Shown here: piece after piece, positions 1 through 64,000 of the stretch | Layout: every line of letters starts with the position of its first letter | Position numbering within the stretch: position 1 is the stretch's first letter | Source: a virus | Direction: 5' to 3' (one strand) | IMG/VR virus record: IMGVR_UViG_3300026183_000827 | Length of the DNA: 64,000 bases | The notes under the pieces: generated by a model | The model's database searches: none | The model's input: only the letters and a program-made list of their open reading frames with translations | Told to the model about the DNA's origin: nothing | Made by a program: the position numbers and the translations under genes

Positions 1-2
1 AT

Positions 3-176
3 CCAAATGCTTGGCGTAAAAGATATCCAAAAGTTACTAAAAAAATAGATGAGTTAGAAGAACGCATTCGTCAATTAGAAACTGACAGTCATCCTCCAAA
101 AGAATTATACGAATTTGAAGTTTGGCCTGAGCTAGATGCTAGGCTAAAAGCATTGGAGAAGAAGCGTGGAAAATGA
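3..176 (+). CDS. 3' end of a hypothetical protein (truncated by window start)
   Basis: Open frame PNAWRKRYPKV...EKKRGK* ending at TGA 174-176, overlapping the next start. Confidence 0.6.
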   Translation, partial: PNAWRKRYPKVTKKIDELEERIRQLETDSHPPKELYEFEVWPELDARLKALEKKRGK

Positions 177-582
177 AATAATGGGTGCAGGGGGCGTAGG
201 GCTCGAAATAGCAGAACTAGCAATGCCATTTATCGGAGCATTAGTTGCATTAGTTGTAACACTAATGTTCAAAGACTATGCAACAAAAATTGCAAAGGGT
301 ATGGCATTTAAAATGAACCCTGCTTTTAAAGAAGGTGACAAAGTTATACTAGACGGTGAAAGAGCTCTTATTGTAAAAATAGGAAATACTGAAACAGTAT
401 TTGGTATACACAAAGCTAGTGGAGAATTTAAAGGCGATTATATTTGGCGATATGTACCAAATGAAAGAATACCTGCACTAAAGATTGAAAAGATAATTTT
501 TGATGCGACTCCAGAAGTAAATGAGAGACGTATTAATGAAAATGGGCATAAGATCGACGAACTTATTAAGGAGGGAAAATAA
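166..582 (+). CDS. Small membrane protein, MscS (mechanosensitive channel) beta-domain-like
   Basis: N-terminal TM segment, then FKEGDKVILDG...IVKIG...YVPN, typical of the MscS Sm-like domain; GGAG upstream of GTG start. Confidence 0.55.
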   Translation: MENEIMGAGGVGLEIAELAMPFIGALVALVVTLMFKDYATKIAKGMAFKMNPAFKEGDKVILDGERALIVKIGNTETVFGIHKASGEFKGDYIWRYVPNERIPALKIEKIIFDATPEVNERRINENGHKIDELIKEGK

Positions 583-1004
583 TGCCACGTAGAAAACCAG
601 AAGAACTAGAAAGCGCAGTACCAGCAGCTGATCCAGCACCAGCACCAGCACCAGCGCCTGAAGTATCATACGAAAGAATGACAATTGATAGAGGTGCAGT
701 TCCTGAAAGTGCTGATATGAATGGTGACGGACATATTACTAAGCAAGAAATGGAAATGCATTTAGAATTCAAACGTAAAGAGCTAGAAGACCAAGATGCT
801 ATGCGTGATGCACAGCGTTCAATGGCTTGGTTTGCTCTATTTGGTATGTTACTGTATCCATTTGCAGTTGTAGCAGCTAGTTATTTCAACCTAGATAATT
901 CAGCAACTGTCCTTGGATCAATGGCAGCAACATACTTTGTTTCAGTTGCAGCAATTGTGATGGCATTTTTTGGTGCTAACGCTTACTCTGCTAAAGGCAA
1001 ATAA
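582..1004 (+). CDS. EF-hand-containing two-TM membrane protein (holin-like)
   Basis: PA-rich linker, canonical EF loop DMNGDGHITKQE, two C-terminal hydrophobic helices. Confidence 0.6.
   Translation: MPRRKPEELESAVPAADPAPAPAPAPEVSYERMTIDRGAVPESADMNGDGHITKQEMEMHLEFKRKELEDQDAMRDAQRSMAWFALFGMLLYPFAVVAASYFNLDNSATVLGSMAATYFVSVAAIVMAFFGANAYSAKGK
633..656 (+). repeat. In-frame (CCAGCA)n hexamer repeat encoding a Pro-Ala linker
   Basis: ccagca x3 + ccagcg. Confidence 0.8.
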
Positions 1005-1020
1005 TCACTACTGTTAATAT

Positions 1021-1059
1021 GTAATAGTCCATGCGATAAGTAGTAGTATGGACTATTAC
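1021..1059 (+). promoter_or_regulatory. Hairpin sequestering the dnaJ start codon, with a late-promoter-like ATAAGTA box in its loop
   Basis: GTAATAGTCCAT (1021-1032) is the exact reverse complement of ATGGACTATTAC (1048-1059); ATAAGTA at 1036-1042. Confidence 0.65.
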
Positions 1060-1893
1060 TCTATTCTAGGTGTTTCTAAAAATGCTTCTGAAAAAGAAAT
1101 AAGATCTGCGTACAAAAAGAAAAGTATGCAACACCATCCTGACCGCGGTGGCAACGAAGAAGAATTTAAACGAGTAAACGAAGCATATAGCACACTAAAA
1201 GATCCTCAAAAAAGAGGAATATACGATCATTCACAAACTGCTGGCGCCGGCGGGTTTCATTTTAATAGTAATAATTTTTCTAATGGGCAAAATCCTTTTT
1301 CTGGAACACCTTTTGATCATATATTTGGACAAGGATTTGCTCAACAACATAGCAGAACACCGAGAAATAGAGATATACATGTTAGAGCCGAAATGGATTT
1401 AGCAGATGTATTAACTGGTAAAAATGTTGTAATACAGTATAGAACACAAAGAGGTAGAATAGAAACTGTCACTGTTGACATTCCACCTGGTGCCAAACAT
1501 GGCGACACAGTGAGATATACAGAACTAGGAGACGATGGATACGGCCAATATCCTAGAGGTGATTTACACGTTAAGTTATATGTAAAAAAACTTAAAGATT
1601 GGGAGCGAGATGGCAATAATTTAATTACCAAAAAATACATAAATGTATTTGACTTATTGTTAGGATGTGTTACAATAGTTACTACGTTAGACAAAAAAAA
1701 TGTAAAACTTACAATTCCACAAGGCACAAAAATAGGTCAAACATTCAATATTCCAGGATATGGAATACCAGATTTACACACAGGCAAAAAAGGAAATTTG
1801 TATGTAACAATTGATGCAAATATGCCAATAATAAAAGACGAATCTATACTACAACAGATTCGAGACATAAAGAATAAAACAAAAGGTGAATAA
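1048..1893 (+). CDS. dnaJ: DnaJ/CbpA-type co-chaperone (J domain, G/F linker, C-terminal domain, no Zn finger)
   Basis: DYYSILGV...HHPDRGG (HPD motif), G/F-rich region, GDLHV and GNLYV C-terminal repeats. Confidence 0.93.
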   Translation: MDYYSILGVSKNASEKEIRSAYKKKSMQHHPDRGGNEEEFKRVNEAYSTLKDPQKRGIYDHSQTAGAGGFHFNSNNFSNGQNPFSGTPFDHIFGQGFAQQHSRTPRNRDIHVRAEMDLADVLTGKNVVIQYRTQRGRIETVTVDIPPGAKHGDTVRYTELGDDGYGQYPRGDLHVKLYVKKLKDWERDGNNLITKKYINVFDLLLGCVTIVTTLDKKNVKLTIPQGTKIGQTFNIPGYGIPDLHTGKKGNLYVTIDANMPIIKDESILQQIRDIKNKTKGE

Positions 1894-4142
1894 TGGTTGA
1901 ACCAAGCAAAGAATTACAAATAGTTTTTGATAAAGCTATTAGAGATGCAAAAAATTTAAGACACGAATATGTAACACTAGAGCATTTAGTGTATGCAATT
2001 CTTTGTGAAGAAAAATTTTCTAATCTACTTACTGCATATGGTGCTAATATTGAGTATATTAAATCTAATATTGAACAGTATTTGCGCAACGATCTAGAAA
2101 ACATAAAAATTGATACAAAAAAATTCAAACCAAAAAAAACAAGCACTGTAGAAAGAGTATTGAATAGAGCTTTTACACAGACTCTTTTCGCTGGTAGAAC
2201 CACAATAGAATTAACTGATCTAATTTTAAGTGTTTTGCACGAGAAAAAAAGTATTTCGGTGTATTACTTAGAAAAAGGCGGCGTAGATAAGTCTTCTTTT
2301 GGAGAATTTTTAGACGACGAACAACTAATTGGTGCTGAAGAAGATGACGAATTATCTTCAGAAGCAAAACGTGCATTACGTGCATTTACTTCTAATCTTA
2401 ATGATCAAGTTAAAAAAGGAAAAGTAGATCCAATTATTGGACGCTCAGATGAACTAGAAAGTCTTGCACTTGCTCTTGGACGCCGTAATAAAAATAATGT
2501 ACTAATGGTAGGAGACCCTGGCGTAGGTAAAACTGCTATTGCAGAAGGTCTTGCTTACAAAATTGTAAACAACGAAGTTCCTGAGTTCTTAAAGGAATAT
2601 AAAGTATATAATCTAGATATTGGTAGTATGCTTGCTGGTTCAAAATATCGTGGTGATTTTGAAGAACGGTTTAAACTTGTTATACATGCACTAACTAAAC
2701 AAGGCAAAACTATTATGTTTGTCGACGAAGCACACATGATGATGGGTGCAGGTGCCGCTGGATCGAGTAATGCAAATGATATGGCAAACATGCTTAAACC
2801 TGCACTAACTAAAGGTGATTTAAAAGTAGTTGCGAGCACAACTTGGGAAGAATATCGCAAGTACTTTGAAAAGGATCGTGCGCTAATGCGTCGATTCCAG
2901 CGTGTAGTAATTGACGAACCGACAACAGAAAGTACAAAAGATATTTTACGTGGTTTGAAAAAATATTACGAAGATTATCACGGTACAGAAATTACAGATG
3001 ATGCAATTGATGCTGCTGTTAAATTAAGTGTAAAATATCAAACTGATAAAAAATTACCTGATAAAGCAATTGATCTAATTGATGTAGCATGTAGTAGATT
3101 TAAAGTTAATAATCAAAGTGAAAATATTATAGTAGGCGAAGCTGAAATACAATTTGAACTTGCAAAAATGTTAAAATTGCCAGCGGAACAAGTTGCTGAA
3201 AAAGAAACAGAAAACCTTGCTAATCTAGAAAACAATCTTAAAAAGGTTGTGTTTGGCCAAGATGACGCAATTGAATCAATTGTTGATAAAATACTTGTTA
3301 GTCAAGCAGGACTTAAACCAGATGATAAGCCTATTGGTGCGTTTGTGTTTATGGGCCCAACGGGCACAGGTAAAACTGAAACTGCTAAGGCACTTGCTAA
3401 AAATCTTGGGGTACAACTTGTACGTTTTGATATGTCAGAATACATGGAAAAACATTCTGTTGCTAAATTAATTGGTTCACCTCCAGGTTATGTAGGACAC
3501 GAAGAAAACGGTGGACTATTAATTACCAAATTACAAGAACATCCTAATTGTGTACTATTGTTAGACGAAATAGAAAAAGCACACCCCGACGTTTCGCAAA
3601 TTCTATTACAACTTATGGATAATGGTAAAGTTACAGGTTCGCAAGGCAAAGAAGCAGATGCTCGTAACTGTACTCTTATTCTTACAACTAACCTAGGTGC
3701 TGCCCAAGCAGAGAAAAACTCAATTGGGTTTGACAGCGAAGAAAGTTACGATTATGAAGATACAGAACTAAAGCGTTTCTTCGCTCCAGAATTCCGCAAC
3801 AGACTTGACGGTGTAATTACATTTGCTAAACTAAGCAAAGAAGTAATGATGAAAATTGTTGGTAAGTTCCTGCTTGAACTTAAGAACATGGTTGTTGATA
3901 AAAACATTTCTATTAAGATTACAGATGATGCACTTGATTATCTAGTAGACAAAGGATTTGATCCTAAAAATGGTGCCCGTCCATTACAACGTGTAATTGA
4001 CAAAGATATTAAACGTCCTTTATCACGCCAAATCTTGTTTGGTGATCTAAAGAACGGTGGCACAGTTACAGTTGATTTAAAGGATAATTCAATTGTTCTA
4101 CACACTGCGGAAAAAGAAGAACTTTTAAATGGACATACTTGA
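1893..4142 (+). CDS. clpA: ATP-dependent Clp protease ATP-binding subunit ClpA
   Basis: Clp N domain (HEYVTLEHL), Walker A GDPGVGKT and GPTGTGKT, pore loops KYRG and GYVG, ClpP-docking IGF loop, no ClpB middle domain, 749 aa. Confidence 0.93.
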   Translation: MVEPSKELQIVFDKAIRDAKNLRHEYVTLEHLVYAILCEEKFSNLLTAYGANIEYIKSNIEQYLRNDLENIKIDTKKFKPKKTSTVERVLNRAFTQTLFAGRTTIELTDLILSVLHEKKSISVYYLEKGGVDKSSFGEFLDDEQLIGAEEDDELSSEAKRALRAFTSNLNDQVKKGKVDPIIGRSDELESLALALGRRNKNNVLMVGDPGVGKTAIAEGLAYKIVNNEVPEFLKEYKVYNLDIGSMLAGSKYRGDFEERFKLVIHALTKQGKTIMFVDEAHMMMGAGAAGSSNANDMANMLKPALTKGDLKVVASTTWEEYRKYFEKDRALMRRFQRVVIDEPTTESTKDILRGLKKYYEDYHGTEITDDAIDAAVKLSVKYQTDKKLPDKAIDLIDVACSRFKVNNQSENIIVGEAEIQFELAKMLKLPAEQVAEKETENLANLENNLKKVVFGQDDAIESIVDKILVSQAGLKPDDKPIGAFVFMGPTGTGKTETAKALAKNLGVQLVRFDMSEYMEKHSVAKLIGSPPGYVGHEENGGLLITKLQEHPNCVLLLDEIEKAHPDVSQILLQLMDNGKVTGSQGKEADARNCTLILTTNLGAAQAEKNSIGFDSEESYDYEDTELKRFFAPEFRNRLDGVITFAKLSKEVMMKIVGKFLLELKNMVVDKNISIKITDDALDYLVDKGFDPKNGARPLQRVIDKDIKRPLSRQILFGDLKNGGTVTVDLKDNSIVLHTAEKEELLNGHT

Positions 4143-4845
4143 AACAAAAAAGTTATTTTATAACAAGTATGCCTATAAAATTGTAATCTATAATCGTTTA
4201 GCAAGCATATTTAGATCTGAGTTGCAACGTGGAAACAAACTATCCTTTGCAAGAGCAGAATTGGATCGTATGCATGCAGAATACGAAAATGGGTTTCCAA
4301 TAACAAAGCGTGTTTTTAGATCGGATACAATAATACCTACTGAAGATTTTTTTGATGCGCAAGATGTTTATAAAATCTTAAAAAAAACTTCTAACGAGTA
4401 TATGATTAGAATTGGTATTGGGAATGATCTAATCATATACTCTCATAGTAAAGAATTTTTATTATCTATAAGTAAAAAAGTGAGATCTACTAATATTAAG
4501 TTTTATGAACCACATGTTGATATTAAGGACTTTTTAGAGAAAAATAAAGATGTTGTTATAGTTAAAAATCAACCAAAATTTCCTATAAAAGTTATACTTG
4601 GTAGGAAAAAATCTGGTTCAATAGATTTAGCTAATTGGTTAAAATTAAATCATGATAAAAGCAAGGTCGGAAATAAAACCTTGTCTTATTTAGAAGAAAG
4701 TTCATATGTTGACGGTTTATACTTTTATGTGCGCGACGAAAAAGTATTACAGTTAGTTTATCTTATGTGTGGCGATAATATTAGAAAAATTGAAAAACTA
4801 GTTTGGCAACACGAAATAGATAAATATAAGTATGGCAGCGAATAG
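4129..4845 (+). CDS. Hypothetical protein
   Basis: 238-aa ORF overlapping both neighbours. Confidence 0.7.
   Translation: MDILETKKLFYNKYAYKIVIYNRLASIFRSELQRGNKLSFARAELDRMHAEYENGFPITKRVFRSDTIIPTEDFFDAQDVYKILKKTSNEYMIRIGIGNDLIIYSHSKEFLLSISKKVRSTNIKFYEPHVDIKDFLEKNKDVVIVKNQPKFPIKVILGRKKSGSIDLANWLKLNHDKSKVGNKTLSYLEESSYVDGLYFYVRDEKVLQLVYLMCGDNIRKIEKLVWQHEIDKYKYGSE
4820..4826 (+). promoter_or_regulatory. T4-late-like promoter box ATAAATA, 5 nt before an ATG (possible leaderless mRNA)
   Basis: ATAAATA-TAAGT-ATG(4832); no Shine-Dalgarno. Confidence 0.55.
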
Positions 4846-5176
4846 TGAAATAATTTTATCAGCACAAACACACCCTGGAGACAGCACGACAGAGGCTGTA
4901 ACAGGTGACAAATTCAAAGGTGACGGTTACTACGGTCGTAGTGACGGTCTTCATACCGTTCAATATACATATACAGGATTAACTGGAACAATTGTTATTG
5001 AAGCAACTCTAGCAATTGAGCCGGGAGATAGTGACTGGTTTTATGTTCATTCCTATGTTGCAGCGCAAGAGACTTCAAGTAAAATCCAAAGTATTACAGG
5101 CAATTACGTTTGGATTAGAGCAAAATTATACAACTGGACCGACGGTACAATCAATTCAATAGTATTAAATCATTAA
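4832..5176 (+). CDS. Hypothetical beta-rich protein, possibly virion-associated
   Basis: 114-aa ORF directly behind a late box. Confidence 0.7.
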   Translation: MAANSEIILSAQTHPGDSTTEAVTGDKFKGDGYYGRSDGLHTVQYTYTGLTGTIVIEATLAIEPGDSDWFYVHSYVAAQETSSKIQSITGNYVWIRAKLYNWTDGTINSIVLNH

Positions 5177-5185
5177 GGTAAAGAT

Positions 5186-5755
5186 ATGGAACACTTTGTA
5201 AGAATAGTAATGGAAAAACAAGAAGGTGCACAATTATTAGATGAAAGCATCTTTGTAGAACAAGAAATTTACGAAACTGAGCAAGGTGCTACAGTATACG
5301 AAATTGCACTTCCTCGCCAACTAGATGAAGAAGAAGCAGACGAGTATGCTAATCGTTTAGCAAACTATATGTTTGAACAAGGCTACGAAGACTTTGATAT
5401 TGAAATCTCAAACGAGATAGGCGAAGATATTACAGAAGAAACATACGACGGTGATGATTTCTTTTTAGAGTACGGTGTTATGTGGTTCAACGAAGATGAC
5501 GACGAATTAGATGAAGCAGAATATCAAGGACGTAAAGTTAAACTAGGCAAGCCAATGCGTGGTGATGTTAAGAAGTTTAAAGTGTACGTCCGTGACCCAA
5601 AGACTAAGAATGTTAAAAAAGTTAACTTTGGCGATCCTAACATGAAGATTAAAAAGTCTAACCCAGCACGTAGACGTTCATTCCGTGCAAGACACAACTG
5701 TGATAATCCAGGTCCACGTACAAAAGCACGTTACTGGTCATGTAGGAAGTGGTAA
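5186..5755 (+). CDS. Hypothetical protein: acidic N-terminus plus basic C-terminal module (AEYQGRKVKL...RARHNC...YWSCRKW)
   Basis: Sharp acidic-to-basic switch at LDE/AEYQG; C-terminal module resembles one seen in T4-like phages. Confidence 0.75.
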   Translation: MEHFVRIVMEKQEGAQLLDESIFVEQEIYETEQGATVYEIALPRQLDEEEADEYANRLANYMFEQGYEDFDIEISNEIGEDITEETYDGDDFFLEYGVMWFNEDDDELDEAEYQGRKVKLGKPMRGDVKKFKVYVRDPKTKNVKKVNFGDPNMKIKKSNPARRRSFRARHNCDNPGPRTKARYWSCRKW

Positions 5756-5756
5756 C

Positions 5757-6077
5757 ATGCGTTTATTTGAATTTGAAAGAAAAGAAGTTCCATTTGACGT
5801 AGTCGATGATGTTGCAATATACATGCGTAATGATCCTATGATTTATCGTAAACAACTATTTCCTGCAATAATGCGTATGAAAGATTCTTATATGCAAGGT
5901 TCTGCGCCTGATGCTAACGAGTGTTTAGGTGAAGCTTGCGGCAATGCAATGGAATCATACTGTAGTAAATTTAAATTAGGTTCGCCTGAAAATGTTTTCA
6001 AACAAGACGACAAAGATGCACTAATACAAAAGTTATTTTCTGAAGAAATGAAAATGATCAAAGATGGAGCATACTGA
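5757..6077 (+). CDS. Hypothetical protein (MRLFEFE...)
   Basis: Start moved to ATG 5757, right after the upstream stop. Confidence 0.7.
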   Translation: MRLFEFERKEVPFDVVDDVAIYMRNDPMIYRKQLFPAIMRMKDSYMQGSAPDANECLGEACGNAMESYCSKFKLGSPENVFKQDDKDALIQKLFSEEMKMIKDGAY

Positions 6078-6793
6078 TGTTATTAAGAGAACTGTTCGAA
6101 GCACCGTCTAAAAAAGCAGTTCTTGCTTTTGGTAGGTTAAATCCTCCAACTATTGGTCATGCAAAATTAGTAGATACACTGAAATCGTATGAAGGTGATC
6201 ATTACCTTTTTCTTTCTCAAAGTCAAAAACCAAAAACAGATCCACTAGACTTTCCAACTAAAATAAAATTTGTAAAAAGTTTTTTTCCTGACATAAATGT
6301 TGGACATCAAAATGTTCGCACACCAGTTCAAGCACTAGAAATGCTACAAAATTTAGGATATACTGATATAATTTTTATTGCTGGTTCGGATAGAGTAGAT
6401 GGTTTTCAGAAACTGTTCGATACATACAATGGTCAACCAGACAAGTCTGGTAATATTCCATTTAGTTTTAAAACAATTAAGGTAGCAAGTGCAGGCGAGC
6501 GTGACCCAGATGCTGGTGATGTAAGTGGCATGAGTGCTAGTAAAATGAGAGCATTAGCAGCACAGGGCGAACTAGAAAGTTTCGCACAGGGTGTACCAGA
6601 TAAAAAACTAGCAAAAACGATGTACGATGCTGTACGTAAAGGTATGGGTATTAAAGATACTGAAACTGTAGAAGATGTTAGTCCAAAAGACGAGAAAAAG
6701 TTCCATAACGAATTAGACAAACTTGTTCACAAGTATTTTGGAGATTCTCCAGACGAGGAGAAGATGAAAAAGAAAATGAAAAAGGCTTACTAA
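6077..6793 (+). CDS. HIGH-motif nucleotidyltransferase (cytidylyltransferase-like)
   Basis: FGRLNPPTIGH (HxGH-type), AGSDR, MSASKMR (KMSKS-like). Confidence 0.8.
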   Translation: MLLRELFEAPSKKAVLAFGRLNPPTIGHAKLVDTLKSYEGDHYLFLSQSQKPKTDPLDFPTKIKFVKSFFPDINVGHQNVRTPVQALEMLQNLGYTDIIFIAGSDRVDGFQKLFDTYNGQPDKSGNIPFSFKTIKVASAGERDPDAGDVSGMSASKMRALAAQGELESFAQGVPDKKLAKTMYDAVRKGMGIKDTETVEDVSPKDEKKFHNELDKLVHKYFGDSPDEEKMKKKMKKAY

Positions 6794-7008
6794 TGGATGA
6801 ACTTGATTATATTAAAAAACTAGCAGGTATTAATGAGTTCAAAGGTTACACAGAATATACTCTTGAAGATATGAGTCAGACTGCAACTGACTTAAAGCAA
6901 ATAGAAAAAGATCGAGGTATTAAACCAGGTGACAAAGAATGGTTTGAATTATGGTTTAGTAAGCCATACATGACAGGACATACTTTTAGAGGACGTAAGA
7001 AAAAATGA
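6793..7008 (+). CDS. Hypothetical protein
   Basis: 71-aa ORF, translationally coupled; KKLAGINE motif. Confidence 0.7.
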   Translation: MDELDYIKKLAGINEFKGYTEYTLEDMSQTATDLKQIEKDRGIKPGDKEWFELWFSKPYMTGHTFRGRKKK

Positions 7009-7700
7009 AGATAGCCGTTTTTGGCTGTTCTTGGACTTATGGTGTTCCAATTGAGTGGTCACAAAAAATTACTTCATCTAAGTATCAACACAATATTCCT
7101 AATAATGATTTTGTAAACTGGACTAGAGAATTAGGCAAATTAGATTCTAGTTTAGAAATTTATAATTATGCAGTACCTGGTACAAACATTGAATTTAGTT
7201 TAGGTATGCTTGAAAGATATTTAAAAAACCCATATTGTGATATTACAGTTTTTCAAGCGACTAGACCTTATAGATATACCTATTGGGAACAAAATTTTGA
7301 TGAAAAGTTACACTTTAAAAAGTTTGAAGAAAATGTATACCAATTTAGTGAAAGTTTATTAAACCATGTTACTATAGTCGATCATCACGAAGATAATAAT
7401 TCTATTTTGGACCTAATTAAACATACAGATTCTGACAGTAAATATGTAAAAAATTATTTTAAAAATACTAGTTACGAAATGTTTGAAAATACATATAGAG
7501 CAGTTTTAGAATATGTAAATCGTAATACTGACATATGCTTTGCACACGAGTCTAATCAATATATAACAAATATAGAAGATATATTAGGCAACGATACTTT
7601 TAATAATTATTGTTGCGACATAGGAAAACATTTTGGACACACTGGCGCAAAATGGCAAGCCAAATGGTTATTAGATAAAATAAATACGTATAGAGGATAA
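7005..7700 (+). CDS. SGNH/GDSL hydrolase-like protein
   Basis: FGCSWT block I, NYAVPG block II, C-terminal DxxxH (DIGKHFG). Confidence 0.6.
   Translation: MKIAVFGCSWTYGVPIEWSQKITSSKYQHNIPNNDFVNWTRELGKLDSSLEIYNYAVPGTNIEFSLGMLERYLKNPYCDITVFQATRPYRYTYWEQNFDEKLHFKKFEENVYQFSESLLNHVTIVDHHEDNNSILDLIKHTDSDSKYVKNYFKNTSYEMFENTYRAVLEYVNRNTDICFAHESNQYITNIEDILGNDTFNNYCCDIGKHFGHTGAKWQAKWLLDKINTYRG
7680..7686 (+). promoter_or_regulatory. T4-late-like promoter box ATAAATA
   Basis: ATAAATA, then GAGGA SD and ATG 7705. Confidence 0.5.
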
Positions 7701-7704
7701 TAAC

Positions 7705-7950
7705 ATGAGCTTAAAAACTTGGTGGCAGCGTATAACACGAGAAGAATATGAACTTATTATTACTGTTCCTGGCGAAGTAACAATTCATGCTGACGGTGGA
7801 CGTACCGAAAAAAAGTCTCAACAAATATACCATGCAAAAAAGTTAATTAAAACTACTCCTAAACATTTTGTGTTTATAGATATGAACGGCAAACGTAATG
7901 AAATTAAATTTTTAGATCCTGTAGTATTTCACGTAGTAAAGATTTGGTAA
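7705..7950 (+). CDS. Hypothetical protein
   Basis: 81-aa ORF with SD. Confidence 0.7.
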   Translation: MSLKTWWQRITREEYELIITVPGEVTIHADGGRTEKKSQQIYHAKKLIKTTPKHFVFIDMNGKRNEIKFLDPVVFHVVKIW

Positions 7951-7951
7951 T

Positions 7952-10171
7952 ATGAAGTGGCGCGACATAAAAGAAGATGGTAGAATAGTCAAAGGTGTTA
8001 ACACTACTGTTGACGTGGGCACTGATGAGATCAAAAAGCAGGCAGCAAAATTTGGATTTAAGGTAGACAAGGACGGACGTCCACAAAATCATCCAACTAA
8101 AATTAAAGGTAAATCAACTAATGTATTGTTTAATCTAGGATTAGCAGAAAGTGTTGCTATTAAGTTTGAACGTACAGACGAGTATGACATACTCCATATT
8201 AAAGAAAAAGGTAAAAACCGTGTAGAAGTACGTGGCAAAAAAGGATACGAAAGCGGCAACTACGATCCTAAAGACAAGTTACACCGTGTATTAGATAAAC
8301 TAGGTAAGGCTGCTAATATAAGTGAACTTATGAACGGAGAAACTGTTGTCCTTAATCCTAAACATCCAGACGGTCCTCGTGCTATCAAAACAGTAACATC
8401 TGAATGTCCTAGGACCAAAGCATCTAGTTGTCAATGCGAAAGTGTTAACAAAGTAACAGAAGCACAAGAAACTGTAACAGCAGTATGTGAATTATATCCT
8501 AATGACAATGTTGAAGGGACAATCCTATTTAAGCAACAACCTAATAAACCTACATTAATAATTGGAGAAATCAAAGGATTATCTCCGGGCAAGCATGGTT
8601 TTCATATACACGAATTCGGCGATTTAAGTAAAGGTTGCGAAAGTGCAGGTGGACACTACAACCCAGATAGAATAGATCATGGAGATTTATCTAAAGGTCA
8701 TGTTGGTGATTTAGGTAATATTACAGCAGACGAGAACGGAATAGCAGAAATCCGTATAGTTGCTAAACGAGTAGACTTATTAGGTGAAAGAAGTGTTGTC
8801 GGCAGGTCTGTTGTAGTGCATAGTGATGTTGATGATCTAGGCAGAGGCGACAACGAAGAAAGTTTAAAAACCGGTAATGCAGGCGATAGATTAGCTTGTG
8901 GAGTAATCGTTATGAAAGAAACAGTTAATGAAACAACAGTATATTCTAGAGACGAATTACCACAAATTAAAAACAAACAATTATCAAAACTAAAACATAC
9001 TATAGAAACAGTTGCGCTTGCAGATATAATACCTGTGCAAGAAGAACGTATTGTAGAAAATTTTAAACGTCAAGTTGATAATATTGTTGCTGGCAAGTAT
9101 AAACCAATTATTGTTGATTATAATAATAAAATTGTAAATGGCCATCATAGATACACTGCACTGGAAATGCTAGGCTATGAAAGTATAGAAGTTGCACGTT
9201 TGCCTTGGAGTTTGGAAACAATATTAGAAAAGTGGAGTCAAAAATATAAGCGTAGTATTAATTGCAACAATCCTAAAGGCTTTTCGCAGAAAGCACATTG
9301 TCAAGGACGTAAGAAAAAAGAAAGTATAGAAGAAGGTAAATTAAAATCTAAATCATATAAAAAAGCAGTTAAAGCAGCAGCAATGCAAGGTAAACGTCCT
9401 AAGAAAAAACTTAAAACAAAATTCAGTGAAAACTTTGCTAAAGCAGCAAAAGAAGATTTACTTGCATACAAGAGAATTATAGGACTTGCTAAAAAGGCTT
9501 ATGAAACTAATGAAATAGATCCTTACTTTTATGATGCAGTTAAAATCACTTTTGATATGAACTTGTATAAAAAAAATCCTAAACTTTTAAGCACACTTTT
9601 AAAAGTAGGCAGAAACCTAGCCAAAGAAGATTGGCCGGAAGTTGTTCAAGATATTAAGAAAAATACAGGCATTGATTTAGAAGCACATATTAGTGAAAAC
9701 TTTGCTGAAGGAAATTTACTTGCTAATCCACAGAATAGTGTGTTAGTAAAAAAAGAATATCCTTACGATTGGTATAAAATTGGCACACAGATTGCTAATC
9801 TTGACAATGTATCTCAACATATAAAGGATAGAAATAGACAAGATATCTATATTCAATTCTTTGGTGGAGAAAAAGAAAAAGAATTTATGATGAAAAAGTT
9901 AGGTGCTATTGGTTACGATGTTCAAGACGCTGACGGTTATCGTGATATGCACTTTGATGAGAATACTGAAGGTAGTTACATCCTTAGAATTAGAGAAAAC
10001 TTTGCTGATGGTAAAACAGATAGTAAAAGCAGACCAGGGCGTGTAAAGCGTTCAGGTGCTAGTTGTAATGGCAGTGTAACAGCATTACGCAAACGTGCTA
10101 AGAATGCAAGTGGTGAGAAGGCTAAGATGTACCACTGGTGTGCTAATATGAAAAGCGGAAGGAAAAAGTAA
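7952..10171 (+). CDS. Multi-module protein containing Cu/Zn superoxide dismutase (~8468-8915) and ParB/Srx-like (~8950-9200) domains
   Basis: SOD: HGFHIHEFGD, GCESAGGHYNP, DHG, HVGDLGNI, GRSVVVH, GNAGDRLACGVI; ParB-like: PIIVD...IVNGHHRYTA. Confidence 0.88.
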   Translation: MKWRDIKEDGRIVKGVNTTVDVGTDEIKKQAAKFGFKVDKDGRPQNHPTKIKGKSTNVLFNLGLAESVAIKFERTDEYDILHIKEKGKNRVEVRGKKGYESGNYDPKDKLHRVLDKLGKAANISELMNGETVVLNPKHPDGPRAIKTVTSECPRTKASSCQCESVNKVTEAQETVTAVCELYPNDNVEGTILFKQQPNKPTLIIGEIKGLSPGKHGFHIHEFGDLSKGCESAGGHYNPDRIDHGDLSKGHVGDLGNITADENGIAEIRIVAKRVDLLGERSVVGRSVVVHSDVDDLGRGDNEESLKTGNAGDRLACGVIVMKETVNETTVYSRDELPQIKNKQLSKLKHTIETVALADIIPVQEERIVENFKRQVDNIVAGKYKPIIVDYNNKIVNGHHRYTALEMLGYESIEVARLPWSLETILEKWSQKYKRSINCNNPKGFSQKAHCQGRKKKESIEEGKLKSKSYKKAVKAAAMQGKRPKKKLKTKFSENFAKAAKEDLLAYKRIIGLAKKAYETNEIDPYFYDAVKITFDMNLYKKNPKLLSTLLKVGRNLAKEDWPEVVQDIKKNTGIDLEAHISENFAEGNLLANPQNSVLVKKEYPYDWYKIGTQIANLDNVSQHIKDRNRQDIYIQFFGGEKEKEFMMKKLGAIGYDVQDADGYRDMHFDENTEGSYILRIRENFADGKTDSKSRPGRVKRSGASCNGSVTALRKRAKNASGEKAKMYHWCANMKSGRKK
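9428..10006 (+). repeat. Three in-frame copies of GAAAACTTTGCT (E-N-F-A) at 9428, 9695 and 9995
   Basis: Identical 12-mers with flanking AGT/AGA; all in frame with ORF 7952. Confidence 0.85.
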
Positions 10172-10278
10172 TGGATTGCAAATGCGAAAATTGCGGGTGT
10201 GAACATCACTGCGGAACAGAATGCAAAGATTGTAAAAACGATGTTTGCCAAAACTGCAAGTGTGAACACTGTAAATGA
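10171..10278 (+). CDS. Metallothionein-like Cys-rich peptide (35 aa, not in ORF track)
   Basis: MDCKCENCGCEHHCGTECKDCKNDVCQNCKCEHCK: 11 Cys and 3 His, CxC/CxxC motifs; ATG overlaps the upstream TAA. Confidence 0.8.
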   Translation: MDCKCENCGCEHHCGTECKDCKNDVCQNCKCEHCK

Positions 10279-10382
10279 TAGATATAGAATATTACGTTAA
10301 AAAATTAAAAGATCACGAAACACAACGGCTAAGTACTAACGAACGTAATAATTTTTGGAGACAATATAATGAAAATAAATGA
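10275..10382 (+). CDS. Small hypothetical protein (35 aa, MIDIEYYVKK...)
   Basis: ATGA overlap with the metallothionein-like stop; fills the gap to the next gene. Confidence 0.5.
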   Translation: MIDIEYYVKKLKDHETQRLSTNERNNFWRQYNENK

Positions 10383-10575
10383 ATTTGCAACAGCAGGCGC
10401 TACTAGTGCAGGTAATGTTGCATCAGTTGCTAGTGTTCCAGGTGCTAAACGTAAAGTAAAAAAAGATAAAAATGGAATACCTAAAGCACCACAAGCTCTA
10501 AATCCGGACGGAACTGCTAAAAACGCACAAGACATAGACAAAAATTTAATGGGCGGCAAAACTATTAAAAGGTGA
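10369..10575 (+). CDS. Hypothetical protein (MKINEFATAGATSAG...)
   Basis: GGAG SD; N-terminal MKIxE motif. Confidence 0.75.
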   Translation: MKINEFATAGATSAGNVASVASVPGAKRKVKKDKNGIPKAPQALNPDGTAKNAQDIDKNLMGGKTIKR

Positions 10576-10578
10576 TTA

Positions 10579-11472
10579 GTGACAAATTTATTAATAACCT
10601 TTGGTTGCAGTTGGACATGGGGTGTTGGAATTTTTTATGAAGATGGTATGTCTTCAAAAGAGTATTTTGACCATCCTGTTGTTTATAAGCCTGAAGGAAC
10701 TTTCAGACAAATACTATCAGAAAAATGGAAATGTAAAAATTTAAACTTTTCTACCGGTGCTAGTAGTAATCAAAAACAATTTAGATATGCCAAACATTTT
10801 TTTGCAAGCGATGAATTTCTTAAATTAAAAAAAGAATATAAAAACATCACAGTTTTATGGGGCATTACATCTACTGCTAGAAATGAAATATGGGATTTTA
10901 AAAATAAAGATTTACAAAATTTAATCTTTACTAATCCAGGTAATAATCAATATACTTTTACTGTAAAAGAATGGACTAGATATTTCTATAATCACGAAAA
11001 CGAAGTTTTTACACTTGCAAAAGATATGAATTTTTTTAACAGTTATTTTGAATCATTAGGTATAAAAAATTATTGGTTTGATACTTTTAATCATCACGAT
11101 TATAGTAAAGAACATCCCGCTTTAAAATTTCAAGCAACAAATGAAAAACATCAAAATGAAGATAATTGGCACAAGCTAGAAAATGATGTTATTTTAAACG
11201 AAATAAAATTAAAAAGTTTAAAATCATCGAATAACATAAAAAATATGTTATTTGATAATCAACAACCTAGAGATTTGTGCAGTTTATTGTGTAAAGAATA
11301 TAATATAGATTATATAGATAATAATTATCATACTAGTTCATTTTCGGAAGATAGTAATAGAATAAAGTTTTTAGTCAATAATAATATACTTAATCCACAC
11401 AGCTATCATCCTACAAAATTAGGTCATCAAACTATTGCTAATTTAATACATAAAGAAATAAATACATTATAA
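10579..11472 (+). CDS. SGNH/GDSL hydrolase-like protein
   Basis: FGCSWT, GASSN, C-terminal HPTKLGH. Confidence 0.6.
   Translation: MTNLLITFGCSWTWGVGIFYEDGMSSKEYFDHPVVYKPEGTFRQILSEKWKCKNLNFSTGASSNQKQFRYAKHFFASDEFLKLKKEYKNITVLWGITSTARNEIWDFKNKDLQNLIFTNPGNNQYTFTVKEWTRYFYNHENEVFTLAKDMNFFNSYFESLGIKNYWFDTFNHHDYSKEHPALKFQATNEKHQNEDNWHKLENDVILNEIKLKSLKSSNNIKNMLFDNQQPRDLCSLLCKEYNIDYIDNNYHTSSFSEDSNRIKFLVNNNILNPHSYHPTKLGHQTIANLIHKEINTL
11458..11464 (+). promoter_or_regulatory. T4-late-like promoter box ATAAATA
   Basis: ATAAATA, then AGGAG SD and ATG 11485. Confidence 0.5.
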
Positions 11473-11484
11473 CAGGAGTTTAAT

Positions 11485-12315
11485 ATGTCTTTGCAATTCA
11501 AACATGGTTCTTATACCACTAAAAACTTTGACATGTGTGCAGATGCTGTAAAAGAATTTAACAAGGCTGCAAAAGATGAAAAAGTTGATAAACAAAAAAT
11601 GCTTAAGGCTGCTAGAGCAGTTGACAAATACTTAGGTATGGAAAAGAAAGCAAAAGAAAAGGGTAGTGCAACAAATGCCCAATTAGATTCATTTATGAAT
11701 GCTGTAGAAGATGCAAAGACAGCAATCTCAGATGCAGGATTAAAGGGGCACACTTATCACAAGTGGCATGTAGCAGATATGAAAAAATACGCAAAAGAAG
11801 AAGTTAAAGAAGGTTTAGGCGACATGGCGCACATGGCTGAAAAAGACCATGAGGTGCAAATGGCTCGTGCAGACCTGTACAAAATAGCAAAATATTCAAT
11901 TAAATTACACGAAATGTTAAAAGGTGTTTCAGAAGCCGAAGGCTTAGAAGGTTGGGTACAATCAAAAATTACCAAAGCAGCAGACTATTTAGGTTCAGTA
12001 TATCATCATTTAGATTATGAACAAGCAACTGGTGAGCTAGGTGAAGGCAAGTCGCCTCACAAGAAAGGTACTAAAGCATACAAGAAACATATGGCTGCAA
12101 TGCATGCTGAAAGTGCAAACGATCCATATAAGGCACAACTACGTGCTAAGTTAGCTGAAAAAACTAACGAAAGAAGCCTAACCAAAGGTGAAGAAGGCAA
12201 GCGTGAAAAGTATGTCAAGGGCATGAAAAAAGCCAAAGGCGACTTTAAAAAACGCTACGGTAAAGACGCAGAAGCAGTAATGTACGCAACAGCAACTAAG
12301 ATGGCCAAGAAATAA
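11485..12315 (+). CDS. Hypothetical Lys/Ala/Met-rich multi-module protein (possible internal head protein)
   Basis: Modules separated by xxE sites (VKE/G, LGE/G, HAE/S, TNE/R). Confidence 0.75.
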   Translation: MSLQFKHGSYTTKNFDMCADAVKEFNKAAKDEKVDKQKMLKAARAVDKYLGMEKKAKEKGSATNAQLDSFMNAVEDAKTAISDAGLKGHTYHKWHVADMKKYAKEEVKEGLGDMAHMAEKDHEVQMARADLYKIAKYSIKLHEMLKGVSEAEGLEGWVQSKITKAADYLGSVYHHLDYEQATGELGEGKSPHKKGTKAYKKHMAAMHAESANDPYKAQLRAKLAEKTNERSLTKGEEGKREKYVKGMKKAKGDFKKRYGKDAEAVMYATATKMAKK

Positions 12316-12977
12316 TGGATTACCATAAACTACAACAACAACTATTTGAAATGGATCCTAGTGATCCTAGAGAAGATTTAGCAAAATTGCAACAGGCTGC
12401 ACAAGGCGGCGGAATTGATAATGTTGCTCCTATTAAAAATTATCTAGAAGAAAGTGTTGTAGTCGAAGAAGGATCAATACCATTAGGCATAGACAGTATT
12501 GCAGATTTTGCTGCATTAGCAGGTGTTAAACTAGAAGAAGGCGAACGCTGGGATAGATTTAAAGCAGCAGCAAAACATGGTGTAGATAATTATAACACTG
12601 TCAAAGCATTACGACCAAATCTAGATAAAAATAAAATTAAAAAACCAGGCGAAGAACCAGCAGATAGTACTGATAAAAAGAAGTTTTCTACTAAAAAACC
12701 AAATATAAATCAAGATAAAGTAGAAGCACTTGAGGCTAGAGTTGCATACTTAGAAAGTGTTATAGAAACTTTAATAGAAGCAGACGATCGTAAAATTAAA
12801 CCACGTGATCCTAACGCACAAACACTAAACGATTTACGTAAGAGTGGTGCAATGGGCGCACATAAAGATAAAAAGAAACTAGCAAAACAAGGCTACTCAA
12901 AACACAAAGGCAAATCACAATATGAATCTATCAAAGACGAGCTATGGGCACGTTTAAATGAATTTAATAAATCTTAG
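12315..12977 (+). CDS. Hypothetical protein (possible internal head protein)
   Basis: 220-aa coupled ORF; ALAGVKLEE, LIE, YESIK motifs. Confidence 0.75.
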   Translation: MDYHKLQQQLFEMDPSDPREDLAKLQQAAQGGGIDNVAPIKNYLEESVVVEEGSIPLGIDSIADFAALAGVKLEEGERWDRFKAAAKHGVDNYNTVKALRPNLDKNKIKKPGEEPADSTDKKKFSTKKPNINQDKVEALEARVAYLESVIETLIEADDRKIKPRDPNAQTLNDLRKSGAMGAHKDKKKLAKQGYSKHKGKSQYESIKDELWARLNEFNKS

Positions 12978-13590
12978 ACCAAAATTTACTGACTCACCTT
13001 ATCTAACAAACCCAATCCAGCAACTAGACGCAGAAACATTACCCTTACGTGACTTTGATAAAGACGGTTACGAAGTTCCTGCACCTTTAGAACTAGCATA
13101 TTATCACACAAACAATGTAATTATGAATACTGAAATACAGTATCATATTGCGCCTGTACAAGAATGGTTCACAGATACTGAAAACAGTGAACTCGGCTTA
13201 GTATTAGATCACTGCATGATACTAACACGCTATGCCCTTGCAGGTGAAGCAAGAGAACAATTAGAAAAAGTAGCAAAGAATCGTCCTATTGTAAACAAAC
13301 TATTAAGTATTAAACCTAAATACGGTATAGATTTTTCACTTGACTATGTAACACATGATGTTATAATGGAAGTAATACATATAGAGCAGGACTTTACTAC
13401 TCTAGAAGAAGCAAACGCTGCAAAAGAACGACTAGAACACATAATTGATACTACAGATTGGTATCAAGGTGTTATAGATCTACAAAGCAGAAAACACGAA
13501 TGGGAAAATTTGTCAAGCGATGATCACTCAGACTACAAAGCACAATTTTTCGGTTGGCACAGAGCGTTTGACAACAAAAAAGTATTTTAA
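12958..13590 (+). CDS. Hypothetical protein
   Basis: 210-aa ORF. Confidence 0.7.
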   Translation: MNLINLRPKFTDSPYLTNPIQQLDAETLPLRDFDKDGYEVPAPLELAYYHTNNVIMNTEIQYHIAPVQEWFTDTENSELGLVLDHCMILTRYALAGEAREQLEKVAKNRPIVNKLLSIKPKYGIDFSLDYVTHDVIMEVIHIEQDFTTLEEANAAKERLEHIIDTTDWYQGVIDLQSRKHEWENLSSDDHSDYKAQFFGWHRAFDNKKVF

Positions 13591-13593
13591 TTT

Positions 13594-14574
13594 TTGGAAC
13601 CTAATTTGAGCGTACCTGATCTAGAAAGAGCAGTCGTTGAAGTGTTTGGTGGCTGTAATTATAAGTGTCAAATGTGTCCACAGACTACCGGAAGAGGTAA
13701 AGAGTGGACACGGAAGATGCCAATAGATATGTTTATTAATATATTAGACCAACTTCCTGGTAAACCTGTTATTAACTTAGAAGGGTCAGGTGAGCCTACT
13801 ATGGCAAAAGACTTGCCTAATTATATTGAAGAATGTACTAAGCGAGGATTTCCTAGCTTTATGTACAGCAACGGTAGTTTTTTTAGTGGTCATTTTATGC
13901 AAGAGTGTATTGATGCAGGCTTAAGATTTGCTAGATTTAGTTGTATAGGTTATAACAAAGACAAGTATAAACAATGGATGGCCGTAGATAACTTTGAGTT
14001 GTTAAAAACAAACATAATAAAAGCCAAAGAATACATCAAGGAAACTAATAGTAAATGTGTAGTTAGTAGTTATCATCTAATATTAGATAATAATCAAGTT
14101 GACTATGAAATCGATCAATATAGAAATAATTTTATTGGCCCTACAGGTACAATAGGTTATATATGGAAAATGCACAACTGGAGCGGAAACTATCAACCTT
14201 TATATCTACGTGATCCTAGTAAGCGTAGAACTTGTGGCCGGCCATTTGCTCCTGAAATTACAATACGTAGTGGAGGTAACGGAGGATTAAAAGGTGCAGT
14301 TACGCCTTGCTGTCAAACAATGGGTCCTCCAAATGAAACTTTAAGTGTACTAGGTCATGTACAAAATCAAACCATAGAAGAAATATGGTATGGCGACGAA
14401 TACAATAAACTTCGCAAAGCACATGAAATGAAAGATTTTGATAGTATTGATTATTGTAAAAATTGTGACTTTTTATACGATGATCCAGAAGTACTTGTTT
14501 GGTCAAATGATAAACAAGCAAGCACAGATTACATGCTTGGAACAAAATTTAGTCTAAAAGAGTACATGAATTAA
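13594..14574 (+). CDS. Radical SAM protein with SPASM domain
   Basis: CNYKCQMC, GSGEP, C-terminal C...PCC...CKNC. Confidence 0.88.
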   Translation: MEPNLSVPDLERAVVEVFGGCNYKCQMCPQTTGRGKEWTRKMPIDMFINILDQLPGKPVINLEGSGEPTMAKDLPNYIEECTKRGFPSFMYSNGSFFSGHFMQECIDAGLRFARFSCIGYNKDKYKQWMAVDNFELLKTNIIKAKEYIKETNSKCVVSSYHLILDNNQVDYEIDQYRNNFIGPTGTIGYIWKMHNWSGNYQPLYLRDPSKRRTCGRPFAPEITIRSGGNGGLKGAVTPCCQTMGPPNETLSVLGHVQNQTIEEIWYGDEYNKLRKAHEMKDFDSIDYCKNCDFLYDDPEVLVWSNDKQASTDYMLGTKFSLKEYMN

Positions 14575-14575
14575 C

Positions 14576-15193
14576 ATGAGAACTCTTGAATTTTTTGAAA
14601 CAGATATAGATACTATAAACAAACATTTCTATTCTCGCAGCCCTTCTAATATTTTAGAACACTGTGTAAATAAAGTATTTGCTAATGGTAAAATAGTAGA
14701 TACTAAGACTCGTAAATATAGAGAAATTAATCATATAAATGCTTTTTATGAATTGCAAAAAGAATTATCTTCTGGTAAAAAACTAGAAGATCCTCTTTGT
14801 TTAAGTTATTGGAGTACTAATGTACATCAACTTACTGTCGGAAAAGCAAGAATGGCACTAACTGAAGTATATAAACTTCCTGTTGTGCTAATTGTAGACA
14901 ATTTTTCCGGCAAGAAATTTGCAAAAAAATTTAATTTAAAAAGAATAGAATACGACACAACTAATTTTATAAGATGGGAAGCAAGTATTCAACATTTTAA
15001 AAATAAACCTTGGTTTAGAAATTTAGAAAAGCAATACAGAGATATAAATCTAATACAGTTTTTAGCTGATAGAGATAATTATCAAAGACCTACAAGCACT
15101 ATATTTCATTTAGATAATGATAAAGTGTATTGTGAAAATGAAAAATTTTTAGAAAAGAAAAATAACAAATGGTTTTTTTCAAATTTAACTTGA
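14576..15193 (+). CDS. Hypothetical protein
   Basis: 205-aa AT-rich ORF. Confidence 0.65.
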   Translation: MRTLEFFETDIDTINKHFYSRSPSNILEHCVNKVFANGKIVDTKTRKYREINHINAFYELQKELSSGKKLEDPLCLSYWSTNVHQLTVGKARMALTEVYKLPVVLIVDNFSGKKFAKKFNLKRIEYDTTNFIRWEASIQHFKNKPWFRNLEKQYRDINLIQFLADRDNYQRPTSTIFHLDNDKVYCENEKFLEKKNNKWFFSNLT

Positions 15194-15218
15194 CAAAAAG
15201 AAAAACACATTGTATACT
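15190..15218 (+). promoter_or_regulatory. Sigma70-like promoter
   Basis: TTGACA (15190-15195)-N17-TATACT (15213-15218). Confidence 0.8.
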
Positions 15219-15249
15219 AATATAAAATATATACCATAAGGAGATAAAA

Positions 15250-15510
15250 ATGGGATCTCGTACCTACGGCGCTGAAGAAAAAGCAAAACTAGAACGACTA
15301 GTAAAAGAAGGTGTAACTGTATTACAAGAAGTAGAAGATTTAAACACAGGCTTAAAAGAAACTGTAAAGGCTGTTGCAGAAGAACTTGATATTAAACCTA
15401 GTCTTATTAACAAGGCAATTAAAATTGCACAGAAACGTGACTGGGATTCACACGCAGATGCGTATGACGATCTCGAAACTCTTATCACTACGTTAGGGTA
15501 TGATAAATGA
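15250..15510 (+). CDS. T4 DsbA-like / GapR-like dsDNA-binding protein
   Basis: 86-aa helical protein, LKETVKAVAEELDIKPSLINKAIKIA pattern; AGGAG SD. Confidence 0.65.
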   Translation: MGSRTYGAEEKAKLERLVKEGVTVLQEVEDLNTGLKETVKAVAEELDIKPSLINKAIKIAQKRDWDSHADAYDDLETLITTLGYDK

Positions 15511-16109
15511 TAGAATCTGATGTTGAAAAGTTTGAAGATTTTATTGAGGTATACCACAACGTAGTATCTCCAGAATTTTGTAACGATACTATTGCACATT
15601 ATAATGCATTAGAACGAACAAGACGTGCATATTCTAGACAAGAATCTGAAGGTGCTGCTTATACTGATAAAACAGGCGGAGTAGCATTTCTAACTGATGA
15701 TCCAAATTTACAAAATTTTGATGTAACAGGCGAGATTTTATATCAATTTCACAATGCTAGTGCAGAATGTTTTAAACATTATGCAGAAAAGTTTGGTATT
15801 CTTTCACAACATCAACTTACTATGAATCATAATGTACAATTACAAAAAACGCCTAGAACAGGCGGCTATCATATTTGGCATTTTGAAAACAGCGGCGGCG
15901 GGAGTCATAAAAGAGCATTGTTTGTACAACTTTATCTTAACACGATTGACGAAGGTGGCGAAACGGAATTCTTATACCAAAGTAAACGTATTCCGGCTGT
16001 CCAAGGAAGTATGTTGATATGTCCTGCTGGTTTTACACATACACACAGAGGAAATCCTCCTCTAAAAGGAAACAAGTTTACAATTAATTCATGGGTAGAA
16101 TTTACTTAA
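15507..16109 (+). CDS. 2OG-Fe(II) oxygenase (prolyl 4-hydroxylase-like)
   Basis: YHIWHFE, LYLN...GGETEF, THTHRG, K...INSW. Confidence 0.85.
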   Translation: MIESDVEKFEDFIEVYHNVVSPEFCNDTIAHYNALERTRRAYSRQESEGAAYTDKTGGVAFLTDDPNLQNFDVTGEILYQFHNASAECFKHYAEKFGILSQHQLTMNHNVQLQKTPRTGGYHIWHFENSGGGSHKRALFVQLYLNTIDEGGETEFLYQSKRIPAVQGSMLICPAGFTHTHRGNPPLKGNKFTINSWVEFT

Positions 16110-16324
16110 TGCAAAAGCCTTATCAATGGTTAGCTTGGTTTAGTACAACAGCATTGTTATCAGCAGCTCTGTTAGCCGCTTTCAATGTCTACCCTTTGTA
16201 TATATACGCATTTATTGTTAGTAATAGTCTATGGACACTAATAGGTATTTTGTGGAAAGAAAAAAGTTTAGTCGTAATGAATACAGGACTAACTATAATA
16301 TATGTAGCAGGATTAGTGCTATAA
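16109..16324 (+). CDS. Small three-TM membrane protein
   Basis: Hydrophobic 71 aa; start moved to ATG 16109. Confidence 0.7.
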   Translation: MQKPYQWLAWFSTTALLSAALLAAFNVYPLYIYAFIVSNSLWTLIGILWKEKSLVVMNTGLTIIYVAGLVL

Positions 16325-16374
16325 TCGCCCAAGAGGCAAGTAGATGGTTAAGTTGGCCATAAGCAACGAAGGAG
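16317..16374 (+). promoter_or_regulatory. Structured 5' leader of the DNA polymerase gene (extended -10 plus candidate pseudoknot)
   Basis: TGCTATAAT 16317-16325; ATGGT/GCCAT and GTTG/CAAC stems just before GAAGGAG. Confidence 0.45.
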
Positions 16375-16382
16375 AAAAATGA

Positions 16383-19055
16383 ATGCCATACGTTGATGCG
16401 ATGTTCGATCGTGATCAAGATATTATACGTGTCGTAGAACGCCGTGACGGCAAAAGACACTATACAGAATATCCTGCAAAATATACATTTTACTATGAGG
16501 ATCCAAGAGGCAAGTACAAAAGTGTGTACGGCGATCCTCTTACACGCATTGTCTGTAAGAACACAAAAGACTTTCGCAAAGAAGTTGCTATAAACAAAAG
16601 CAAGAAATTGTTCGAAAGCGACATCAATCCAATCTTTCAATGTTTAAGTGAACACTATCTCAATCAAGATGCTCCTAAACTAAACATTGCGTTCTTTGAT
16701 ATCGAGACGGACTTTGATCCAGAGCGTGGGTTTGCTGATCCAGCAGACCCATTTATGCCCATTACATCTATAAGTGTATACTTACAGTGGATGGAAACAA
16801 TGGTATGTCTTGCTGTTCCACCCAAAACACTCACAATGGAGCAGGCAAAAGTAGAACTTGAAGGCATTGAAAATGTAATGCTGTTTGAGAAAGAAGGTGA
16901 CATGATTGACACGTTCTTAACACTGATTGAGGATGCTGATATTTTATCAGGTTGGAACAGTGAAGGTTATGATATCCCATATACTGTAAACAGAACAAGC
17001 CGTGTGTTATCTAAAGATGACACAAGACGTTTTTGTTTGTGGGGACAGTTGCCTAAGAAGCGTGAATATGAAAAATACGGAAAGCAAGCAGTTACATTTG
17101 ATCTAGTAGGTCGTGTACACTTAGACTCATTAGAACTATATCGCAAGTACACATATGAAGAACGTCACTCATATCGCTTGGATGCAATTGGTGAAATTGA
17201 AGTAGGCGAAAACAAAGTGCCATATGAAGGCACACTGGATCAGTTGTACAACAATGACTTCCGCAAGTTTATTGAATATAACATTCAGGATACTGCACTG
17301 CTAGACAAACTGGACAAGAAGCTACGCTTTATTGATCTAAGCAATAGCATTGCACACGAGAACACTGTGTTACTACAGACTACAATGGGTGCTGTTGCTG
17401 TTACAGAGCAAGGTATTATCAACGAAGCACACAACAGAGATTTGCGAGTACCTAACCGTCCAAAGCGTGATGACACAGAAAGCACACAAGCAGCAGGTGC
17501 GTATGTTGCGTTTCCTAAAAAAGGTTTGCACAAGTATATTGGTTCAATGGATTTGAATTCACTGTATCCATCAGTAATTCGTGCATTGAATATGGCTCCG
17601 GAAACTATTATAGGACAGATACGTCCTGAAATTACAGATGCTCGTGTACATGAAGATATGACACTAAAGAAAAAGTCATTTGCAGGTAGTTGGGAAGGAC
17701 GCTTTAATGTTGAAGAATACGACATAGTTATGGAGAAGCGCAAAGATGTTGCACTTACTGTTGATTGGGAAGATGGACGTTCAGACGTACTAAGTGGTGC
17801 AGAAATTTATCAACTTATTTTTGACAGTCAAATGCCATGGATGTTGAGTGCAAATGGCACAATCTTTACAACAGAGTTTGAAGGTGTTATTCCAGGTATT
17901 CTAAAGCGTTGGTATGCAGAACGTAAAGAACTACAAAAGAAACTTAAAAAAGCCAAAGACGCAGGTCTTGATGCGGAAATTGAGTATTGGGACAAACGAC
18001 AATTGGTTAAGAAAATTAATCTTAACAGTCTATATGGTGCTATTCTCAATCCTGGTTGTCGTTTCTTTGATAAACGCATTGGCCAGTCTACTACACTAAC
18101 AGGTAGACAAATTGTTAAGCATATGAGTGCAGAAGTTAACAAAGTTATTACAGGCGAATATGATCATGTAGGCAAAAGTGTTATCTATGGCGATACTGAT
18201 TCTGTGTATTTTAGTGCATGGCCTGCTCTCAAAGATGATGTAGAATCAGGCAAACTTGACTTTAATATTGACAAGTGTATTGCACTATATGACCAAGTGT
18301 GTGAACAAGCAAACACAACATTTCCAGACTTTATGGTGCGAGCATTTCACTGTCCAAAAACAAGAAGTGATGTTATTGCCGCAGGTAGAGAAATTGTTGC
18401 ACAAAGTGGACTGTATATTACTAAGAAGCGTTATGCGGCATTGGTAATTGATAATGAAGGATTCCGCACAGACGGTGACGGCAAGCCAGGCAAAGTAAAA
18501 GCAATGGGCTTGGATCTGCGTAGATCAGATACTCCTGTGTTTATGCAGAAGTTCCTGAGTGAATTGCTGCTAATGGTGCTTACTGATGTCCCACAAGAAG
18601 ATGTGCTACAGCGTATCACAGAATTCCGCAAAGAGTTTGAACAGCGTCCGGGATTTGAAAAGGGTTCGCCAAAACGTGCTAATAAAATTGGACACTATCA
18701 ACGTCTTGAAGAAAAGCAAGGTAAAGCAAATATGCCTGGACACGTAAGAGCAAGCATTAACTGGAACACACTCAAGCGTATGAACGGTGACAAGTATTCG
18801 CAAGAGATTGTAGATGGTATGAAAGTTATCGTTTGTAAACTCAAACCAAATCCACTAGGTTATACTAGTGTAGCATATCCAACAGATGAACTACGTTTGC
18901 CAGAGTGGTTCAAAGAACTTCCGTTTGATGATGCAGCAATGGCAGAAACAATTATTGATAACAAACTAGACAACTTGATCGGTGTGCTAAATTATCCTCT
19001 AGAAGATACAAAGCAACACAACACCTTCTCAAGTTTATTTGATTTTGGAGACTAG
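16383..19055 (+). CDS. Family B DNA polymerase (T4 gp43-like)
   Basis: ExoI FDIET, ExoII GWNSEGYD, ExoIII YNIQD; motif A DLNSLYPS, motif B KINLNSLYG, motif C YGDTDS. Confidence 0.97.
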   Translation: MPYVDAMFDRDQDIIRVVERRDGKRHYTEYPAKYTFYYEDPRGKYKSVYGDPLTRIVCKNTKDFRKEVAINKSKKLFESDINPIFQCLSEHYLNQDAPKLNIAFFDIETDFDPERGFADPADPFMPITSISVYLQWMETMVCLAVPPKTLTMEQAKVELEGIENVMLFEKEGDMIDTFLTLIEDADILSGWNSEGYDIPYTVNRTSRVLSKDDTRRFCLWGQLPKKREYEKYGKQAVTFDLVGRVHLDSLELYRKYTYEERHSYRLDAIGEIEVGENKVPYEGTLDQLYNNDFRKFIEYNIQDTALLDKLDKKLRFIDLSNSIAHENTVLLQTTMGAVAVTEQGIINEAHNRDLRVPNRPKRDDTESTQAAGAYVAFPKKGLHKYIGSMDLNSLYPSVIRALNMAPETIIGQIRPEITDARVHEDMTLKKKSFAGSWEGRFNVEEYDIVMEKRKDVALTVDWEDGRSDVLSGAEIYQLIFDSQMPWMLSANGTIFTTEFEGVIPGILKRWYAERKELQKKLKKAKDAGLDAEIEYWDKRQLVKKINLNSLYGAILNPGCRFFDKRIGQSTTLTGRQIVKHMSAEVNKVITGEYDHVGKSVIYGDTDSVYFSAWPALKDDVESGKLDFNIDKCIALYDQVCEQANTTFPDFMVRAFHCPKTRSDVIAAGREIVAQSGLYITKKRYAALVIDNEGFRTDGDGKPGKVKAMGLDLRRSDTPVFMQKFLSELLLMVLTDVPQEDVLQRITEFRKEFEQRPGFEKGSPKRANKIGHYQRLEEKQGKANMPGHVRASINWNTLKRMNGDKYSQEIVDGMKVIVCKLKPNPLGYTSVAYPTDELRLPEWFKELPFDDAAMAETIIDNKLDNLIGVLNYPLEDTKQHNTFSSLFDFGD

Positions 19056-19056
19056 T

Positions 19057-19635
19057 GTGACTAAAAGAATATATTCACATGAAATTGGTAAATGTACAAA
19101 AGTTTATAATAACGCTCTAGTATATATTCCAAAAAATGCATCTACTCTTTTACGAAATTGGTGTCAAAAGCAGACAGATACTAATATAAGCGATTCTAAT
19201 TATTTAGATTTTGAAGTTGACAAATATTATGTACTTATACGAGATCCTTTTGATAGATGGGTAAGCGGAGTAACAGAGTATTATTATAGAAATAAATTTC
19301 AAGTAGAACATATATTAGATCGTATAGAAATGATAGAATTTGACGAGCATACTACTCCACAAAATCAATTTTTAAATTTTGATTATACTAAAAATACTGT
19401 TTTTGTACCTATGGATAGAAAGGGAATAGGTTATTTAAATAATAAATTTTTAAAATATCCTCATCATCCTATAAACAAATATAATTCTAAAAGTAGCATA
19501 AGAAAAATAAAATTTAAAAATTTATTGTTAAAAAAAATACAAGAACAGCCTAGTTTAAAAGATAAAGTAATAGAATTTTATAAACAAGACTATGAAATTA
19601 TAGAAAATTACTTTGATAGGATTTCTATCTTATGA
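19057..19635 (+). CDS. Sulfotransferase family protein
   Basis: 5'-PSB loop YIPKNAST, 3'-PB RDPFDRWVSG, HTTPQ, YKQDY; GTG start after GGAG. Confidence 0.75.
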   Translation: MTKRIYSHEIGKCTKVYNNALVYIPKNASTLLRNWCQKQTDTNISDSNYLDFEVDKYYVLIRDPFDRWVSGVTEYYYRNKFQVEHILDRIEMIEFDEHTTPQNQFLNFDYTKNTVFVPMDRKGIGYLNNKFLKYPHHPINKYNSKSSIRKIKFKNLLLKKIQEQPSLKDKVIEFYKQDYEIIENYFDRISIL

Positions 19636-20021
19636 CAGAACACGAACAAATGATAAAAGACGAGTACAAAGAGACATCTAGAGAAAATCGTGCGTCTCAG
19701 CTTGCGGCAGAATTGTCAAAAGAACGTAAACGTCTTAAACAAGAGCTTGCAGAACTACAACACGAAGTTGAAGATCTAACACCTACAACACCTACTGGTA
19801 CAGTAGACTGGTATGTAAAATGGGTAAGTATGGTACTTGCTGTAATAGGTGTATTTTCAATTAGTGCAGGATTTACTATGTATGGACAAATAGCATATAT
19901 TCTTAGTTCAATAGGCTGGGTATTTGTAGGTATGCAATGGAGTGATAGAGCAATTATGATAGGATCTAGTATTAGCGGCACAGCAGTTGCTATGAATCTA
20001 GTCCAAGGACTAACACAATGA
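19632..20021 (+). CDS. Coiled-coil plus three-TM membrane protein
   Basis: Hydrophobic C-terminal half similar in pattern to 16109..16324. Confidence 0.7.
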   Translation: MTEHEQMIKDEYKETSRENRASQLAAELSKERKRLKQELAELQHEVEDLTPTTPTGTVDWYVKWVSMVLAVIGVFSISAGFTMYGQIAYILSSIGWVFVGMQWSDRAIMIGSSISGTAVAMNLVQGLTQ

Positions 20022-20125
20022 AAATAAAAGTAGAAGTAGAATTTGATACAGAAAAAACACAAGACGAAGAACTAATGCAAAAGCTATTAGAACTTCTTGA
20101 AGAATTAAGGGAGCAGTTAGAATGA
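20018..20125 (+). CDS. Small hypothetical protein (35 aa, MKIKVEVEFDT...)
   Basis: ATGA overlaps at both ends. Confidence 0.6.
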   Translation: MKIKVEVEFDTEKTQDEELMQKLLELLEELREQLE

Positions 20126-20568
20126 AAGTAGGATTTACTTGTTCAACTTTTGATTTGCTACACGCAGGTCATGTACAAATGTTACGAGAAGCAAAAGATC
20201 AGTGTGATTATTTAATATGCGGATTACAAGTAGATCCAAACTTAGATAGATCTGAGAAGAACTCTCCTATACAAACTATTGTTGAACGTTACACACAACT
20301 CAAAGCAGTTGGTTACGTAGATGAAATTATTCCGTATGGTACTGAAAGAGACCTAGAAGATATCTTGACAATGTATCATATTGATGTTAGAATATTAGGA
20401 GAAGAGTATAGAGACAAAACGTTTACCGGTAGAGCTATATGTGCTAAACGTGGAATTGAACTATATTTTAATAAACGTGATCATAGATTTTCATCTAGCG
20501 ATCTAAGAGCAAGAGTTGCAGAAAGACATACACATGGGAATGAATTCAGTCGGCAGAAAACTAAGTGA
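20122..20568 (+). CDS. tagD: Glycerol-3-phosphate cytidylyltransferase (TagD-like)
   Basis: TFDLLHAGH (HxGH), VDEIIPY, R...SSSDLR. Confidence 0.8.
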   Translation: MKVGFTCSTFDLLHAGHVQMLREAKDQCDYLICGLQVDPNLDRSEKNSPIQTIVERYTQLKAVGYVDEIIPYGTERDLEDILTMYHIDVRILGEEYRDKTFTGRAICAKRGIELYFNKRDHRFSSSDLRARVAERHTHGNEFSRQKTK

Positions 20569-20707
20569 CGAAGATCAAAAATTAGTTGATGAGTATTTAA
20601 AAAAAGGTGGGACTATTAAAAAAGGTGTAAGTGGTCAACGAACCGAAGATATTGAATTTAAAAACGGATTTTACGGTAAACGTAAAAAACAAAGTAAGGC
20701 AGAGTAA
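20534..20707 (+). CDS. Small hypothetical protein
   Basis: VDEYLKKGGTIKK motif; start moved to ATG 20534. Confidence 0.6.
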   Translation: MGMNSVGRKLSDEDQKLVDEYLKKGGTIKKGVSGQRTEDIEFKNGFYGKRKKQSKAE

Positions 20708-20709
20708 CA

Positions 20710-20850
20710 ATGAAGTATTTTTTTATATTATTAGCATTTATCTTAGGATGGATTGCAGGAACATATACACATCCTTATGAACAATGCAAACGTGTGTATG
20801 TTATAGCCGAAGATATTGGCGAATGCGTTTGGCTTAAGGAAGATCTTTGA
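20710..20850 (+). CDS. Small secreted/membrane protein (46 aa)
   Basis: MKYFFILLAFILGWIAG... hydrophobic N-terminus; fills the gap. Confidence 0.55.
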   Translation: MKYFFILLAFILGWIAGTYTHPYEQCKRVYVIAEDIGECVWLKEDL

Positions 20851-21014
20851 TGTGGACACTTTGGATTGTTAGCACTATTATCGGAAGTGCAGAACCTAAA
20901 TACACTCGCTATGATACATATGAAACTAAAATGGCTTGCCAAATAGAGTGGCATCTTGTTACTATGGATTTTACTGAAGACGAAGTAGCGTATTGTGAAG
21001 GACCAGATGAATAA
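20850..21014 (+). CDS. Small hypothetical protein (54 aa)
   Basis: MWTLWIVSTIIG...; TGATG coupling. Confidence 0.55.
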   Translation: MWTLWIVSTIIGSAEPKYTRYDTYETKMACQIEWHLVTMDFTEDEVAYCEGPDE

Positions 21015-21714
21015 ATTTATTTTTGATGTAGACGGAACACTAACTCCTAGTAGAGGAAAGATAGATAAAGAATTTGCAGCATGGTTTGAGCATTTTGCAA
21101 CACATAATGCTTGCTATTTTGTAACCGGATCTGATAAGATAAAAACAGTTGAGCAAATAGGTTTACCGATTTATAATCTCGCTATTAGAGTTTATAATTG
21201 CAACGGTAATGATGTTTGGGAACAGAACGTAAATGTTCGTACAAATGAATGGATACTACCTGAAGATGCACATGCATATTTGAGTGACGAACTTTGTGCA
21301 AGTGCATTTCCTTTGCGTACAGGATTACACTTTGAACATCGGCCAGGTATGTGTAATTTTAGTGTTGTAGGACGCAATGCTACACAAAAACAACGTGCAG
21401 AGTATGTAACCTGGGATAAAGATTTTGACGAACGTGTTTATATTGCTCATAACTTTAATCAACTGTTTCCAGAGCTTGAAGCAAAAGTAGGTGGCGAAAC
21501 AGGAATTGATATTGCACCAAAAGGAGCAGACAAAAGTCAAATTTTAAATGACTTTGATAAAGATGATGTTATTGTGTTCTTTGGCGATGCAATGCACCAA
21601 AACGGTAACGATTATCCATTAGCACAGGCTAATATAAAAGGAGAAAATTATCATGTGCAAGATTGGAAAGACACATGGAGGAAATTAAATGAAAATTTTA
21701 ATAACAGGTCATAA
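21007..21714 (+). CDS. HAD-superfamily (eukaryotic-type) phosphomannomutase
   Basis: FDVDGTLT, VTGSD, NFSVVGR, GGETGIDI, FFGD...GNDY. Confidence 0.85.
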   Translation: MNKFIFDVDGTLTPSRGKIDKEFAAWFEHFATHNACYFVTGSDKIKTVEQIGLPIYNLAIRVYNCNGNDVWEQNVNVRTNEWILPEDAHAYLSDELCASAFPLRTGLHFEHRPGMCNFSVVGRNATQKQRAEYVTWDKDFDERVYIAHNFNQLFPELEAKVGGETGIDIAPKGADKSQILNDFDKDDVIVFFGDAMHQNGNDYPLAQANIKGENYHVQDWKDTWRKLNENFNNRS

Positions 21715-22414
21715 AGGATTTATAGGCACACAGCTTTGTAAGTTCTTAAAAGACTACGATATTATAGGTCTTGATGTAAAAGAACATGAAGATCAAGATA
21801 TACTAACTTGCGAATTACCTGATGTAGATATGGTTATACACCTTGCTGGTATAGGCGGTGTTAGAGAAAGCATGGACAATCCAAAACGCTATTGGTATAA
21901 TAATGTAGAAGGCACAAAACGTATACTAGAAAGATATAAAAATATTCGTGTATTAGTTGCTGGATCCAGTTCGCAATACGAACCACATCTTAATCCTTAT
22001 GCTGCAAGCAAAAATATAATAGAATACATTCCTCACTCTAATGTTTGTTTTATGCGATTTCATACTGTTTACGGTGATATTCCTAGAGCAAATATGTTTT
22101 TTGACAAACTGTTAAACAATAAGCTTGAATATGTTACTAATCATGAAAGAGATTTTATACACATAGAAGATTTGTGCAATGCTATTGGAATGATTATGAA
22201 CGACAATAGAATACAAGGTCCTATTGATATTGGCACCGGAACTTGTGTAAAAATTTCAAATATAAGACCAGATTTGCCTATTCGCCTAAATACACCGGGG
22301 GAAAGACAAAGGACACAAGCTAATATTATGAAATTGTCAAGTTTAGGTTGGAAACCAAAACACACTGTAAAAGAATTTTTAAAAAATAAAGGTTTCTTGT
22401 ATGAAGAAATTTGA
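21689..22414 (+). CDS. NAD-dependent epimerase/dehydratase
   Basis: TGHKGFIG, HLAG, SSS, YAASK. Confidence 0.9.
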   Translation: MKILITGHKGFIGTQLCKFLKDYDIIGLDVKEHEDQDILTCELPDVDMVIHLAGIGGVRESMDNPKRYWYNNVEGTKRILERYKNIRVLVAGSSSQYEPHLNPYAASKNIIEYIPHSNVCFMRFHTVYGDIPRANMFFDKLLNNKLEYVTNHERDFIHIEDLCNAIGMIMNDNRIQGPIDIGTGTCVKISNIRPDLPIRLNTPGERQRTQANIMKLSSLGWKPKHTVKEFLKNKGFLYEEI

Positions 22415-22955
22415 TGCAGTTTTGTTAGTTGATTGTTGGACTCCGAATTTTTGGAAAGACGATGAAAGAGCAAGAAAACAAAAAAAGTTTCACAATAGTC
22501 TTTTATCATTTTTAAGAACACAAGAATTTGATCAAGTGTTATTTGCAACAAAAGGCTTACCTGAAACCCAAACTGATCCTCGTTTAAAATATAAATTACA
22601 TAGCAAAACAAAATCTAATAGCGAATTACATATTGAAGATATTGTTTCGTATTACGATTTGTACAAAAATTTGCAAGATAAAAGTAATATACTTTTAGGT
22701 GGCGCAGCATGGCAAATGTGTGTTCACGGAAATCATATAGGATTGTATGAATTAATGGATGAAAAAAATCTTACAATTCTTTCACATCCTTCTATGGTAG
22801 ATAGTTTTATTGACGACGAAGAGCCTGTTACTAAACAAGACTTTGAAAATGATTGGATGATTACATGGTTCGAACGTGGCGATGGTTTTTATCATGCCAG
22901 TCATAGAAAGCATATAACAAAGTCTTTTAGAAAAATTGATGTTGACAAAACATAA
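22401..22955 (+). CDS. Hypothetical protein, possibly isochorismatase/cysteine hydrolase-like
   Basis: LLVDCW and GGAAWQMCV motifs. Confidence 0.45.
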   Translation: MKKFDAVLLVDCWTPNFWKDDERARKQKKFHNSLLSFLRTQEFDQVLFATKGLPETQTDPRLKYKLHSKTKSNSELHIEDIVSYYDLYKNLQDKSNILLGGAAWQMCVHGNHIGLYELMDEKNLTILSHPSMVDSFIDDEEPVTKQDFENDWMITWFERGDGFYHASHRKHITKSFRKIDVDKT

Positions 22956-22970
22956 AAAATGTAATATAAT
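22942..22970 (+). promoter_or_regulatory. Consensus sigma70-like promoter for the clamp-dpdA operon
   Basis: TTGACA-N17-TATAAT. Confidence 0.85.
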
Positions 22971-22995
22971 AAATTAAATCAATGGAGAAATACAA

Positions 22996-23724
22996 ATGAA
23001 AGATATTTTACAAGACGTAGTAGCACATACTCATGCACTAGGATTTCTTAGTCTAGTTAAAGTTAGCAACGACGAAGGCACAGCAATTGATTCAATGGCA
23101 GAAGACCGTAGTGTTATTTTGTCAGCAGAAACACATTCACCCGTAGCAGAGTTTGTAGGCACATTTGGTATGCCTAACTTAGATAAACTTGCATTGCATT
23201 TAAAAAATCCAGAGTACAAAGACAATGCAAAAATTGATGTAGTACAAGCAGAACGCAACGGCGAAACTATTCCAACACACATTCACTTTGAAAATGCAGC
23301 AGGCGATTTTGAAAATGATTACCGCTTTATGAATAAAGCAATCATTGAAGAAAAACTAAAAACTGTTAAGTTCAAAGGCGCAAGTTGGAATGTAACACTA
23401 CAACCTAGTGTAGCAAGCATTGCACGTATGAAGCTCATGAGTGCAGCACATAGTGAAGAGCCTACATTCAATGTTAAAACTGTAGACGGTAACTTAGTAT
23501 TTTCGTTTGGTGATGCTAGTACACACGCAGGTGAGTTTGTATTCCAACACGGTGTAGAAGGTGCGCTACAACACATCTGGAGTTGGCCAGTAGCGCAGGT
23601 ACAAAGTATTTTGAGCTTAGACGGCGATTTGACCATGAGCATTTCAGATCAAGGTGCTATGAAGATTAGCGTAAACTCAGGTATGGCAACATACGATTAC
23701 ATCCTACCAGCACAGAGTAAGTAA
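22996..23724 (+). CDS. Putative DNA polymerase sliding clamp (gp45/PCNA-like)
   Basis: 242 aa with two-domain clamp-like pattern, C-terminal ISDQGAMKI...YDYILPA; near DNA polymerase. Confidence 0.7.
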   Translation: MKDILQDVVAHTHALGFLSLVKVSNDEGTAIDSMAEDRSVILSAETHSPVAEFVGTFGMPNLDKLALHLKNPEYKDNAKIDVVQAERNGETIPTHIHFENAAGDFENDYRFMNKAIIEEKLKTVKFKGASWNVTLQPSVASIARMKLMSAAHSEEPTFNVKTVDGNLVFSFGDASTHAGEFVFQHGVEGALQHIWSWPVAQVQSILSLDGDLTMSISDQGAMKISVNSGMATYDYILPAQSK

Positions 23725-23727
23725 AAT

Positions 23728-25275
23728 ATGCGCAAAGACTTAACTGCATCACAAAATGACTACGCTAGATTTCTCCCAGCACTAAGTGGCTTCTATGCCA
23801 CTTACGTGGGCAAACAGCGTTATAACGAATATGTAGATAAGTCACGTATCCCTTCAAACTTTACACACGGTGTAGAGAGTTTAAACTATCTTAACAAGCA
23901 AGAAGGTCAATTCCAGTACCAGTGGACACTTTACTCTGCAGGACACGCTGAACTAGACATTAACAAACATGCACCTAAAGAAGATATGGTGCGTAATAGA
24001 GATAGACAAAACTCTTGGATACTAGGCGACTCAGGTGGTTTCCAGATTGGTAAAGGCGTGTGGGAAGGTGACTGGAAGAATCCTAATTGTCCTAAAGCAC
24101 AAAAGAAAAGAGAACAAGTTCTCCGTTGGATGGATGCTTATATGGACTATGGTATGATCCTTGATATTCCTGCCTGGGTATGTCGCTCGCCTGCGGGTAG
24201 AGAAGCAACTGGTATTACTAGTTATATGGAAGCTGTTGAAGGCACATACATTAACAATGACTACTGGATTGCTAATCGTACAGGTGCTTGTAAGTTCTTA
24301 AATGTTCTACAGGGTGAGAATCACGCTGAAGCAGATGACTGGTATGATCGTATGAAAAAGTACTGTGATCCTAAGCAGTATCCAGACAATCACTTTAATG
24401 GTTGGGCAATGGGTGGACAGAATATGTGTGATGTACATCTAGTGCTTAAACGTATTGTAACTATGCATTTTGACGGTTTGCTAGAAAAAGGCATTCACGA
24501 TGTAATGCACTTCTTAGGAACATCAAAGCTAGAGTGGGCTTGTTTGCTTACTGACATTCAACGTGCTGTACGGAAAAACTATAATGAAAACTTTACTATT
24601 ACCTTTGACTGTGCTAGTCCTTTCCTCGCAACCGCGAACGGACAGATCTACATTCAAAACGAAACTGAAGACAGAAGCAAATGGACGTATCGTATGGTGC
24701 CGTCAGTTGACGATAAGAAATATGCTACAGACAACCGTATCTTTAGAGACGCTGTTATATCAGATGGGATATTTAAAAACTTTGAAGACTCACCGCTTAC
24801 CGCTGAACTCAAAGTATCAGACGTTTGCACTTATGCTCCAGGAGACTTAAATAAAATAGGTAAAGAAGGAAAGACATCGTGGGATAGTTTTAGTTACGCT
24901 ATCCAAATGGGACATAATGTGTGGAGCCACATAAATGCAGTGCAAGAAGCTAACAGACAATACGACAATGGATGCATTCCGAGAATGCTTGTCCAAGAAC
25001 GTTTTGATAGAATCTTGTTCAAAGATGTTGTGAACGAAATTTTTGCAAAAGACAATAAAGACGCTGCTCTTGCACTAATTGAAGAATATTCTAAGTTTTG
25101 GATGGCTATTCCAGGTACACGAGGTGCAGTAGGTAAGAAAACTGTAAACGCTAGTACACACTTTAATGCGCTTTTTGACGTAGAAGAACCAGAGACAGAA
25201 AATGATCACGAAGATGGTTTATTCACAGAAGCAGAGGAACATAAATTGGAGGAAATGGAGAATGAGCAACTATGA
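23728..25275 (+). CDS. dpdA: TGT-fold guanine transglycosylase, DpdA-like (7-deazaguanine insertion into DNA)
   Basis: GDSGGFQ, ILDIP, VLQG, GWAMGG, HFLG, FDCAS catalytic motifs; no CxCxxC Zn site; folE and queE nearby. Confidence 0.75.
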   Translation: MRKDLTASQNDYARFLPALSGFYATYVGKQRYNEYVDKSRIPSNFTHGVESLNYLNKQEGQFQYQWTLYSAGHAELDINKHAPKEDMVRNRDRQNSWILGDSGGFQIGKGVWEGDWKNPNCPKAQKKREQVLRWMDAYMDYGMILDIPAWVCRSPAGREATGITSYMEAVEGTYINNDYWIANRTGACKFLNVLQGENHAEADDWYDRMKKYCDPKQYPDNHFNGWAMGGQNMCDVHLVLKRIVTMHFDGLLEKGIHDVMHFLGTSKLEWACLLTDIQRAVRKNYNENFTITFDCASPFLATANGQIYIQNETEDRSKWTYRMVPSVDDKKYATDNRIFRDAVISDGIFKNFEDSPLTAELKVSDVCTYAPGDLNKIGKEGKTSWDSFSYAIQMGHNVWSHINAVQEANRQYDNGCIPRMLVQERFDRILFKDVVNEIFAKDNKDAALALIEEYSKFWMAIPGTRGAVGKKTVNASTHFNALFDVEEPETENDHEDGLFTEAEEHKLEEMENEQL

Positions 25276-25471
25276 AACAGAAGAAGATAAACTTCGAGCT
25301 CATTACGAGGAATTAGAGAGAAAACATAGAGAACTTGACAACGAGCTAATCGAACGTTATAATAATCAAACAGTAACAGACGAAGTTCGTAGAATGAAAA
25401 CTATGAAACTCTATTTAAAAGACGAAATGCATCGTATTAACGCTTACTTGATACAAAAAGGCTTAGAATGA
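25262..25471 (+). CDS. DUF465/YdcH-like small coiled-coil protein
   Basis: LERKHRELD...MKTMKLYLKDEM; start moved to ATG 25262. Confidence 0.7.
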   Translation: MSNYETEEDKLRAHYEELERKHRELDNELIERYNNQTVTDEVRRMKTMKLYLKDEMHRINAYLIQKGLE

Positions 25472-25998
25472 AAAGAGATTACGAAAACGGTGAACACGAC
25501 GATGTTGTGTTCTTTACAGGCATTGAAGTAGAACGTACACCTGCTTACGGCAAGAAAACACTATTTGTAACTGGCGTTCAAGATATTGAAACAGTGTTTG
25601 AACATTTTGCAACACAAGAATGTGAGCATATTTTCTTTGGTGCTAATCATAGTTTTAATCCTGGCGTTAATTTTCCAAAAGATGCAGATGCATGGGAAGA
25701 ATGGGAAAACATGATTGAATACTTTTTAGAAAAGGGTGTACCTTGTACACTAGATGTTCCGTTCAGTCACGCAGAAGCATTACTAGAAACTACAATGATT
25801 GAAACAGATTTGTTTATTCCACAAATCCGCATTCCACTTCCTTACATCAAGCAATATAATTATAACACTATGATTAAAATCGATGACAGAGATTTTAAAG
25901 CAACTAATCCAGGTGTTTGGTGTCATAGACTACACAATCTAATGGACGATAAAAAATTCACTGATTGGAGTGAATACGAACTTGACAAACCTCTATAA
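25468..25998 (+). CDS. Hypothetical protein in the deazaguanine cluster
   Basis: 176-aa coupled ORF (GIEVE, HIFFGANHSF, KIDD...NPGVWCH). Confidence 0.75.
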   Translation: MKRDYENGEHDDVVFFTGIEVERTPAYGKKTLFVTGVQDIETVFEHFATQECEHIFFGANHSFNPGVNFPKDADAWEEWENMIEYFLEKGVPCTLDVPFSHAEALLETTMIETDLFIPQIRIPLPYIKQYNYNTMIKIDDRDFKATNPGVWCHRLHNLMDDKKFTDWSEYELDKPL

Positions 25999-26010
25999 AG
26001 AAAGTATAGT
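25982..26010 (+). promoter_or_regulatory. Sigma70-like promoter; ATG 26017 lies at the expected start site
   Basis: TTGACA-N17-TATAGT. Confidence 0.75.
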
Positions 26011-26016
26011 AATAAT

Positions 26017-26478
26017 ATGCAAGAACGATATTATGAATATATGAAACGTAGAATGAAAGAAGAAGATAAAAAAATGTCAATGCAAAATGCAGAACGTAGT
26101 ATTTGGGTAACCTTTTCAAAAGAAGGGGTACATATGTACCCAGGTGCTGACACAGATCCTAAACTAGCAACTGGCGATTGGGATGATGTATCATTCCTTG
26201 GTATTCCACATCGTCATATTTTCCACTTTCGTGTTCGTATTGAAGTATTTCATAACGATCGCGACATTGAATTCATTCAGTTTAAACGCTGGATGGAACG
26301 GTTGTATGCAGAAGTAGATAGTTCTACAGCAGTACTACAACTTAACCACAAGTCATGTGAGATGATTGCAGATGACTTGTATCAAGAAATTTCTAACAAA
26401 TATCCAGGCCGGTTTGTAGAAATTAGTGTTGCTGAAGACAACGAAAACGGCTGTTCAATTTTTTACCCAAGGTCATAA
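26017..26478 (+). CDS. dpdL: T-fold QueD-like protein, probably DpdL-type CDG decarboxylase
   Basis: LGIPHRHIF (LxxxHRHxF) in place of the QueD CxxxHGH motif; SCEMIA and VAEDNENG T-fold features. Motif assignment is from recall and needs an HMM check. Confidence 0.6.
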   Translation: MQERYYEYMKRRMKEEDKKMSMQNAERSIWVTFSKEGVHMYPGADTDPKLATGDWDDVSFLGIPHRHIFHFRVRIEVFHNDRDIEFIQFKRWMERLYAEVDSSTAVLQLNHKSCEMIADDLYQEISNKYPGRFVEISVAEDNENGCSIFYPRS

Positions 26479-26500
26479 CCATCATAAGAGGATTATTAAA

Positions 26501-26707
26501 ATGGCTAATAACTTTCCACCGGTACAAAAGATTTTTGACGACTTGGACAAGTTTCGCGACTATTGTCGCTTTGAAGGCAAGCCCTTCAATGAAGCAGATT
26601 TATACAACGATAAATCATGGGTTTGGGGTGCATACAAAAAGCACCAAGGTTGGTTGAGAGCTAAAGCTCGAAATAATAATAGGAATCAAGTACAAAGGAG
26701 AAGCTAA
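26501..26707 (+). CDS. Hypothetical protein
   Basis: GAGGA SD, start moved to ATG 26501. Confidence 0.7.
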   Translation: MANNFPPVQKIFDDLDKFRDYCRFEGKPFNEADLYNDKSWVWGAYKKHQGWLRAKARNNNRNQVQRRS

Positions 26708-27792
26708 TGACAATTTATATCGTAGACATTGAAGCAGTAGACACACGTTACACAAAGCAGTGGAAGGACTTTCTTCCTACGCAACTGCAACATGCTACGA
26801 ATAATGAAGTTGTTGTAATTAGTGGAGGGGAAACGCCTCAGGCAACTACGCCTGGGGCTTTTCTTAACTTTGGTGGAACCAATGTGTACAAGAGCAAACA
26901 GCTCGAACAAATTGGTGAAATGTTTTGCAAAGGAGAAATTAAAGATGGAGATTATTTCCTATATACGGATGCGTGGAACCCAACTGTTATCCAGTTGCGC
27001 TACATGGCTGAACTCCTTGGGGTCGACATTAGAATTGGTGGTCTTTGGCATGCTGGTTCTTATGATCCACATGATTTCCTAGGTAGGCTCATAGGCGATA
27101 AGCCTTGGGTCAGACATGCTGAAAAAAGCATGTACTACACATACGATAACAACTTCTTTGCAACAGATTTTCATATCGATATGTTTGTTGATACTATTTT
27201 AGATAAAAATAATAATGATCACTGGACAACTGAAGAAGTAATAGATTTTTACGAAACAACTCAACGTGTAGGTTGGCCTATGGAGTATCTAAAAGAAAGC
27301 CTTGTTACTTACAGCGGTATGGACAAACGCAATCTTATACTCTTTCCGCATCGCATTGCTCCAGAAAAACAAGTTGATATCTTCCGTGATCTATCAGAGC
27401 AACTTCCTGAATATGAATTTGTAGTGTGCCAAGAACGTGAACTTACTAAGAACGAATATCACAACTTGCTAGGCGAAGCTAAAATGGTGTTCTCAGCTAA
27501 CTTGCAGGAAACACTTGGTATTAGTTGGTATGAAGGCGCACTTGTAAATGCTATTCCAATGGTTCCTGATAGACTGAGTTATACAGAAATGGCACTGCCT
27601 GAGTTTAAGTATCCTAGTGTGTGGACTGAAGACTTTGCTAGTTATCGCAAACATAGAGGAGAAGTTGTTGCTAAGATTCGTGACTATATGGAAAACTATG
27701 ACGATTACCTTGTAAGTTTAGACAAGCAACGAACTAAACTAAACAAAGATTTCTTTAGCGGAGCAGCATTGTATGACGCAATCAAAGGATGA
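26707..27792 (+). CDS. GT-B (GT4-like) glycosyltransferase
   Basis: FPHRIAPEK and ETLGISWYEG (Ex7E) nucleotide-sugar-binding motifs. Confidence 0.8.
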   Translation: MTIYIVDIEAVDTRYTKQWKDFLPTQLQHATNNEVVVISGGETPQATTPGAFLNFGGTNVYKSKQLEQIGEMFCKGEIKDGDYFLYTDAWNPTVIQLRYMAELLGVDIRIGGLWHAGSYDPHDFLGRLIGDKPWVRHAEKSMYYTYDNNFFATDFHIDMFVDTILDKNNNDHWTTEEVIDFYETTQRVGWPMEYLKESLVTYSGMDKRNLILFPHRIAPEKQVDIFRDLSEQLPEYEFVVCQERELTKNEYHNLLGEAKMVFSANLQETLGISWYEGALVNAIPMVPDRLSYTEMALPEFKYPSVWTEDFASYRKHRGEVVAKIRDYMENYDDYLVSLDKQRTKLNKDFFSGAALYDAIKG

Positions 27793-28186
27793 TACATTTA
27801 CTATAGATATTAGTGATTTAAAGTTAGATGATATCTTAGATACTTCTGATAATATTACACTCGATCTAGGTGATATTAACATGGGTACTACTACAACGTA
27901 TTGGGCAGGCGATAGTGTAACTGATATAACTATGTCTACTGGCGATGGTACATTTACACTAACAAGCAATGATACCATTACAATAGACGGGCATAATACT
28001 GAGTTTAACACAGATTGGATTTATAATTATAACCAAATTGACCCAGATAAAGTTGAACGTATGTGTAAACAGTATCCAGCACTAGAAAAAGTTTGGCGCA
28101 ACTTTAAAAGCGTATACGATATGGTTAAACAAGATTACGAAGGTAAGAAAAAAGCAGGAGAAATAGACGATGACCTTCCGTTCTAA
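27773..28186 (+). CDS. Hypothetical protein
   Basis: T/D-rich N-terminus, YPALEKVW...YDMVK C-terminus. Confidence 0.7.
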   Translation: MTQSKDDTFTIDISDLKLDDILDTSDNITLDLGDINMGTTTTYWAGDSVTDITMSTGDGTFTLTSNDTITIDGHNTEFNTDWIYNYNQIDPDKVERMCKQYPALEKVWRNFKSVYDMVKQDYEGKKKAGEIDDDLPF

Positions 28187-28607
28187 ATTTTTAAACTGGC
28201 TAGAGAAATTAGGTCGTAAAAGAGTTATAATGGATAGACACAATAACGAGCCATACCTAACTAGGTATTACTTGTTTTTAAAAGAAAGGAAATGGTTTCC
28301 TTTTAACATTTTTTTACACAATTTCCACAAAGGAGACTTAGATGATTTACATGATCACCCTTGGCCTTTTATCACTTTTATCATTAAAGGTGGTTATTGG
28401 GAACATACACCAAATGGCCGTTTTTGGCGCGGCGCAGGCACGTTACGGATTGCCAGCTGTCATAGCCTTCACCGTGTTGAGCTTGAACCTGGCGTTGATG
28501 TATGGACTTTATTCATCCCAGGTCCTAAGCTAAGAGATTGGGGATTCTTACGTAAAGGCGAATGGATTCAACACGAGCAATATATGAGAGAAAAATATGA
28601 ACGTTAA
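28170..28607 (+). CDS. Cupin-fold protein
   Basis: LHDHPW...GGYWE...HRVEL. Confidence 0.7.
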   Translation: MTFRSKFLNWLEKLGRKRVIMDRHNNEPYLTRYYLFLKERKWFPFNIFLHNFHKGDLDDLHDHPWPFITFIIKGGYWEHTPNGRFWRGAGTLRIASCHSLHRVELEPGVDVWTLFIPGPKLRDWGFLRKGEWIQHEQYMREKYER

Positions 28608-29163
28608 AAAGCACTATTATTCGTGGCAGGATGTAGAACGTGCTTGCCTAAACATTGCATTACAAATGTATAACGACAACTGGAAGCCTGACTATATTGT
28701 AGGTATTACTCGAGGCGGCAACGTACCTGCTACTATTTTATCTAATATGTTAGGTGTACGTTGCGAAGCACTAAAGGTTAGTTTGCGTGATAACTACGAC
28801 GGTGAAAGCAGTGAATCTAACTGCTGGATGGCAGAAGATGCGTTTGGCTATATTCCTATAGAAGAACAAGAAACTTGTCGCTGGGATAATAAACTACGCA
28901 AGAACATTCTTATTGTAGACGATATCAACGATACTGGTGCTACATTCAACTGGATTAAACAGGACTGGATGAGCGGATGTTTGCCCAATGAAGAAGATGC
29001 GTGGAACAGTGTTTGGGGTGGACAAAATCCTAATGTTCGATTTGCTGTTATTACAGAAAATCTTTCTAGCAACTTTGATGGTGTACGTTATTACGTACAC
29101 GAAGTTAATAAAGCAGAAGAAGATGTTTGGCTTGTATATCCTTGGGAGAATGTAGGGAAATGA
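28597..29163 (+). CDS. Type I purine phosphoribosyltransferase (Gpt-like)
   Basis: VGITRGG, PRPP loop ILIVDDINDTGAT, WLVYPWE. Confidence 0.88.
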   Translation: MNVKKHYYSWQDVERACLNIALQMYNDNWKPDYIVGITRGGNVPATILSNMLGVRCEALKVSLRDNYDGESSESNCWMAEDAFGYIPIEEQETCRWDNKLRKNILIVDDINDTGATFNWIKQDWMSGCLPNEEDAWNSVWGGQNPNVRFAVITENLSSNFDGVRYYVHEVNKAEEDVWLVYPWENVGK

Positions 29164-29363
29164 ACGAAAAAGAACGACAAGATAAATTAAATTATCTCAA
29201 AGGTTTAGAGAGTAGTATACAAGCAAGACTTGAAGAGCTAAAAGAAGCACAAGAAAACAATGCAAAAGGTAATCATATAAACAGTATTCAATCTGGAATT
29301 TTTGCAAGACGTAGACAGATTGCGAAACTAAAAAGAGAATTAGGCATTGAAAGAAAGAACTAA
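29160..29363 (+). CDS. Small coiled-coil hypothetical protein
   Basis: Start moved to ATG 29160 (ATGA overlap). Confidence 0.6.
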   Translation: MNEKERQDKLNYLKGLESSIQARLEELKEAQENNAKGNHINSIQSGIFARRRQIAKLKRELGIERKN

Positions 29364-29374
29364 GGAGTCGTAAA

Positions 29375-30100
29375 ATGGCAACAACAGAAGAAAAGGTAGA
29401 ACTAGTAGAAACAATCAAAGGTCCACGATACTACCGCATTCACATTTCAGGATACGGTGGCGAAGCGGCTTATATGAGCATTACAAAAGAAGCACACGAC
29501 TTTTGGCAACCTATTTGCGAAGAACACGGTGACAGTGACTTTGTTAACTATCTTGTATCAGACGAGGATGAAGAAGAATACGAAAACATCGATAGTGTCC
29601 CGCCTGAAGCAGACTTTCTAACTAGTTATGGCGCCGACGATTACAAGTCATCTTGGTACGAAGCACCATCTGAATATGAGCATCAATGGGGTGTTGAAAT
29701 TGGTAGTGCATATATGGACATTGACGAAGTAGACAGCGATGACTATAGTGCAAACGTTGTTCGTGAAGTAATGAATCGTGAAGGTGTACAAGACTTGTGT
29801 GAACGAATTGGTGAAGAAACAGATTGGAATGTAGAAATGTGGGATTCACAAGAGTGTTATGCTGGTGAAGATGTAGAGTATATTGCACAGATGTATTCAA
29901 GTGAAAAAGGGTCGTTCTTTGATGGCGTAATTGAAACCGTAGGAGAGTTTGATCCTAAGAAACTTGAGTTTCATTGTAGCGAATATGACAACGGCGAAGA
30001 ATGTATTACATCAATTGTATATGACGGTGTTGAAATTGATAATAATGGTGGCGATACTAACGGAAAAGGCTACTACGCAAGTGTATGGAAAAATAATTAA
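29375..30100 (+). CDS. Highly acidic hypothetical protein
   Basis: AAGGAG SD; 241 aa, D/E-rich. Confidence 0.75.
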   Translation: MATTEEKVELVETIKGPRYYRIHISGYGGEAAYMSITKEAHDFWQPICEEHGDSDFVNYLVSDEDEEEYENIDSVPPEADFLTSYGADDYKSSWYEAPSEYEHQWGVEIGSAYMDIDEVDSDDYSANVVREVMNREGVQDLCERIGEETDWNVEMWDSQECYAGEDVEYIAQMYSSEKGSFFDGVIETVGEFDPKKLEFHCSEYDNGEECITSIVYDGVEIDNNGGDTNGKGYYASVWKNN

Positions 30101-30525
30101 TGATTGATACTTTAGAAAAAGCTCAACAAGAAGGTCGTGCACCTTGGACTGATGTAGAATATAACACAAAGGATTTTGTTGTATACAAAGACAAGTTTCC
30201 AGTTACAGAAGGTCATACATTAGTTGTTCCAAAACAAAACACTGTAGATGACATCATGCGTTGTTTTAAATTTGCTGTAGAAATGGGCAATCAAAATGTT
30301 CAAAGTTTAGCAAATAATATTACAGGTTATAATGTAGGAATTAATGCAGGAGAAAGTGCGGGACAAACTTGCATGTATCCCCATGTACATTTAATATTCC
30401 GTAGACACGGAGATTGCGAAAATCCAAAAGGAGGTATACGTCATTGTGTTCCCGGTAAAGGAGATTATACTAGACTTTCTTCTGGATTTACAGAATATGA
30501 TATAAGCACTCTTGAAAGGACGTAA
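30100..30525 (+). CDS. HIT-family nucleotide hydrolase
   Basis: DKFPVTEGHTLVVPK, AGQT...PHVHLI. Confidence 0.88.
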   Translation: MIDTLEKAQQEGRAPWTDVEYNTKDFVVYKDKFPVTEGHTLVVPKQNTVDDIMRCFKFAVEMGNQNVQSLANNITGYNVGINAGESAGQTCMYPHVHLIFRRHGDCENPKGGIRHCVPGKGDYTRLSSGFTEYDISTLERT

Positions 30526-31209
30526 ATGAATACTGTACCAATTCCAGATAAAGTTATAGAATTTAATCCTTTAAAAATGGATAACGAAGTTCTAGTAGAT
30601 GATTATCTATGGCTATTTAAATTTGACGATATTGATAATAACAAATTGTTACAGACCTGTTTTGATGTAGGAAATTATATAGATGATAATTTTCCTCCTG
30701 TTCCTGATACAGGAGTTTATGGATGTCCAACATCCTATTACCACGGACATTATAATCTTTTTAGTTTTCCCAGTACTGAATTATATAAGCTATACAATAA
30801 TATGGCTAAAAAATTATATTCAGTGATGAGAGAAGATGATTATTACATACGGTGTTGGGTTAATTTATTTGAACCTGGTCAAAATATAGATTGGCACAAA
30901 CATTGGGGTAAAGATAGTAGAGCTTATCACGGATTTTATTGTGTTAATGTAGAAGGCGAAAATCATTCTTATACAGACTATCTTATAAAAGGGTACTGGG
31001 ATAATCGATTTAGAGTATTAAGTAAGAATGGATATTGTGTATTTGGAAAATCTGAAGATGATTTGCATAGAGCTTCGCCCTGGGAAAATGATGGTTATAG
31101 AGTTACTATAGCATTTGACGTAGGGCCAATATCAGTTTTACAAACGCAAAATGGGTATATGACTGACAAGCCTCATGATTTAATACCTTTAATTAAAAAA
31201 AATGTTTGA
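30526..31209 (+). CDS. Putative 2OG-Fe(II) oxygenase
   Basis: WVN...WHKH...LHR...RVTIAFD. Confidence 0.6.
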   Translation: MNTVPIPDKVIEFNPLKMDNEVLVDDYLWLFKFDDIDNNKLLQTCFDVGNYIDDNFPPVPDTGVYGCPTSYYHGHYNLFSFPSTELYKLYNNMAKKLYSVMREDDYYIRCWVNLFEPGQNIDWHKHWGKDSRAYHGFYCVNVEGENHSYTDYLIKGYWDNRFRVLSKNGYCVFGKSEDDLHRASPWENDGYRVTIAFDVGPISVLQTQNGYMTDKPHDLIPLIKKNV

Positions 31210-31234
31210 CAAAAACCTAAATAAAGTATATAAT
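31206..31234 (+). promoter_or_regulatory. Consensus sigma70-like promoter of folE-queE
   Basis: TTGACA-N17-TATAAT. Confidence 0.85.
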
Positions 31235-31243
31235 ATAAACAAT

Positions 31244-31270
31244 AAGACATCCTCGTCTTTAACTCGGAGA
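31244..31270 (+). promoter_or_regulatory. Small hairpin or pseudoknot in the folE 5' UTR
   Basis: AAGAC-ATCCTC-GTCTT stem-loop whose loop is partly complementary to the downstream GGAGA SD. Confidence 0.4.
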
Positions 31271-31277
31271 ATATAAA

Positions 31278-31961
31278 TTGAGCAAAGCAGAACAAATTAA
31301 AGCAAAACTAGAAGATGCTGGTATCCGTTACTGGGCAGGCGATAATATTTCAGAAGTCCTACAAAACGGTGACAAAGAAGCACTTATTGATGATGCTACA
31401 CTAGCATTTGAAGGTGTACTTGATGCACTACTAATTGATCGTCATAACGATCCTAACTCTAAAGGCACAGCAAAACGTCTTGCTAAAATGTACTTTAATG
31501 AGATTATGGCAGGACGTTACGATCCTGCACCAGATGCAACAGCATTTCCAAACGACTCAGATGAACGTTACGAAGGTATGCTTGTAGTGCGTTCTGAACT
31601 TAAAAGTATGTGTTCACATCATCACCAGCCAGTAGCAGGTGTTGCATATATTGGTATTATTGCCGCAGACAAATTAATTGGCTTATCTAAATACACACGT
31701 ATTGCACAGTGGTGTGCTAGACGTGGTACACTGCAAGAAGAACTTGCAAACGACATCGCACGTGAAATCCAAAAAGCAACTGGTGCAGAACACTTAGGTG
31801 TTTACATTCAAGCAACACACGGTTGCTGTGAGAATCGCGGTATTATGGCACATAGTTCATTGACACAAACAACTGTACTTAAAGGTGCGTTTAAAGATGA
31901 TCCCGGTACAAAGAAAGAGTTCTTTGACAACATTAAACTACAACAGGAGTTCAGCTGCTAA
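31278..31961 (+). CDS. folE: GTP cyclohydrolase I
   Basis: SMCSHHHQP, GLSKYTR, LQEEL, HGCCENRG; TTG start after GGAGA. Confidence 0.95.
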   Translation: MSKAEQIKAKLEDAGIRYWAGDNISEVLQNGDKEALIDDATLAFEGVLDALLIDRHNDPNSKGTAKRLAKMYFNEIMAGRYDPAPDATAFPNDSDERYEGMLVVRSELKSMCSHHHQPVAGVAYIGIIAADKLIGLSKYTRIAQWCARRGTLQEELANDIAREIQKATGAEHLGVYIQATHGCCENRGIMAHSSLTQTTVLKGAFKDDPGTKKEFFDNIKLQQEFSC

Positions 31962-32071
31962 TGGGTGATTATATTGCAGTGCGCATAGCACAAGTGTTTA
32001 TTATAGCAGTGTTTGTAATGGGTATGATAGGTTTAGGAATTGAATTGTACACAGGAAGGTTGCCACTATGA
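31961..32071 (+). CDS. Small single-TM peptide (36 aa) between folE and queE
   Basis: MGDYIAVRIAQVFIIAVFVMGMIGLGIELYTGRLPL; coupled at both ends. Confidence 0.55.
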   Translation: MGDYIAVRIAQVFIIAVFVMGMIGLGIELYTGRLPL

Positions 32072-32961
32072 AGCTACGTTATTCAGAAGCATTTTACAGT
32101 GTACAGGGCGAAGGCAAGTTTGTTGGAGTCCCTAGTGTGTTCTTAAGAACTTTTGGTTGTAACTTTCGTTGTATGAACTTTGGCACAGGTGAAACAAAAG
32201 ATCGTTGGACACTACACAAAGAAGGTAAAAAATACAACGATGAAGTTGCAGAACTAATTGCAAAAGATGTTCACAAGACTACAAAAGAGTTTAACGACTT
32301 GCCTATCATCCACACAGGCTGTGACACATATGCAAGTATCTATCCAGAGTTTAAACACTTTAATAAACTTGCAGAAGTAGACGAAGTGGTTGAACATCTT
32401 CTTTCACTTACTCCAGAAGGTAAGTGGACAATGGATAATGGTCAAGACATCCATTTGATATTAACAGGTGGAGAACCTTTGTTAGCGTGGCAAAAGCTCT
32501 ACATAGATTTATTTGAGCATCCAAAGATGCAGGACTTAAAAAATGTTACATTTGAAACAAACACTACACAACGTCTACATGACGATTTCTACAACTATCT
32601 CAACAATCAAACAAGATTTACAGTTACGTGGTCTTGTTCCCCAAAACTTAGTGTTTCAGGAGAACCTTGGGATACTGCTATACTGCCTGCTGTCGCTAGT
32701 CAGTATAGCCATATTAACGGCAGTGACATTTATCTTAAGTTTGTTGTCGCTACTCAAGATGATTTTGACGAAGTTAGCAGGGCTGTGGACGCTTACAAAA
32801 GTGCCGGGCTACAATGTCCAGTATATCTTATGCCGTTGGGTGGACGCAGTGAAGAATATTCCCTCAACGTTAAAGACGTGGCAGAAGCCTGTATGGCGAG
32901 AGGATGGCGATTCACTCCAAGACTCCACATATCGCTATTCGGGAATGCCTGGGGGACTTAG
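32068..32961 (+). CDS. queE: 7-carboxy-7-deazaguanine synthase (radical SAM)
   Basis: FYSVQGEG, FLRTFGCNFRC...GCDT, LTGGEP, ETN, SPKL, RLH. Confidence 0.92.
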   Translation: MKLRYSEAFYSVQGEGKFVGVPSVFLRTFGCNFRCMNFGTGETKDRWTLHKEGKKYNDEVAELIAKDVHKTTKEFNDLPIIHTGCDTYASIYPEFKHFNKLAEVDEVVEHLLSLTPEGKWTMDNGQDIHLILTGGEPLLAWQKLYIDLFEHPKMQDLKNVTFETNTTQRLHDDFYNYLNNQTRFTVTWSCSPKLSVSGEPWDTAILPAVASQYSHINGSDIYLKFVVATQDDFDEVSRAVDAYKSAGLQCPVYLMPLGGRSEEYSLNVKDVAEACMARGWRFTPRLHISLFGNAWGT

Positions 32962-33037
32962 TGAAGAAGATCTTGAAATCCTACGTGGTAAAAAGATCAC
33001 AGAAGAACAATATGAAAAAGTAAGGAGGCAGTTATGA
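32945..33037 (+). CDS. Possible small protein (30 aa, MPGGLSEEDLEILRG...)
   Basis: Fills the gap between queE and the next gene; ATGA overlap downstream. Confidence 0.4.
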   Translation: MPGGLSEEDLEILRGKKITEEQYEKVRRQL

Positions 33038-33417
33038 AAAAATTTTTAAAAGACATAACAGGCATCACAAAAAAAGAAAAAGAACTAGAAGAGCAGGAAA
33101 TGGCTCTTCTTAAAAAGAAAGATCCTAAAGAATATGCCACTAGGCGTAAAGAACCTTGGGTCAGTGTATTAGATGTTAAAGTAAATGAAGATAACGTTCG
33201 CAACGGTTTCTTTGAACTTGACTGGAACAAATACTTTATTGCACAACTAATTGAAAATGGTTACGGTGTAGACAATGATCCAGAAGAAGAAATTGTAGAT
33301 CGTTGGTTCCGTGATATCGTTTACAATATGCTAGAAGCCGAAGGGCAAAGTACTGATAGAGGTGCTGGTTATATTAATGTTGTTCCTATATCAAAAGGCA
33401 AAAGCGAAGTATCATGA
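33034..33417 (+). CDS. Hypothetical protein
   Basis: AAGGAGG SD; GFFELDWN motif. Confidence 0.8.
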   Translation: MKKFLKDITGITKKEKELEEQEMALLKKKDPKEYATRRKEPWVSVLDVKVNEDNVRNGFFELDWNKYFIAQLIENGYGVDNDPEEEIVDRWFRDIVYNMLEAEGQSTDRGAGYINVVPISKGKSEVS

Positions 33418-33456
33418 TTTTTAAAAAGCTCTTTGGATATATTCCTGTTTTTAAAC

Positions 33457-33485
33457 TTGACAAAAGTAAACATAGACAATATAAT
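33457..33485 (+). promoter_or_regulatory. Consensus sigma70-like promoter
   Basis: TTGACA-N17-TATAAT. Confidence 0.8.
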
Positions 33486-33518
33486 AGTTTATATGAAGAC
33501 TTATGTATGTGAGGACAA

Positions 33519-34502
33519 ATGAGCACTTATATTTTAGTAGATACAGCAAACACTTTCTTTAGAGCTCGTCATGTAGTGCGTGGCGATTTGGATACTAAAG
33601 TAGGTATGGCTCTACACATTACACTTAACAGTGTAAAGAAAGCATGGCAAGACTTTAATGCAGATCATGTTGTATTCTGTTTAGAAGGACGCAGTTGGCG
33701 TAAGGACTATTATGAGCCTTACAAGCGTAACAGACAAGAAACTCGTGATGCAATGACTCCTGCACAGCAAGAAGAAGATACTGTGTTTTGGGAAATCTTT
33801 GATGAATTCAAAGACTTTATTGGCACAAAAACTAACTGTACTATGATGCGTCATCCGCAATTAGAAGCAGATGATTTGATTGCTGGTTGGGTACAATCAC
33901 ATCCTAATGACAATCATGTTATTATTAGCACAGACGGTGACTTTGCACAATTGATTGCTCCTAACGTAAAACAGTACAACGGTGTTAGCAATACAACTAT
34001 TACACACGAAGGCTACTTTGACGACAAAGGTAAACCTGTTGTAGATAAGAAAACTAAAGAGCCTAAAGGTGCTCCTGATCCGCAATGGCTACTATTTGAA
34101 AAATGTATGCGAGGTGATACAAGTGACAATGTTTTCTCTGCTTATCCAGGTGTTAGAAAAAAAGGTACAAAGAACAAAGTTGGTCTTATAGAAGCGTTTG
34201 AAGATAAAAGTACAAAAGGCTTCAACTGGAATAATATGATGCTACAGCGTTGGGTTGATCATAATGGTGATGAGCACCGTGTACTAGACGATTACAATCG
34301 CAACGTTACATTGTGTGATTTGTCTGCACAACCTACAGAGATTAGAGAGATAATTAATAACACTATTGCAGAAGTAGAACCTAAGAACATATCACAGGTT
34401 GGTATGCGCCTTATGAAGTTTTGTGCCAAGTGGGATATGCAACGAATTGCAGACCAAGCAGCATCTTTTGCAGAACCTTTACAAGCGAGATACCCTAAAT
34501 GA
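33519..34502 (+). CDS. rnh: 5'-3' exonuclease / T4 RNase H-like flap endonuclease
   Basis: LVD, SWRK...YKRNR, EADDLI, STDGDFAQL, GDTSDNV. Confidence 0.9.
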   Translation: MSTYILVDTANTFFRARHVVRGDLDTKVGMALHITLNSVKKAWQDFNADHVVFCLEGRSWRKDYYEPYKRNRQETRDAMTPAQQEEDTVFWEIFDEFKDFIGTKTNCTMMRHPQLEADDLIAGWVQSHPNDNHVIISTDGDFAQLIAPNVKQYNGVSNTTITHEGYFDDKGKPVVDKKTKEPKGAPDPQWLLFEKCMRGDTSDNVFSAYPGVRKKGTKNKVGLIEAFEDKSTKGFNWNNMMLQRWVDHNGDEHRVLDDYNRNVTLCDLSAQPTEIREIINNTIAEVEPKNISQVGMRLMKFCAKWDMQRIADQAASFAEPLQARYPK

Positions 34503-34972
34503 CATTAAAAGCAAAATCAGTATTAAAAGATAAATTTTGGATTGTTGAAGAAGACGATCAAAGAGTTGGAACACTTTCCTGGAATGACGATCGTTATATG
34601 TTTTCAAGTACAGCAGAGACTTGTTTCTTTGATAACACTCGCCAAATGAAAAAAAAGTTTGGCACAGAAATGATTTTTGTTACTAATGACACAAATATAA
34701 CAACTGTAGACAAAGATAAAATAGTACACGGTTATCCAACAAGTGTAACACCTTTTAATTCTATGTATGATGTAAAAAGAAAACTACCGTTGTTTACAAA
34801 AAGTGACAACTCTAAAAGTATGTATTGTGCGGGATACTATGTAATCTGTTTTGACAAAGGATGGGTTAAATCGTTTTGTCCTAAACTAATTACTGTAGAA
34901 CGTTATAATTTTAAAGGTCCTTTTAAAACAGAATTAGAAATGCGTCAGGAGTTAAGTCGTGTCAACAAATAG
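34499..34972 (+). CDS. Hypothetical protein
   Basis: 157-aa coupled ORF. Confidence 0.75.
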   Translation: MTLKAKSVLKDKFWIVEEDDQRVGTLSWNDDRYMFSSTAETCFFDNTRQMKKKFGTEMIFVTNDTNITTVDKDKIVHGYPTSVTPFNSMYDVKRKLPLFTKSDNSKSMYCAGYYVICFDKGWVKSFCPKLITVERYNFKGPFKTELEMRQELSRVNK

Positions 34973-35201
34973 TCCTTTAAACACTATACCTATACAACAG
35001 TTTATTCAACAGGTAAAGAGTGCTGAAAACAGCAGAGCAAAAGAAGTTAAGATAGATATTCAGCAGGCAAAAAATCTTGCATTTACTTTAGGTATTGTTA
35101 TGAGTAGGTTAACTTCTGATCTTGAAGAACTTATTAATAAATCTAATAATACCGAAGAAGTTATTAATATTACAATGGACGGCGGCAATAGTTTTGAATA
35201 A
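34959..35201 (+). CDS. Hypothetical protein
   Basis: 80 aa, AGGAG SD. Confidence 0.7.
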   Translation: MSTNSPLNTIPIQQFIQQVKSAENSRAKEVKIDIQQAKNLAFTLGIVMSRLTSDLEELINKSNNTEEVINITMDGGNSFE

Positions 35202-35225
35202 ACTACTCATATAACTTATAAAGAG

Positions 35226-35264
35226 ATAAATATATGCGTATATTATACAAAGGATACGCATATG
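35226..35264 (+). promoter_or_regulatory. Late-promoter box overlapping a 10-bp hairpin that occludes the RBS and start codon
   Basis: ATAAATA 35226-35232; ATATGCGTAT (35232-35241) pairs with ATACGCATAT (35254-35263), which includes the AT of ATG 35262. Confidence 0.7.
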
Positions 35265-35549
35265 AGTAGGCCAAAGCCAAATATATTATTAGAAAAAGTA
35301 AACAACAAAACATATAGAAGCGAACAAGTCCTAGAAGCTGAAGCTATTTGGGCTGTATTCTATATGAATAAAGCTTTTAATCTTAAAAGTTCAAATGCCC
35401 TCACAAATTATCCTGGTCCTAAGTATAAAAAAACTGCTTTTTCTAATCCAGGTCATGCACATAATCTAGCCAAAAAATTAAACGATATGTTTAATTGTGA
35501 TGATTTTACTGTTGTAAAACTCACAGATGGCGAAAAAGTTGACGAATGA
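35262..35549 (+). CDS. Hypothetical protein (MSRPKP...GPKYKK...NPGHA)
   Basis: 95-aa ORF. Confidence 0.8.
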   Translation: MSRPKPNILLEKVNNKTYRSEQVLEAEAIWAVFYMNKAFNLKSSNALTNYPGPKYKKTAFSNPGHAHNLAKKLNDMFNCDDFTVVKLTDGEKVDE

Positions 35550-35932
35550 ATAAGGAAGCATATACTAAGATTTTTCTAAAAGAAAAAGGATTAGCTATTA
35601 GTGATGCTAATCTAAAACAATACATGCCTATATGGTGGCAAAATACTAGAAATAAATCACAAGGCGGCTTACGTTTAACAGAAGAAGGATATAATACTTT
35701 ACAAGAAATTGGCATAGAAGTTTATGATATACCATATCCTAAAGATATGCCACTTACTACACAAGTTATTATATTTTTAGATCAATTTATTGATTGTCCA
35801 TATTTTCTTACAAATAGAAGTATAACTGTAACTAATGAAAAGAAAGCTGTCGAGCTAACTCTCTTTAGTGGAGATTTACGTAAATACGGCATTATAAAAG
35901 CAATGAAAAGGCAAGGCAAAGATGTGGAATAG
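35546..35932 (+). CDS. Hypothetical protein
   Basis: 128-aa coupled ORF (GGLRLTEEG). Confidence 0.75.
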   Translation: MNKEAYTKIFLKEKGLAISDANLKQYMPIWWQNTRNKSQGGLRLTEEGYNTLQEIGIEVYDIPYPKDMPLTTQVIIFLDQFIDCPYFLTNRSITVTNEKKAVELTLFSGDLRKYGIIKAMKRQGKDVE

Positions 35933-36416
35933 AGGACACATAACTCCAAAATGGAAAGAAGAATACAAAAGATTTAATTATACACATAAAGAAGCACATC
36001 CTGCAGATGTAGAATATTGGCGAAGACAAGGTTACACTTACAATACTTTTACAGGAGACATGTTTGCTAAACAAGATCAAATGCCCGATTGGGTTAATGA
36101 TATGCAAAATGAAATAGGGTTATTTGATTGTGGATTTACATTCTACAAAATGAAGTCTGGTATTGTTATGCCTAAACATGTAGATCACTTTGAAACATAT
36201 TGTAGAATATTTAATTGCAAAAAGAATCAAGTTTGGAGAGCAATTGTTGCTTTAGAAGACTGGCAAAGTGGCCATTATTTTGAGATTGATAACACTCCTA
36301 TAATTGATTATAAAGCGGGCGATTATGTCATTTGGAGTCATGAAATGGAACATATGGCTGCAAATTTAGGACAAAATACTAGATATACTTTACAGATTAC
36401 TGGAAAAAAATTGTAA
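35922..36416 (+). CDS. Putative 2OG-Fe(II) oxygenase / cupin
   Basis: PKHVD...HMAANLG...RYTLQIT. Confidence 0.7.
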   Translation: MWNRGHITPKWKEEYKRFNYTHKEAHPADVEYWRRQGYTYNTFTGDMFAKQDQMPDWVNDMQNEIGLFDCGFTFYKMKSGIVMPKHVDHFETYCRIFNCKKNQVWRAIVALEDWQSGHYFEIDNTPIIDYKAGDYVIWSHEMEHMAANLGQNTRYTLQITGKKL

Positions 36417-36454
36417 GCTATTGATTATTAAGCTAATCTTTTTTATGAAAAAGG

Positions 36455-36482
36455 TTGACTTTTGCTGTAGTGATGCTATTAT
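36455..36482 (+). promoter_or_regulatory. Sigma70-like promoter with extended -10
   Basis: TTGACT-N16-TATTAT, with TG at the extended -10 position. Confidence 0.6.
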
Positions 36483-36518
36483 ATATACATACTTAGCAAA
36501 TACAGAAGGGCTTAAATT

Positions 36519-37607
36519 ATGGAAACCGTAGCAACTCGTACAGTTACACCAAAAACTGCTAAATCATCAGTTAAGCATGCACTAACAAAACAACGTCCTA
36601 TCTTCCTTTGGGGACCTCCAGGTATTGGTAAGTCTGATATTGTTGCGCAAATTACAAACAGTTTGCCTAACTCACATTTGATCGATGTTCGTTTGTCACT
36701 ATGGGATCCTACTGACATTAAAGGTATTCCGTACTTTGATTCTAATACTAGCACAATGCAATGGGCACCGCCTGCAGAACTTCCTTCAGAAGAGTTTGCG
36801 GCACAATACGACAATATTGTATTGTTCCTAGACGAAATGAACTCTGCGGCTCCTGCTGTACAGGCAGCGGCTTATCAACTTATTCTTAACCGCAAGGTTG
36901 GTACTTATAAATTGCCAGACAATGTTATGATTGTTGCGGCAGGTAACCGTGAAGCAGACAAAGGTGTTACTTACCGTATGCCTGCTCCGCTTGCTAATCG
37001 CTTTATCCACTTGGAAATGACTGTATCATTTGATGACTGGTTTGAGTGGGCTGTTGATAATAACATTCATTCAGATGTTGTAGGTTATTTGCAATTTAGT
37101 AAACAGGATCTATATGATTTTGATCCGAAATCATCTAGTCGTTCTTTTGCAACGCCTCGTTCGTGGTCATTTGTATCAGAATTACTTGAAGATAAAATTG
37201 ACGAAAACACCACTACAGATCTAGTTTCGGGTGCAGTAGGTGAAGGACTAGCTGTTAAGTTTATGGCACATCGCAAAATTGCTTCGGATATGCCTAATCC
37301 AACAGATATCTTAGCAGGTAAAGTCAAAGACTTGCATAACAAAGAAATTAGTGCAATGTATTCACTTACAGTATCTCTTTGCTATGAGTTAAAAGAGGCG
37401 TCAGACAAGAACGATAAAAAGTTTGACAACAAAGTTAACAACTTTCTGCGTTTTGCAATGGATAACTTTGATACAGAACTAGTTGTAATGGGAATTAAAC
37501 TTGCACTAACACAGTATTCACTACCCATTGATCCAGATGAAGTTGAATGTTTTGATGAATTTCACGATCGTTATGGCAAATATATTAAGGCAGCACAGAC
37601 TGCTTAA
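36519..37607 (+). CDS. MoxR-like AAA+ ATPase
   Basis: GPPGIGKS, LFLDEMN, AAGNR, LANRF, TPRSW. Confidence 0.9.
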   Translation: METVATRTVTPKTAKSSVKHALTKQRPIFLWGPPGIGKSDIVAQITNSLPNSHLIDVRLSLWDPTDIKGIPYFDSNTSTMQWAPPAELPSEEFAAQYDNIVLFLDEMNSAAPAVQAAAYQLILNRKVGTYKLPDNVMIVAAGNREADKGVTYRMPAPLANRFIHLEMTVSFDDWFEWAVDNNIHSDVVGYLQFSKQDLYDFDPKSSSRSFATPRSWSFVSELLEDKIDENTTTDLVSGAVGEGLAVKFMAHRKIASDMPNPTDILAGKVKDLHNKEISAMYSLTVSLCYELKEASDKNDKKFDNKVNNFLRFAMDNFDTELVVMGIKLALTQYSLPIDPDEVECFDEFHDRYGKYIKAAQTA

Positions 37608-37610
37608 GAT

Positions 37611-37655
37611 ACAAAACGAACGGTCTCTTTTGAGGCCGTTTGGCTTTGTTTTTTT
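37611..37655 (+). terminator. Rho-independent terminator
   Basis: CGAACGGTCTC-TTTT-GAGGCCGTTTG stem followed by a T run. Confidence 0.75.
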
Positions 37656-37657
37656 GG

Positions 37658-37686
37658 TTGACAAATTCATTAAATACTGTTATACT
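37658..37686 (+). promoter_or_regulatory. Sigma70-like promoter with extended -10
   Basis: TTGACA-N17-TATACT, with TG at the extended -10 position. Confidence 0.8.
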
Positions 37687-37723
37687 ATATGTATAGAAAA
37701 TGGTAAACAGAAGGGCAAATGAA

Positions 37724-39052
37724 ATGGCTGTTTTAGTAAGCGAAAAAAATACTGCTAGTAAACTAAAAAACTGGCAACCTGATCCAAATATTACTCCTGA
37801 ACAACTAGAAGAAATGCGTGTTGAAGTATACGACCGCATTATTGTTGCACGAGTAGGTTTGTTATTACGTCACCCATTTTTTGGCAATATGGCAACTAGA
37901 TTAAAAATACTCGCTGCCGATGATTGGTGTCCTACTGCTGCCGTTGATGGCAAAAATCTTTACTACAACACTCAATTCTTTAATGCTATGAACAATAAAG
38001 AAATTGAGTTTGTTATTGCACACGAAATTTTGCACTGTGTATTTGATCACCTAGAACGTCGAAATTGGCAGGATCGTAACTTAGATCCTATGATTAGTAA
38101 CATTGCACAAGACTATATTGTAAACAATGTTTTGGTAAGAGACAAAATTGGTGAAAAACCTAGTATTGTTGATTGCTTTCAAGATTTTAAATACGATAAT
38201 TGGACTTCCGAAGAAGTATACGAAGATATCTTTAACAAGTATGACGAAGAACAGTTACGTCAATTAGGAGAATTGTTAGACGAACACCTTGATCCAGAAG
38301 AAGGCGATGGTGCAGCCGACGGCGATGCTGGCGAAGAAAAAGATGTAAATGGCAACGGTGTAAGCAAGAAAAAACCAAAGTATTCTAAAGAAGACTTACG
38401 TAAAATACGTGACGAAATTAAAGAAAATATGATTTCGGCAGCGCAAAGTGCTGGTGCAGGTAACGTTCCTGCAGGTGTTCAGCGTATGATCAAAGAGCTT
38501 ACTGAGCCTAAGATGAACTGGCGTCAACTGCTTCGTCAGCAAATCCAAAGTATTATTAAGCATGACTTTACTTTTTCTCGTCCTTCACGTAAAGGTTGGC
38601 ACGTAGGTGCTGTACTTCCAGGTCAAAACTTTGACGAAACAATTGACATTTGTTTGGCTCTTGATATGAGTGGTTCAATTGGCAATTCGCAAGCATCTGA
38701 TTTCTTAGGCGAAGTAAAAGGCATCATGGAAGAATTTAAAGATTATAATATTAAAATCTGGTGCTTTGACACTGCTGTATACAATGAACAAAGTTACAGT
38801 GCAGACGGTGGTGAAGACTTAATGGATTACGAAATTAAAGGCGGAGGCGGCACTGATTTTATGTGTAATTGGGAATATATGAAAGAAAACGACATTGTTC
38901 CTAAAAAGTTCATTATGTTCACAGACGGATATGCTTGGGATAGTTGGGGTGATCCTGACTATTGCGAATCAATCTTTTTAATTCACTCTAACCACGATCA
39001 AAATTTACAGGCACCGTTTGGTACTACCGTGCATTACGATAAGGCAGCATGA
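37724..39052 (+). CDS. DUF2201-type metallopeptidase-like plus vWA domain protein (MoxR partner)
   Basis: HEILH, MIDAS DMSGS, GGGGTDF, FTDG; start moved to ATG 37724. Confidence 0.88.
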   Translation: MAVLVSEKNTASKLKNWQPDPNITPEQLEEMRVEVYDRIIVARVGLLLRHPFFGNMATRLKILAADDWCPTAAVDGKNLYYNTQFFNAMNNKEIEFVIAHEILHCVFDHLERRNWQDRNLDPMISNIAQDYIVNNVLVRDKIGEKPSIVDCFQDFKYDNWTSEEVYEDIFNKYDEEQLRQLGELLDEHLDPEEGDGAADGDAGEEKDVNGNGVSKKKPKYSKEDLRKIRDEIKENMISAAQSAGAGNVPAGVQRMIKELTEPKMNWRQLLRQQIQSIIKHDFTFSRPSRKGWHVGAVLPGQNFDETIDICLALDMSGSIGNSQASDFLGEVKGIMEEFKDYNIKIWCFDTAVYNEQSYSADGGEDLMDYEIKGGGGTDFMCNWEYMKENDIVPKKFIMFTDGYAWDSWGDPDYCESIFLIHSNHDQNLQAPFGTTVHYDKAA

Positions 39053-39327
39053 TTAAAGAAAAAACATTAAAACCATTAGAAATACTCGAGGCGAGACAGC
39101 TTCGATTTTCGCCGCCGCATTTCGAATGTGTGGACATTACACTAAGATATAACTTAGAAGATTCTTTAATCAAATGGATTAAAAAAAATCTTAAAAAACG
39201 TTTTTATGTCGGAAAAAATATTAAAGTATCAAACAACAGTAAAAAAATATTATTAACTGTTTCTTTTGAAGATTCAAAAGAACTTAGTTATTTCATGTTA
39301 GCTTGTCCACATTTAAAGTATAACTAA
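39049..39327 (+). CDS. Hypothetical protein
   Basis: 92-aa coupled ORF. Confidence 0.7.
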   Translation: MIKEKTLKPLEILEARQLRFSPPHFECVDITLRYNLEDSLIKWIKKNLKKRFYVGKNIKVSNNSKKILLTVSFEDSKELSYFMLACPHLKYN

Positions 39328-39365
39328 ATAAACTGCGCATATATAATTGTATAGGAGAATAAAAT

Positions 39366-39599
39366 ATGAGCGATGAAACTAAAGTAGAAGAAACTGCAAC
39401 TCAAGAAGCACCGGCAACTGAAAGTAATGCACCTGATTTGACAGTAAACGATCTACAAGCTTTGAAAAGTATTATTGACGTAGCTAGCCAACGTGGAGCA
39501 TTTAAACCAAACGAAATGGTTACAGTTGGTCAAACTTATAATAAATTAGAACAATTTTTAGGAGCAGTTGCCGTAACGCAACAAACTCAAACATCCTAA
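39366..39599 (+). CDS. Hypothetical protein
   Basis: CTAAATA box (39324-39330) and AGGAG SD upstream; IIDVASQRGAF motif. Confidence 0.8.
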   Translation: MSDETKVEETATQEAPATESNAPDLTVNDLQALKSIIDVASQRGAFKPNEMVTVGQTYNKLEQFLGAVAVTQQTQTS

Positions 39600-39610
39600 G
39601 GGAGGAAATT

Positions 39611-40201
39611 ATGTTAAAACACGTTGGCCGCATGGCTAAGAATAAAAGAAAAATAGTAGTAGCTTATAGAGTAGTACCCGATGAACCGGATAATTGTATT
39701 GTTGTTACTACAGAAAACCTAATGGCCGAAGAACACGATGCACTAATGAAACTAGTTGAATCTGATGCAGGCCAATCAGAAGAGCATCTTGCAAATGCTA
39801 TGGCACGTTCTAGAATGCCAGATGGTAAAATTATGTTAGCTGCATTGCATACTACTGGCAAAATGGTTAAGGTTGCAACTGCTGATGTCGAAATGACTCC
39901 TAACTCTAACACAGTAATTAAATTATCAGAACTAAACGAAGTTATTGCTGGACAAAAAGGAGTTACTGTTGCAGATTTGGCTGTACAAGACAACTCTCCA
40001 GCAGCTAGACAGCAACAACGCACAACTAGCGCAGAAGCAACTAGTACAGACGGTGTGTTATCAGATGAAGATTTAGCAGCTCAATATAGATCACAAGCAG
40101 ATGCTATGTTTAAAGAAGCAAAAAGACTTCGCGAGCAGGCCGAAGAGCTAGTGCCTACAAAAAAGAAAGCCAAAACAAAGGCCGAAGAAGGTGTCGGATA
40201 A
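39611..40201 (+). CDS. Hypothetical protein
   Basis: GGAGG SD; MLKHVG start. Confidence 0.8.
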   Translation: MLKHVGRMAKNKRKIVVAYRVVPDEPDNCIVVTTENLMAEEHDALMKLVESDAGQSEEHLANAMARSRMPDGKIMLAALHTTGKMVKVATADVEMTPNSNTVIKLSELNEVIAGQKGVTVADLAVQDNSPAARQQQRTTSAEATSTDGVLSDEDLAAQYRSQADAMFKEAKRLREQAEELVPTKKKAKTKAEEGVG

Positions 40202-40499
40202 ACTTCCTGAACATATTGTAGATCAATGGCCAGAAATTTTAAAAGACATCGAGATAAAAGCTGTTCCAATAGAGTATCTTAGATTTGTTAGTGTTTACTT
40301 TCACGACGGCGAAATATGGGAAATAGATGTTAGGCAGGAACTTCTAGAAGATTCTGAAACATCTTTAGAAGAAATACTAGAAGAATTTTTTGATCAAAAC
40401 AACGAAGAAATTAAAAAAATTGATTTCCAAATTGACGCTCCTTCTATGATATCTGATATTAAAAGTAAAACTAAAACTTTTATGAAGAAAAGAAAGTAA
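40191..40499 (+). CDS. Hypothetical protein
   Basis: 102-aa ORF. Confidence 0.7.
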   Translation: MSDKLPEHIVDQWPEILKDIEIKAVPIEYLRFVSVYFHDGEIWEIDVRQELLEDSETSLEEILEEFFDQNNEEIKKIDFQIDAPSMISDIKSKTKTFMKKRK

Positions 40500-40519
40500 A
40501 GGTAATATCTACTTATTAG

Positions 40520-40526
40520 ATAAATA
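40520..40526 (+). promoter_or_regulatory. T4-late-like promoter box ATAAATA
   Basis: Upstream of AGGAG SD of the tail-fibre-like gene. Confidence 0.55.
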
Positions 40527-40555
40527 TATATAATAAACGGATCAGGAGTAAAATA

Positions 40556-42115
40556 ATGGCATTACGTCTAAGAAGAGGAACAGACGCAGAACGTCAGTTA
40601 ATAACCCCTTTAGAAGGTGAGTTAGTTTATGTTACGGATACAAAGTCCTTATATGTAGGCGATGGAAACACACAAGGCGGGGTTCTTATTGCTACTTCTG
40701 GGGAAGTTTCCAATACATTAGCAGGATTATTAGATACAGACTTTGTTGCATTACAAGATGGTGATGTAATACGATATGACCAAACAACAGGAGAATGGAT
40801 TAATTCTCAATCTGCATTAGAACTTGATGATATATTAGATGTATTATTAACAGGATCTGTATACGGAGATGTACTTTTTTATGACGGTAACAACTGGAAA
40901 AATTTAGCATCTACGGATCTTGTAGATGATGCAATTAGTGCAATTACGCTAAACGAAATTAACGGTGTTATATATACTAGAACTCCTAAATACGGAGACG
41001 TTTTAACACACGACGGTAACACATGGAAAAATTTAGATATTAAAGATTATGCTGATTATATTCTAAGCAAATCTCAATCTCATAGGCTTACTTTAGTAGG
41101 CAACGATAGTACAATTCTAGTTGATCCAGTAACAAATACACTAAGAGGTACACTAGAAGGTGATGTTTACGGTACATTATACGACGGTCTAGGTAATTTA
41201 ATCATCGACGAATTTAGTAAAGCTGCTCTTGTAGATGTTAGAGATCCTACTAATACACATACAGTTTTAGATAACTTTACAGGTGAATTAAAAAGAGGCG
41301 AAAACGGACAAACAATTATTCAAGGTGGGGCTTCGCCAGTATTCATTGGTAGCGTAGATGGGCCTGTAAGAGGTACTGTTGTAGGTCCAGATTTAAACAT
41401 CATTCTTAACCATGATACAGCAACACTAACAGGCCAATTAATTGGTAGTGTATTTACAGATGACAGTTTAACAGTAGTTGATGGCCTAACAGGTAATGTT
41501 AATACACCGTTACTAACAGCTGATGACATTAATGCTTCTATAATTACAGCTAGTTTAACTGATCCATTTTCGGGTGATGTAAAAGACGTTGAATTTGTTT
41601 CTTCAGAAACCGAAGACGTAGGTATAAGAATATTTAGACAAGCACAGGTTGCAGATGCATTACAAACAGATATTGGTACAATATATTTTGATTCTGTAGA
41701 CAAAAACGCAGGCGACTTTCAAAGTACTGGATCTTACATTACGTCAACAGCACAGCAAAACGGTACAGATCCATATCTAAAAACAAAAATTAGCATGGGT
41801 ACTATTGACGGTGCTGGTAATCCTACTTCAGACAACAACTTTACTATTACTTGGGAAGGTAATTTTGGTGTAGGTAAAGATGATCCTAGTACTAAACTCG
41901 ATGTTAATGGAGATATTAAAGCTTCGAATTCAATAGCACCTGGTTCTTTTGCAGATGCAACAGCACGAGATGCTACAATAACATCACCAGCAGCAGGTAT
42001 GATTGTTTTTTTACAAGATAATCAAGGCTTCTTTGCATATGTTGACGACACAGGACTAGCGGGCGGTGGACCATCAAATGCTACACCTGGTTGGTTACAA
42101 CTAAGTTACATTTAA
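40556..42115 (+). CDS. Tail fibre / virion structural protein with Mtd-N-like N-terminus
   Basis: LRLRRGT...EGELVYVTDTKSLYVGDG; repeated GDVLxYDGxxWxN; GxLxG repeats; C-terminal FGVG...PSTKLDVNG. Confidence 0.75.
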   Translation: MALRLRRGTDAERQLITPLEGELVYVTDTKSLYVGDGNTQGGVLIATSGEVSNTLAGLLDTDFVALQDGDVIRYDQTTGEWINSQSALELDDILDVLLTGSVYGDVLFYDGNNWKNLASTDLVDDAISAITLNEINGVIYTRTPKYGDVLTHDGNTWKNLDIKDYADYILSKSQSHRLTLVGNDSTILVDPVTNTLRGTLEGDVYGTLYDGLGNLIIDEFSKAALVDVRDPTNTHTVLDNFTGELKRGENGQTIIQGGASPVFIGSVDGPVRGTVVGPDLNIILNHDTATLTGQLIGSVFTDDSLTVVDGLTGNVNTPLLTADDINASIITASLTDPFSGDVKDVEFVSSETEDVGIRIFRQAQVADALQTDIGTIYFDSVDKNAGDFQSTGSYITSTAQQNGTDPYLKTKISMGTIDGAGNPTSDNNFTITWEGNFGVGKDDPSTKLDVNGDIKASNSIAPGSFADATARDATITSPAAGMIVFLQDNQGFFAYVDDTGLAGGGPSNATPGWLQLSYI

Positions 42116-42147
42116 ACCATAATAATTAATAATACTCCTTTGTGTTA

Positions 42148-42154
42148 ATAAATA
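42148..42154 (+). promoter_or_regulatory. T4-late-like promoter box ATAAATA for the desaturase operon
   Basis: Followed by GGAG SD and ATG 42175. Confidence 0.55.
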
Positions 42155-42174
42155 ATATACACATCGGAGCATTT

Positions 42175-42921
42175 ATGAATCATAATACTGTTGTAAGATC
42201 TCTTCAAATTTTAACTCACTTACTTGCACTATACGGTGTGTATTATAGTGTAGTAAATTCAGCATGGGCATTTTTAGGAACGAGTGTATTAGTATACTGG
42301 TTTATAGGAGTCTTTGGAATTAATATAGGATATCATAGACTGATATCACATAGAAGTTTTGAAACATACAAACCTATTGAATATTTACTTGCACTAATAG
42401 GTTGCATAACTTCAATTGGTAGTCCATTAGCATGGAGTGTTTTACATAGGCATCATCACGGTCATGCTGAAAAAGATACAGATGTTCATAGTCCTTATCA
42501 TTTAGGATGGTTTAGAGCCTGGTTTGGATTGTGGAGTGTTCCGCATATTAGTCCTAAGCTGTCAAGAGATCTAAGAAAAATAAAGTTTTATAGATTTACA
42601 CACAAATATTATTTACATATAATTGCTTTATATATTCTAATACTTGCACTAATTGACCCGTTATTTATTGTTTATGTGTATGCAATACCTGCTGTATTAG
42701 TGCTACATAGCACTAGCGCAATAATAGTAATAGCTCATATGCACGGATACAAAACACATAACACAGATGATGAAAGTCGTAACAGTTGGATTGCAAGTTT
42801 AATTACACTAGGTGAAGGTTGGCACAACAATCATCATAACAATAGTAAAGCATGGAACAACCAAGAGCGTTGGTGGGAACTTGATCCGCCTGCTTGGATA
42901 ATTAGAGCTATAAAAAAATGA
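42175..42921 (+). CDS. Membrane fatty acid desaturase (delta-9-like)
   Basis: His boxes HRLISH, HRHHH, GEGWHNNHH; start moved to ATG 42175. Confidence 0.92.
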   Translation: MNHNTVVRSLQILTHLLALYGVYYSVVNSAWAFLGTSVLVYWFIGVFGINIGYHRLISHRSFETYKPIEYLLALIGCITSIGSPLAWSVLHRHHHGHAEKDTDVHSPYHLGWFRAWFGLWSVPHISPKLSRDLRKIKFYRFTHKYYLHIIALYILILALIDPLFIVYVYAIPAVLVLHSTSAIIVIAHMHGYKTHNTDDESRNSWIASLITLGEGWHNNHHNNSKAWNNQERWWELDPPAWIIRAIKK

Positions 42922-43664
42922 ATTACGGAACAAAAGTACAATTATTAACATTGTTAAATCATATAGTTTTAGCTATTGGCATTTACTATACTAATAACTG
43001 GTCACTATTATGGTTAGGATTATTAATGTATTTGTTTGTAGGACTTTTTGCAGCAAATATATCTATGCATAGATATTTGTCTCACAGAAGTTTTGAAACT
43101 GGACCATTGCGTGAAAAGTTTTTAAAATATGTAAGTGTACTTGCATGTTTTGGAAGTCCTTTAAGTTGGGCTGCGCTACATAGACATCATCACAAAACAA
43201 GCGACACAGAATTAGACATACAAAATCCAAAAACTATAGGAGCTCTCAGAAGCTGGAGTAGCTTATATCCCGAAACAAATATAAGTCCAAGACTTGTAGG
43301 CGATATGTTACGAGACAAAGATATAAAATTTATTCATAATAATTATTTTACAATTATAACAGTAATTTATATTATATTATTTTTAATTGATCCTATGTTA
43401 CTAGTTTGGGGATTTGTTTTTCCAGCAGTATTAAGTTTTCACGGAGCGGCAGCAATAGGTGTTATTCCACATTACCAATGGGCTGGTTATAAAGTAGTAG
43501 AATCTAATGATGACAGTGTTAACAGTCCACTTGCATGTCTTTTAAGTTTAGGTGAAGGATGGCACAACTATCATCACTATAAATCTGCAGATTATAGACA
43601 CGGACACAAATGGTGGGAATTAGACCCTAGTGCTTGGATAATTGAAAGGATATTTTTAAAATGA
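42918..43664 (+). CDS. Membrane fatty acid desaturase (delta-9-like), second paralog
   Basis: HRYLSH, HRHHH, GEGWHNYHH. Confidence 0.92.
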   Translation: MNYGTKVQLLTLLNHIVLAIGIYYTNNWSLLWLGLLMYLFVGLFAANISMHRYLSHRSFETGPLREKFLKYVSVLACFGSPLSWAALHRHHHKTSDTELDIQNPKTIGALRSWSSLYPETNISPRLVGDMLRDKDIKFIHNNYFTIITVIYIILFLIDPMLLVWGFVFPAVLSFHGAAAIGVIPHYQWAGYKVVESNDDSVNSPLACLLSLGEGWHNYHHYKSADYRHGHKWWELDPSAWIIERIFLK

Positions 43665-44218
43665 CACCAGATGATTACTATATGAACTTTGCCTACGTTA
43701 GTGAAAAATGGCTGTTTGAATATATGACAGAACATTATGCTAACTCAGATAACACTGAATGGTTAGAACAAATAGAAGACGAACTTAAACATACTAAAAT
43801 GTGTCAAGGTGCTTTACGTAAACAAGGTGTTGACTATTACGACGATACAAAGTATAGTATAGAAGCAGCAATATATGGAGATTTAGGAAATTTTTATCCT
43901 ACTAATGATGAAGAGTTTAGTGCGCTAAGTTGGATTGTAGAAAAACGTGCATTATTCTTGTATCGTTATTATATGCGTAACGGCAATAATGATTTGTATA
44001 GAAAAATTACACAAGGTATTATTGACGATGAAATGAAACATGTCGGCTTTCATAACGAAGAAATAACACCTTCACACAAACGTATAAGAGAAATTGATAA
44101 AGCAATATTTACAGCATTTAACGAAACTTATGGACGCAAAGGAATGTTTGGTCAACAATTTTGGGAAGATTTGTTTACTGGAAAAATTAAGGACAAAGTA
44201 GATGTCAAACTACCTTGA
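43661..44218 (+). CDS. Ferritin-like di-iron protein
   Basis: E...DELKH...E...DEMKH four-helix di-iron pattern. Confidence 0.75.
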   Translation: MTPDDYYMNFAYVSEKWLFEYMTEHYANSDNTEWLEQIEDELKHTKMCQGALRKQGVDYYDDTKYSIEAAIYGDLGNFYPTNDEEFSALSWIVEKRALFLYRYYMRNGNNDLYRKITQGIIDDEMKHVGFHNEEITPSHKRIREIDKAIFTAFNETYGRKGMFGQQFWEDLFTGKIKDKVDVKLP

Positions 44219-44966
44219 TTACGTTTCAAATACTAGTTGGGTAGATATTACTCCAATGTTTTCAGTTTGTCCTGTAGATAAAATTATGCAGGAAATACAT
44301 TCCGTTGAAAATATGTTTTTAGAAGAACGTGATCCAGAACAGTATAAAACTATGCAAGAAAAAGGTGCTACAGGCATCGGTGAACATTTTGATAATCAAA
44401 AGAATTGGGAAGCTGTAACATTGTTTAGTAGTACAGGTGACTACAAAGATATTTTAACACAGGGAATTTTACCTAATCAAGACCTTAAAACATATATGGA
44501 AAGTTTTAGAAACTTACGTAATCATAAATGGACACAACTAGCAAAATTAATGCCAAATACTGTAAAATGGATTAAAGATGAAATTGGTCAGTATATGCAA
44601 TTTAGTTATATTAAAATTGCTAAACTAGGACCTGGTGGAGATGTGCCTGTGCATACAGATGTTCCGCACGAAGATTTTGATTTTTTAAATACACAGAATA
44701 CATATAATATGCTTAATAGTTTTTTAGTAGAACTAAACTTTCCTAAAGGCGTTACAGCATGGCACGACGGTGTTGAATTGCCATATCAACAAGGAAGTAT
44801 TATATTTTGTAACCAAAGTAAATCACATGGCACAATAAATCGTAGTAATGAAACACGATATAATTTAAGAATACAAGGTTTGCATAATAAAAAATTTAGA
44901 AACGACTTAATGCAATTGGCTAAAAATTACAATATGTACCCTTCTACAAGCACTCAATACCTGTAA
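44202..44966 (+). CDS. 2OG-Fe(II) oxygenase, Asp/Asn beta-hydroxylase-like
   Basis: LGPGGDVPVHTD...HGTIN...RYNLRI. Confidence 0.75.
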   Translation: MSNYLDYVSNTSWVDITPMFSVCPVDKIMQEIHSVENMFLEERDPEQYKTMQEKGATGIGEHFDNQKNWEAVTLFSSTGDYKDILTQGILPNQDLKTYMESFRNLRNHKWTQLAKLMPNTVKWIKDEIGQYMQFSYIKIAKLGPGGDVPVHTDVPHEDFDFLNTQNTYNMLNSFLVELNFPKGVTAWHDGVELPYQQGSIIFCNQSKSHGTINRSNETRYNLRIQGLHNKKFRNDLMQLAKNYNMYPSTSTQYL

Positions 44967-45526
44967 TGTACACATACAAAAATTATCCAATAAACGAATA
45001 TTACAAAATAAAACCAGATGTAGAATACATACTGGAAAGAATGTACAAAGATAAATTAAATTCAAATTATACTAAAGAAAATTTTTATAAAGACGATCAT
45101 TTATTTGTAAGTATAATTTATAAGTATAATCAACCTTTCGAAGCTAGTACTGTTATTACACGTAATATGTTTAATAATGGTTGTAGAGTTTTAAATAGAT
45201 TAATGGTTACTCCAACATGGCGAGAAAAAGGAACAGCAGTTGGTATACCAGAAACAACTCTTACTATGCTAAAAAGTCAAATAGAATTTGCTAGAGATAA
45301 ATTTGATTTTGCATTTATAAGCAGAGAATTTAATACTTATAGATTTTGTAAAAGATTTGCAAAGGATGCAACTAATTTTTTGGACGAACCTTGGCATTAC
45401 GAAACTGATAGATTTTTAGTTTGTAATGATACAAGTAAAAATAGTCCGTGTTGGCAAAACATAGCATGGACTAAATTTACAAATCTTGATATTTTTCCTT
45501 TACAACCTCAGTCATCTTACCACTAA
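44966..45526 (+). CDS. Hypothetical protein, GNAT acyltransferase-like
   Basis: RVLNRLMVTPTWREKG resembles GNAT motif A. Confidence 0.45.
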   Translation: MYTYKNYPINEYYKIKPDVEYILERMYKDKLNSNYTKENFYKDDHLFVSIIYKYNQPFEASTVITRNMFNNGCRVLNRLMVTPTWREKGTAVGIPETTLTMLKSQIEFARDKFDFAFISREFNTYRFCKRFAKDATNFLDEPWHYETDRFLVCNDTSKNSPCWQNIAWTKFTNLDIFPLQPQSSYH

Positions 45527-46316
45527 GACACTCTCCATTTGCACTCATAAAAATTAAATCTGTAGGATTATCTGTACATTGTAATTGTACATCTCTATAA
45601 TTATTCCACAAATAATCGTTAGGATACTTTTTCATAAGCATTGCTGCTAATGCCATGTTTCCAACAGGCAAATATGCAACATCATTTAAAAGTCCTTTGT
45701 CAATAATATAATCTTTGGCATACCATAAACCTAGACGATTAAGAGCTAATCCAAAGTTTTTAGAAAAACTAAAAAATATATTAGTCGCGCTTTTAGGTAT
45801 TTTAAATTCAACAGGCTTACTAGCACCATAGTATGCACAATCTAGCCAGCATTCAATTTCTTCTTGATGACACTTTTCTAATAATTGATGTTGTAATTCG
45901 TGTATTTTGCCATCTCTACAAAAAGGCAAACTAGTTACAAATACGCAATCGTCAGTTAAATCATTAATATCTTTAACCCATACAATGTCAATACCATGCT
46001 TGCTTGCAATAAAAGGATACCAACGATATTCGTTTTCAACCATTGCAAGTTTCTTATTTGTATGCGATAAAGCTATTAAACACTGCGTTATAGCTTCTGT
46101 ACTACCGTTTACAGCGTACTTTCCAAAGTTTGGTAGTTTGATGCCAACCCAGGATTCAAACGTGTTGTAGAAGTCATCTATAGCTTCAAAACGTTTACTT
46201 ACGTCCCAATCTTGATCAAAATAAAAATACTTTTGCATAGGAAAATTCATAATATCATTATGAATTTCAGGCGGTCTAAACGGTACTATTACATCTGTGA
46301 TCGATTTGATTCTCAT
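45477..46316 (-). CDS. PLP-dependent aminotransferase-fold enzyme
   Basis: NGSTEAI, LDCAY, SFSKNFGL...RLG. Confidence 0.8.
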   Translation of the reverse strand: MRIKSITDVIVPFRPPEIHNDIMNFPMQKYFYFDQDWDVSKRFEAIDDFYNTFESWVGIKLPNFGKYAVNGSTEAITQCLIALSHTNKKLAMVENEYRWYPFIASKHGIDIVWVKDINDLTDDCVFVTSLPFCRDGKIHELQHQLLEKCHQEEIECWLDCAYYGASKPVEFKIPKSATNIFFSFSKNFGLALNRLGLWYAKDYIIDKGLLNDVAYLPVGNMALAAMLMKKYPNDYLWNNYRDVQLQCTDNPTDLIFMSANGECLSGKMTEVVKEKYQDL

Positions 46317-46876
46317 TATAAATCCTTCCTTAATAAATTATCACATAGATATTCAAAGCTATAACTTTCATCCCAATGAAAGCTCATTACAATCCTAGAC
46401 CCAGGATTTTCATTTATAACTTGATGCCACGCTGTTGCCCTAAAAAGGCCGCCGCAAGTTGTACTAGGATACCAACGTTCGCACACTTCATAATTGCCTT
46501 CTTCGCTATCCCAAAATTTAACATAACTCTTTTCCCATTCTCCATAAACAGGAAAATTGAGTGCTCCTACACGTTCAGCAATATCAACATGTATTGGTCC
46601 TATACCTGCATCGCTTTTTATAAAAGCAGCATATTTAGGTTCTATTGCTAGTTTATCTGTAATAGGTTTAAAATATTCCCATCTTGAATCATCTTTATCG
46701 CAATAATGCATCTGTATACCATAAGGGCCAATATTAAACCAACCTTTGTTAGCAGCAAGTATATTATCAACTTGTGGTTCATTTGAATGAAAGGGGTCAG
46801 GCAGATTATCTAACAAATATTTTTGTCCAAATTCTAAAGTACATTGTAATTCAGGAAATTCTTTAAAATAGATCAT
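46316..46876 (-). CDS. Putative 2OG-Fe(II) oxygenase / cupin
   Basis: PIHVD...ALNFP...WHQVIN...RIVMS; start moved to ATG 46876. Confidence 0.65.
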   Translation of the reverse strand: MIYFKEFPELQCTLEFGQKYLLDNLPDPFHSNEPQVDNILAANKGWFNIGPYGIQMHYCDKDDSRWEYFKPITDKLAIEPKYAAFIKSDAGIGPIHVDIAERVGALNFPVYGEWEKSYVKFWDSEEGNYEVCERWYPSTTCGGLFRATAWHQVINENPGSRIVMSFHWDESYSFEYLCDNLLRKDL

Positions 46877-47582
46877 TTGTTTCTCTCCAATCACTCTCCA
46901 TTATCATTCCTGTAAGAGTAACACGAATATTTTCGCCTGCATCTTTATCTACTGCTGTAATACCGTGTACAACTTTTTTATTGATTAAAATTAATCTATT
47001 AGGTTTAGGAGAAACAAATGTACCTAGACCGTAATCAATTATAGGCTGATATTTTTTTCCTTGTTGAAACATTTCCATAGGACTATTGGTATCTGTATAA
47101 CAATCATGATGAACAGTACCATCTTCTAAAGGTAAAACTTGTTGATAATTTATACTACCTAATGGCAATATTAAAAGTGTGCTATCCCAATTTATTTGCC
47201 AATGCCTATGCAAATAATATGTATAGGTAGTAAATCCTAAATCATTATGCCATGGATTTTTACTACCTACAGGATATGCATGACACCGCATTGCAATTTC
47301 TATATAATCTTTAGCGAAAGGTTGTGCTTCAGGACATGTATCAAGAAATTTTGTAAAGTGTTTAAACCATAAATCACTGTTATCATTAAAAGGACCTTTG
47401 GTTAACCAACGTTTATTGTTCTTGTAATTTGCGCCATCAGTATAGTGCCAAAATTTATCATCAGCACCTGTTTGACTCCACTTGTCTACTTGTACTTGAT
47501 TCCAAATTTTATCCCAAATATCTTGTGGCAAAAAATCATCTATTACAAGTGCTTCAGGTGTATTCATTACAATGTTATACAT
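46863..47582 (-). CDS. 2OG-Fe(II) oxygenase (prolyl hydroxylase-like)
   Basis: WHND, YYLH, PKPNRL, HGIT...RVTL. Confidence 0.8.
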   Translation of the reverse strand: MYNIVMNTPEALVIDDFLPQDIWDKIWNQVQVDKWSQTGADDKFWHYTDGANYKNNKRWLTKGPFNDNSDLWFKHFTKFLDTCPEAQPFAKDYIEIAMRCHAYPVGSKNPWHNDLGFTTYTYYLHRHWQINWDSTLLILPLGSINYQQVLPLEDGTVHHDCYTDTNSPMEMFQQGKKYQPIIDYGLGTFVSPKPNRLILINKKVVHGITAVDKDAGENIRVTLTGMIMESDWRETNDLF

Positions 47583-48609
47583 AGGACTCTCTATCGCCTT
47601 CTCTAGTAAGGTCTAGTGTTACACAATGTAAACCGCTATCCCAAAAGTACTTATGTCTAAAATCAAAAGGAATCATATCAACACCGTGTTTTTTGAGCTT
47701 GTGCTCTACATCAGGATCGTAGCCGTTAGTTATTACAGTATTAGCATCTATACTTACTACATTAATATCAAATACAGTTTCATCTACATAGCCTATCCAA
47801 TGATCTAACCAACTTGTAACTTTGTCTTTGTAAAAGTGTTGAATTTTAATATCATTAAAATAATCAGGTAAAGGCTTACGTTCTAGTTTAATATAGTCCC
47901 AACTTTTTAATTCTTCTGGTATTGCGCCCGGATCCCAACAAAATAATAGTCCAGGCTTAATAAGTGCAATTTTTCCGTCTGCATGTCCTGTTCTTGGTAT
48001 TTCTGTCCACTTAACATTGTAACCAATATTGCGTTTAATCCAGTCTAATCCTGCTTGTGTTCCCCTGCCATGTTGCCCTGGAGCATATGGTTGTGTATGT
48101 AACAGTGTATCTCCGCATTTAATAATATTTGCAGCATGCCAGAGTATTTGTCCTTCTAGTTGTTCATACTCTTTGTAGTCGCTTGTTAGTAATGGCTTAG
48201 GCATACTAATATAGTTACGACCTTGTTTAAACTTTTCTAACATAATATCTAGAAAGTAATCACTTTCAGTATACCTATTACAATCTCCGCCAATAGTTCC
48301 AAGAATAGTATTTCCGTATACTACATGAAAATCTCTAGGACATATAGCAGGATAAGGAAACTTAGAATTCCATGTTCTTGTATTTTCTTTTAGTAAAGGA
48401 AGTTTCCTAGGCCTATGTACTTGTACACCGTGTTGTTCAAATATTCCTGCAAGTTTAGAAAAGTCTTGTTCAGTCTCTTCTAATATTTTGCCCATGCCAT
48501 CTACAAATTCGTTATCGTTAAATTGATTTAACGAATCTAGATCGTATGTAGATCCTACTATAACTTCTTTTAATTTATCCCATTCTGTCCAAATCATACC
48601 TGGTTCCAC
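47575..48609 (-). CDS. Amidinotransferase (Arg:Gly / inosamine-phosphate family)
   Basis: EWDKLKEVIVG, CPRD, HADG, SGLHCVTLDL catalytic Cys. Confidence 0.88.
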   Translation of the reverse strand: MEPGMIWTEWDKLKEVIVGSTYDLDSLNQFNDNEFVDGMGKILEETEQDFSKLAGIFEQHGVQVHRPRKLPLLKENTRTWNSKFPYPAICPRDFHVVYGNTILGTIGGDCNRYTESDYFLDIMLEKFKQGRNYISMPKPLLTSDYKEYEQLEGQILWHAANIIKCGDTLLHTQPYAPGQHGRGTQAGLDWIKRNIGYNVKWTEIPRTGHADGKIALIKPGLLFCWDPGAIPEELKSWDYIKLERKPLPDYFNDIKIQHFYKDKVTSWLDHWIGYVDETVFDINVVSIDANTVITNGYDPDVEHKLKKHGVDMIPFDFRHKYFWDSGLHCVTLDLTREGDRESYV

Positions 48610-49223
48610 TGCGATGCAACATATTCTCCGCGAGAGGCTACATTCATTCCTATGCTTATTCTAATATCGTCTGATACATTACGCTCTGTTTTGTGTCGTA
48701 TATAGCCAGGAAACATTATCAAGTCTCCTTGCTGTATTTTCATTCTTTGTTCAAATTCATCAAAAGGAAAATTAATAGGTTGTGAACCTAATAATGCTTC
48801 TAAAGGATGCTGTATAATTAAGTCTCCCGAACCTTCTGTTTTATCAAGATAGTATACTGCTGTAATAGGTGTAGGGCCATGAAAATGACTAGGAACATAA
48901 CCATCTTTTCTACTAATAGTAGCCCACATTTCTTGTATATAAGGTTTAATGTTAGGATGATAATTTAGATCTTTCCAATACTCTGCAATACAAGGACTAA
49001 TAGCGTTAACTAGCTGATCAGTTTCTTTCCAATTTTGCATGTGGCGTTCTATACCATATGTGTTTATAGTACTAGCATCGTTCATACCTACAACACTTAT
49101 ATGATCGCCGTAACTATCAATATTTAATAGTTCAAGTACCCGTGATCTAAAACTTGACACATCTATACCTTGTAAATTCTTTTTATAAACAGGTATACTA
49201 AAAAGTTGCTGTACATTACTCAT
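48594..49223 (-). CDS. Putative 2OG-Fe(II) oxygenase (TIGR02466-like)
   Basis: LFSIPVY, HFH...AVYYL, GDLIMFPGYIRH, RISIGMN. Confidence 0.8.
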   Translation of the reverse strand: MSNVQQLFSIPVYKKNLQGIDVSSFRSRVLELLNIDSYGDHISVVGMNDASTINTYGIERHMQNWKETDQLVNAISPCIAEYWKDLNYHPNIKPYIQEMWATISRKDGYVPSHFHGPTPITAVYYLDKTEGSGDLIIQHPLEALLGSQPINFPFDEFEQRMKIQQGDLIMFPGYIRHKTERNVSDDIRISIGMNVASRGEYVASQWNQV

Positions 49224-49656
49224 TGTTCATAATCTCTTTATAATAATCTTCAGGCCAATCATCATAATACGTTGTATCTAAAAGTACTTGTCTTTTTATT
49301 TCGATATCGTCTTTTTTTTGTATTAGAACACAGTTTGTAAAATTTTTAACAAAATGACCACTTTGTGGTGTACTTAAAAAGTATAGTAAGTGTGGATTTA
49401 ATTTTCTTAAATCCGCTAATTCATCTTCTATTCCAGAAGTAAACTCTCCTAACCATGCAATACCTATATCATAGTTTTCTTCATCAAATTCTAAAAACTC
49501 TCCGTATATACCTCTAGGAGCATTTATAAACTGTATACGGTCTTGCAATCGTGCTTTACGTGCAAATGGACATATAGGATATCCATTTCCTCTAGTGGGT
49601 TCTATTTTGTCTTGTACCCATTCTAGAAATTGGGTTTTAAAGGTCTCAAAAGTCAT
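49216..49656 (-). CDS. Hypothetical protein (DUF1415-like CPFA motif)
   Basis: ICPFARKARL. Confidence 0.6.
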   Translation of the reverse strand: MTFETFKTQFLEWVQDKIEPTRGNGYPICPFARKARLQDRIQFINAPRGIYGEFLEFDEENYDIGIAWLGEFTSGIEDELADLRKLNPHLLYFLSTPQSGHFVKNFTNCVLIQKKDDIEIKRQVLLDTTYYDDWPEDYYKEIMNNE

Positions 49657-49667
49657 AATTATAGAAA

Positions 49668-49675
49668 TATTTATA
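49668..49675 (-). promoter_or_regulatory. T4 late promoter consensus TATAAATA
   Basis: Exact TATAAATA on the minus strand, 11 nt before ATG 49656. Confidence 0.6.
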
Positions 49676-49688
49676 GATAAGGTATTTT

Positions 49689-50258
49689 TTAATCGAGCAA
49701 TGTGGCTACAAGGTGTACACGATCTTCTAAACTTGCGTTTAGTGCTGTGTGCTTTACTAATGTATTAGTTAACCACCAAGTGTGCTGAGGCAAATGTTTT
49801 ACTTCGTCTTCTATTAACATAAAACAGCCTTCTTGTGTAACTATGGGATAGTGTATGCGTTTAGTGTCATCTACGTGCCAACTTAAACATGTTTTAGGAG
49901 GGCTTTTCATTAGCCGTACTCTGCCTACATTATAATTTTCTTTTAATACATTGTAAAGATCTTCAAACACAGTATTTTTAAACACAGTACACAAAACTGT
50001 AAAATCTGCTTCTTTTAACGGTGTTTCTCTTTCTGCTGGTATATGGCGCATATGACCTTTTTCGTCGTATACTTCTTTTCCATTTTTCCAATCATAAAAT
50101 AAACTTCCTGCACCATACAAAAAATTATCTTCTTCTCCTACTACAGTATTAATACAAATCTGATTTAAATCTGTCCATTGAACAATTTTACGTGTCAACA
50201 TATTGTTTAAAACACTTTTTACATCGTAATAAGGAAGGTCCAATTGTACAAAATTCAT
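49689..50258 (-). CDS. 2OG-Fe(II) oxygenase, Asp/Asn beta-hydroxylase-like
   Basis: RVRLM...SWHVD...RIHYPI...HTALN...RVHLV. Confidence 0.8.
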   Translation of the reverse strand: MNFVQLDLPYYDVKSVLNNMLTRKIVQWTDLNQICINTVVGEEDNFLYGAGSLFYDWKNGKEVYDEKGHMRHIPAERETPLKEADFTVLCTVFKNTVFEDLYNVLKENYNVGRVRLMKSPPKTCLSWHVDDTKRIHYPIVTQEGCFMLIEDEVKHLPQHTWWLTNTLVKHTALNASLEDRVHLVATLLD

Positions 50259-50992
50259 TTTAATTTTCCAAATGCATATATACGTTCAGCACAAAAAAAA
50301 CAATACCCACAATGTTCCCATGCATGTTCAGACAAAGTTTTAGTTTTATGTTCTTGCCATCTAGTTTCGCAACTGTACGATAGCGGGTATAGGTCGTCTA
50401 ATCTGTTATAATATTTATATGCATCATATATAAGTTTTTTATCACCATGCACAAAAGGCCTTATATTAATAAAATGTTTTGCGTCTATTACGTTTTGTCC
50501 ATACTTGTTTTTTCCTATATCTCTATCAAAATCTCTTTTTACAATGTGACTTTTTGCAATTTCATATGTTTCTGCATTATCTGCATAATATTCTTTAACA
50601 GCATTTAGTATATTTCCTTCAGGAGGATTGCTAGTTAACCCGTTATATATTGCATCAAAATTATAAATCTTTTGACTTTCTCTTATTAATTCACGCTGCT
50701 CTGTAATATAATATTCAACTGTTTGTCTATTTCGATGTTTCGTTGAATATTTTACTATATGCTTTGCTAGTTCTTTACCTGTTAGCTCTGTTACTTTTTT
50801 TATGATACGTTTGGCGCCTTTGCTATACCAAGGTTTAAATTTTGTATCTAGAGTCATTGGATATATTTCTACATCATCTCTATCTTTATAGTAATTACAT
50901 ATTGCATAATACATTATTGTACTATCTGCGCCGCCAGATAATTTTACACCTATCCGCTTCCAGTTGTCGTTAAAATAAAATAACTCATTCAT
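50255..50992 (-). CDS. QueC-like PP-loop ATPase
   Basis: LSGGADS; SC...HCGYCFFCAER Zn motif. Confidence 0.75.
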   Translation of the reverse strand: MNELFYFNDNWKRIGVKLSGGADSTIMYYAICNYYKDRDDVEIYPMTLDTKFKPWYSKGAKRIIKKVTELTGKELAKHIVKYSTKHRNRQTVEYYITEQRELIRESQKIYNFDAIYNGLTSNPPEGNILNAVKEYYADNAETYEIAKSHIVKRDFDRDIGKNKYGQNVIDAKHFINIRPFVHGDKKLIYDAYKYYNRLDDLYPLSYSCETRWQEHKTKTLSEHAWEHCGYCFFCAERIYAFGKLK

Positions 50993-51882
50993 ATTAGTTC
51001 TACCCTATCTATTGTATTATATTCGCATAATTTTATTACTATTTCTTCTGATGTTTTGTTTGTTTCCATCATTGCTACAGGTATATTTCCTATTGCATTT
51101 TTAGGATCTCCTTTTGTAAAACCTAGTGCAGTTAAATAATTATTGTTTCGATCCCACCATTCATCCATACCTTGTAAAAACTTTTCTACACTCTTAACAG
51201 GTCTATTGTGAAAATAAGCTGTAAAGTCTGGACTGTACCATTTTAACGGACGTATATTATCTTCTCCTACAATATCATCTTCGTCTTTGTACACATCGTA
51301 TAACGGTTTTCCTACTTCACAATAATTAATATAAACTTCTCCAAATTTACGATGCAACGTAAAATGTTTAAAATCATCGTCATCTAAAAGTTTCTTTTTT
51401 CGTTTATTAAATGTTACAACTATTCTAGGAAAATATCCTGTAGATATTCTATGTCCGCCGTAAAAGTTCTCTGCTCTATGTATAATAACATTATACCGCT
51501 CTAGTGCTAATTTCTGTTTATCGTTAGCATTTACATAGTACTCTGCAGGGTTACCAGATTCTCCTCTAAGTTTTTCAAAATAATGATGTAAATGATTTAG
51601 CTGTTCTTGAGGCATACCTACAAATGCATCATGTTTAATAACTGTTTTTTCTGTATTAATAATGTCAATACACTTGTTTAATTCACTTACTATTTTTTCT
51701 TCGTTCCATATATCATTTGGAAAATTATAAAGTCTATCAGATTCTTTAGCTGTTTTATCTTTTTCTAATACTTGTTCGCATAGTGCATTATACCATTTAA
51801 CCGCAATGGGTGTATCATATACTTTATAATTTAATGCATACTCATCTAGATCACTATTTAAAAATACTATTTGAAATCTCAT
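50989..51882 (-). CDS. Hypothetical protein (paralog of 53623..54447)
   Basis: LHHYFE, NVIIHRAE, VYINYCEVGK, YSPDF, IGNIPVA. Confidence 0.75.
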   Translation of the reverse strand: MRFQIVFLNSDLDEYALNYKVYDTPIAVKWYNALCEQVLEKDKTAKESDRLYNFPNDIWNEEKIVSELNKCIDIINTEKTVIKHDAFVGMPQEQLNHLHHYFEKLRGESGNPAEYYVNANDKQKLALERYNVIIHRAENFYGGHRISTGYFPRIVVTFNKRKKKLLDDDDFKHFTLHRKFGEVYINYCEVGKPLYDVYKDEDDIVGEDNIRPLKWYSPDFTAYFHNRPVKSVEKFLQGMDEWWDRNNNYLTALGFTKGDPKNAIGNIPVAMMETNKTSEEIVIKLCEYNTIDRVELI

Positions 51883-52979
51883 CGTGTATAGTCTTCTCTA
51901 AGTTCTTTACTTGCGCAAGTACGTTTGCATATGTCAATACATTTAGACGACCAGGAGTTTTCTATAGTAGTCAAAAGTCCTGCATTAACTACATCTGTTG
52001 CAGTGTGTTTAGATAGCAAATTAAAATCTTTTTCTTTATTAAGTGTCTTAAAAAATAAATCTACAAAAGAAGAATAATTATTATTTAAAGTCTTTTCATT
52101 GTAATCAATTTCCATCCAGCAGCACGGCCATAATCTACTATCGCCACTTATATAAATGCTTTCTAATCCTTGTGTAACTTTGCAATCTACAATTTCAGGA
52201 CCATTAATATAAGATTTTGATCTATCATCTTGTAAAACATCAAATTCTTGATTTACAAATTTATATATTTTTTCATACCACTGCTTAGATCTATCTTCTT
52301 TATCTAAATTTTTATTATTTTTTACAAATTCTGTAGGATATAGTATAGCAACTTCGTCAAAGTTTTTATCAACTAGTGCATCATATTCTTTGTAAAACCT
52401 AACACTGTCGTTTGAATAAAATTCTGCAAAGCCTAAGTCTTTACTCATTTGTTTACAAGCATCTACCTGATGTTCGTTATTACCAAACACATTCATTATC
52501 CAACGTGCATAGCCGCCTGCTTTTATGTACGCTTTTGCATTTTTTATTACAATGTCAAAGCGTGTGTTTCTTCTGTACAAATGATGAGTATCTTCTAGTC
52601 CATCTAGTGCAAACTCTACGATAACATTTGGTTGTTTGCCTAACCAACTCCAAAAACCAGTTGGCAAGGCGCCGCCATTTGTATTAATTTGTATATGCAA
52701 ATGTTTGTCTAAAAAAGTTTGTATAAATTCTTTAGGAGATCTATGCATTACAATATCTCCATAATTACCATTTATTAAAACTTTTTTTATATTATTAAAA
52801 AAATCGTCAGACAACATTTTTTTAAGATTGTCGGGTGTAATCTCTGTTTCTGGTATGTTAGGATAAGTTTGTAAAGATGCTCCTATAGTACGAGGGCATT
52901 GCGGGCATGCTGCATTACAGCGTTTAGTAGGCTCAATATGTAAATATTCAGGTAAATCTTTGTATATTCCAATTATCAT
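51879..52979 (-). CDS. Radical SAM protein with C-terminal Cys-rich (SPASM/twitch) domain
   Basis: CNAACPQC, NTNG, C...WPCC...CKRTC; start moved to ATG 52979. Confidence 0.88.
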   Translation of the reverse strand: MIIGIYKDLPEYLHIEPTKRCNAACPQCPRTIGASLQTYPNIPETEITPDNLKKMLSDDFFNNIKKVLINGNYGDIVMHRSPKEFIQTFLDKHLHIQINTNGGALPTGFWSWLGKQPNVIVEFALDGLEDTHHLYRRNTRFDIVIKNAKAYIKAGGYARWIMNVFGNNEHQVDACKQMSKDLGFAEFYSNDSVRFYKEYDALVDKNFDEVAILYPTEFVKNNKNLDKEDRSKQWYEKIYKFVNQEFDVLQDDRSKSYINGPEIVDCKVTQGLESIYISGDSRLWPCCWMEIDYNEKTLNNNYSSFVDLFFKTLNKEKDFNLLSKHTATDVVNAGLLTTIENSWSSKCIDICKRTCASKELREDYTR

Positions 52980-53623
52980 AATCTTCCAAAAGCCCATTTT
53001 CTTTCGTGACACCACCAACAGTTTCCGCAGTGTTCCATTCCAGGATCTTCGCCTACTACATGTTCATTCCATTCACAGCTTCGTGTAACTGGAAATAGTG
53101 TTTCCAACAAATCATATTCTTTATATATTTCTGCTATTTTCTTTTTATCATAGTTTGTCCACGGAATATAGCTAAATCCATATCTAAATACTTCCTTTTC
53201 GATATCTGGATTTCTAGTATCTTCATAAAAGTCACCATAAAAAGTTTTACGTTCTTCTATTGGAGGGACATTTGTAATACCAGCATACAACACATTAAAC
53301 TCTTTTTTATCTAGATATTCAAACGGCAAACGTTCAACATATGTATCTATATAATCAGGAGAATAGTCTATATGATGTTCAAAATTATAATTACCTGTTA
53401 ATTGCGCACATCTATAAACTACATTTACTGCTGCTTTTGCGCCTGTGATTTGTTTTGTACCGTCTGCAAGTGTGAAAATGTGTACACGGTCTTTTGAGTG
53501 CTTTAGTAAGAAGTATAATAGTATGGCACTATCGGCGCCGCCACTAACACTAATAGCATTAGGTCCTTTGTATATGTTAAATTCTACACCACATAAATTA
53601 TGTGTTTCAACTATGTTTGCCAT
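52976..53623 (-). CDS. QueC-like PP-loop ATPase, second paralog
   Basis: VSGGADS; SC...HCGNCWWCHER. Confidence 0.75.
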   Translation of the reverse strand: MANIVETHNLCGVEFNIYKGPNAISVSGGADSAILLYFLLKHSKDRVHIFTLADGTKQITGAKAAVNVVYRCAQLTGNYNFEHHIDYSPDYIDTYVERLPFEYLDKKEFNVLYAGITNVPPIEERKTFYGDFYEDTRNPDIEKEVFRYGFSYIPWTNYDKKKIAEIYKEYDLLETLFPVTRSCEWNEHVVGEDPGMEHCGNCWWCHERKWAFGRL

Positions 53624-54447
53624 TATAATTCCTCTATTTCAACTTTAGTTAATTCTCGTTGTAGAATTACTTTTAGAAAATCCTCTGGGTAAACTTTGTG
53701 TAATCGACCTAATGGAATATGTCCTAGTGAATTTACAGGATCTGTAACGTCTATATTGCTGTTTTGCATCCATTGTATACAATTAGTTATTTCTCTATGT
53801 TGTTTTTCAACATAATCTGACTGTAGCACAAAAAAGAAACTTGGACTATATTCAGATAGAGGTACTGCTGTACTAACAGGCCTTCCACTTTTAAATGTTT
53901 TTAGAAAATCTTCGCCGAGTGCATTATAATTTAAGTAAACTATATAAGGTTCAATATACGGATCATACAGTTTGTAATCTTCTTTTTTAAACGGAACTTT
54001 TGGAAAATTAGGAACTCTAGTTTTTGAATCTACGACTCTAAAACGCACTCGTGGTGCTGCTGTTTGATTTTTAATTGCTGCTTCTTCTGCATGATGTATA
54101 CAGTCATTAAACTTGTCTAATAGTCCTATTATAGATTTATACAGAGGATTTACAGCCAGTTGTTCGTAAATGTAATGCAAGTCACTTAATTCTTGTATTG
54201 TAAACTCAAACTTTTCTGTATACAAATAAGGAATAGATAGAGGAAATGCTTTGTTAATTTCTTGTATTATGAGTCTTAGTTGTTTAAAACTATCTTTGCC
54301 TACAAATCCGTTTAGTGTAATTTGGTAACTATAATTTTTATTATCTATATATTGTTGAAGGTCAGTTAACCAACGATTAATAAAATCGTTGTCATTTAGT
54401 CTTATACTAATAGTATGTCTTTCAAATGTTAATTTTAAAAGTTTCAT
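53623..54447 (-). CDS. Hypothetical protein (paralog of 50989..51882)
   Basis: LHYIYE, NDCIHHAE, VYLNYNALGE, YSPSF, LGHIPLG. Confidence 0.75.
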   Translation of the reverse strand: MKLLKLTFERHTISIRLNDNDFINRWLTDLQQYIDNKNYSYQITLNGFVGKDSFKQLRLIIQEINKAFPLSIPYLYTEKFEFTIQELSDLHYIYEQLAVNPLYKSIIGLLDKFNDCIHHAEEAAIKNQTAAPRVRFRVVDSKTRVPNFPKVPFKKEDYKLYDPYIEPYIVYLNYNALGEDFLKTFKSGRPVSTAVPLSEYSPSFFFVLQSDYVEKQHREITNCIQWMQNSNIDVTDPVNSLGHIPLGRLHKVYPEDFLKVILQRELTKVEIEEL

Positions 54448-54731
54448 TTCTTTTTTCGTGTACTTTTTAAATCAGCTACGCAAGTACATTTAGATACTGT
54501 ACAAGTAATAAACTCTTTTGGCAAGTTCCATACTTCGTCATCAACGTGTCCGATTGGACCTCCAACTTTGCAAGTACCTCTATACAATGTTCCGTCTGCT
54601 GTAATTTCTAAACTTTCTAGTCCTATGCCGCAATCCCAACCTTCAAAATTAACAGCATCTGCTTTAACTAAGTCATTAGCCCATACCTCTGCACTTTCTG
54701 TTTGTGTATAAACTTTTAAATCAGGCCTCAT
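54444..54731 (-). CDS. Stand-alone SPASM/twitch-like Fe-S domain
   Basis: FEGWDCGIG...GTCKVG...CTVSKCTCVAD. Confidence 0.7.
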   Translation of the reverse strand: MRPDLKVYTQTESAEVWANDLVKADAVNFEGWDCGIGLESLEITADGTLYRGTCKVGGPIGHVDDEVWNLPKEFITCTVSKCTCVADLKSTRKKK

Positions 54732-55398
54732 CTACATTCTCCAATTGTGCGTACCTAAATGTACTATCGTTTAAAAAACGTAACTGTTCTTCTGTATATA
54801 CAGGATCGTATCTTTCACCGTCCCATTTTTTACGTATACGTTTCATATAGTATATAATACCATGCTCTTCACAAAATTTTACTAGTTTAACTGCGGTGTC
54901 CCAAAATTCTGGTTCCATCATAAGATTTAAACTTACATGCTTGTACGGAAACTTATTTGCTTCTTTATGCGTTTCTACTAACTTGTGAGTAAATTCATCA
55001 AACTTTAAGTATTCAAAATGGCTGCTAAATTGAATAATGTCTATTTGATTTATAAGTTCTTTAAAGTAATCAGCAGTTCTGCTACCGTTAGTATTAAGTC
55101 CCACGAACCATCCATTTTTAGTTTTAAGATGTTTACACAAATCCATAAAGGCAGGATTAACTGTGGGCTCTCCTCCTGTGAACCAAATGCGCACACGTTC
55201 TCTAGGACTATTAAGTTCTATTTTGTCAGCAATAGACTTTAAACTGTCTAAATCTCTGTGAGGACTAGTAAGGTCGTGAAGTTTGTCAGGACAATAAATG
55301 CAATCATAATTGCAACGTTTTCCAATATTCCAATGTACATAATAGTAGTCTTTATCTCTTGTAGACTCCATTGCAATTATATCTTTGTAATCTACCAT
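54721..55398 (-). CDS. Radical SAM core domain (no auxiliary domain)
   Basis: WNIGKRCNYDCIYC, TGGEPT, NTNGS. Confidence 0.88.
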   Translation of the reverse strand: MVDYKDIIAMESTRDKDYYYVHWNIGKRCNYDCIYCPDKLHDLTSPHRDLDSLKSIADKIELNSPRERVRIWFTGGEPTVNPAFMDLCKHLKTKNGWFVGLNTNGSRTADYFKELINQIDIIQFSSHFEYLKFDEFTHKLVETHKEANKFPYKHVSLNLMMEPEFWDTAVKLVKFCEEHGIIYYMKRIRKKWDGERYDPVYTEEQLRFLNDSTFRYAQLENVDEA

Positions 55399-56336
55399 TC
55401 TAATGTCCTAATATACTTTAATTGTTTATCTGTATACGGATAAATTTTATTGCTGTTTGACTTGTCTACTAAAGGTTCTACGTTAACAAATACACAGTCT
55501 TTATCAAGTTTTTTACAGTTGTTTACAAAATTTATATATGTTTCATCAAAGTCTAATGGCAGCATTACCTTTACTACTAAGTGTGCAGTGTCTATCTTAT
55601 TACTTGCAACATATTCTATTTTTGCGTATAACTTATCTAATTGTGTATATTCAGAGTGTATGCTTAAATATATTCCGCCAGCATTAGTATAATCTAATAA
55701 TTGCTTCTTATTTGCTGTTCCGTTAGTATTTGTAAATACACTAACATTATTATAAGATAAACAATAATCGACTATGTTTTTATAAGCAGGATTAATTGTA
55801 GGTTCGCCGCCTGTAAATGTTATTTTTATACTGTCTAGATTTACTTGTTTATAAATGCTATCAAACGCATTTTTAAAATCAGTAAACTGCATGTGTGGAC
55901 TATTGTTATCATGTACACTACTAGGGCAATAACTACAATCATAATTACAACGTTTTCCAATATTCCAATTTATTGAAAAATATCGTTCGTTTGAACCTAT
56001 AGCAATTATATCTGCATTATCGTATAACGGTGCATTGTTTATTACTTTAAAATCTACTAAAGTATTTTTTGCTTTAGATATGTTAATATCACTTGCACAA
56101 TAACACTTCTCTGCAGGACATAGCATAGGTTCTGTTGGCAAAACTATATCAGTAAACACATTTCCGTATTTTCCGCTATGACGGCAAACATTACCGTATA
56201 CATCGCCTGCACTGTTTATCCATAGAAAATCAAATCCTGCAGAACATTTCCAACCTTTAAAACTATTAAAAGTTGTTTTAGCATCTGCTAATGTAGTCGA
56301 TTGTATATCGTCGTTAATTGTTTTTACTAATAACAT
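55392..56336 (-). CDS. Radical SAM protein with N-terminal SPASM/twitch-like domain
   Basis: FKGWKCSAG...C...CPAEKCYCASD, then WNIGKRCNYDCSYC and TGGEPT. Confidence 0.88.
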   Translation of the reverse strand: MLLVKTINDDIQSTTLADAKTTFNSFKGWKCSAGFDFLWINSAGDVYGNVCRHSGKYGNVFTDIVLPTEPMLCPAEKCYCASDINISKAKNTLVDFKVINNAPLYDNADIIAIGSNERYFSINWNIGKRCNYDCSYCPSSVHDNNSPHMQFTDFKNAFDSIYKQVNLDSIKITFTGGEPTINPAYKNIVDYCLSYNNVSVFTNTNGTANKKQLLDYTNAGGIYLSIHSEYTQLDKLYAKIEYVASNKIDTAHLVVKVMLPLDFDETYINFVNNCKKLDKDCVFVNVEPLVDKSNSNKIYPYTDKQLKYIRTLEW

Positions 56337-57481
56337 TATAATCCAAAGTGTTGCCTAGTTAGTGGACCAATTACATCTTCAGCTTTCATATTACGCTGTG
56401 CTAGTAATACAGTAAATTCTTTCTTTAATTGTTCGGTTGTATAATTATTGTTTCCAGGTACTAGTGTTTTCTTTAGTCCTGACGATTTAATTCGAGAACG
56501 CACATCTTCTATTATATGCTTTGGTAAGTTTTGATAATTCATTAAATGTGTACTAGGTTTGATTTCGCAACTATAACCTACTACATCTTTTACTTCCCAA
56601 AAGTATTCTTCAATTTCTGGTAAAAACTCAAAATTAAATATGTTAACTAAGTTCGATACGCTGATATGAATATTGTCAAATTTATTATTTCGCAAGTATT
56701 CTAAATTTTTGTGCATCTTACTCCATTTGTGTGGCCAGCGTATAAACTCATAGTTAGAATCGATACTGTCTACACTGATGCGTAAATGTGCGCTTTTAGT
56801 TTTACTTAGACGAGAAAATATTTCTTCATTAAGAATAGTTCCGTTTGTAGTAACTTCTAAGTGTAAATCTCTACAATAATCTTTATCGATAACATCTGCA
56901 ATCTTATCCCAATTTTCTTTTAAAAACGGTTCTCCGCCAATTAGTTTAAGAGTATGAACTTTGTAATGTTGTAGTATTTCAGCAATAACATCTGCTGTTC
57001 TAGTTGAACCTGCACTAAAAGAATTAGTTAAAGGTATCCAAGACTTAGGCCTATTGTCGTCATCTAATTTATTAGAAAGTTTATCAATTAAACTACTTGC
57101 ATAACTAGTACAAAACGGACATGCAAGATTACAACTGTTACCTAACACTACATCTAATTTATTAATATCGTACTCTGAATAGTTGATACTATTGATCTTA
57201 TCTCTAGGACTTTTAATACCTTTTGTTTCATAGTTTTTACAACCTATACACGCAGGATGTAAGTCATCATTATTAGCAAAGTAATCTCTATAATATTGTA
57301 ACGGTGCTAGATTCATAATGTCGTTAATAGATTCTACTTTTACAGGTTTGCTAAACTCAGAAGGTTCAAGTTCGTGTGTAATATGACAGCAAGGTTTTAT
57401 ATATGCATAAGTTTCGTTGTTTATATCATATATTTTTATTCTTGCGCCTTTTTCTACATATCCACAATGATTTTGTTTCAT
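56336..57481 (-). CDS. Radical SAM protein with N-terminal twitch-like domain
   Basis: C...PCC...CIGC, then CNLACPFC, GGEP, TTNGT. Confidence 0.88.
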   Translation of the reverse strand: MKQNHCGYVEKGARIKIYDINNETYAYIKPCCHITHELEPSEFSKPVKVESINDIMNLAPLQYYRDYFANNDDLHPACIGCKNYETKGIKSPRDKINSINYSEYDINKLDVVLGNSCNLACPFCTSYASSLIDKLSNKLDDDNRPKSWIPLTNSFSAGSTRTADVIAEILQHYKVHTLKLIGGEPFLKENWDKIADVIDKDYCRDLHLEVTTNGTILNEEIFSRLSKTKSAHLRISVDSIDSNYEFIRWPHKWSKMHKNLEYLRNNKFDNIHISVSNLVNIFNFEFLPEIEEYFWEVKDVVGYSCEIKPSTHLMNYQNLPKHIIEDVRSRIKSSGLKKTLVPGNNNYTTEQLKKEFTVLLAQRNMKAEDVIGPLTRQHFGL

Positions 57482-58464
57482 AATTGTCTAGCCTTGAGTA
57501 GTTTGATTTTTTCTATTGAGTTTACAATGCGTTTATTGTAATAAATATGTTGTTTTTTAATCGAATCAAAATCTAATCCAAAAACACTTTTTACTAAATT
57601 CCAAAAAATTCTATTATTTTTGTCATCTCCTAACATATCTACTTGTACCTTAGAGTAGTTCTCTTTATAAATTTTGTAAACTTTTTCAATAAGTTTTTTG
57701 TTTGCAAATTCTTCATGTAATGTTATAATAAAAAATACGTTTTTTTCTAATAATTTTTCATATAGTGCAGACGGAGCAGTTCCGTTACTATTGATAGTAA
57801 TATGACTAAACCCATATTCATAACATAAATCAACTAATTTTATCAATTCTTTACTAAGTGTAGGTTCGCCACCAGTTATTATTAGATTAAGTTTGTAATT
57901 TGACATAGATTTAAATTCCAAACACTCAAATAATTTTTTTATTTTTTCTAAACTTAAAAAGTTACCATAATTATTATGAACAAACGGACTACAGTATATA
58001 CAATCATAGTTACATCTTTTTGTATAGTCTAATGTCAAAGTAAAATCTAAATTTTTGTTGGCTCCTCCTAGTGCAATTACTTCATCTTTTTTTGTTAAAC
58101 TAGATAAAGTAGTATAATCTTGAACGCTATTAGCTTTCTCGACAAATAAATCATATGTTTCTTGATCAATGGATTTATATGCTAACAAATCGCTTCCGCA
58201 AGAACAAATCGAAATCCTACAATTATTACTTGCATTATGTAATAAATTTTTTATTTCATCAAATTTTGTCCACCAAGGAGATGTGTCTGTAGATATCCTT
58301 AAATTACCACAGACACCCGACATAGCATTTCCATCTACACTGAATGACACAGCATTTTTTGCAATTGGACAAAACCAATTTTTAAACTTTATATTTCTTT
58401 TTTTTATATCACGCAAGTTAGTTTTTTTTAACACACGTTTATTTGTTAAAACTAACACTGTCAT
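57478..58464 (-). CDS. Radical SAM protein with N-terminal SPASM/twitch-like domain
   Basis: FKNWFCPI...C...CRISICSCGSD, then RCNYDCIYC and TGGEPT. Confidence 0.85.
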   Translation of the reverse strand: MTVLVLTNKRVLKKTNLRDIKKRNIKFKNWFCPIAKNAVSFSVDGNAMSGVCGNLRISTDTSPWWTKFDEIKNLLHNASNNCRISICSCGSDLLAYKSIDQETYDLFVEKANSVQDYTTLSSLTKKDEVIALGGANKNLDFTLTLDYTKRCNYDCIYCSPFVHNNYGNFLSLEKIKKLFECLEFKSMSNYKLNLIITGGEPTLSKELIKLVDLCYEYGFSHITINSNGTAPSALYEKLLEKNVFFIITLHEEFANKKLIEKVYKIYKENYSKVQVDMLGDDKNNRIFWNLVKSVFGLDFDSIKKQHIYYNKRIVNSIEKIKLLKARQL

Positions 58465-59150
58465 TTTATACCTATCCTCATAAATCTTTTATATTTAGAT
58501 AAGCTAAGTTCTCCTTGATAGAACACGTTTTCCATTGGTGTTATTTGTGCAAAATCATCTAAATTATCTACACAATTTACATGTTCAAGCAAATCAAAAT
58601 AATTATTGTTTTGTAATATTACAAGTGTTCCTATCGGAATATTATTATACCATTCTTTAAATTTATCTGTAAAAATGTGTTCACAACTAGTGTTGATAAT
58701 AGTATTAGGCATATCTATTAAATTTTGCGAACTACCGTCAGATCTATAAGTTGTATATTCAGTAGGGTACTCCATTTCTAAAATATCAAGTGTACTTGCT
58801 TTGAATTGCCAGTTGTCCATAACCCACGGTTTATTAATAGTGTCAGCAATTGGCGCACAAGTTTTATCTATATCAAAACTACGAATTTTATCAAACTTAT
58901 CTCTAGCACGTTCGAACATCATACTAGCTAATGTGCCGTACCAACCTGCGCATATAAAAACTGTTCCTAAATTATCTGGAAGATTTTCTACTAGCCACTC
59001 TTTACTTTTTAATTGCCCTAAACTATAAGCATCAACTAACGCAACTTCGCACTCAGGAAACTTATTTAATGTTCTTTTCATCTGACCAATAGTATTATTG
59101 CCAGGATAAAGGTGTTCTAAACCATTTAAAAGATTAGCTGTATTGCTCAT
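58461..59150 (-). CDS. Class I SAM-dependent methyltransferase-like protein
   Basis: FICAGWYG motif I, SFDID acidic motif II, INTSCEH. Confidence 0.65.
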   Translation of the reverse strand: MSNTANLLNGLEHLYPGNNTIGQMKRTLNKFPECEVALVDAYSLGQLKSKEWLVENLPDNLGTVFICAGWYGTLASMMFERARDKFDKIRSFDIDKTCAPIADTINKPWVMDNWQFKASTLDILEMEYPTEYTTYRSDGSSQNLIDMPNTIINTSCEHIFTDKFKEWYNNIPIGTLVILQNNNYFDLLEHVNCVDNLDDFAQITPMENVFYQGELSLSKYKRFMRIGIK

Positions 59151-59808
59151 TAAACTGCTCCTTTAGCCAATCAAAATTATTTATTAACTTAAGATCATCG
59201 CGATTAGAAAGGCCAAACTCACGGCCAGCCCTAGCACCGGCAAGAGCATAGGAACCATAAGGTCTGTCTTCTCCGACTGTACACCACGTTTCAAGTCTTT
59301 GTTCTGTTTCATCATTTTTCTGCCTATCAATTATTTTGCTGCTAAGTTTAGCACATTCTCTAAATGCACTTTTCCAAGTATTAAATGGGTCAGTATTAAA
59401 TGCTGTTACGTTTGCAACTTCGTGAACTGCTTTAAATTTTGAACTAATACTAGTAGTCATATCAGGCTTACTAGTATCCATATTAATAGTCAGTCTACGA
59501 GGAAGTAATTTTATTCCACCATATCCGTATACTAAATCATTAATAGGATTTTGACTGCGCCAAACATGTACGGTTTCTAAATTGTATTCATCAACTTCAT
59601 AATCAAAATTAAAATCATCAACTATTAATGCATCAGCATCAACTACCCAAAACATTTTAGTAAAACATTTTTTAGCTGCGGCAATATGTGCTTGATGTAT
59701 TCCTTTAACACCATCTACACGTTTTGCCATTGGAAATCTACTTTTTAATTTTTCAAAGTTTTCGTCTGCATTTGGTTCTTGATATGAAATAAAAACAATA
59801 TCATACAT
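59134..59808 (-). CDS. GT-A-like glycosyltransferase
   Basis: FISYQE, WVVDAD (DxD), YGYGG. Confidence 0.65.
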   Translation of the reverse strand: MYDIVFISYQEPNADENFEKLKSRFPMAKRVDGVKGIHQAHIAAAKKCFTKMFWVVDADALIVDDFNFDYEVDEYNLETVHVWRSQNPINDLVYGYGGIKLLPRRLTINMDTSKPDMTTSISSKFKAVHEVANVTAFNTDPFNTWKSAFRECAKLSSKIIDRQKNDETEQRLETWCTVGEDRPYGSYALAGARAGREFGLSNRDDLKLINNFDWLKEQFNEQYS

Positions 59809-61030
59809 TTCTTGTATTGCCGTAATAGATAACTTTACTTACATTAGATACAAAACTGCGCCAAGGATCTACAACTATACTGCCTGCAGGCACAACACAA
59901 TAAAGTGTGTCAGTGTCATCGCCTTCCATTTTCATATACTTGTAAGTTGTACTAGCACTATGAGCTAATAACATTACACAAGGCCCGTTTGGTTCGTTAT
60001 TGTCTCCAGTTAATGGATCAATATACGTAGGAGCAAATCCATGTTTTTCACAGTAGTGCCCGACTAGTAGACTATAACTACCGTCACAGTATTCTACGCC
60101 AGGCTTATACGCTTTGCCATGAATGTAAATAGGCAAGTTATGTTCGTTTGCTTGTTCTACTAGTTTGAGTGCAAGGTTTTCTGCCTGTATCTCTCTAGCA
60201 TGCATTATACTGTCAAACAAGTCGTAACCTAGTCCTAGTTCTTGTGCCATATAGCGTAGTGCAATGTTATCACGTGGATGACATGCGCCGCCATCGCCCA
60301 TTCCTGCTTTCATATACTGCGGGCCCATAATACGCATAGTACTTTGCGCTAGTGCATCTGTTACAACATCAACATTAATGTTGCCTTGACGTTCTGCAAC
60401 ATCTTGTATCATATTCACTAGTCCAATTTTAGCACTAATAAATGTATTGTAGAATACTTTAATGCATTCACACTCGTCCCATGTACCAATTACATAACGT
60501 GGATCGTTTTCCATTACAGTTTTATAAAAGTCTACAAGTTGTTTTGCATCGCCGGTTTCGCTTCCATCTTCTGTGCCAATCATTACCATTTCTGGATTTA
60601 CCATATCCCATGCTACACTGCCCATAGCAATTAAATAAGGATTGTATACAAAACGTGTGTTAGTAACTAGCTGTACAAACTCTCTGCGTGTTGTACCAGG
60701 TAACACTGTACTAATAAGAACAAGCAACTGATCTTTGTTCATATGCTTGTTTGCTTCTTCTATAACATGTTGAACAATGCCATACCCAAAGTCTTTAGGT
60801 TCTAAATGTGCTGTAGGAGCTCTGCCGTCGTAATCTGGATCGTGAGGTGTAGGTACAGCAATAAAAACAATATCTCGATCTTTTACAACATCTTCGATTG
60901 TGTCAACTACTGTTACAAAGTTACTTGTTCTAGGTGCAATATCGTATCCAGATACATTATGGCCTTTTTGTACAATAGCTTCTGCACATGGCATGCCAAG
61001 TTTACCTACACCGATAAAACCGATATTCAT
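59801..61030 (-). CDS. ugd: UDP-glucose/GDP-mannose 6-dehydrogenase
   Basis: GVGKLG, AVPTP, STVLPG, KVFYN, GGACHPRD, AYKP. Confidence 0.9.
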   Translation of the reverse strand: MNIGFIGVGKLGMPCAEAIVQKGHNVSGYDIAPRTSNFVTVVDTIEDVVKDRDIVFIAVPTPHDPDYDGRAPTAHLEPKDFGYGIVQHVIEEANKHMNKDQLLVLISTVLPGTTRREFVQLVTNTRFVYNPYLIAMGSVAWDMVNPEMVMIGTEDGSETGDAKQLVDFYKTVMENDPRYVIGTWDECECIKVFYNTFISAKIGLVNMIQDVAERQGNINVDVVTDALAQSTMRIMGPQYMKAGMGDGGACHPRDNIALRYMAQELGLGYDLFDSIMHAREIQAENLALKLVEQANEHNLPIYIHGKAYKPGVEYCDGSYSLLVGHYCEKHGFAPTYIDPLTGDNNEPNGPCVMLLAHSASTTYKYMKMEGDDTDTLYCVVPAGSIVVDPWRSFVSNVSKVIYYGNTRNV

Positions 61031-61041
61031 TTTTTACTCCT

Positions 61042-61063
61042 ATAATATACGTATATTATTTAT
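61042..61063 (-). promoter_or_regulatory. Late-like ATAAATA box overlapping an 18-bp perfect palindrome, just upstream of the ugd SD
   Basis: ATAAATA (61063-61057); ATAATATACGTATATTAT (61042-61059). Confidence 0.55.
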
Positions 61064-61652
61064 TGCTAAACACAGGCATTGTAGACAGATCAGGATAATC
61101 TTTGTATGACCATTTTTTAGGTTTTGATACTATTGCGTTTTTAATTCTATCTATGCCTAGTTGAGCAGTTTCAGGCGTCATATAATAGTGATAACCCATT
61201 TGGTGTACTTGTTGTTCTGCCCAAGGTGTATTTCTGTGTCTACCGTCATAGCTCATTTTTATTAGTTCTGCACGATCTAACGCACTGTCACATAAAATTA
61301 TTCCGCCTCTACCTAGACCCAGATGTTTTTTAAATTGAAAACTTAAACACATAAAAGTGCCTGATATGTAACTTTTCTCTCTCCATAAAACTGCTGCATC
61401 AATTATACGAGTGTTTGGAAATTGATAGTATTCATACCATTCTTCGCCTATAAAATGCCAACCAATATTTAATTTTTCTAGTGTCATTGGAACACTTAGA
61501 TATGTGTTCTTTGGACAAGCTGTATGTTTTATATTCTTATAACGCAAACATAATTCAATAGCATGTGTACAACTATCTGTTGCTACAGCATAAGGTGCGC
61601 CAAAAAAGTTTGCTACTTCATGTTCAAATTGTTCTACAACATCAAAACTCAT
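61056..61652 (-). CDS. Short DegT/DnrJ/EryC1/StrS-family sugar aminotransferase
   Basis: FEHEVA...YAVATDSCTHAI, DAA, SFQFKKHL...GG. Confidence 0.8.
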   Translation of the reverse strand: MSFDVVEQFEHEVANFFGAPYAVATDSCTHAIELCLRYKNIKHTACPKNTYLSVPMTLEKLNIGWHFIGEEWYEYYQFPNTRIIDAAVLWREKSYISGTFMCLSFQFKKHLGLGRGGIILCDSALDRAELIKMSYDGRHRNTPWAEQQVHQMGYHYYMTPETAQLGIDRIKNAIVSKPKKWSYKDYPDLSTMPVFSNK

Positions 61653-62254
61653 TACATTGCCTTTAACAATCTAGCAGGGGATCCTACATATATCCCTGCG
61701 GTGTCAACACTTTTAGTTAGGTTAGAAAATGCTCCAACTGTAACATTGTCACATATGTCTATTTTGTTTATTGCACCACTTTTAAAATTAAACATACAAT
61801 TCTTGCCTATGTTTGTTTTGCCAGCAATCATAGATCCACTATGGAACATACAATTATCTCCTACAGTAACATCATGACTAATCAGGCAATATGTTTCAAT
61901 AAAGCAGTGTTTGCCTACTACAGCACCTTGCATAACTGTACTAAAGTTAGCAACACACGAACCTTTACCAATTACAGCACCTTCGTGTATAACAGCAGTA
62001 TCATGAATATACGTTACACAATCACAGTCATGCTCGTCTAACAAATCTACTGTTTGCGCACGTTCTTGCAAGTCTAATGCAAATCCTATAAAATACTGAA
62101 AATCATCTTTGTTTTGCAATTGCTTAAATTTTTGCGGACTTATAATGCTGCAATCTTCGTTAACAAAGTTCTTGCCGTAAAACATACTGTCTTGTGTTAG
62201 TATGCTTTGTTCGTATCCAATAATTTTAAGCGGCTTTTCATTTTTAATCAGCAT
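61652..62254 (-). CDS. Hexapeptide-repeat sugar O/N-acetyltransferase (NeuD/PglD-like)
   Basis: IHDTAVI...ISHDVTVG...GSPAR. Confidence 0.85.
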   Translation of the reverse strand: MLIKNEKPLKIIGYEQSILTQDSMFYGKNFVNEDCSIISPQKFKQLQNKDDFQYFIGFALDLQERAQTVDLLDEHDCDCVTYIHDTAVIHEGAVIGKGSCVANFSTVMQGAVVGKHCFIETYCLISHDVTVGDNCMFHSGSMIAGKTNIGKNCMFNFKSGAINKIDICDNVTVGAFSNLTKSVDTAGIYVGSPARLLKAM

Positions 62255-63500
62255 AGCGTATTCTCTTGTATATTTTGTTTTTAGTAATAGGTGCTTCTAG
62301 TAGACGTTCCTGCAATTCTTCTATCCATGTTTTATTATGAATTAAAACATATGCCATGTCTGCATACATGTCTTTTAATTCATCTATAGTTTTTGAATTA
62401 ATCCAGTCAATTAGTTCAAATACCTTTTTCATACGTTTACTATGATCCTGTTCTGTATCATAACTTTCGTCAAACCAATCGCTAAATGTCATGAATCCCC
62501 AAGCTCTCATGTATTCTAAATTACCTGGAGGTCCTAGCATTATTAAAGGCTTATAGTTAAGCATAGCATTCATTATCTTTTCTGTCAAGAGTCCTGTTGG
62601 TTCTGCGTAACGTGTTTCATTAACAATAGCACAAAAACATTCTGCATACGAATCTTTAGGATTTGTGTCTATATGAATATCTATGTAATCATCTATGTTT
62701 AATTTTTCTTTTACAGGAATGTCCATACTCAAGGGTGCAAGTTCAGCTAGTTTGTTTGCTCCATTGCGTAATACATCAACACACGGTAAGTTTTCTGAGT
62801 AAGCATTATCTAGCAACACCTTTTCGTCACTGTTGTATAACCAACTAAGATTATAACTGTCTGTGGTTTCTACTAGGTAGCTTGCTACACAATGCCTATG
62901 ACTAGCATAACGCCAATTGCCGCACCAAAACTTTTTAGTAATTAAATTACCATCGTGTACGCCTTCTTGTTCACCAACATTTATTGTAGCAGGATAAATC
63001 CATCCTACAGGCGTACAGTCGATTTCAAGTTCTGGATAATGTGTTTGAAAATATTTTTTGCTGTTGTAACTAGGACTGTATACTTCTACTTTTGTTAGCC
63101 CATTGTTTTGTACATACTGCTGAATACTGTCTAGCTCTCTAGCTCTAATGTACTCTGCGTCTGTAGCAATCCAACTAGTGTAGATGCCATCCTTGTCTAC
63201 TCTTGTGTCGTATGTTGACAACGGTTCCCAGAGATAAAACTTTAATCCTTTTTTATTGCATATTTCTCTGTTTTTATCAGATATTACAGCATTGCTAGAT
63301 TCTAACCATTTGATTCTGTCAACACTGAAATATACAGCATAAGGATTTCCTACATTTTTAAAATATGTTTGTTGTAAATCTTTCCAAACTTCTGCCCAAC
63401 CTTGTTGTAGTTGAGTTTTTAGATTTGGAAACCAGATATTTCCAAGAGATATATTACTATAAAGACCTATATCATTAGGACTAGTTAATCTTTGTTCCAT
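62244..63500 (-). CDS. Hypothetical protein, possibly glycosyltransferase-related
   Basis: IVNET...LTEKI...KPLI...GFMTFSDWFDESYD. Confidence 0.6.
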   Translation of the reverse strand: MEQRLTSPNDIGLYSNISLGNIWFPNLKTQLQQGWAEVWKDLQQTYFKNVGNPYAVYFSVDRIKWLESSNAVISDKNREICNKKGLKFYLWEPLSTYDTRVDKDGIYTSWIATDAEYIRARELDSIQQYVQNNGLTKVEVYSPSYNSKKYFQTHYPELEIDCTPVGWIYPATINVGEQEGVHDGNLITKKFWCGNWRYASHRHCVASYLVETTDSYNLSWLYNSDEKVLLDNAYSENLPCVDVLRNGANKLAELAPLSMDIPVKEKLNIDDYIDIHIDTNPKDSYAECFCAIVNETRYAEPTGLLTEKIMNAMLNYKPLIMLGPPGNLEYMRAWGFMTFSDWFDESYDTEQDHSKRMKKVFELIDWINSKTIDELKDMYADMAYVLIHNKTWIEELQERLLEAPITKNKIYKRIRYAD

Positions 63501-64000
63501 TTTTCTTTTAATCCATTAAATTCAGGAAATGTTTTTTCAAAACTTATGCTACGGCGTTTGTCGTATTCTGTAAAGAACCTAACAAAATTTTGTTGTGCTT
63601 CTGTACGTTCTTGCTCTGTAGCAAATCCTTCCTTCATAAATTCAATTGAACGTTCAAATCTAGCAATTTGATGTGGTTTAAATCCTGACCATCGTGTTTC
63701 TCGTTGTCCATCAGGATGAGCTTTCATAAACTCTAATGCTTCTTCTGCATAATGCCAATGTTCTTGTGGAGCAAGTTTTAGACTTTGCCATGCAGGATGA
63801 TGTAGTGCAGGTGTATCTACAAATACACGATGATTACCATAGTATGTTAGTTTGCCTGTAGTTTCATCTCTGCGTACTTTACGCACATTATGGGCCTTTT
63901 GTAGCGCATATATGCCCTCTAGCAAGCGTTTAATGCTAGGCAAGCTCAACATATTAAACGTAACAATAAACGTTACTAAACCGTTGTGTGTCTTTGCTAG
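63485..64000 (-). CDS. 3' part of a probable radical SAM protein (runs off window end)
   Basis: Frame open to 64000; C-terminal FFTEYDKRRSISFEKTFPE resembles the C-termini of phage radical SAM proteins. Confidence 0.55.
   Translation of the reverse strand, partial: LAKTHNGLVTFIVTFNMLSLPSIKRLLEGIYALQKAHNVRKVRRDETTGKLTYYGNHRVFVDTPALHHPAWQSLKLAPQEHWHYAEEALEFMKAHPDGQRETRWSGFKPHQIARFERSIEFMKEGFATEQERTEAQQNFVRFFTEYDKRRSISFEKTFPEFNGLKEKWNKD

Follow-up and report, generated by a model that had tools for sequence, protein, structure and literature searches.

A polymerase-like tail peptide suggests that a divergent phage DpdA-like transglycosylase may ride the sliding clamp

We infer, with good support and a probability of roughly 0.6, that a DpdA-like enzyme encoded in a 64-kb stretch of viral DNA rides the sliding clamp through a tail peptide resembling that of the phage DNA polymerase. 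The stretch (here the window, meaning all 64 kb, with coordinates counted from its first letter) holds part of a jumbo-phage replication module encoding an RB69-like polymerase, a PCNA-type clamp, and a TGT/DpdA-like base-exchange enzyme. For the wider family, there is a slightly better than even chance that the phage TGT-like DNA transglycosylases that form a large, unannotated group are sliding-clamp clients, and that 7-deazaguanine insertion is replication-coupled in these jumbo phages, via clamps left on new phage DNA. A DpdA is the signature protein of deazaguanine DNA modification, the replacement of G by phage DpdA ranges from <0.1% to 100% between subfamilies, and insertion has been termed 'post-replication', without a targeting mechanism (PMC10516641). 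That paper makes no mention of a clamp, and full-text searches of the literature that combined DpdA with 'sliding clamp' or 'PCNA' turned up no relevant paper. A clamp-binding tail would give a concrete mechanism tying base exchange to the replisome, bearing on how phage DpdA enzymes find DNA and on why replacement levels differ. The relevant features of the window are the following.

16383..19055, plus strand: family B DNA polymerase, RB69/T4 gp43-like, 890 aa (Pfam, PHROG, and structure matches)
19023..19052, plus strand: polymerase C-terminal tail TFSSLFDFGD, presumed clamp-binding peptide (codons; role by T4/RB69 analogy)
22942..22970, plus strand: sigma-70 consensus promoter-like site, 12/12, TTGACA-17-TATAAT (consensus match only)
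22996..23724, plus strand: PCNA/gp45-type sliding clamp, 242 aa (predicted fold)
23728..25275, plus strand: divergent TGT/DpdA-like transglycosylase, 515 aa (predicted fold, catalytic motifs)
25126..25218, plus strand: low-confidence, presumably disordered linker with the motif, residues 467-497 of the DpdA-like protein (pLDDT <50)
25162..25179, plus strand: FNALFD, short linear motif of the DpdA-like protein that resembles the polymerase tail (sequence, conservation)
25228..25260, plus strand: second conserved tail element, a predicted acidic helix of KLEE.E.EQL type at the very C-terminal end of the DpdA-like protein (model, conservation)
31278..31961, plus strand: GTP cyclohydrolase I, FolE (PF01227 1e-38; phrog_2197 3e-44)
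32068..32961, plus strand: QueE-like radical SAM enzyme (phrog_2076 7.8e-53)

The polymerase matched Pfam DNA_pol_B (1.5e-36), DNA_pol_B_exo1 (1.4e-18), and phrog_262 (1.5e-197), and RB69 gp43 chains were its nearest solved structures. The preliminary description had read an FxxLFD motif at the C-termini of both the polymerase and the DpdA-like protein, and the codons bear it out: F-S-S-L-F-D at 19026-19043 is followed by F-G-D-stop at 19044-19055, and F-N-A-L-F-D at 25162-25179 (HFNALFD, residues 478-484) by a 31-residue acidic tail. Among 38 distinct polymerase tails from close relatives, 37 had the pattern F..LF[DE][FW], and the polymerase tails of all distant lineages read kept [LM]F-x-[FW]. 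The FEN/RNase H homologue at 33519-34502 is without such a tail, a point counted against the clamp reading. The T4 premise of the preliminary description was also correct, the C-termini of gp43, gp33, and gp55 being interchangeable ligands of the gp45 clamp, borne on divergent unstructured linkers, with an internalised copy still working (PMC2988020). By analogy with T4/RB69 gp43, the polymerase most probably holds the clamp via its hydrophobic-acidic tail TFSSLFDF.

The clamp fold of 22996-23724 had been singled out beforehand as a point on which the proposal could fail; the AlphaFold2 monomer model (pLDDT 93.4, pTM 0.90) and Foldseek gave a PCNA-type two-domain fold of ~240 residues. Its top Foldseek matches were all PCNA (probability 1.00, TM 0.65-0.69), and at least 500 matches had E <= 0.001, those listed being all PCNA with query TM 0.60-0.69. 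By sequence, the protein had no Pfam or PDB match and fell into phrog_12062, a family of unknown function; homologues are annotated as PCNA in phage PAC2 and as beta clamp in Phosso. That Foldseek places PCNA first for this model was counted among the points against. So was the finding of no clamp loader within the 64-kb window, where the AAA+ gene at 36519-37607 is MoxR-like and paired with a VWA gene.

The 'DpdA-like' label of 23728-25275 holds at the level of fold and motifs. The AlphaFold2 monomer model (pLDDT 91.4, pTM 0.91) had Zymomonas mobilis TGT as all of its best 50 Foldseek matches in the PDB (probability 1.00, E ~1e-6), with a TM of ~0.5 normalised to the target, and the protein contains GDSGGFQ at residues 100-106 and FDCASP at 293-298. 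DSGG[FY] occurred in 87 of 91 diverse homologues; across the family D101, S102, G103, G104, Q106, and D146 are nearly invariant and H261, G264, and D294 invariant. Motif resemblance to TGT marks the Asp of DSGG[FY]Q as the putative catalytic residue and the FDC-type Asp as the putative nucleophile. The fold, these motifs, and linkage to FolE, QueE, QueC, and QueF genes are shared with DpdA (bDpdA, DpdA1-DpdA4; TGT-family DNA guanine transglycosylases inserting 7-deazaguanines). Unlike known DpdA, the family is longer (~500 aa), is missed by PF01702 and every HMM library tried, and shows on reading no CxCxxC of the canonical TGT zinc site in the 515-aa sequence. The protein had no match in Pfam, PHROGs, PADLOC, NCBIfam, or PDB sequences, PF01702 found nothing in PA5oct, Vibrio 2.275.O, or Phosso, and the family's own profile did not reach TGT among PDB sequences; PF01702 is present on 17% of the proteins in one neighbouring Atlas cluster. 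The DpdA3 phage CP220 gave no match to the family profile or to PF01702. Judged from these profile searches, the family looks tentatively like a separate subfamily, and it is large: one search returned at least 7958 matching proteins among 8000 candidates scored, with 999 cluster representatives.

Genes of the deazaguanine pathway accompany the enzyme. In the window, FolE, the first step of 7-deazaguanine synthesis, and the QueE-like gene lie 6-7 kb downstream. The linked genes comprise QueE in PA5oct, where the gene syntenic to the window's QueE-like gene is annotated as 7-carboxy-7-deazaguanine synthase; in Vibrio 2.275.O, QueF, FolE, and a gene annotated 'queuosine biosynthesis protein'; QueC and FolE in loci L085 and L092; and FolE and PTPS in L094. 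PA5oct encodes a homologue with 33% identity, and its DNA resists restriction enzymes with G in their sites and appears G-modified (preprint, PMC12191111). The enzyme probably exchanges guanine in DNA for a 7-deazaguanine, and DNA, rather than tRNA, would be its substrate.

The clamp and DpdA-like genes form a compact unit. The 3-nt spacing reported between them was found (stop at 23724, next ATG at 23728), and the single promoter proposed for both is upheld as a consensus match only, the 12/12 site at 22942-22970 preceding the clamp ATG. The next 12/12 match to the sigma-70 consensus is at 25335-25363, past the DpdA-like stop; between the two sites lie only weaker 9/12 matches (23288-23316, 23860-23887, and 25175-25203) and no plus-strand terminator-like site. 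In all 78 close-clade loci, the clamp gene came right before the DpdA-like gene, and it lay close upstream in PA5oct, Vibrio 2.275.O, L085, L092, L094, and the L096 group; the Phosso DpdA-like gene adjoins primase and DnaB-like helicase genes, not a clamp gene.

In the model of the DpdA-like protein, pLDDT falls below 50 over residues 467-497, with a short helix predicted at 478-483, over the motif, which is thus predicted to lie in a disordered segment. About half of the 31 residues after FNALFD are Asp or Glu, and an acidic helix was modelled at 501-511 (block-mean pLDDT for residues 501-515, 71 and 59). This helix is conserved throughout the clade and can be discerned in PA5oct and in several of the distant representatives. 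The motif of the window clade, standing 31 residues before the C-terminus rather than at it, was counted against the clamp reading. Strict F..LFD occurred three times in the window proteome versus 0.2 expected per shuffled proteome (0 of 500 shuffles reached 3), and near the C-terminus in the polymerase and the DpdA-like protein only. The motif was picked post hoc, and therefore the conservation data weigh more than this count.

Conservation of the motif among DpdA homologues, another point on which the proposal hung, extends to close and distant members. All 59 distinct close homologues retained [FYW]..[LFM]F[DEQ], with varying residues after it. Across the family, observed and shuffled tails were compared in 92 representatives at 50% clustering: [LM]F was found in 50 tails versus 15.6 +/- 3.4 in shuffles, h..[LM]F in 34 versus 3.8, and F..[LM]F in 24 versus 1.0. 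About 40% of the 92 have no clear [LM]F tail, some having no tail at all. The motif is terminal in many lineages, moving to the extreme C-terminus where the acidic extension is absent. Co-conservation with the polymerase, which the preliminary description had proposed to check, was observed as well, the DpdA-like tail tracking the same-genome polymerase tail across eight lineages (polymerase tail, then DpdA-like tail; clearest in the Vibrio phage).

Window: TFSSLFDFGD-stop; HFNALFDVEE
PA5oct: HFDSLFGW-stop; SFNSLFDVDA
Vibrio phage 2.275.O: NNTDLFDW-stop; NNNDLFGW-stop
L085: VNKMFTF-stop; MKLFDFGG-stop
L092: VNSMFSF-stop; HNLFDF-stop
L094: TFDNLFSFG-stop; MFDELFSVGE
L096 group: TTFNDLFDF-stop; NNLFDFS-stop
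Phosso: TTFNDLFTF-stop; VEGLF-stop

When pairings were permuted across the eight lineages and scored at flanking positions only, the observed score was 84 versus 44 +/- 18 (P = 0.024), a modest covariation statistic (P ~0.02, n = 8) that two or three lineages drive. In the L096 lineage, the first Phe is kept in the polymerase and missing from most DpdA-like tails. The tail was almost exclusive to the two proteins in the genomes scanned: in the 349-kb genome of Vibrio 2.275.O, no product had C-terminal LFxW-stop apart from the polymerase, the DpdA-like protein, and a 74-aa ORF, and in PA5oct the carriers were these two proteins plus four spurious-looking ORFs (one of 224 aa ending KLFTYKR-stop, one of 289 aa that matched in its interior, and short ones on the minus strand).

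In the mechanism that we propose, the DpdA-like gene would be transcribed together with the clamp gene, and the enzyme would bear its copy of the polymerase peptide (HFNALFDV) on a disordered C-terminal extension. This tail would dock on the same hydrophobic site of the clamp as the polymerase tail, on clamps loaded on phage DNA, and the clamp would hold the enzyme on freshly synthesised duplex during the exchange of guanine for a 7-deazaguanine supplied by the neighbouring FolE/QueE pathway. Peptide-clamp binding and timing at the fork would be the core of this model, and the tether may also play a role in phage-versus-host selectivity or in the completeness of modification.

The comparative data establish that the polymerase and the DpdA-like enzyme share a peptide and do not specify its partner, so the tail might instead bind another common component of the replisome (single-strand-binding protein, helicase-primase, or a clamp-loader subunit) or act as a localisation signal, giving co-recruitment without the clamp. 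The Phosso arrangement, beside primase and helicase, and the same tail on other small ORFs of unknown function fit such a partner; we nevertheless regard it as unlikely, given that the polymerase is RB69-like and the equivalent hydrophobic-acidic C-terminus is a clamp ligand in T4/RB69, and given the position of the clamp gene, immediately upstream in all 78 close loci and close upstream in the distant lineages listed with them. The clamp in question could also be the host beta clamp (DnaN), whose bacterial clients carry a pentapeptide motif of the Qxx[LM]F or QL[SD]LF type: the core x-x-[LM]-F resembles it, the NTDLF, VNKMF, FNDLF, and EGLF tails fit x-x-x-[LM]-F, and in locus L088 the tail of the DpdA-like protein matches that of a 140-aa ORF, the 12-kb fragment containing no PCNA-type clamp. 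L088 does, however, have a clamp-loader-like AAA+ gene (phrog_1250/168), and a phage clamp may lie outside the fragment. With phages that encode their own clamp beside the polymerase, and tails that have no leading Gln and carry a [DSTG]-[FWV] pair after LF as in T4-type tails, targeting of DnaN appears distinctly improbable.

We give very little credence to a resemblance without shared function, in which the DpdA-like tail would be enzyme-internal, for example an autoinhibitory or DNA-mimic acidic tail. Hydrophobic-acidic tails are common, the motif was chosen after being seen, and the clamp idea leaves the window clade's long acidic extension and second conserved helix unexplained; yet tail enrichment lies many standard deviations above shuffles, and the motif persists though neighbouring linker residues diverge, becoming terminal in lineages without the extension. 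The tail also shares features that the polymerase tail has in particular lineages, the terminal Trp of the Vibrio phage being one, and is nearly unique genome-wide to the two proteins.

Clamp tethering of the DpdA-like enzyme would have close parallels. As here, T4/RB69 gp45 ligands are short hydrophobic and acidic peptides that a divergent unstructured linker carries at the C-terminus or close to it, and the peptide is nearly identical between the polymerase and other clients of one phage, its portability being a T4 feature (PMC2988020). The window polymerase is RB69-like, and its clamp has the PCNA/gp45 two-domain fold. Unlike gp33 and gp55, which are transcription factors, the client here is a DNA base-exchange enzyme, whose clamp binding we infer; unlike in T4, the window-clade peptide is internal, 31 residues from the end, with an acidic helix after it. 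No gp33 or gp55 homologue with such a tail was seen in the window. Eukaryotic PCNA has clients with PIP boxes, such as DNMT1 and UNG2, that act behind the fork in DNA modification or repair; as proposed here, a DNA-modifying or base-excising enzyme is clamp-tethered by a short h-x-x-aromatic-aromatic peptide, coupling modification to replication. Our system differs in enzyme family, base-exchange chemistry, viral setting, and a motif without the PIP-box Gln.

If the clamp reading is true, the tether would give processive, high-level replacement and confinement to phage DNA, and no earlier case of a clamp-tethered enzyme of DNA hypermodification would be on record for bacterial viruses. The 'toolbelt' view of clamps would then take in DNA hypermodification, and PA5oct-like Pseudomonas phages, with their apparently G-modified DNA (PMC12191111), would have their missing transglycosylase identified. 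Metagenomes contain many members of the DpdA-like family, which current HMM libraries fail to detect, and deazaguanine-modified phages are therefore probably under-counted.

The DNA polymerase of the window and its DpdA-like protein, whose gene follows that of a predicted clamp, were found to carry the same type of peptide near their C-termini. The features concerned are listed below.

16383–19055, + strand: DNA polymerase, 890-aa ORF, ending ...HNTFSSLFDFGD before the stop
22942–22970: perfect TTGACA-17-TATAAT, consensus match only
22996–23724, + strand: clamp, 242 aa, from its PCNA-like fold model
23728–25275, + strand: DpdA-like protein, 515 aa, from its TGT fold and motifs
25335–25363: next perfect TTGACA-17-TATAAT, past the DpdA-like stop, consensus match only

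The polymerase is of family B (Pfam, phrog_262), and its closest solved structures are RB69 gp43 chains. Its tail contains FSSLFD (nt 19026–19043), and the DpdA-like protein contains STHFNALFD (25162–25179), followed by 31 Asp/Glu-rich residues; re-reading of the codons returned both C-terminal motifs with the residues and coordinates of the preliminary description. Strict F..LFD was seen three times, compared with 0.2 expected from the shuffled window proteome, and in no other protein of the window than these two does it lie close to the C-terminus. Across 80 IMG/VR loci with DpdA-like proteins 75–98% identical, F..LF[DE][FW] was kept in 37 of 38 distinct polymerase tails and [FYW]..[LFM]F[DEQ] in all 59 distinct DpdA-like sequences, the acidic stretch after the motif varying in length and sequence among the latter. 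Many full-length relatives at 30–45% identity have x-x-[LM]-F at or near the C-terminal end (for example KLFDFGG, FKRLFDYA, NNLFDFS, FSDLFDEG and TFDQLFSIQE, each directly before the stop). Among 92 diverse homologues, [LM]F occurred in 50 tails, compared with 15.6 ± 3.4 when the tails of the same sequences were shuffled, h..[LM]F in 34 (3.8 shuffled) and F..[LM]F in 24 (1.0 shuffled). The motif is conserved in close homologues of the DpdA-like protein and enriched in diverse ones, as the recruitment proposed in the preliminary description entails.

The tail motif was absent in about 40% of representatives, some of which had no tail at all. The tail-less P0134 (443 aa), a family member used as a search query, lies beside two integrase genes on metagenome contig Ga0196905_1001661 (locus L154), and may represent a form of the enzyme that belongs to a temperate phage or an integrative element; its 8.4-kb context, the only one read for a tail-less homologue, contained no clamp and no PolB. 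Searches with P0134 and a second query, P0163, gave no relatives among viral contigs, and those with a third, P0244, gave none among genomes. In the DpdA-like model, pLDDT falls below 50 throughout residues 467–497; a short helix spans 478–483 within this stretch, and a second helix lies at 501–511. The extreme C-terminus (25228–25272) forms a second conserved tail element, an acidic helix that is amphipathic and of the KLE-x-LEDEQL type. The clade as a whole retains this helix, which can also be recognised in PA5oct (DEKLTELEQGLDN) and in several distant representatives but is missing in lineages with a terminal motif. It might offer a second site for docking, or act as an autoinhibitory tail or a DNA mimic.

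The clamp and the DpdA-like protein were identified by fold comparison alone, sequence searches being without result. The clamp sequence matched nothing in Pfam or among PDB sequences. Its model, built from 48 homologues, has a pLDDT of 93.4, and all top Foldseek matches were PCNA (probability 1.00, TM 0.65–0.69); homologues in two phages carry the depositor annotation PCNA or beta clamp. The 515-aa protein was unmatched in Pfam, PHROGs, PADLOC, NCBIfam and a PDB phmmer search, as was its family profile against PDB. Its model (pLDDT 91.4, from 92 diverse homologues) gave Z. mobilis tRNA-guanine transglycosylase as all of the top 50 Foldseek matches. It contains both GDSGGFQ and FDCASP, DSGG[FY] is present in 87 of 91 homologues, and D101, D146 and D294 are invariant or almost so. 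FolE (PF01227, 1e-38) and a QueE-like gene lie 6–7 kb downstream. The name DpdA-like is thus justified by fold, motif and context. The clamp fold that the preliminary description had assigned to 22996–23724 is borne out by its model, and the codons confirm the 3-nt spacing between the clamp ORF, ending at 23724, and the DpdA-like ATG at 23728.

In all 78 of 78 loci of close IMG/VR relatives, the DpdA-like gene was directly preceded by the clamp gene. Between the two perfect promoter-like sites there were just weaker 9/12 matches, again consensus matches only, and no plus-strand terminator-like site. A small ORF in a different frame (25202–25471, +, with an ATG in its own frame at 25262) shares sequence with the end of the DpdA-like gene, and is doubtful as a gene because the 12/12 promoter-like site 25335–25363 lies inside it. 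Between the polymerase and clamp genes lie three sugar-nucleotide genes (20122–22414, +), encoding a cytidylyltransferase-like or heptose-1-P adenylyltransferase-like protein, a phosphomannomutase-like protein and an NAD epimerase/dehydratase, which may supply either a cell-surface pathway or an additional modification step on the inserted base. The 64-kb window yielded no clamp loader. As a candidate loader, 36519–37607 was ruled out for its MoxR-like character and its VWA partner, 36519–39052 (+) encoding a MoxR-like AAA+ ATPase (AAA_3/AAA_5) and then a DUF2201 metallopeptidase/VWA protein, a MoxR–VWA pair.

Among 1.8 billion cluster representatives searched, 999 relatives of the DpdA-like protein were found. 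The family is formally unannotated, and PF01702 does not reach it. The order polymerase, clamp, TGT-like and Que genes is repeated in PA5oct, Vibrio phage 2.275.O and several metagenomic lineages, which carry QueC, QueF or PTPS genes. According to a preprint, which suspects a 7-deaza-G and names no transglycosylase, DNA of PA5oct is resistant to enzymes whose sites contain G (PMC12191111). DpdA1–4 and bDpdA have been described, DpdA3 replacing all G (PMC10516641). From the DpdA-like family, neither phiST nor CP220 was reached by tblastn at E ≤ 10, and hhalign of the CP220 candidates CPT_0116, 0135 and 0136 against the family gave a probability of 0.1. Since neither the family profile nor PF01702 finds a match in CP220, a DpdA3 phage, the family tentatively looks distinct from DpdA3 on these CP220 searches. 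A paralogous ORF pair (50255–50992 and 52976–53623, –), ending HCG-x-C-xx-C-x-ER-xx-AFG, gave weak QueC/PP-loop matches (PF06508, 8e-6; phrog_1550, about 1e-7) inside a long block of minus-strand genes, well away from the FolE/QueE cluster.

Wherever both proteins were readable from one genome, the two tails were of one type, [LM]-F-[DSTG]-[FWV].

Table. Tails of the polymerase and the DpdA-like protein of the same genome (L numbers, relatives' loci; -stop, end of protein; .., sequence continues).
Window: polymerase TFSSLFDFGD-stop; DpdA-like HFNALFDVEE..
PA5oct: polymerase HFDSLFGW-stop; DpdA-like SFNSLFDVDA..
Vibrio 2.275.O: polymerase NNTDLFDW-stop; DpdA-like NNNDLFGW-stop
L085: polymerase VNKMFTF-stop; DpdA-like MKLFDFGG-stop
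L092: polymerase VNSMFSF-stop; DpdA-like HNLFDF-stop
L094: polymerase TFDNLFSFG-stop; DpdA-like MFDELFSVGE..
L096–L104: polymerase TTFNDLFDF-stop; DpdA-like ..NLFDF[SDEN]-stop
Phosso: polymerase TTFNDLFTF-stop; DpdA-like VEGLF-stop

Mega-phage relatives end in GLFDF, GLFEL, GLFA and SLFDGL. When six positions flanking the LF anchor were scored and pairings were shuffled among eight lineages, same-genome pairing scored 84, compared with 44 ± 18 for permuted pairings (P = 0.024), the Vibrio and L094 pairs contributing most; covariation of the tails across these eight lineages is thus suggestive, not strong. Simple covariation of the first Phe was rejected as a rule, because the L096 lineage departs from it. 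The genome-wide specificity of the tail is clearer than the pairing statistic: across the complete genome of the Vibrio phage (349 kb), the polymerase and the TGT-like protein shared a C-terminal LFxW with just one other ORF, which is Cys-rich and of 74 aa, and in PA5oct (287 kb) the tail carriers were the polymerase and the TGT-like protein, setting aside four spurious-looking ORFs. In PA5oct (locus L082, record 216595–222648) a gene for a Hef-like homing endonuclease interrupts that of the polymerase, and the clamp homologue is annotated as a structural protein from virion mass spectrometry.

In T4, the clamp-binding tails of gp43, gp33 and gp55 are interchangeable and sit on divergent unstructured linkers, and they still function when internal, in a gp55–gp33 fusion (PMC2988020), supporting the T4 clamp-ligand premise of the preliminary description. 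By homology to the T4/RB69 polymerase, the tail of the window polymerase is taken as a clamp ligand. The most economical reading, to which we assign a probability of about 0.6, is that the TGT-like enzyme is a further clamp client while exchanging G on phage DNA. The polymerase would hold the clamp through its C-terminal tail; the TGT-like enzyme, bearing a copy of this peptide on a disordered extension and presumably co-transcribed with the clamp, would be held on clamps loaded onto phage DNA, and would there exchange G for a deazaguanine. Four points of this reading are inferred: binding of the peptide to the clamp, DNA as the substrate, action timed to the fork, and the argument from selectivity. 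It is improbable that the tail binds a different shared replisome partner. The tail core also resembles the pentapeptide motif of the host beta clamp, which we consider a distinctly unlikely partner, and tail resemblance without shared function is hardly to be expected.

For the clamp-client reading, each part is of a known kind (DpdA-type transglycosylase, PCNA-type clamp, clamp-binding tail); their combination is not. Deazaguanine insertion has been termed post-replicative in PMC10516641, which mentions neither a clamp nor PA5oct, and no relevant link of DpdA to a sliding clamp or PCNA was found in literature full text.

C-terminal motifs of this or other types were seen in several further ORFs. 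The 74-aa ORF of Vibrio phage 2.275.O (L130:4713–4937, +; record 118713–118937) ends SSLFEW and has no PHROG match; being the only other ORF with a polymerase/DpdA-type C-terminus in that genome, its product may bind the same partner as a third client. Directly after the DpdA-like gene in two relatives' loci (L067:11120–11710 and L069:11178–11768, +), a 196-aa ORF ends NRLFEFGA; that of L067 is not homologous to window gene 25468–25998. In locus L088, a 140-aa ORF (2042–2464, +) ends TTFNTLFDVVK and the DpdA-like protein ends TMFNTLFQ; neither the 196-aa nor the 140-aa ORF had a family match. In the same locus a clamp-loader-like AAA+ gene precedes the DpdA-like gene by 1.3 kb, and searches gave no support for its 380-aa ORF as a beta-type clamp. 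In the window, a 137-aa ORF without Pfam or PHROG match (27773–28186, +) has the C-terminus ...GEIDDDLPF, an acidic tip that is classic for single-strand-binding proteins of the bacterial type, and adjacent paralogous ORFs of 259 and 248 aa (42142–43664, +), both phrog_35201 (function unassigned), have a common C-terminal WWELDP-x-AWII motif.
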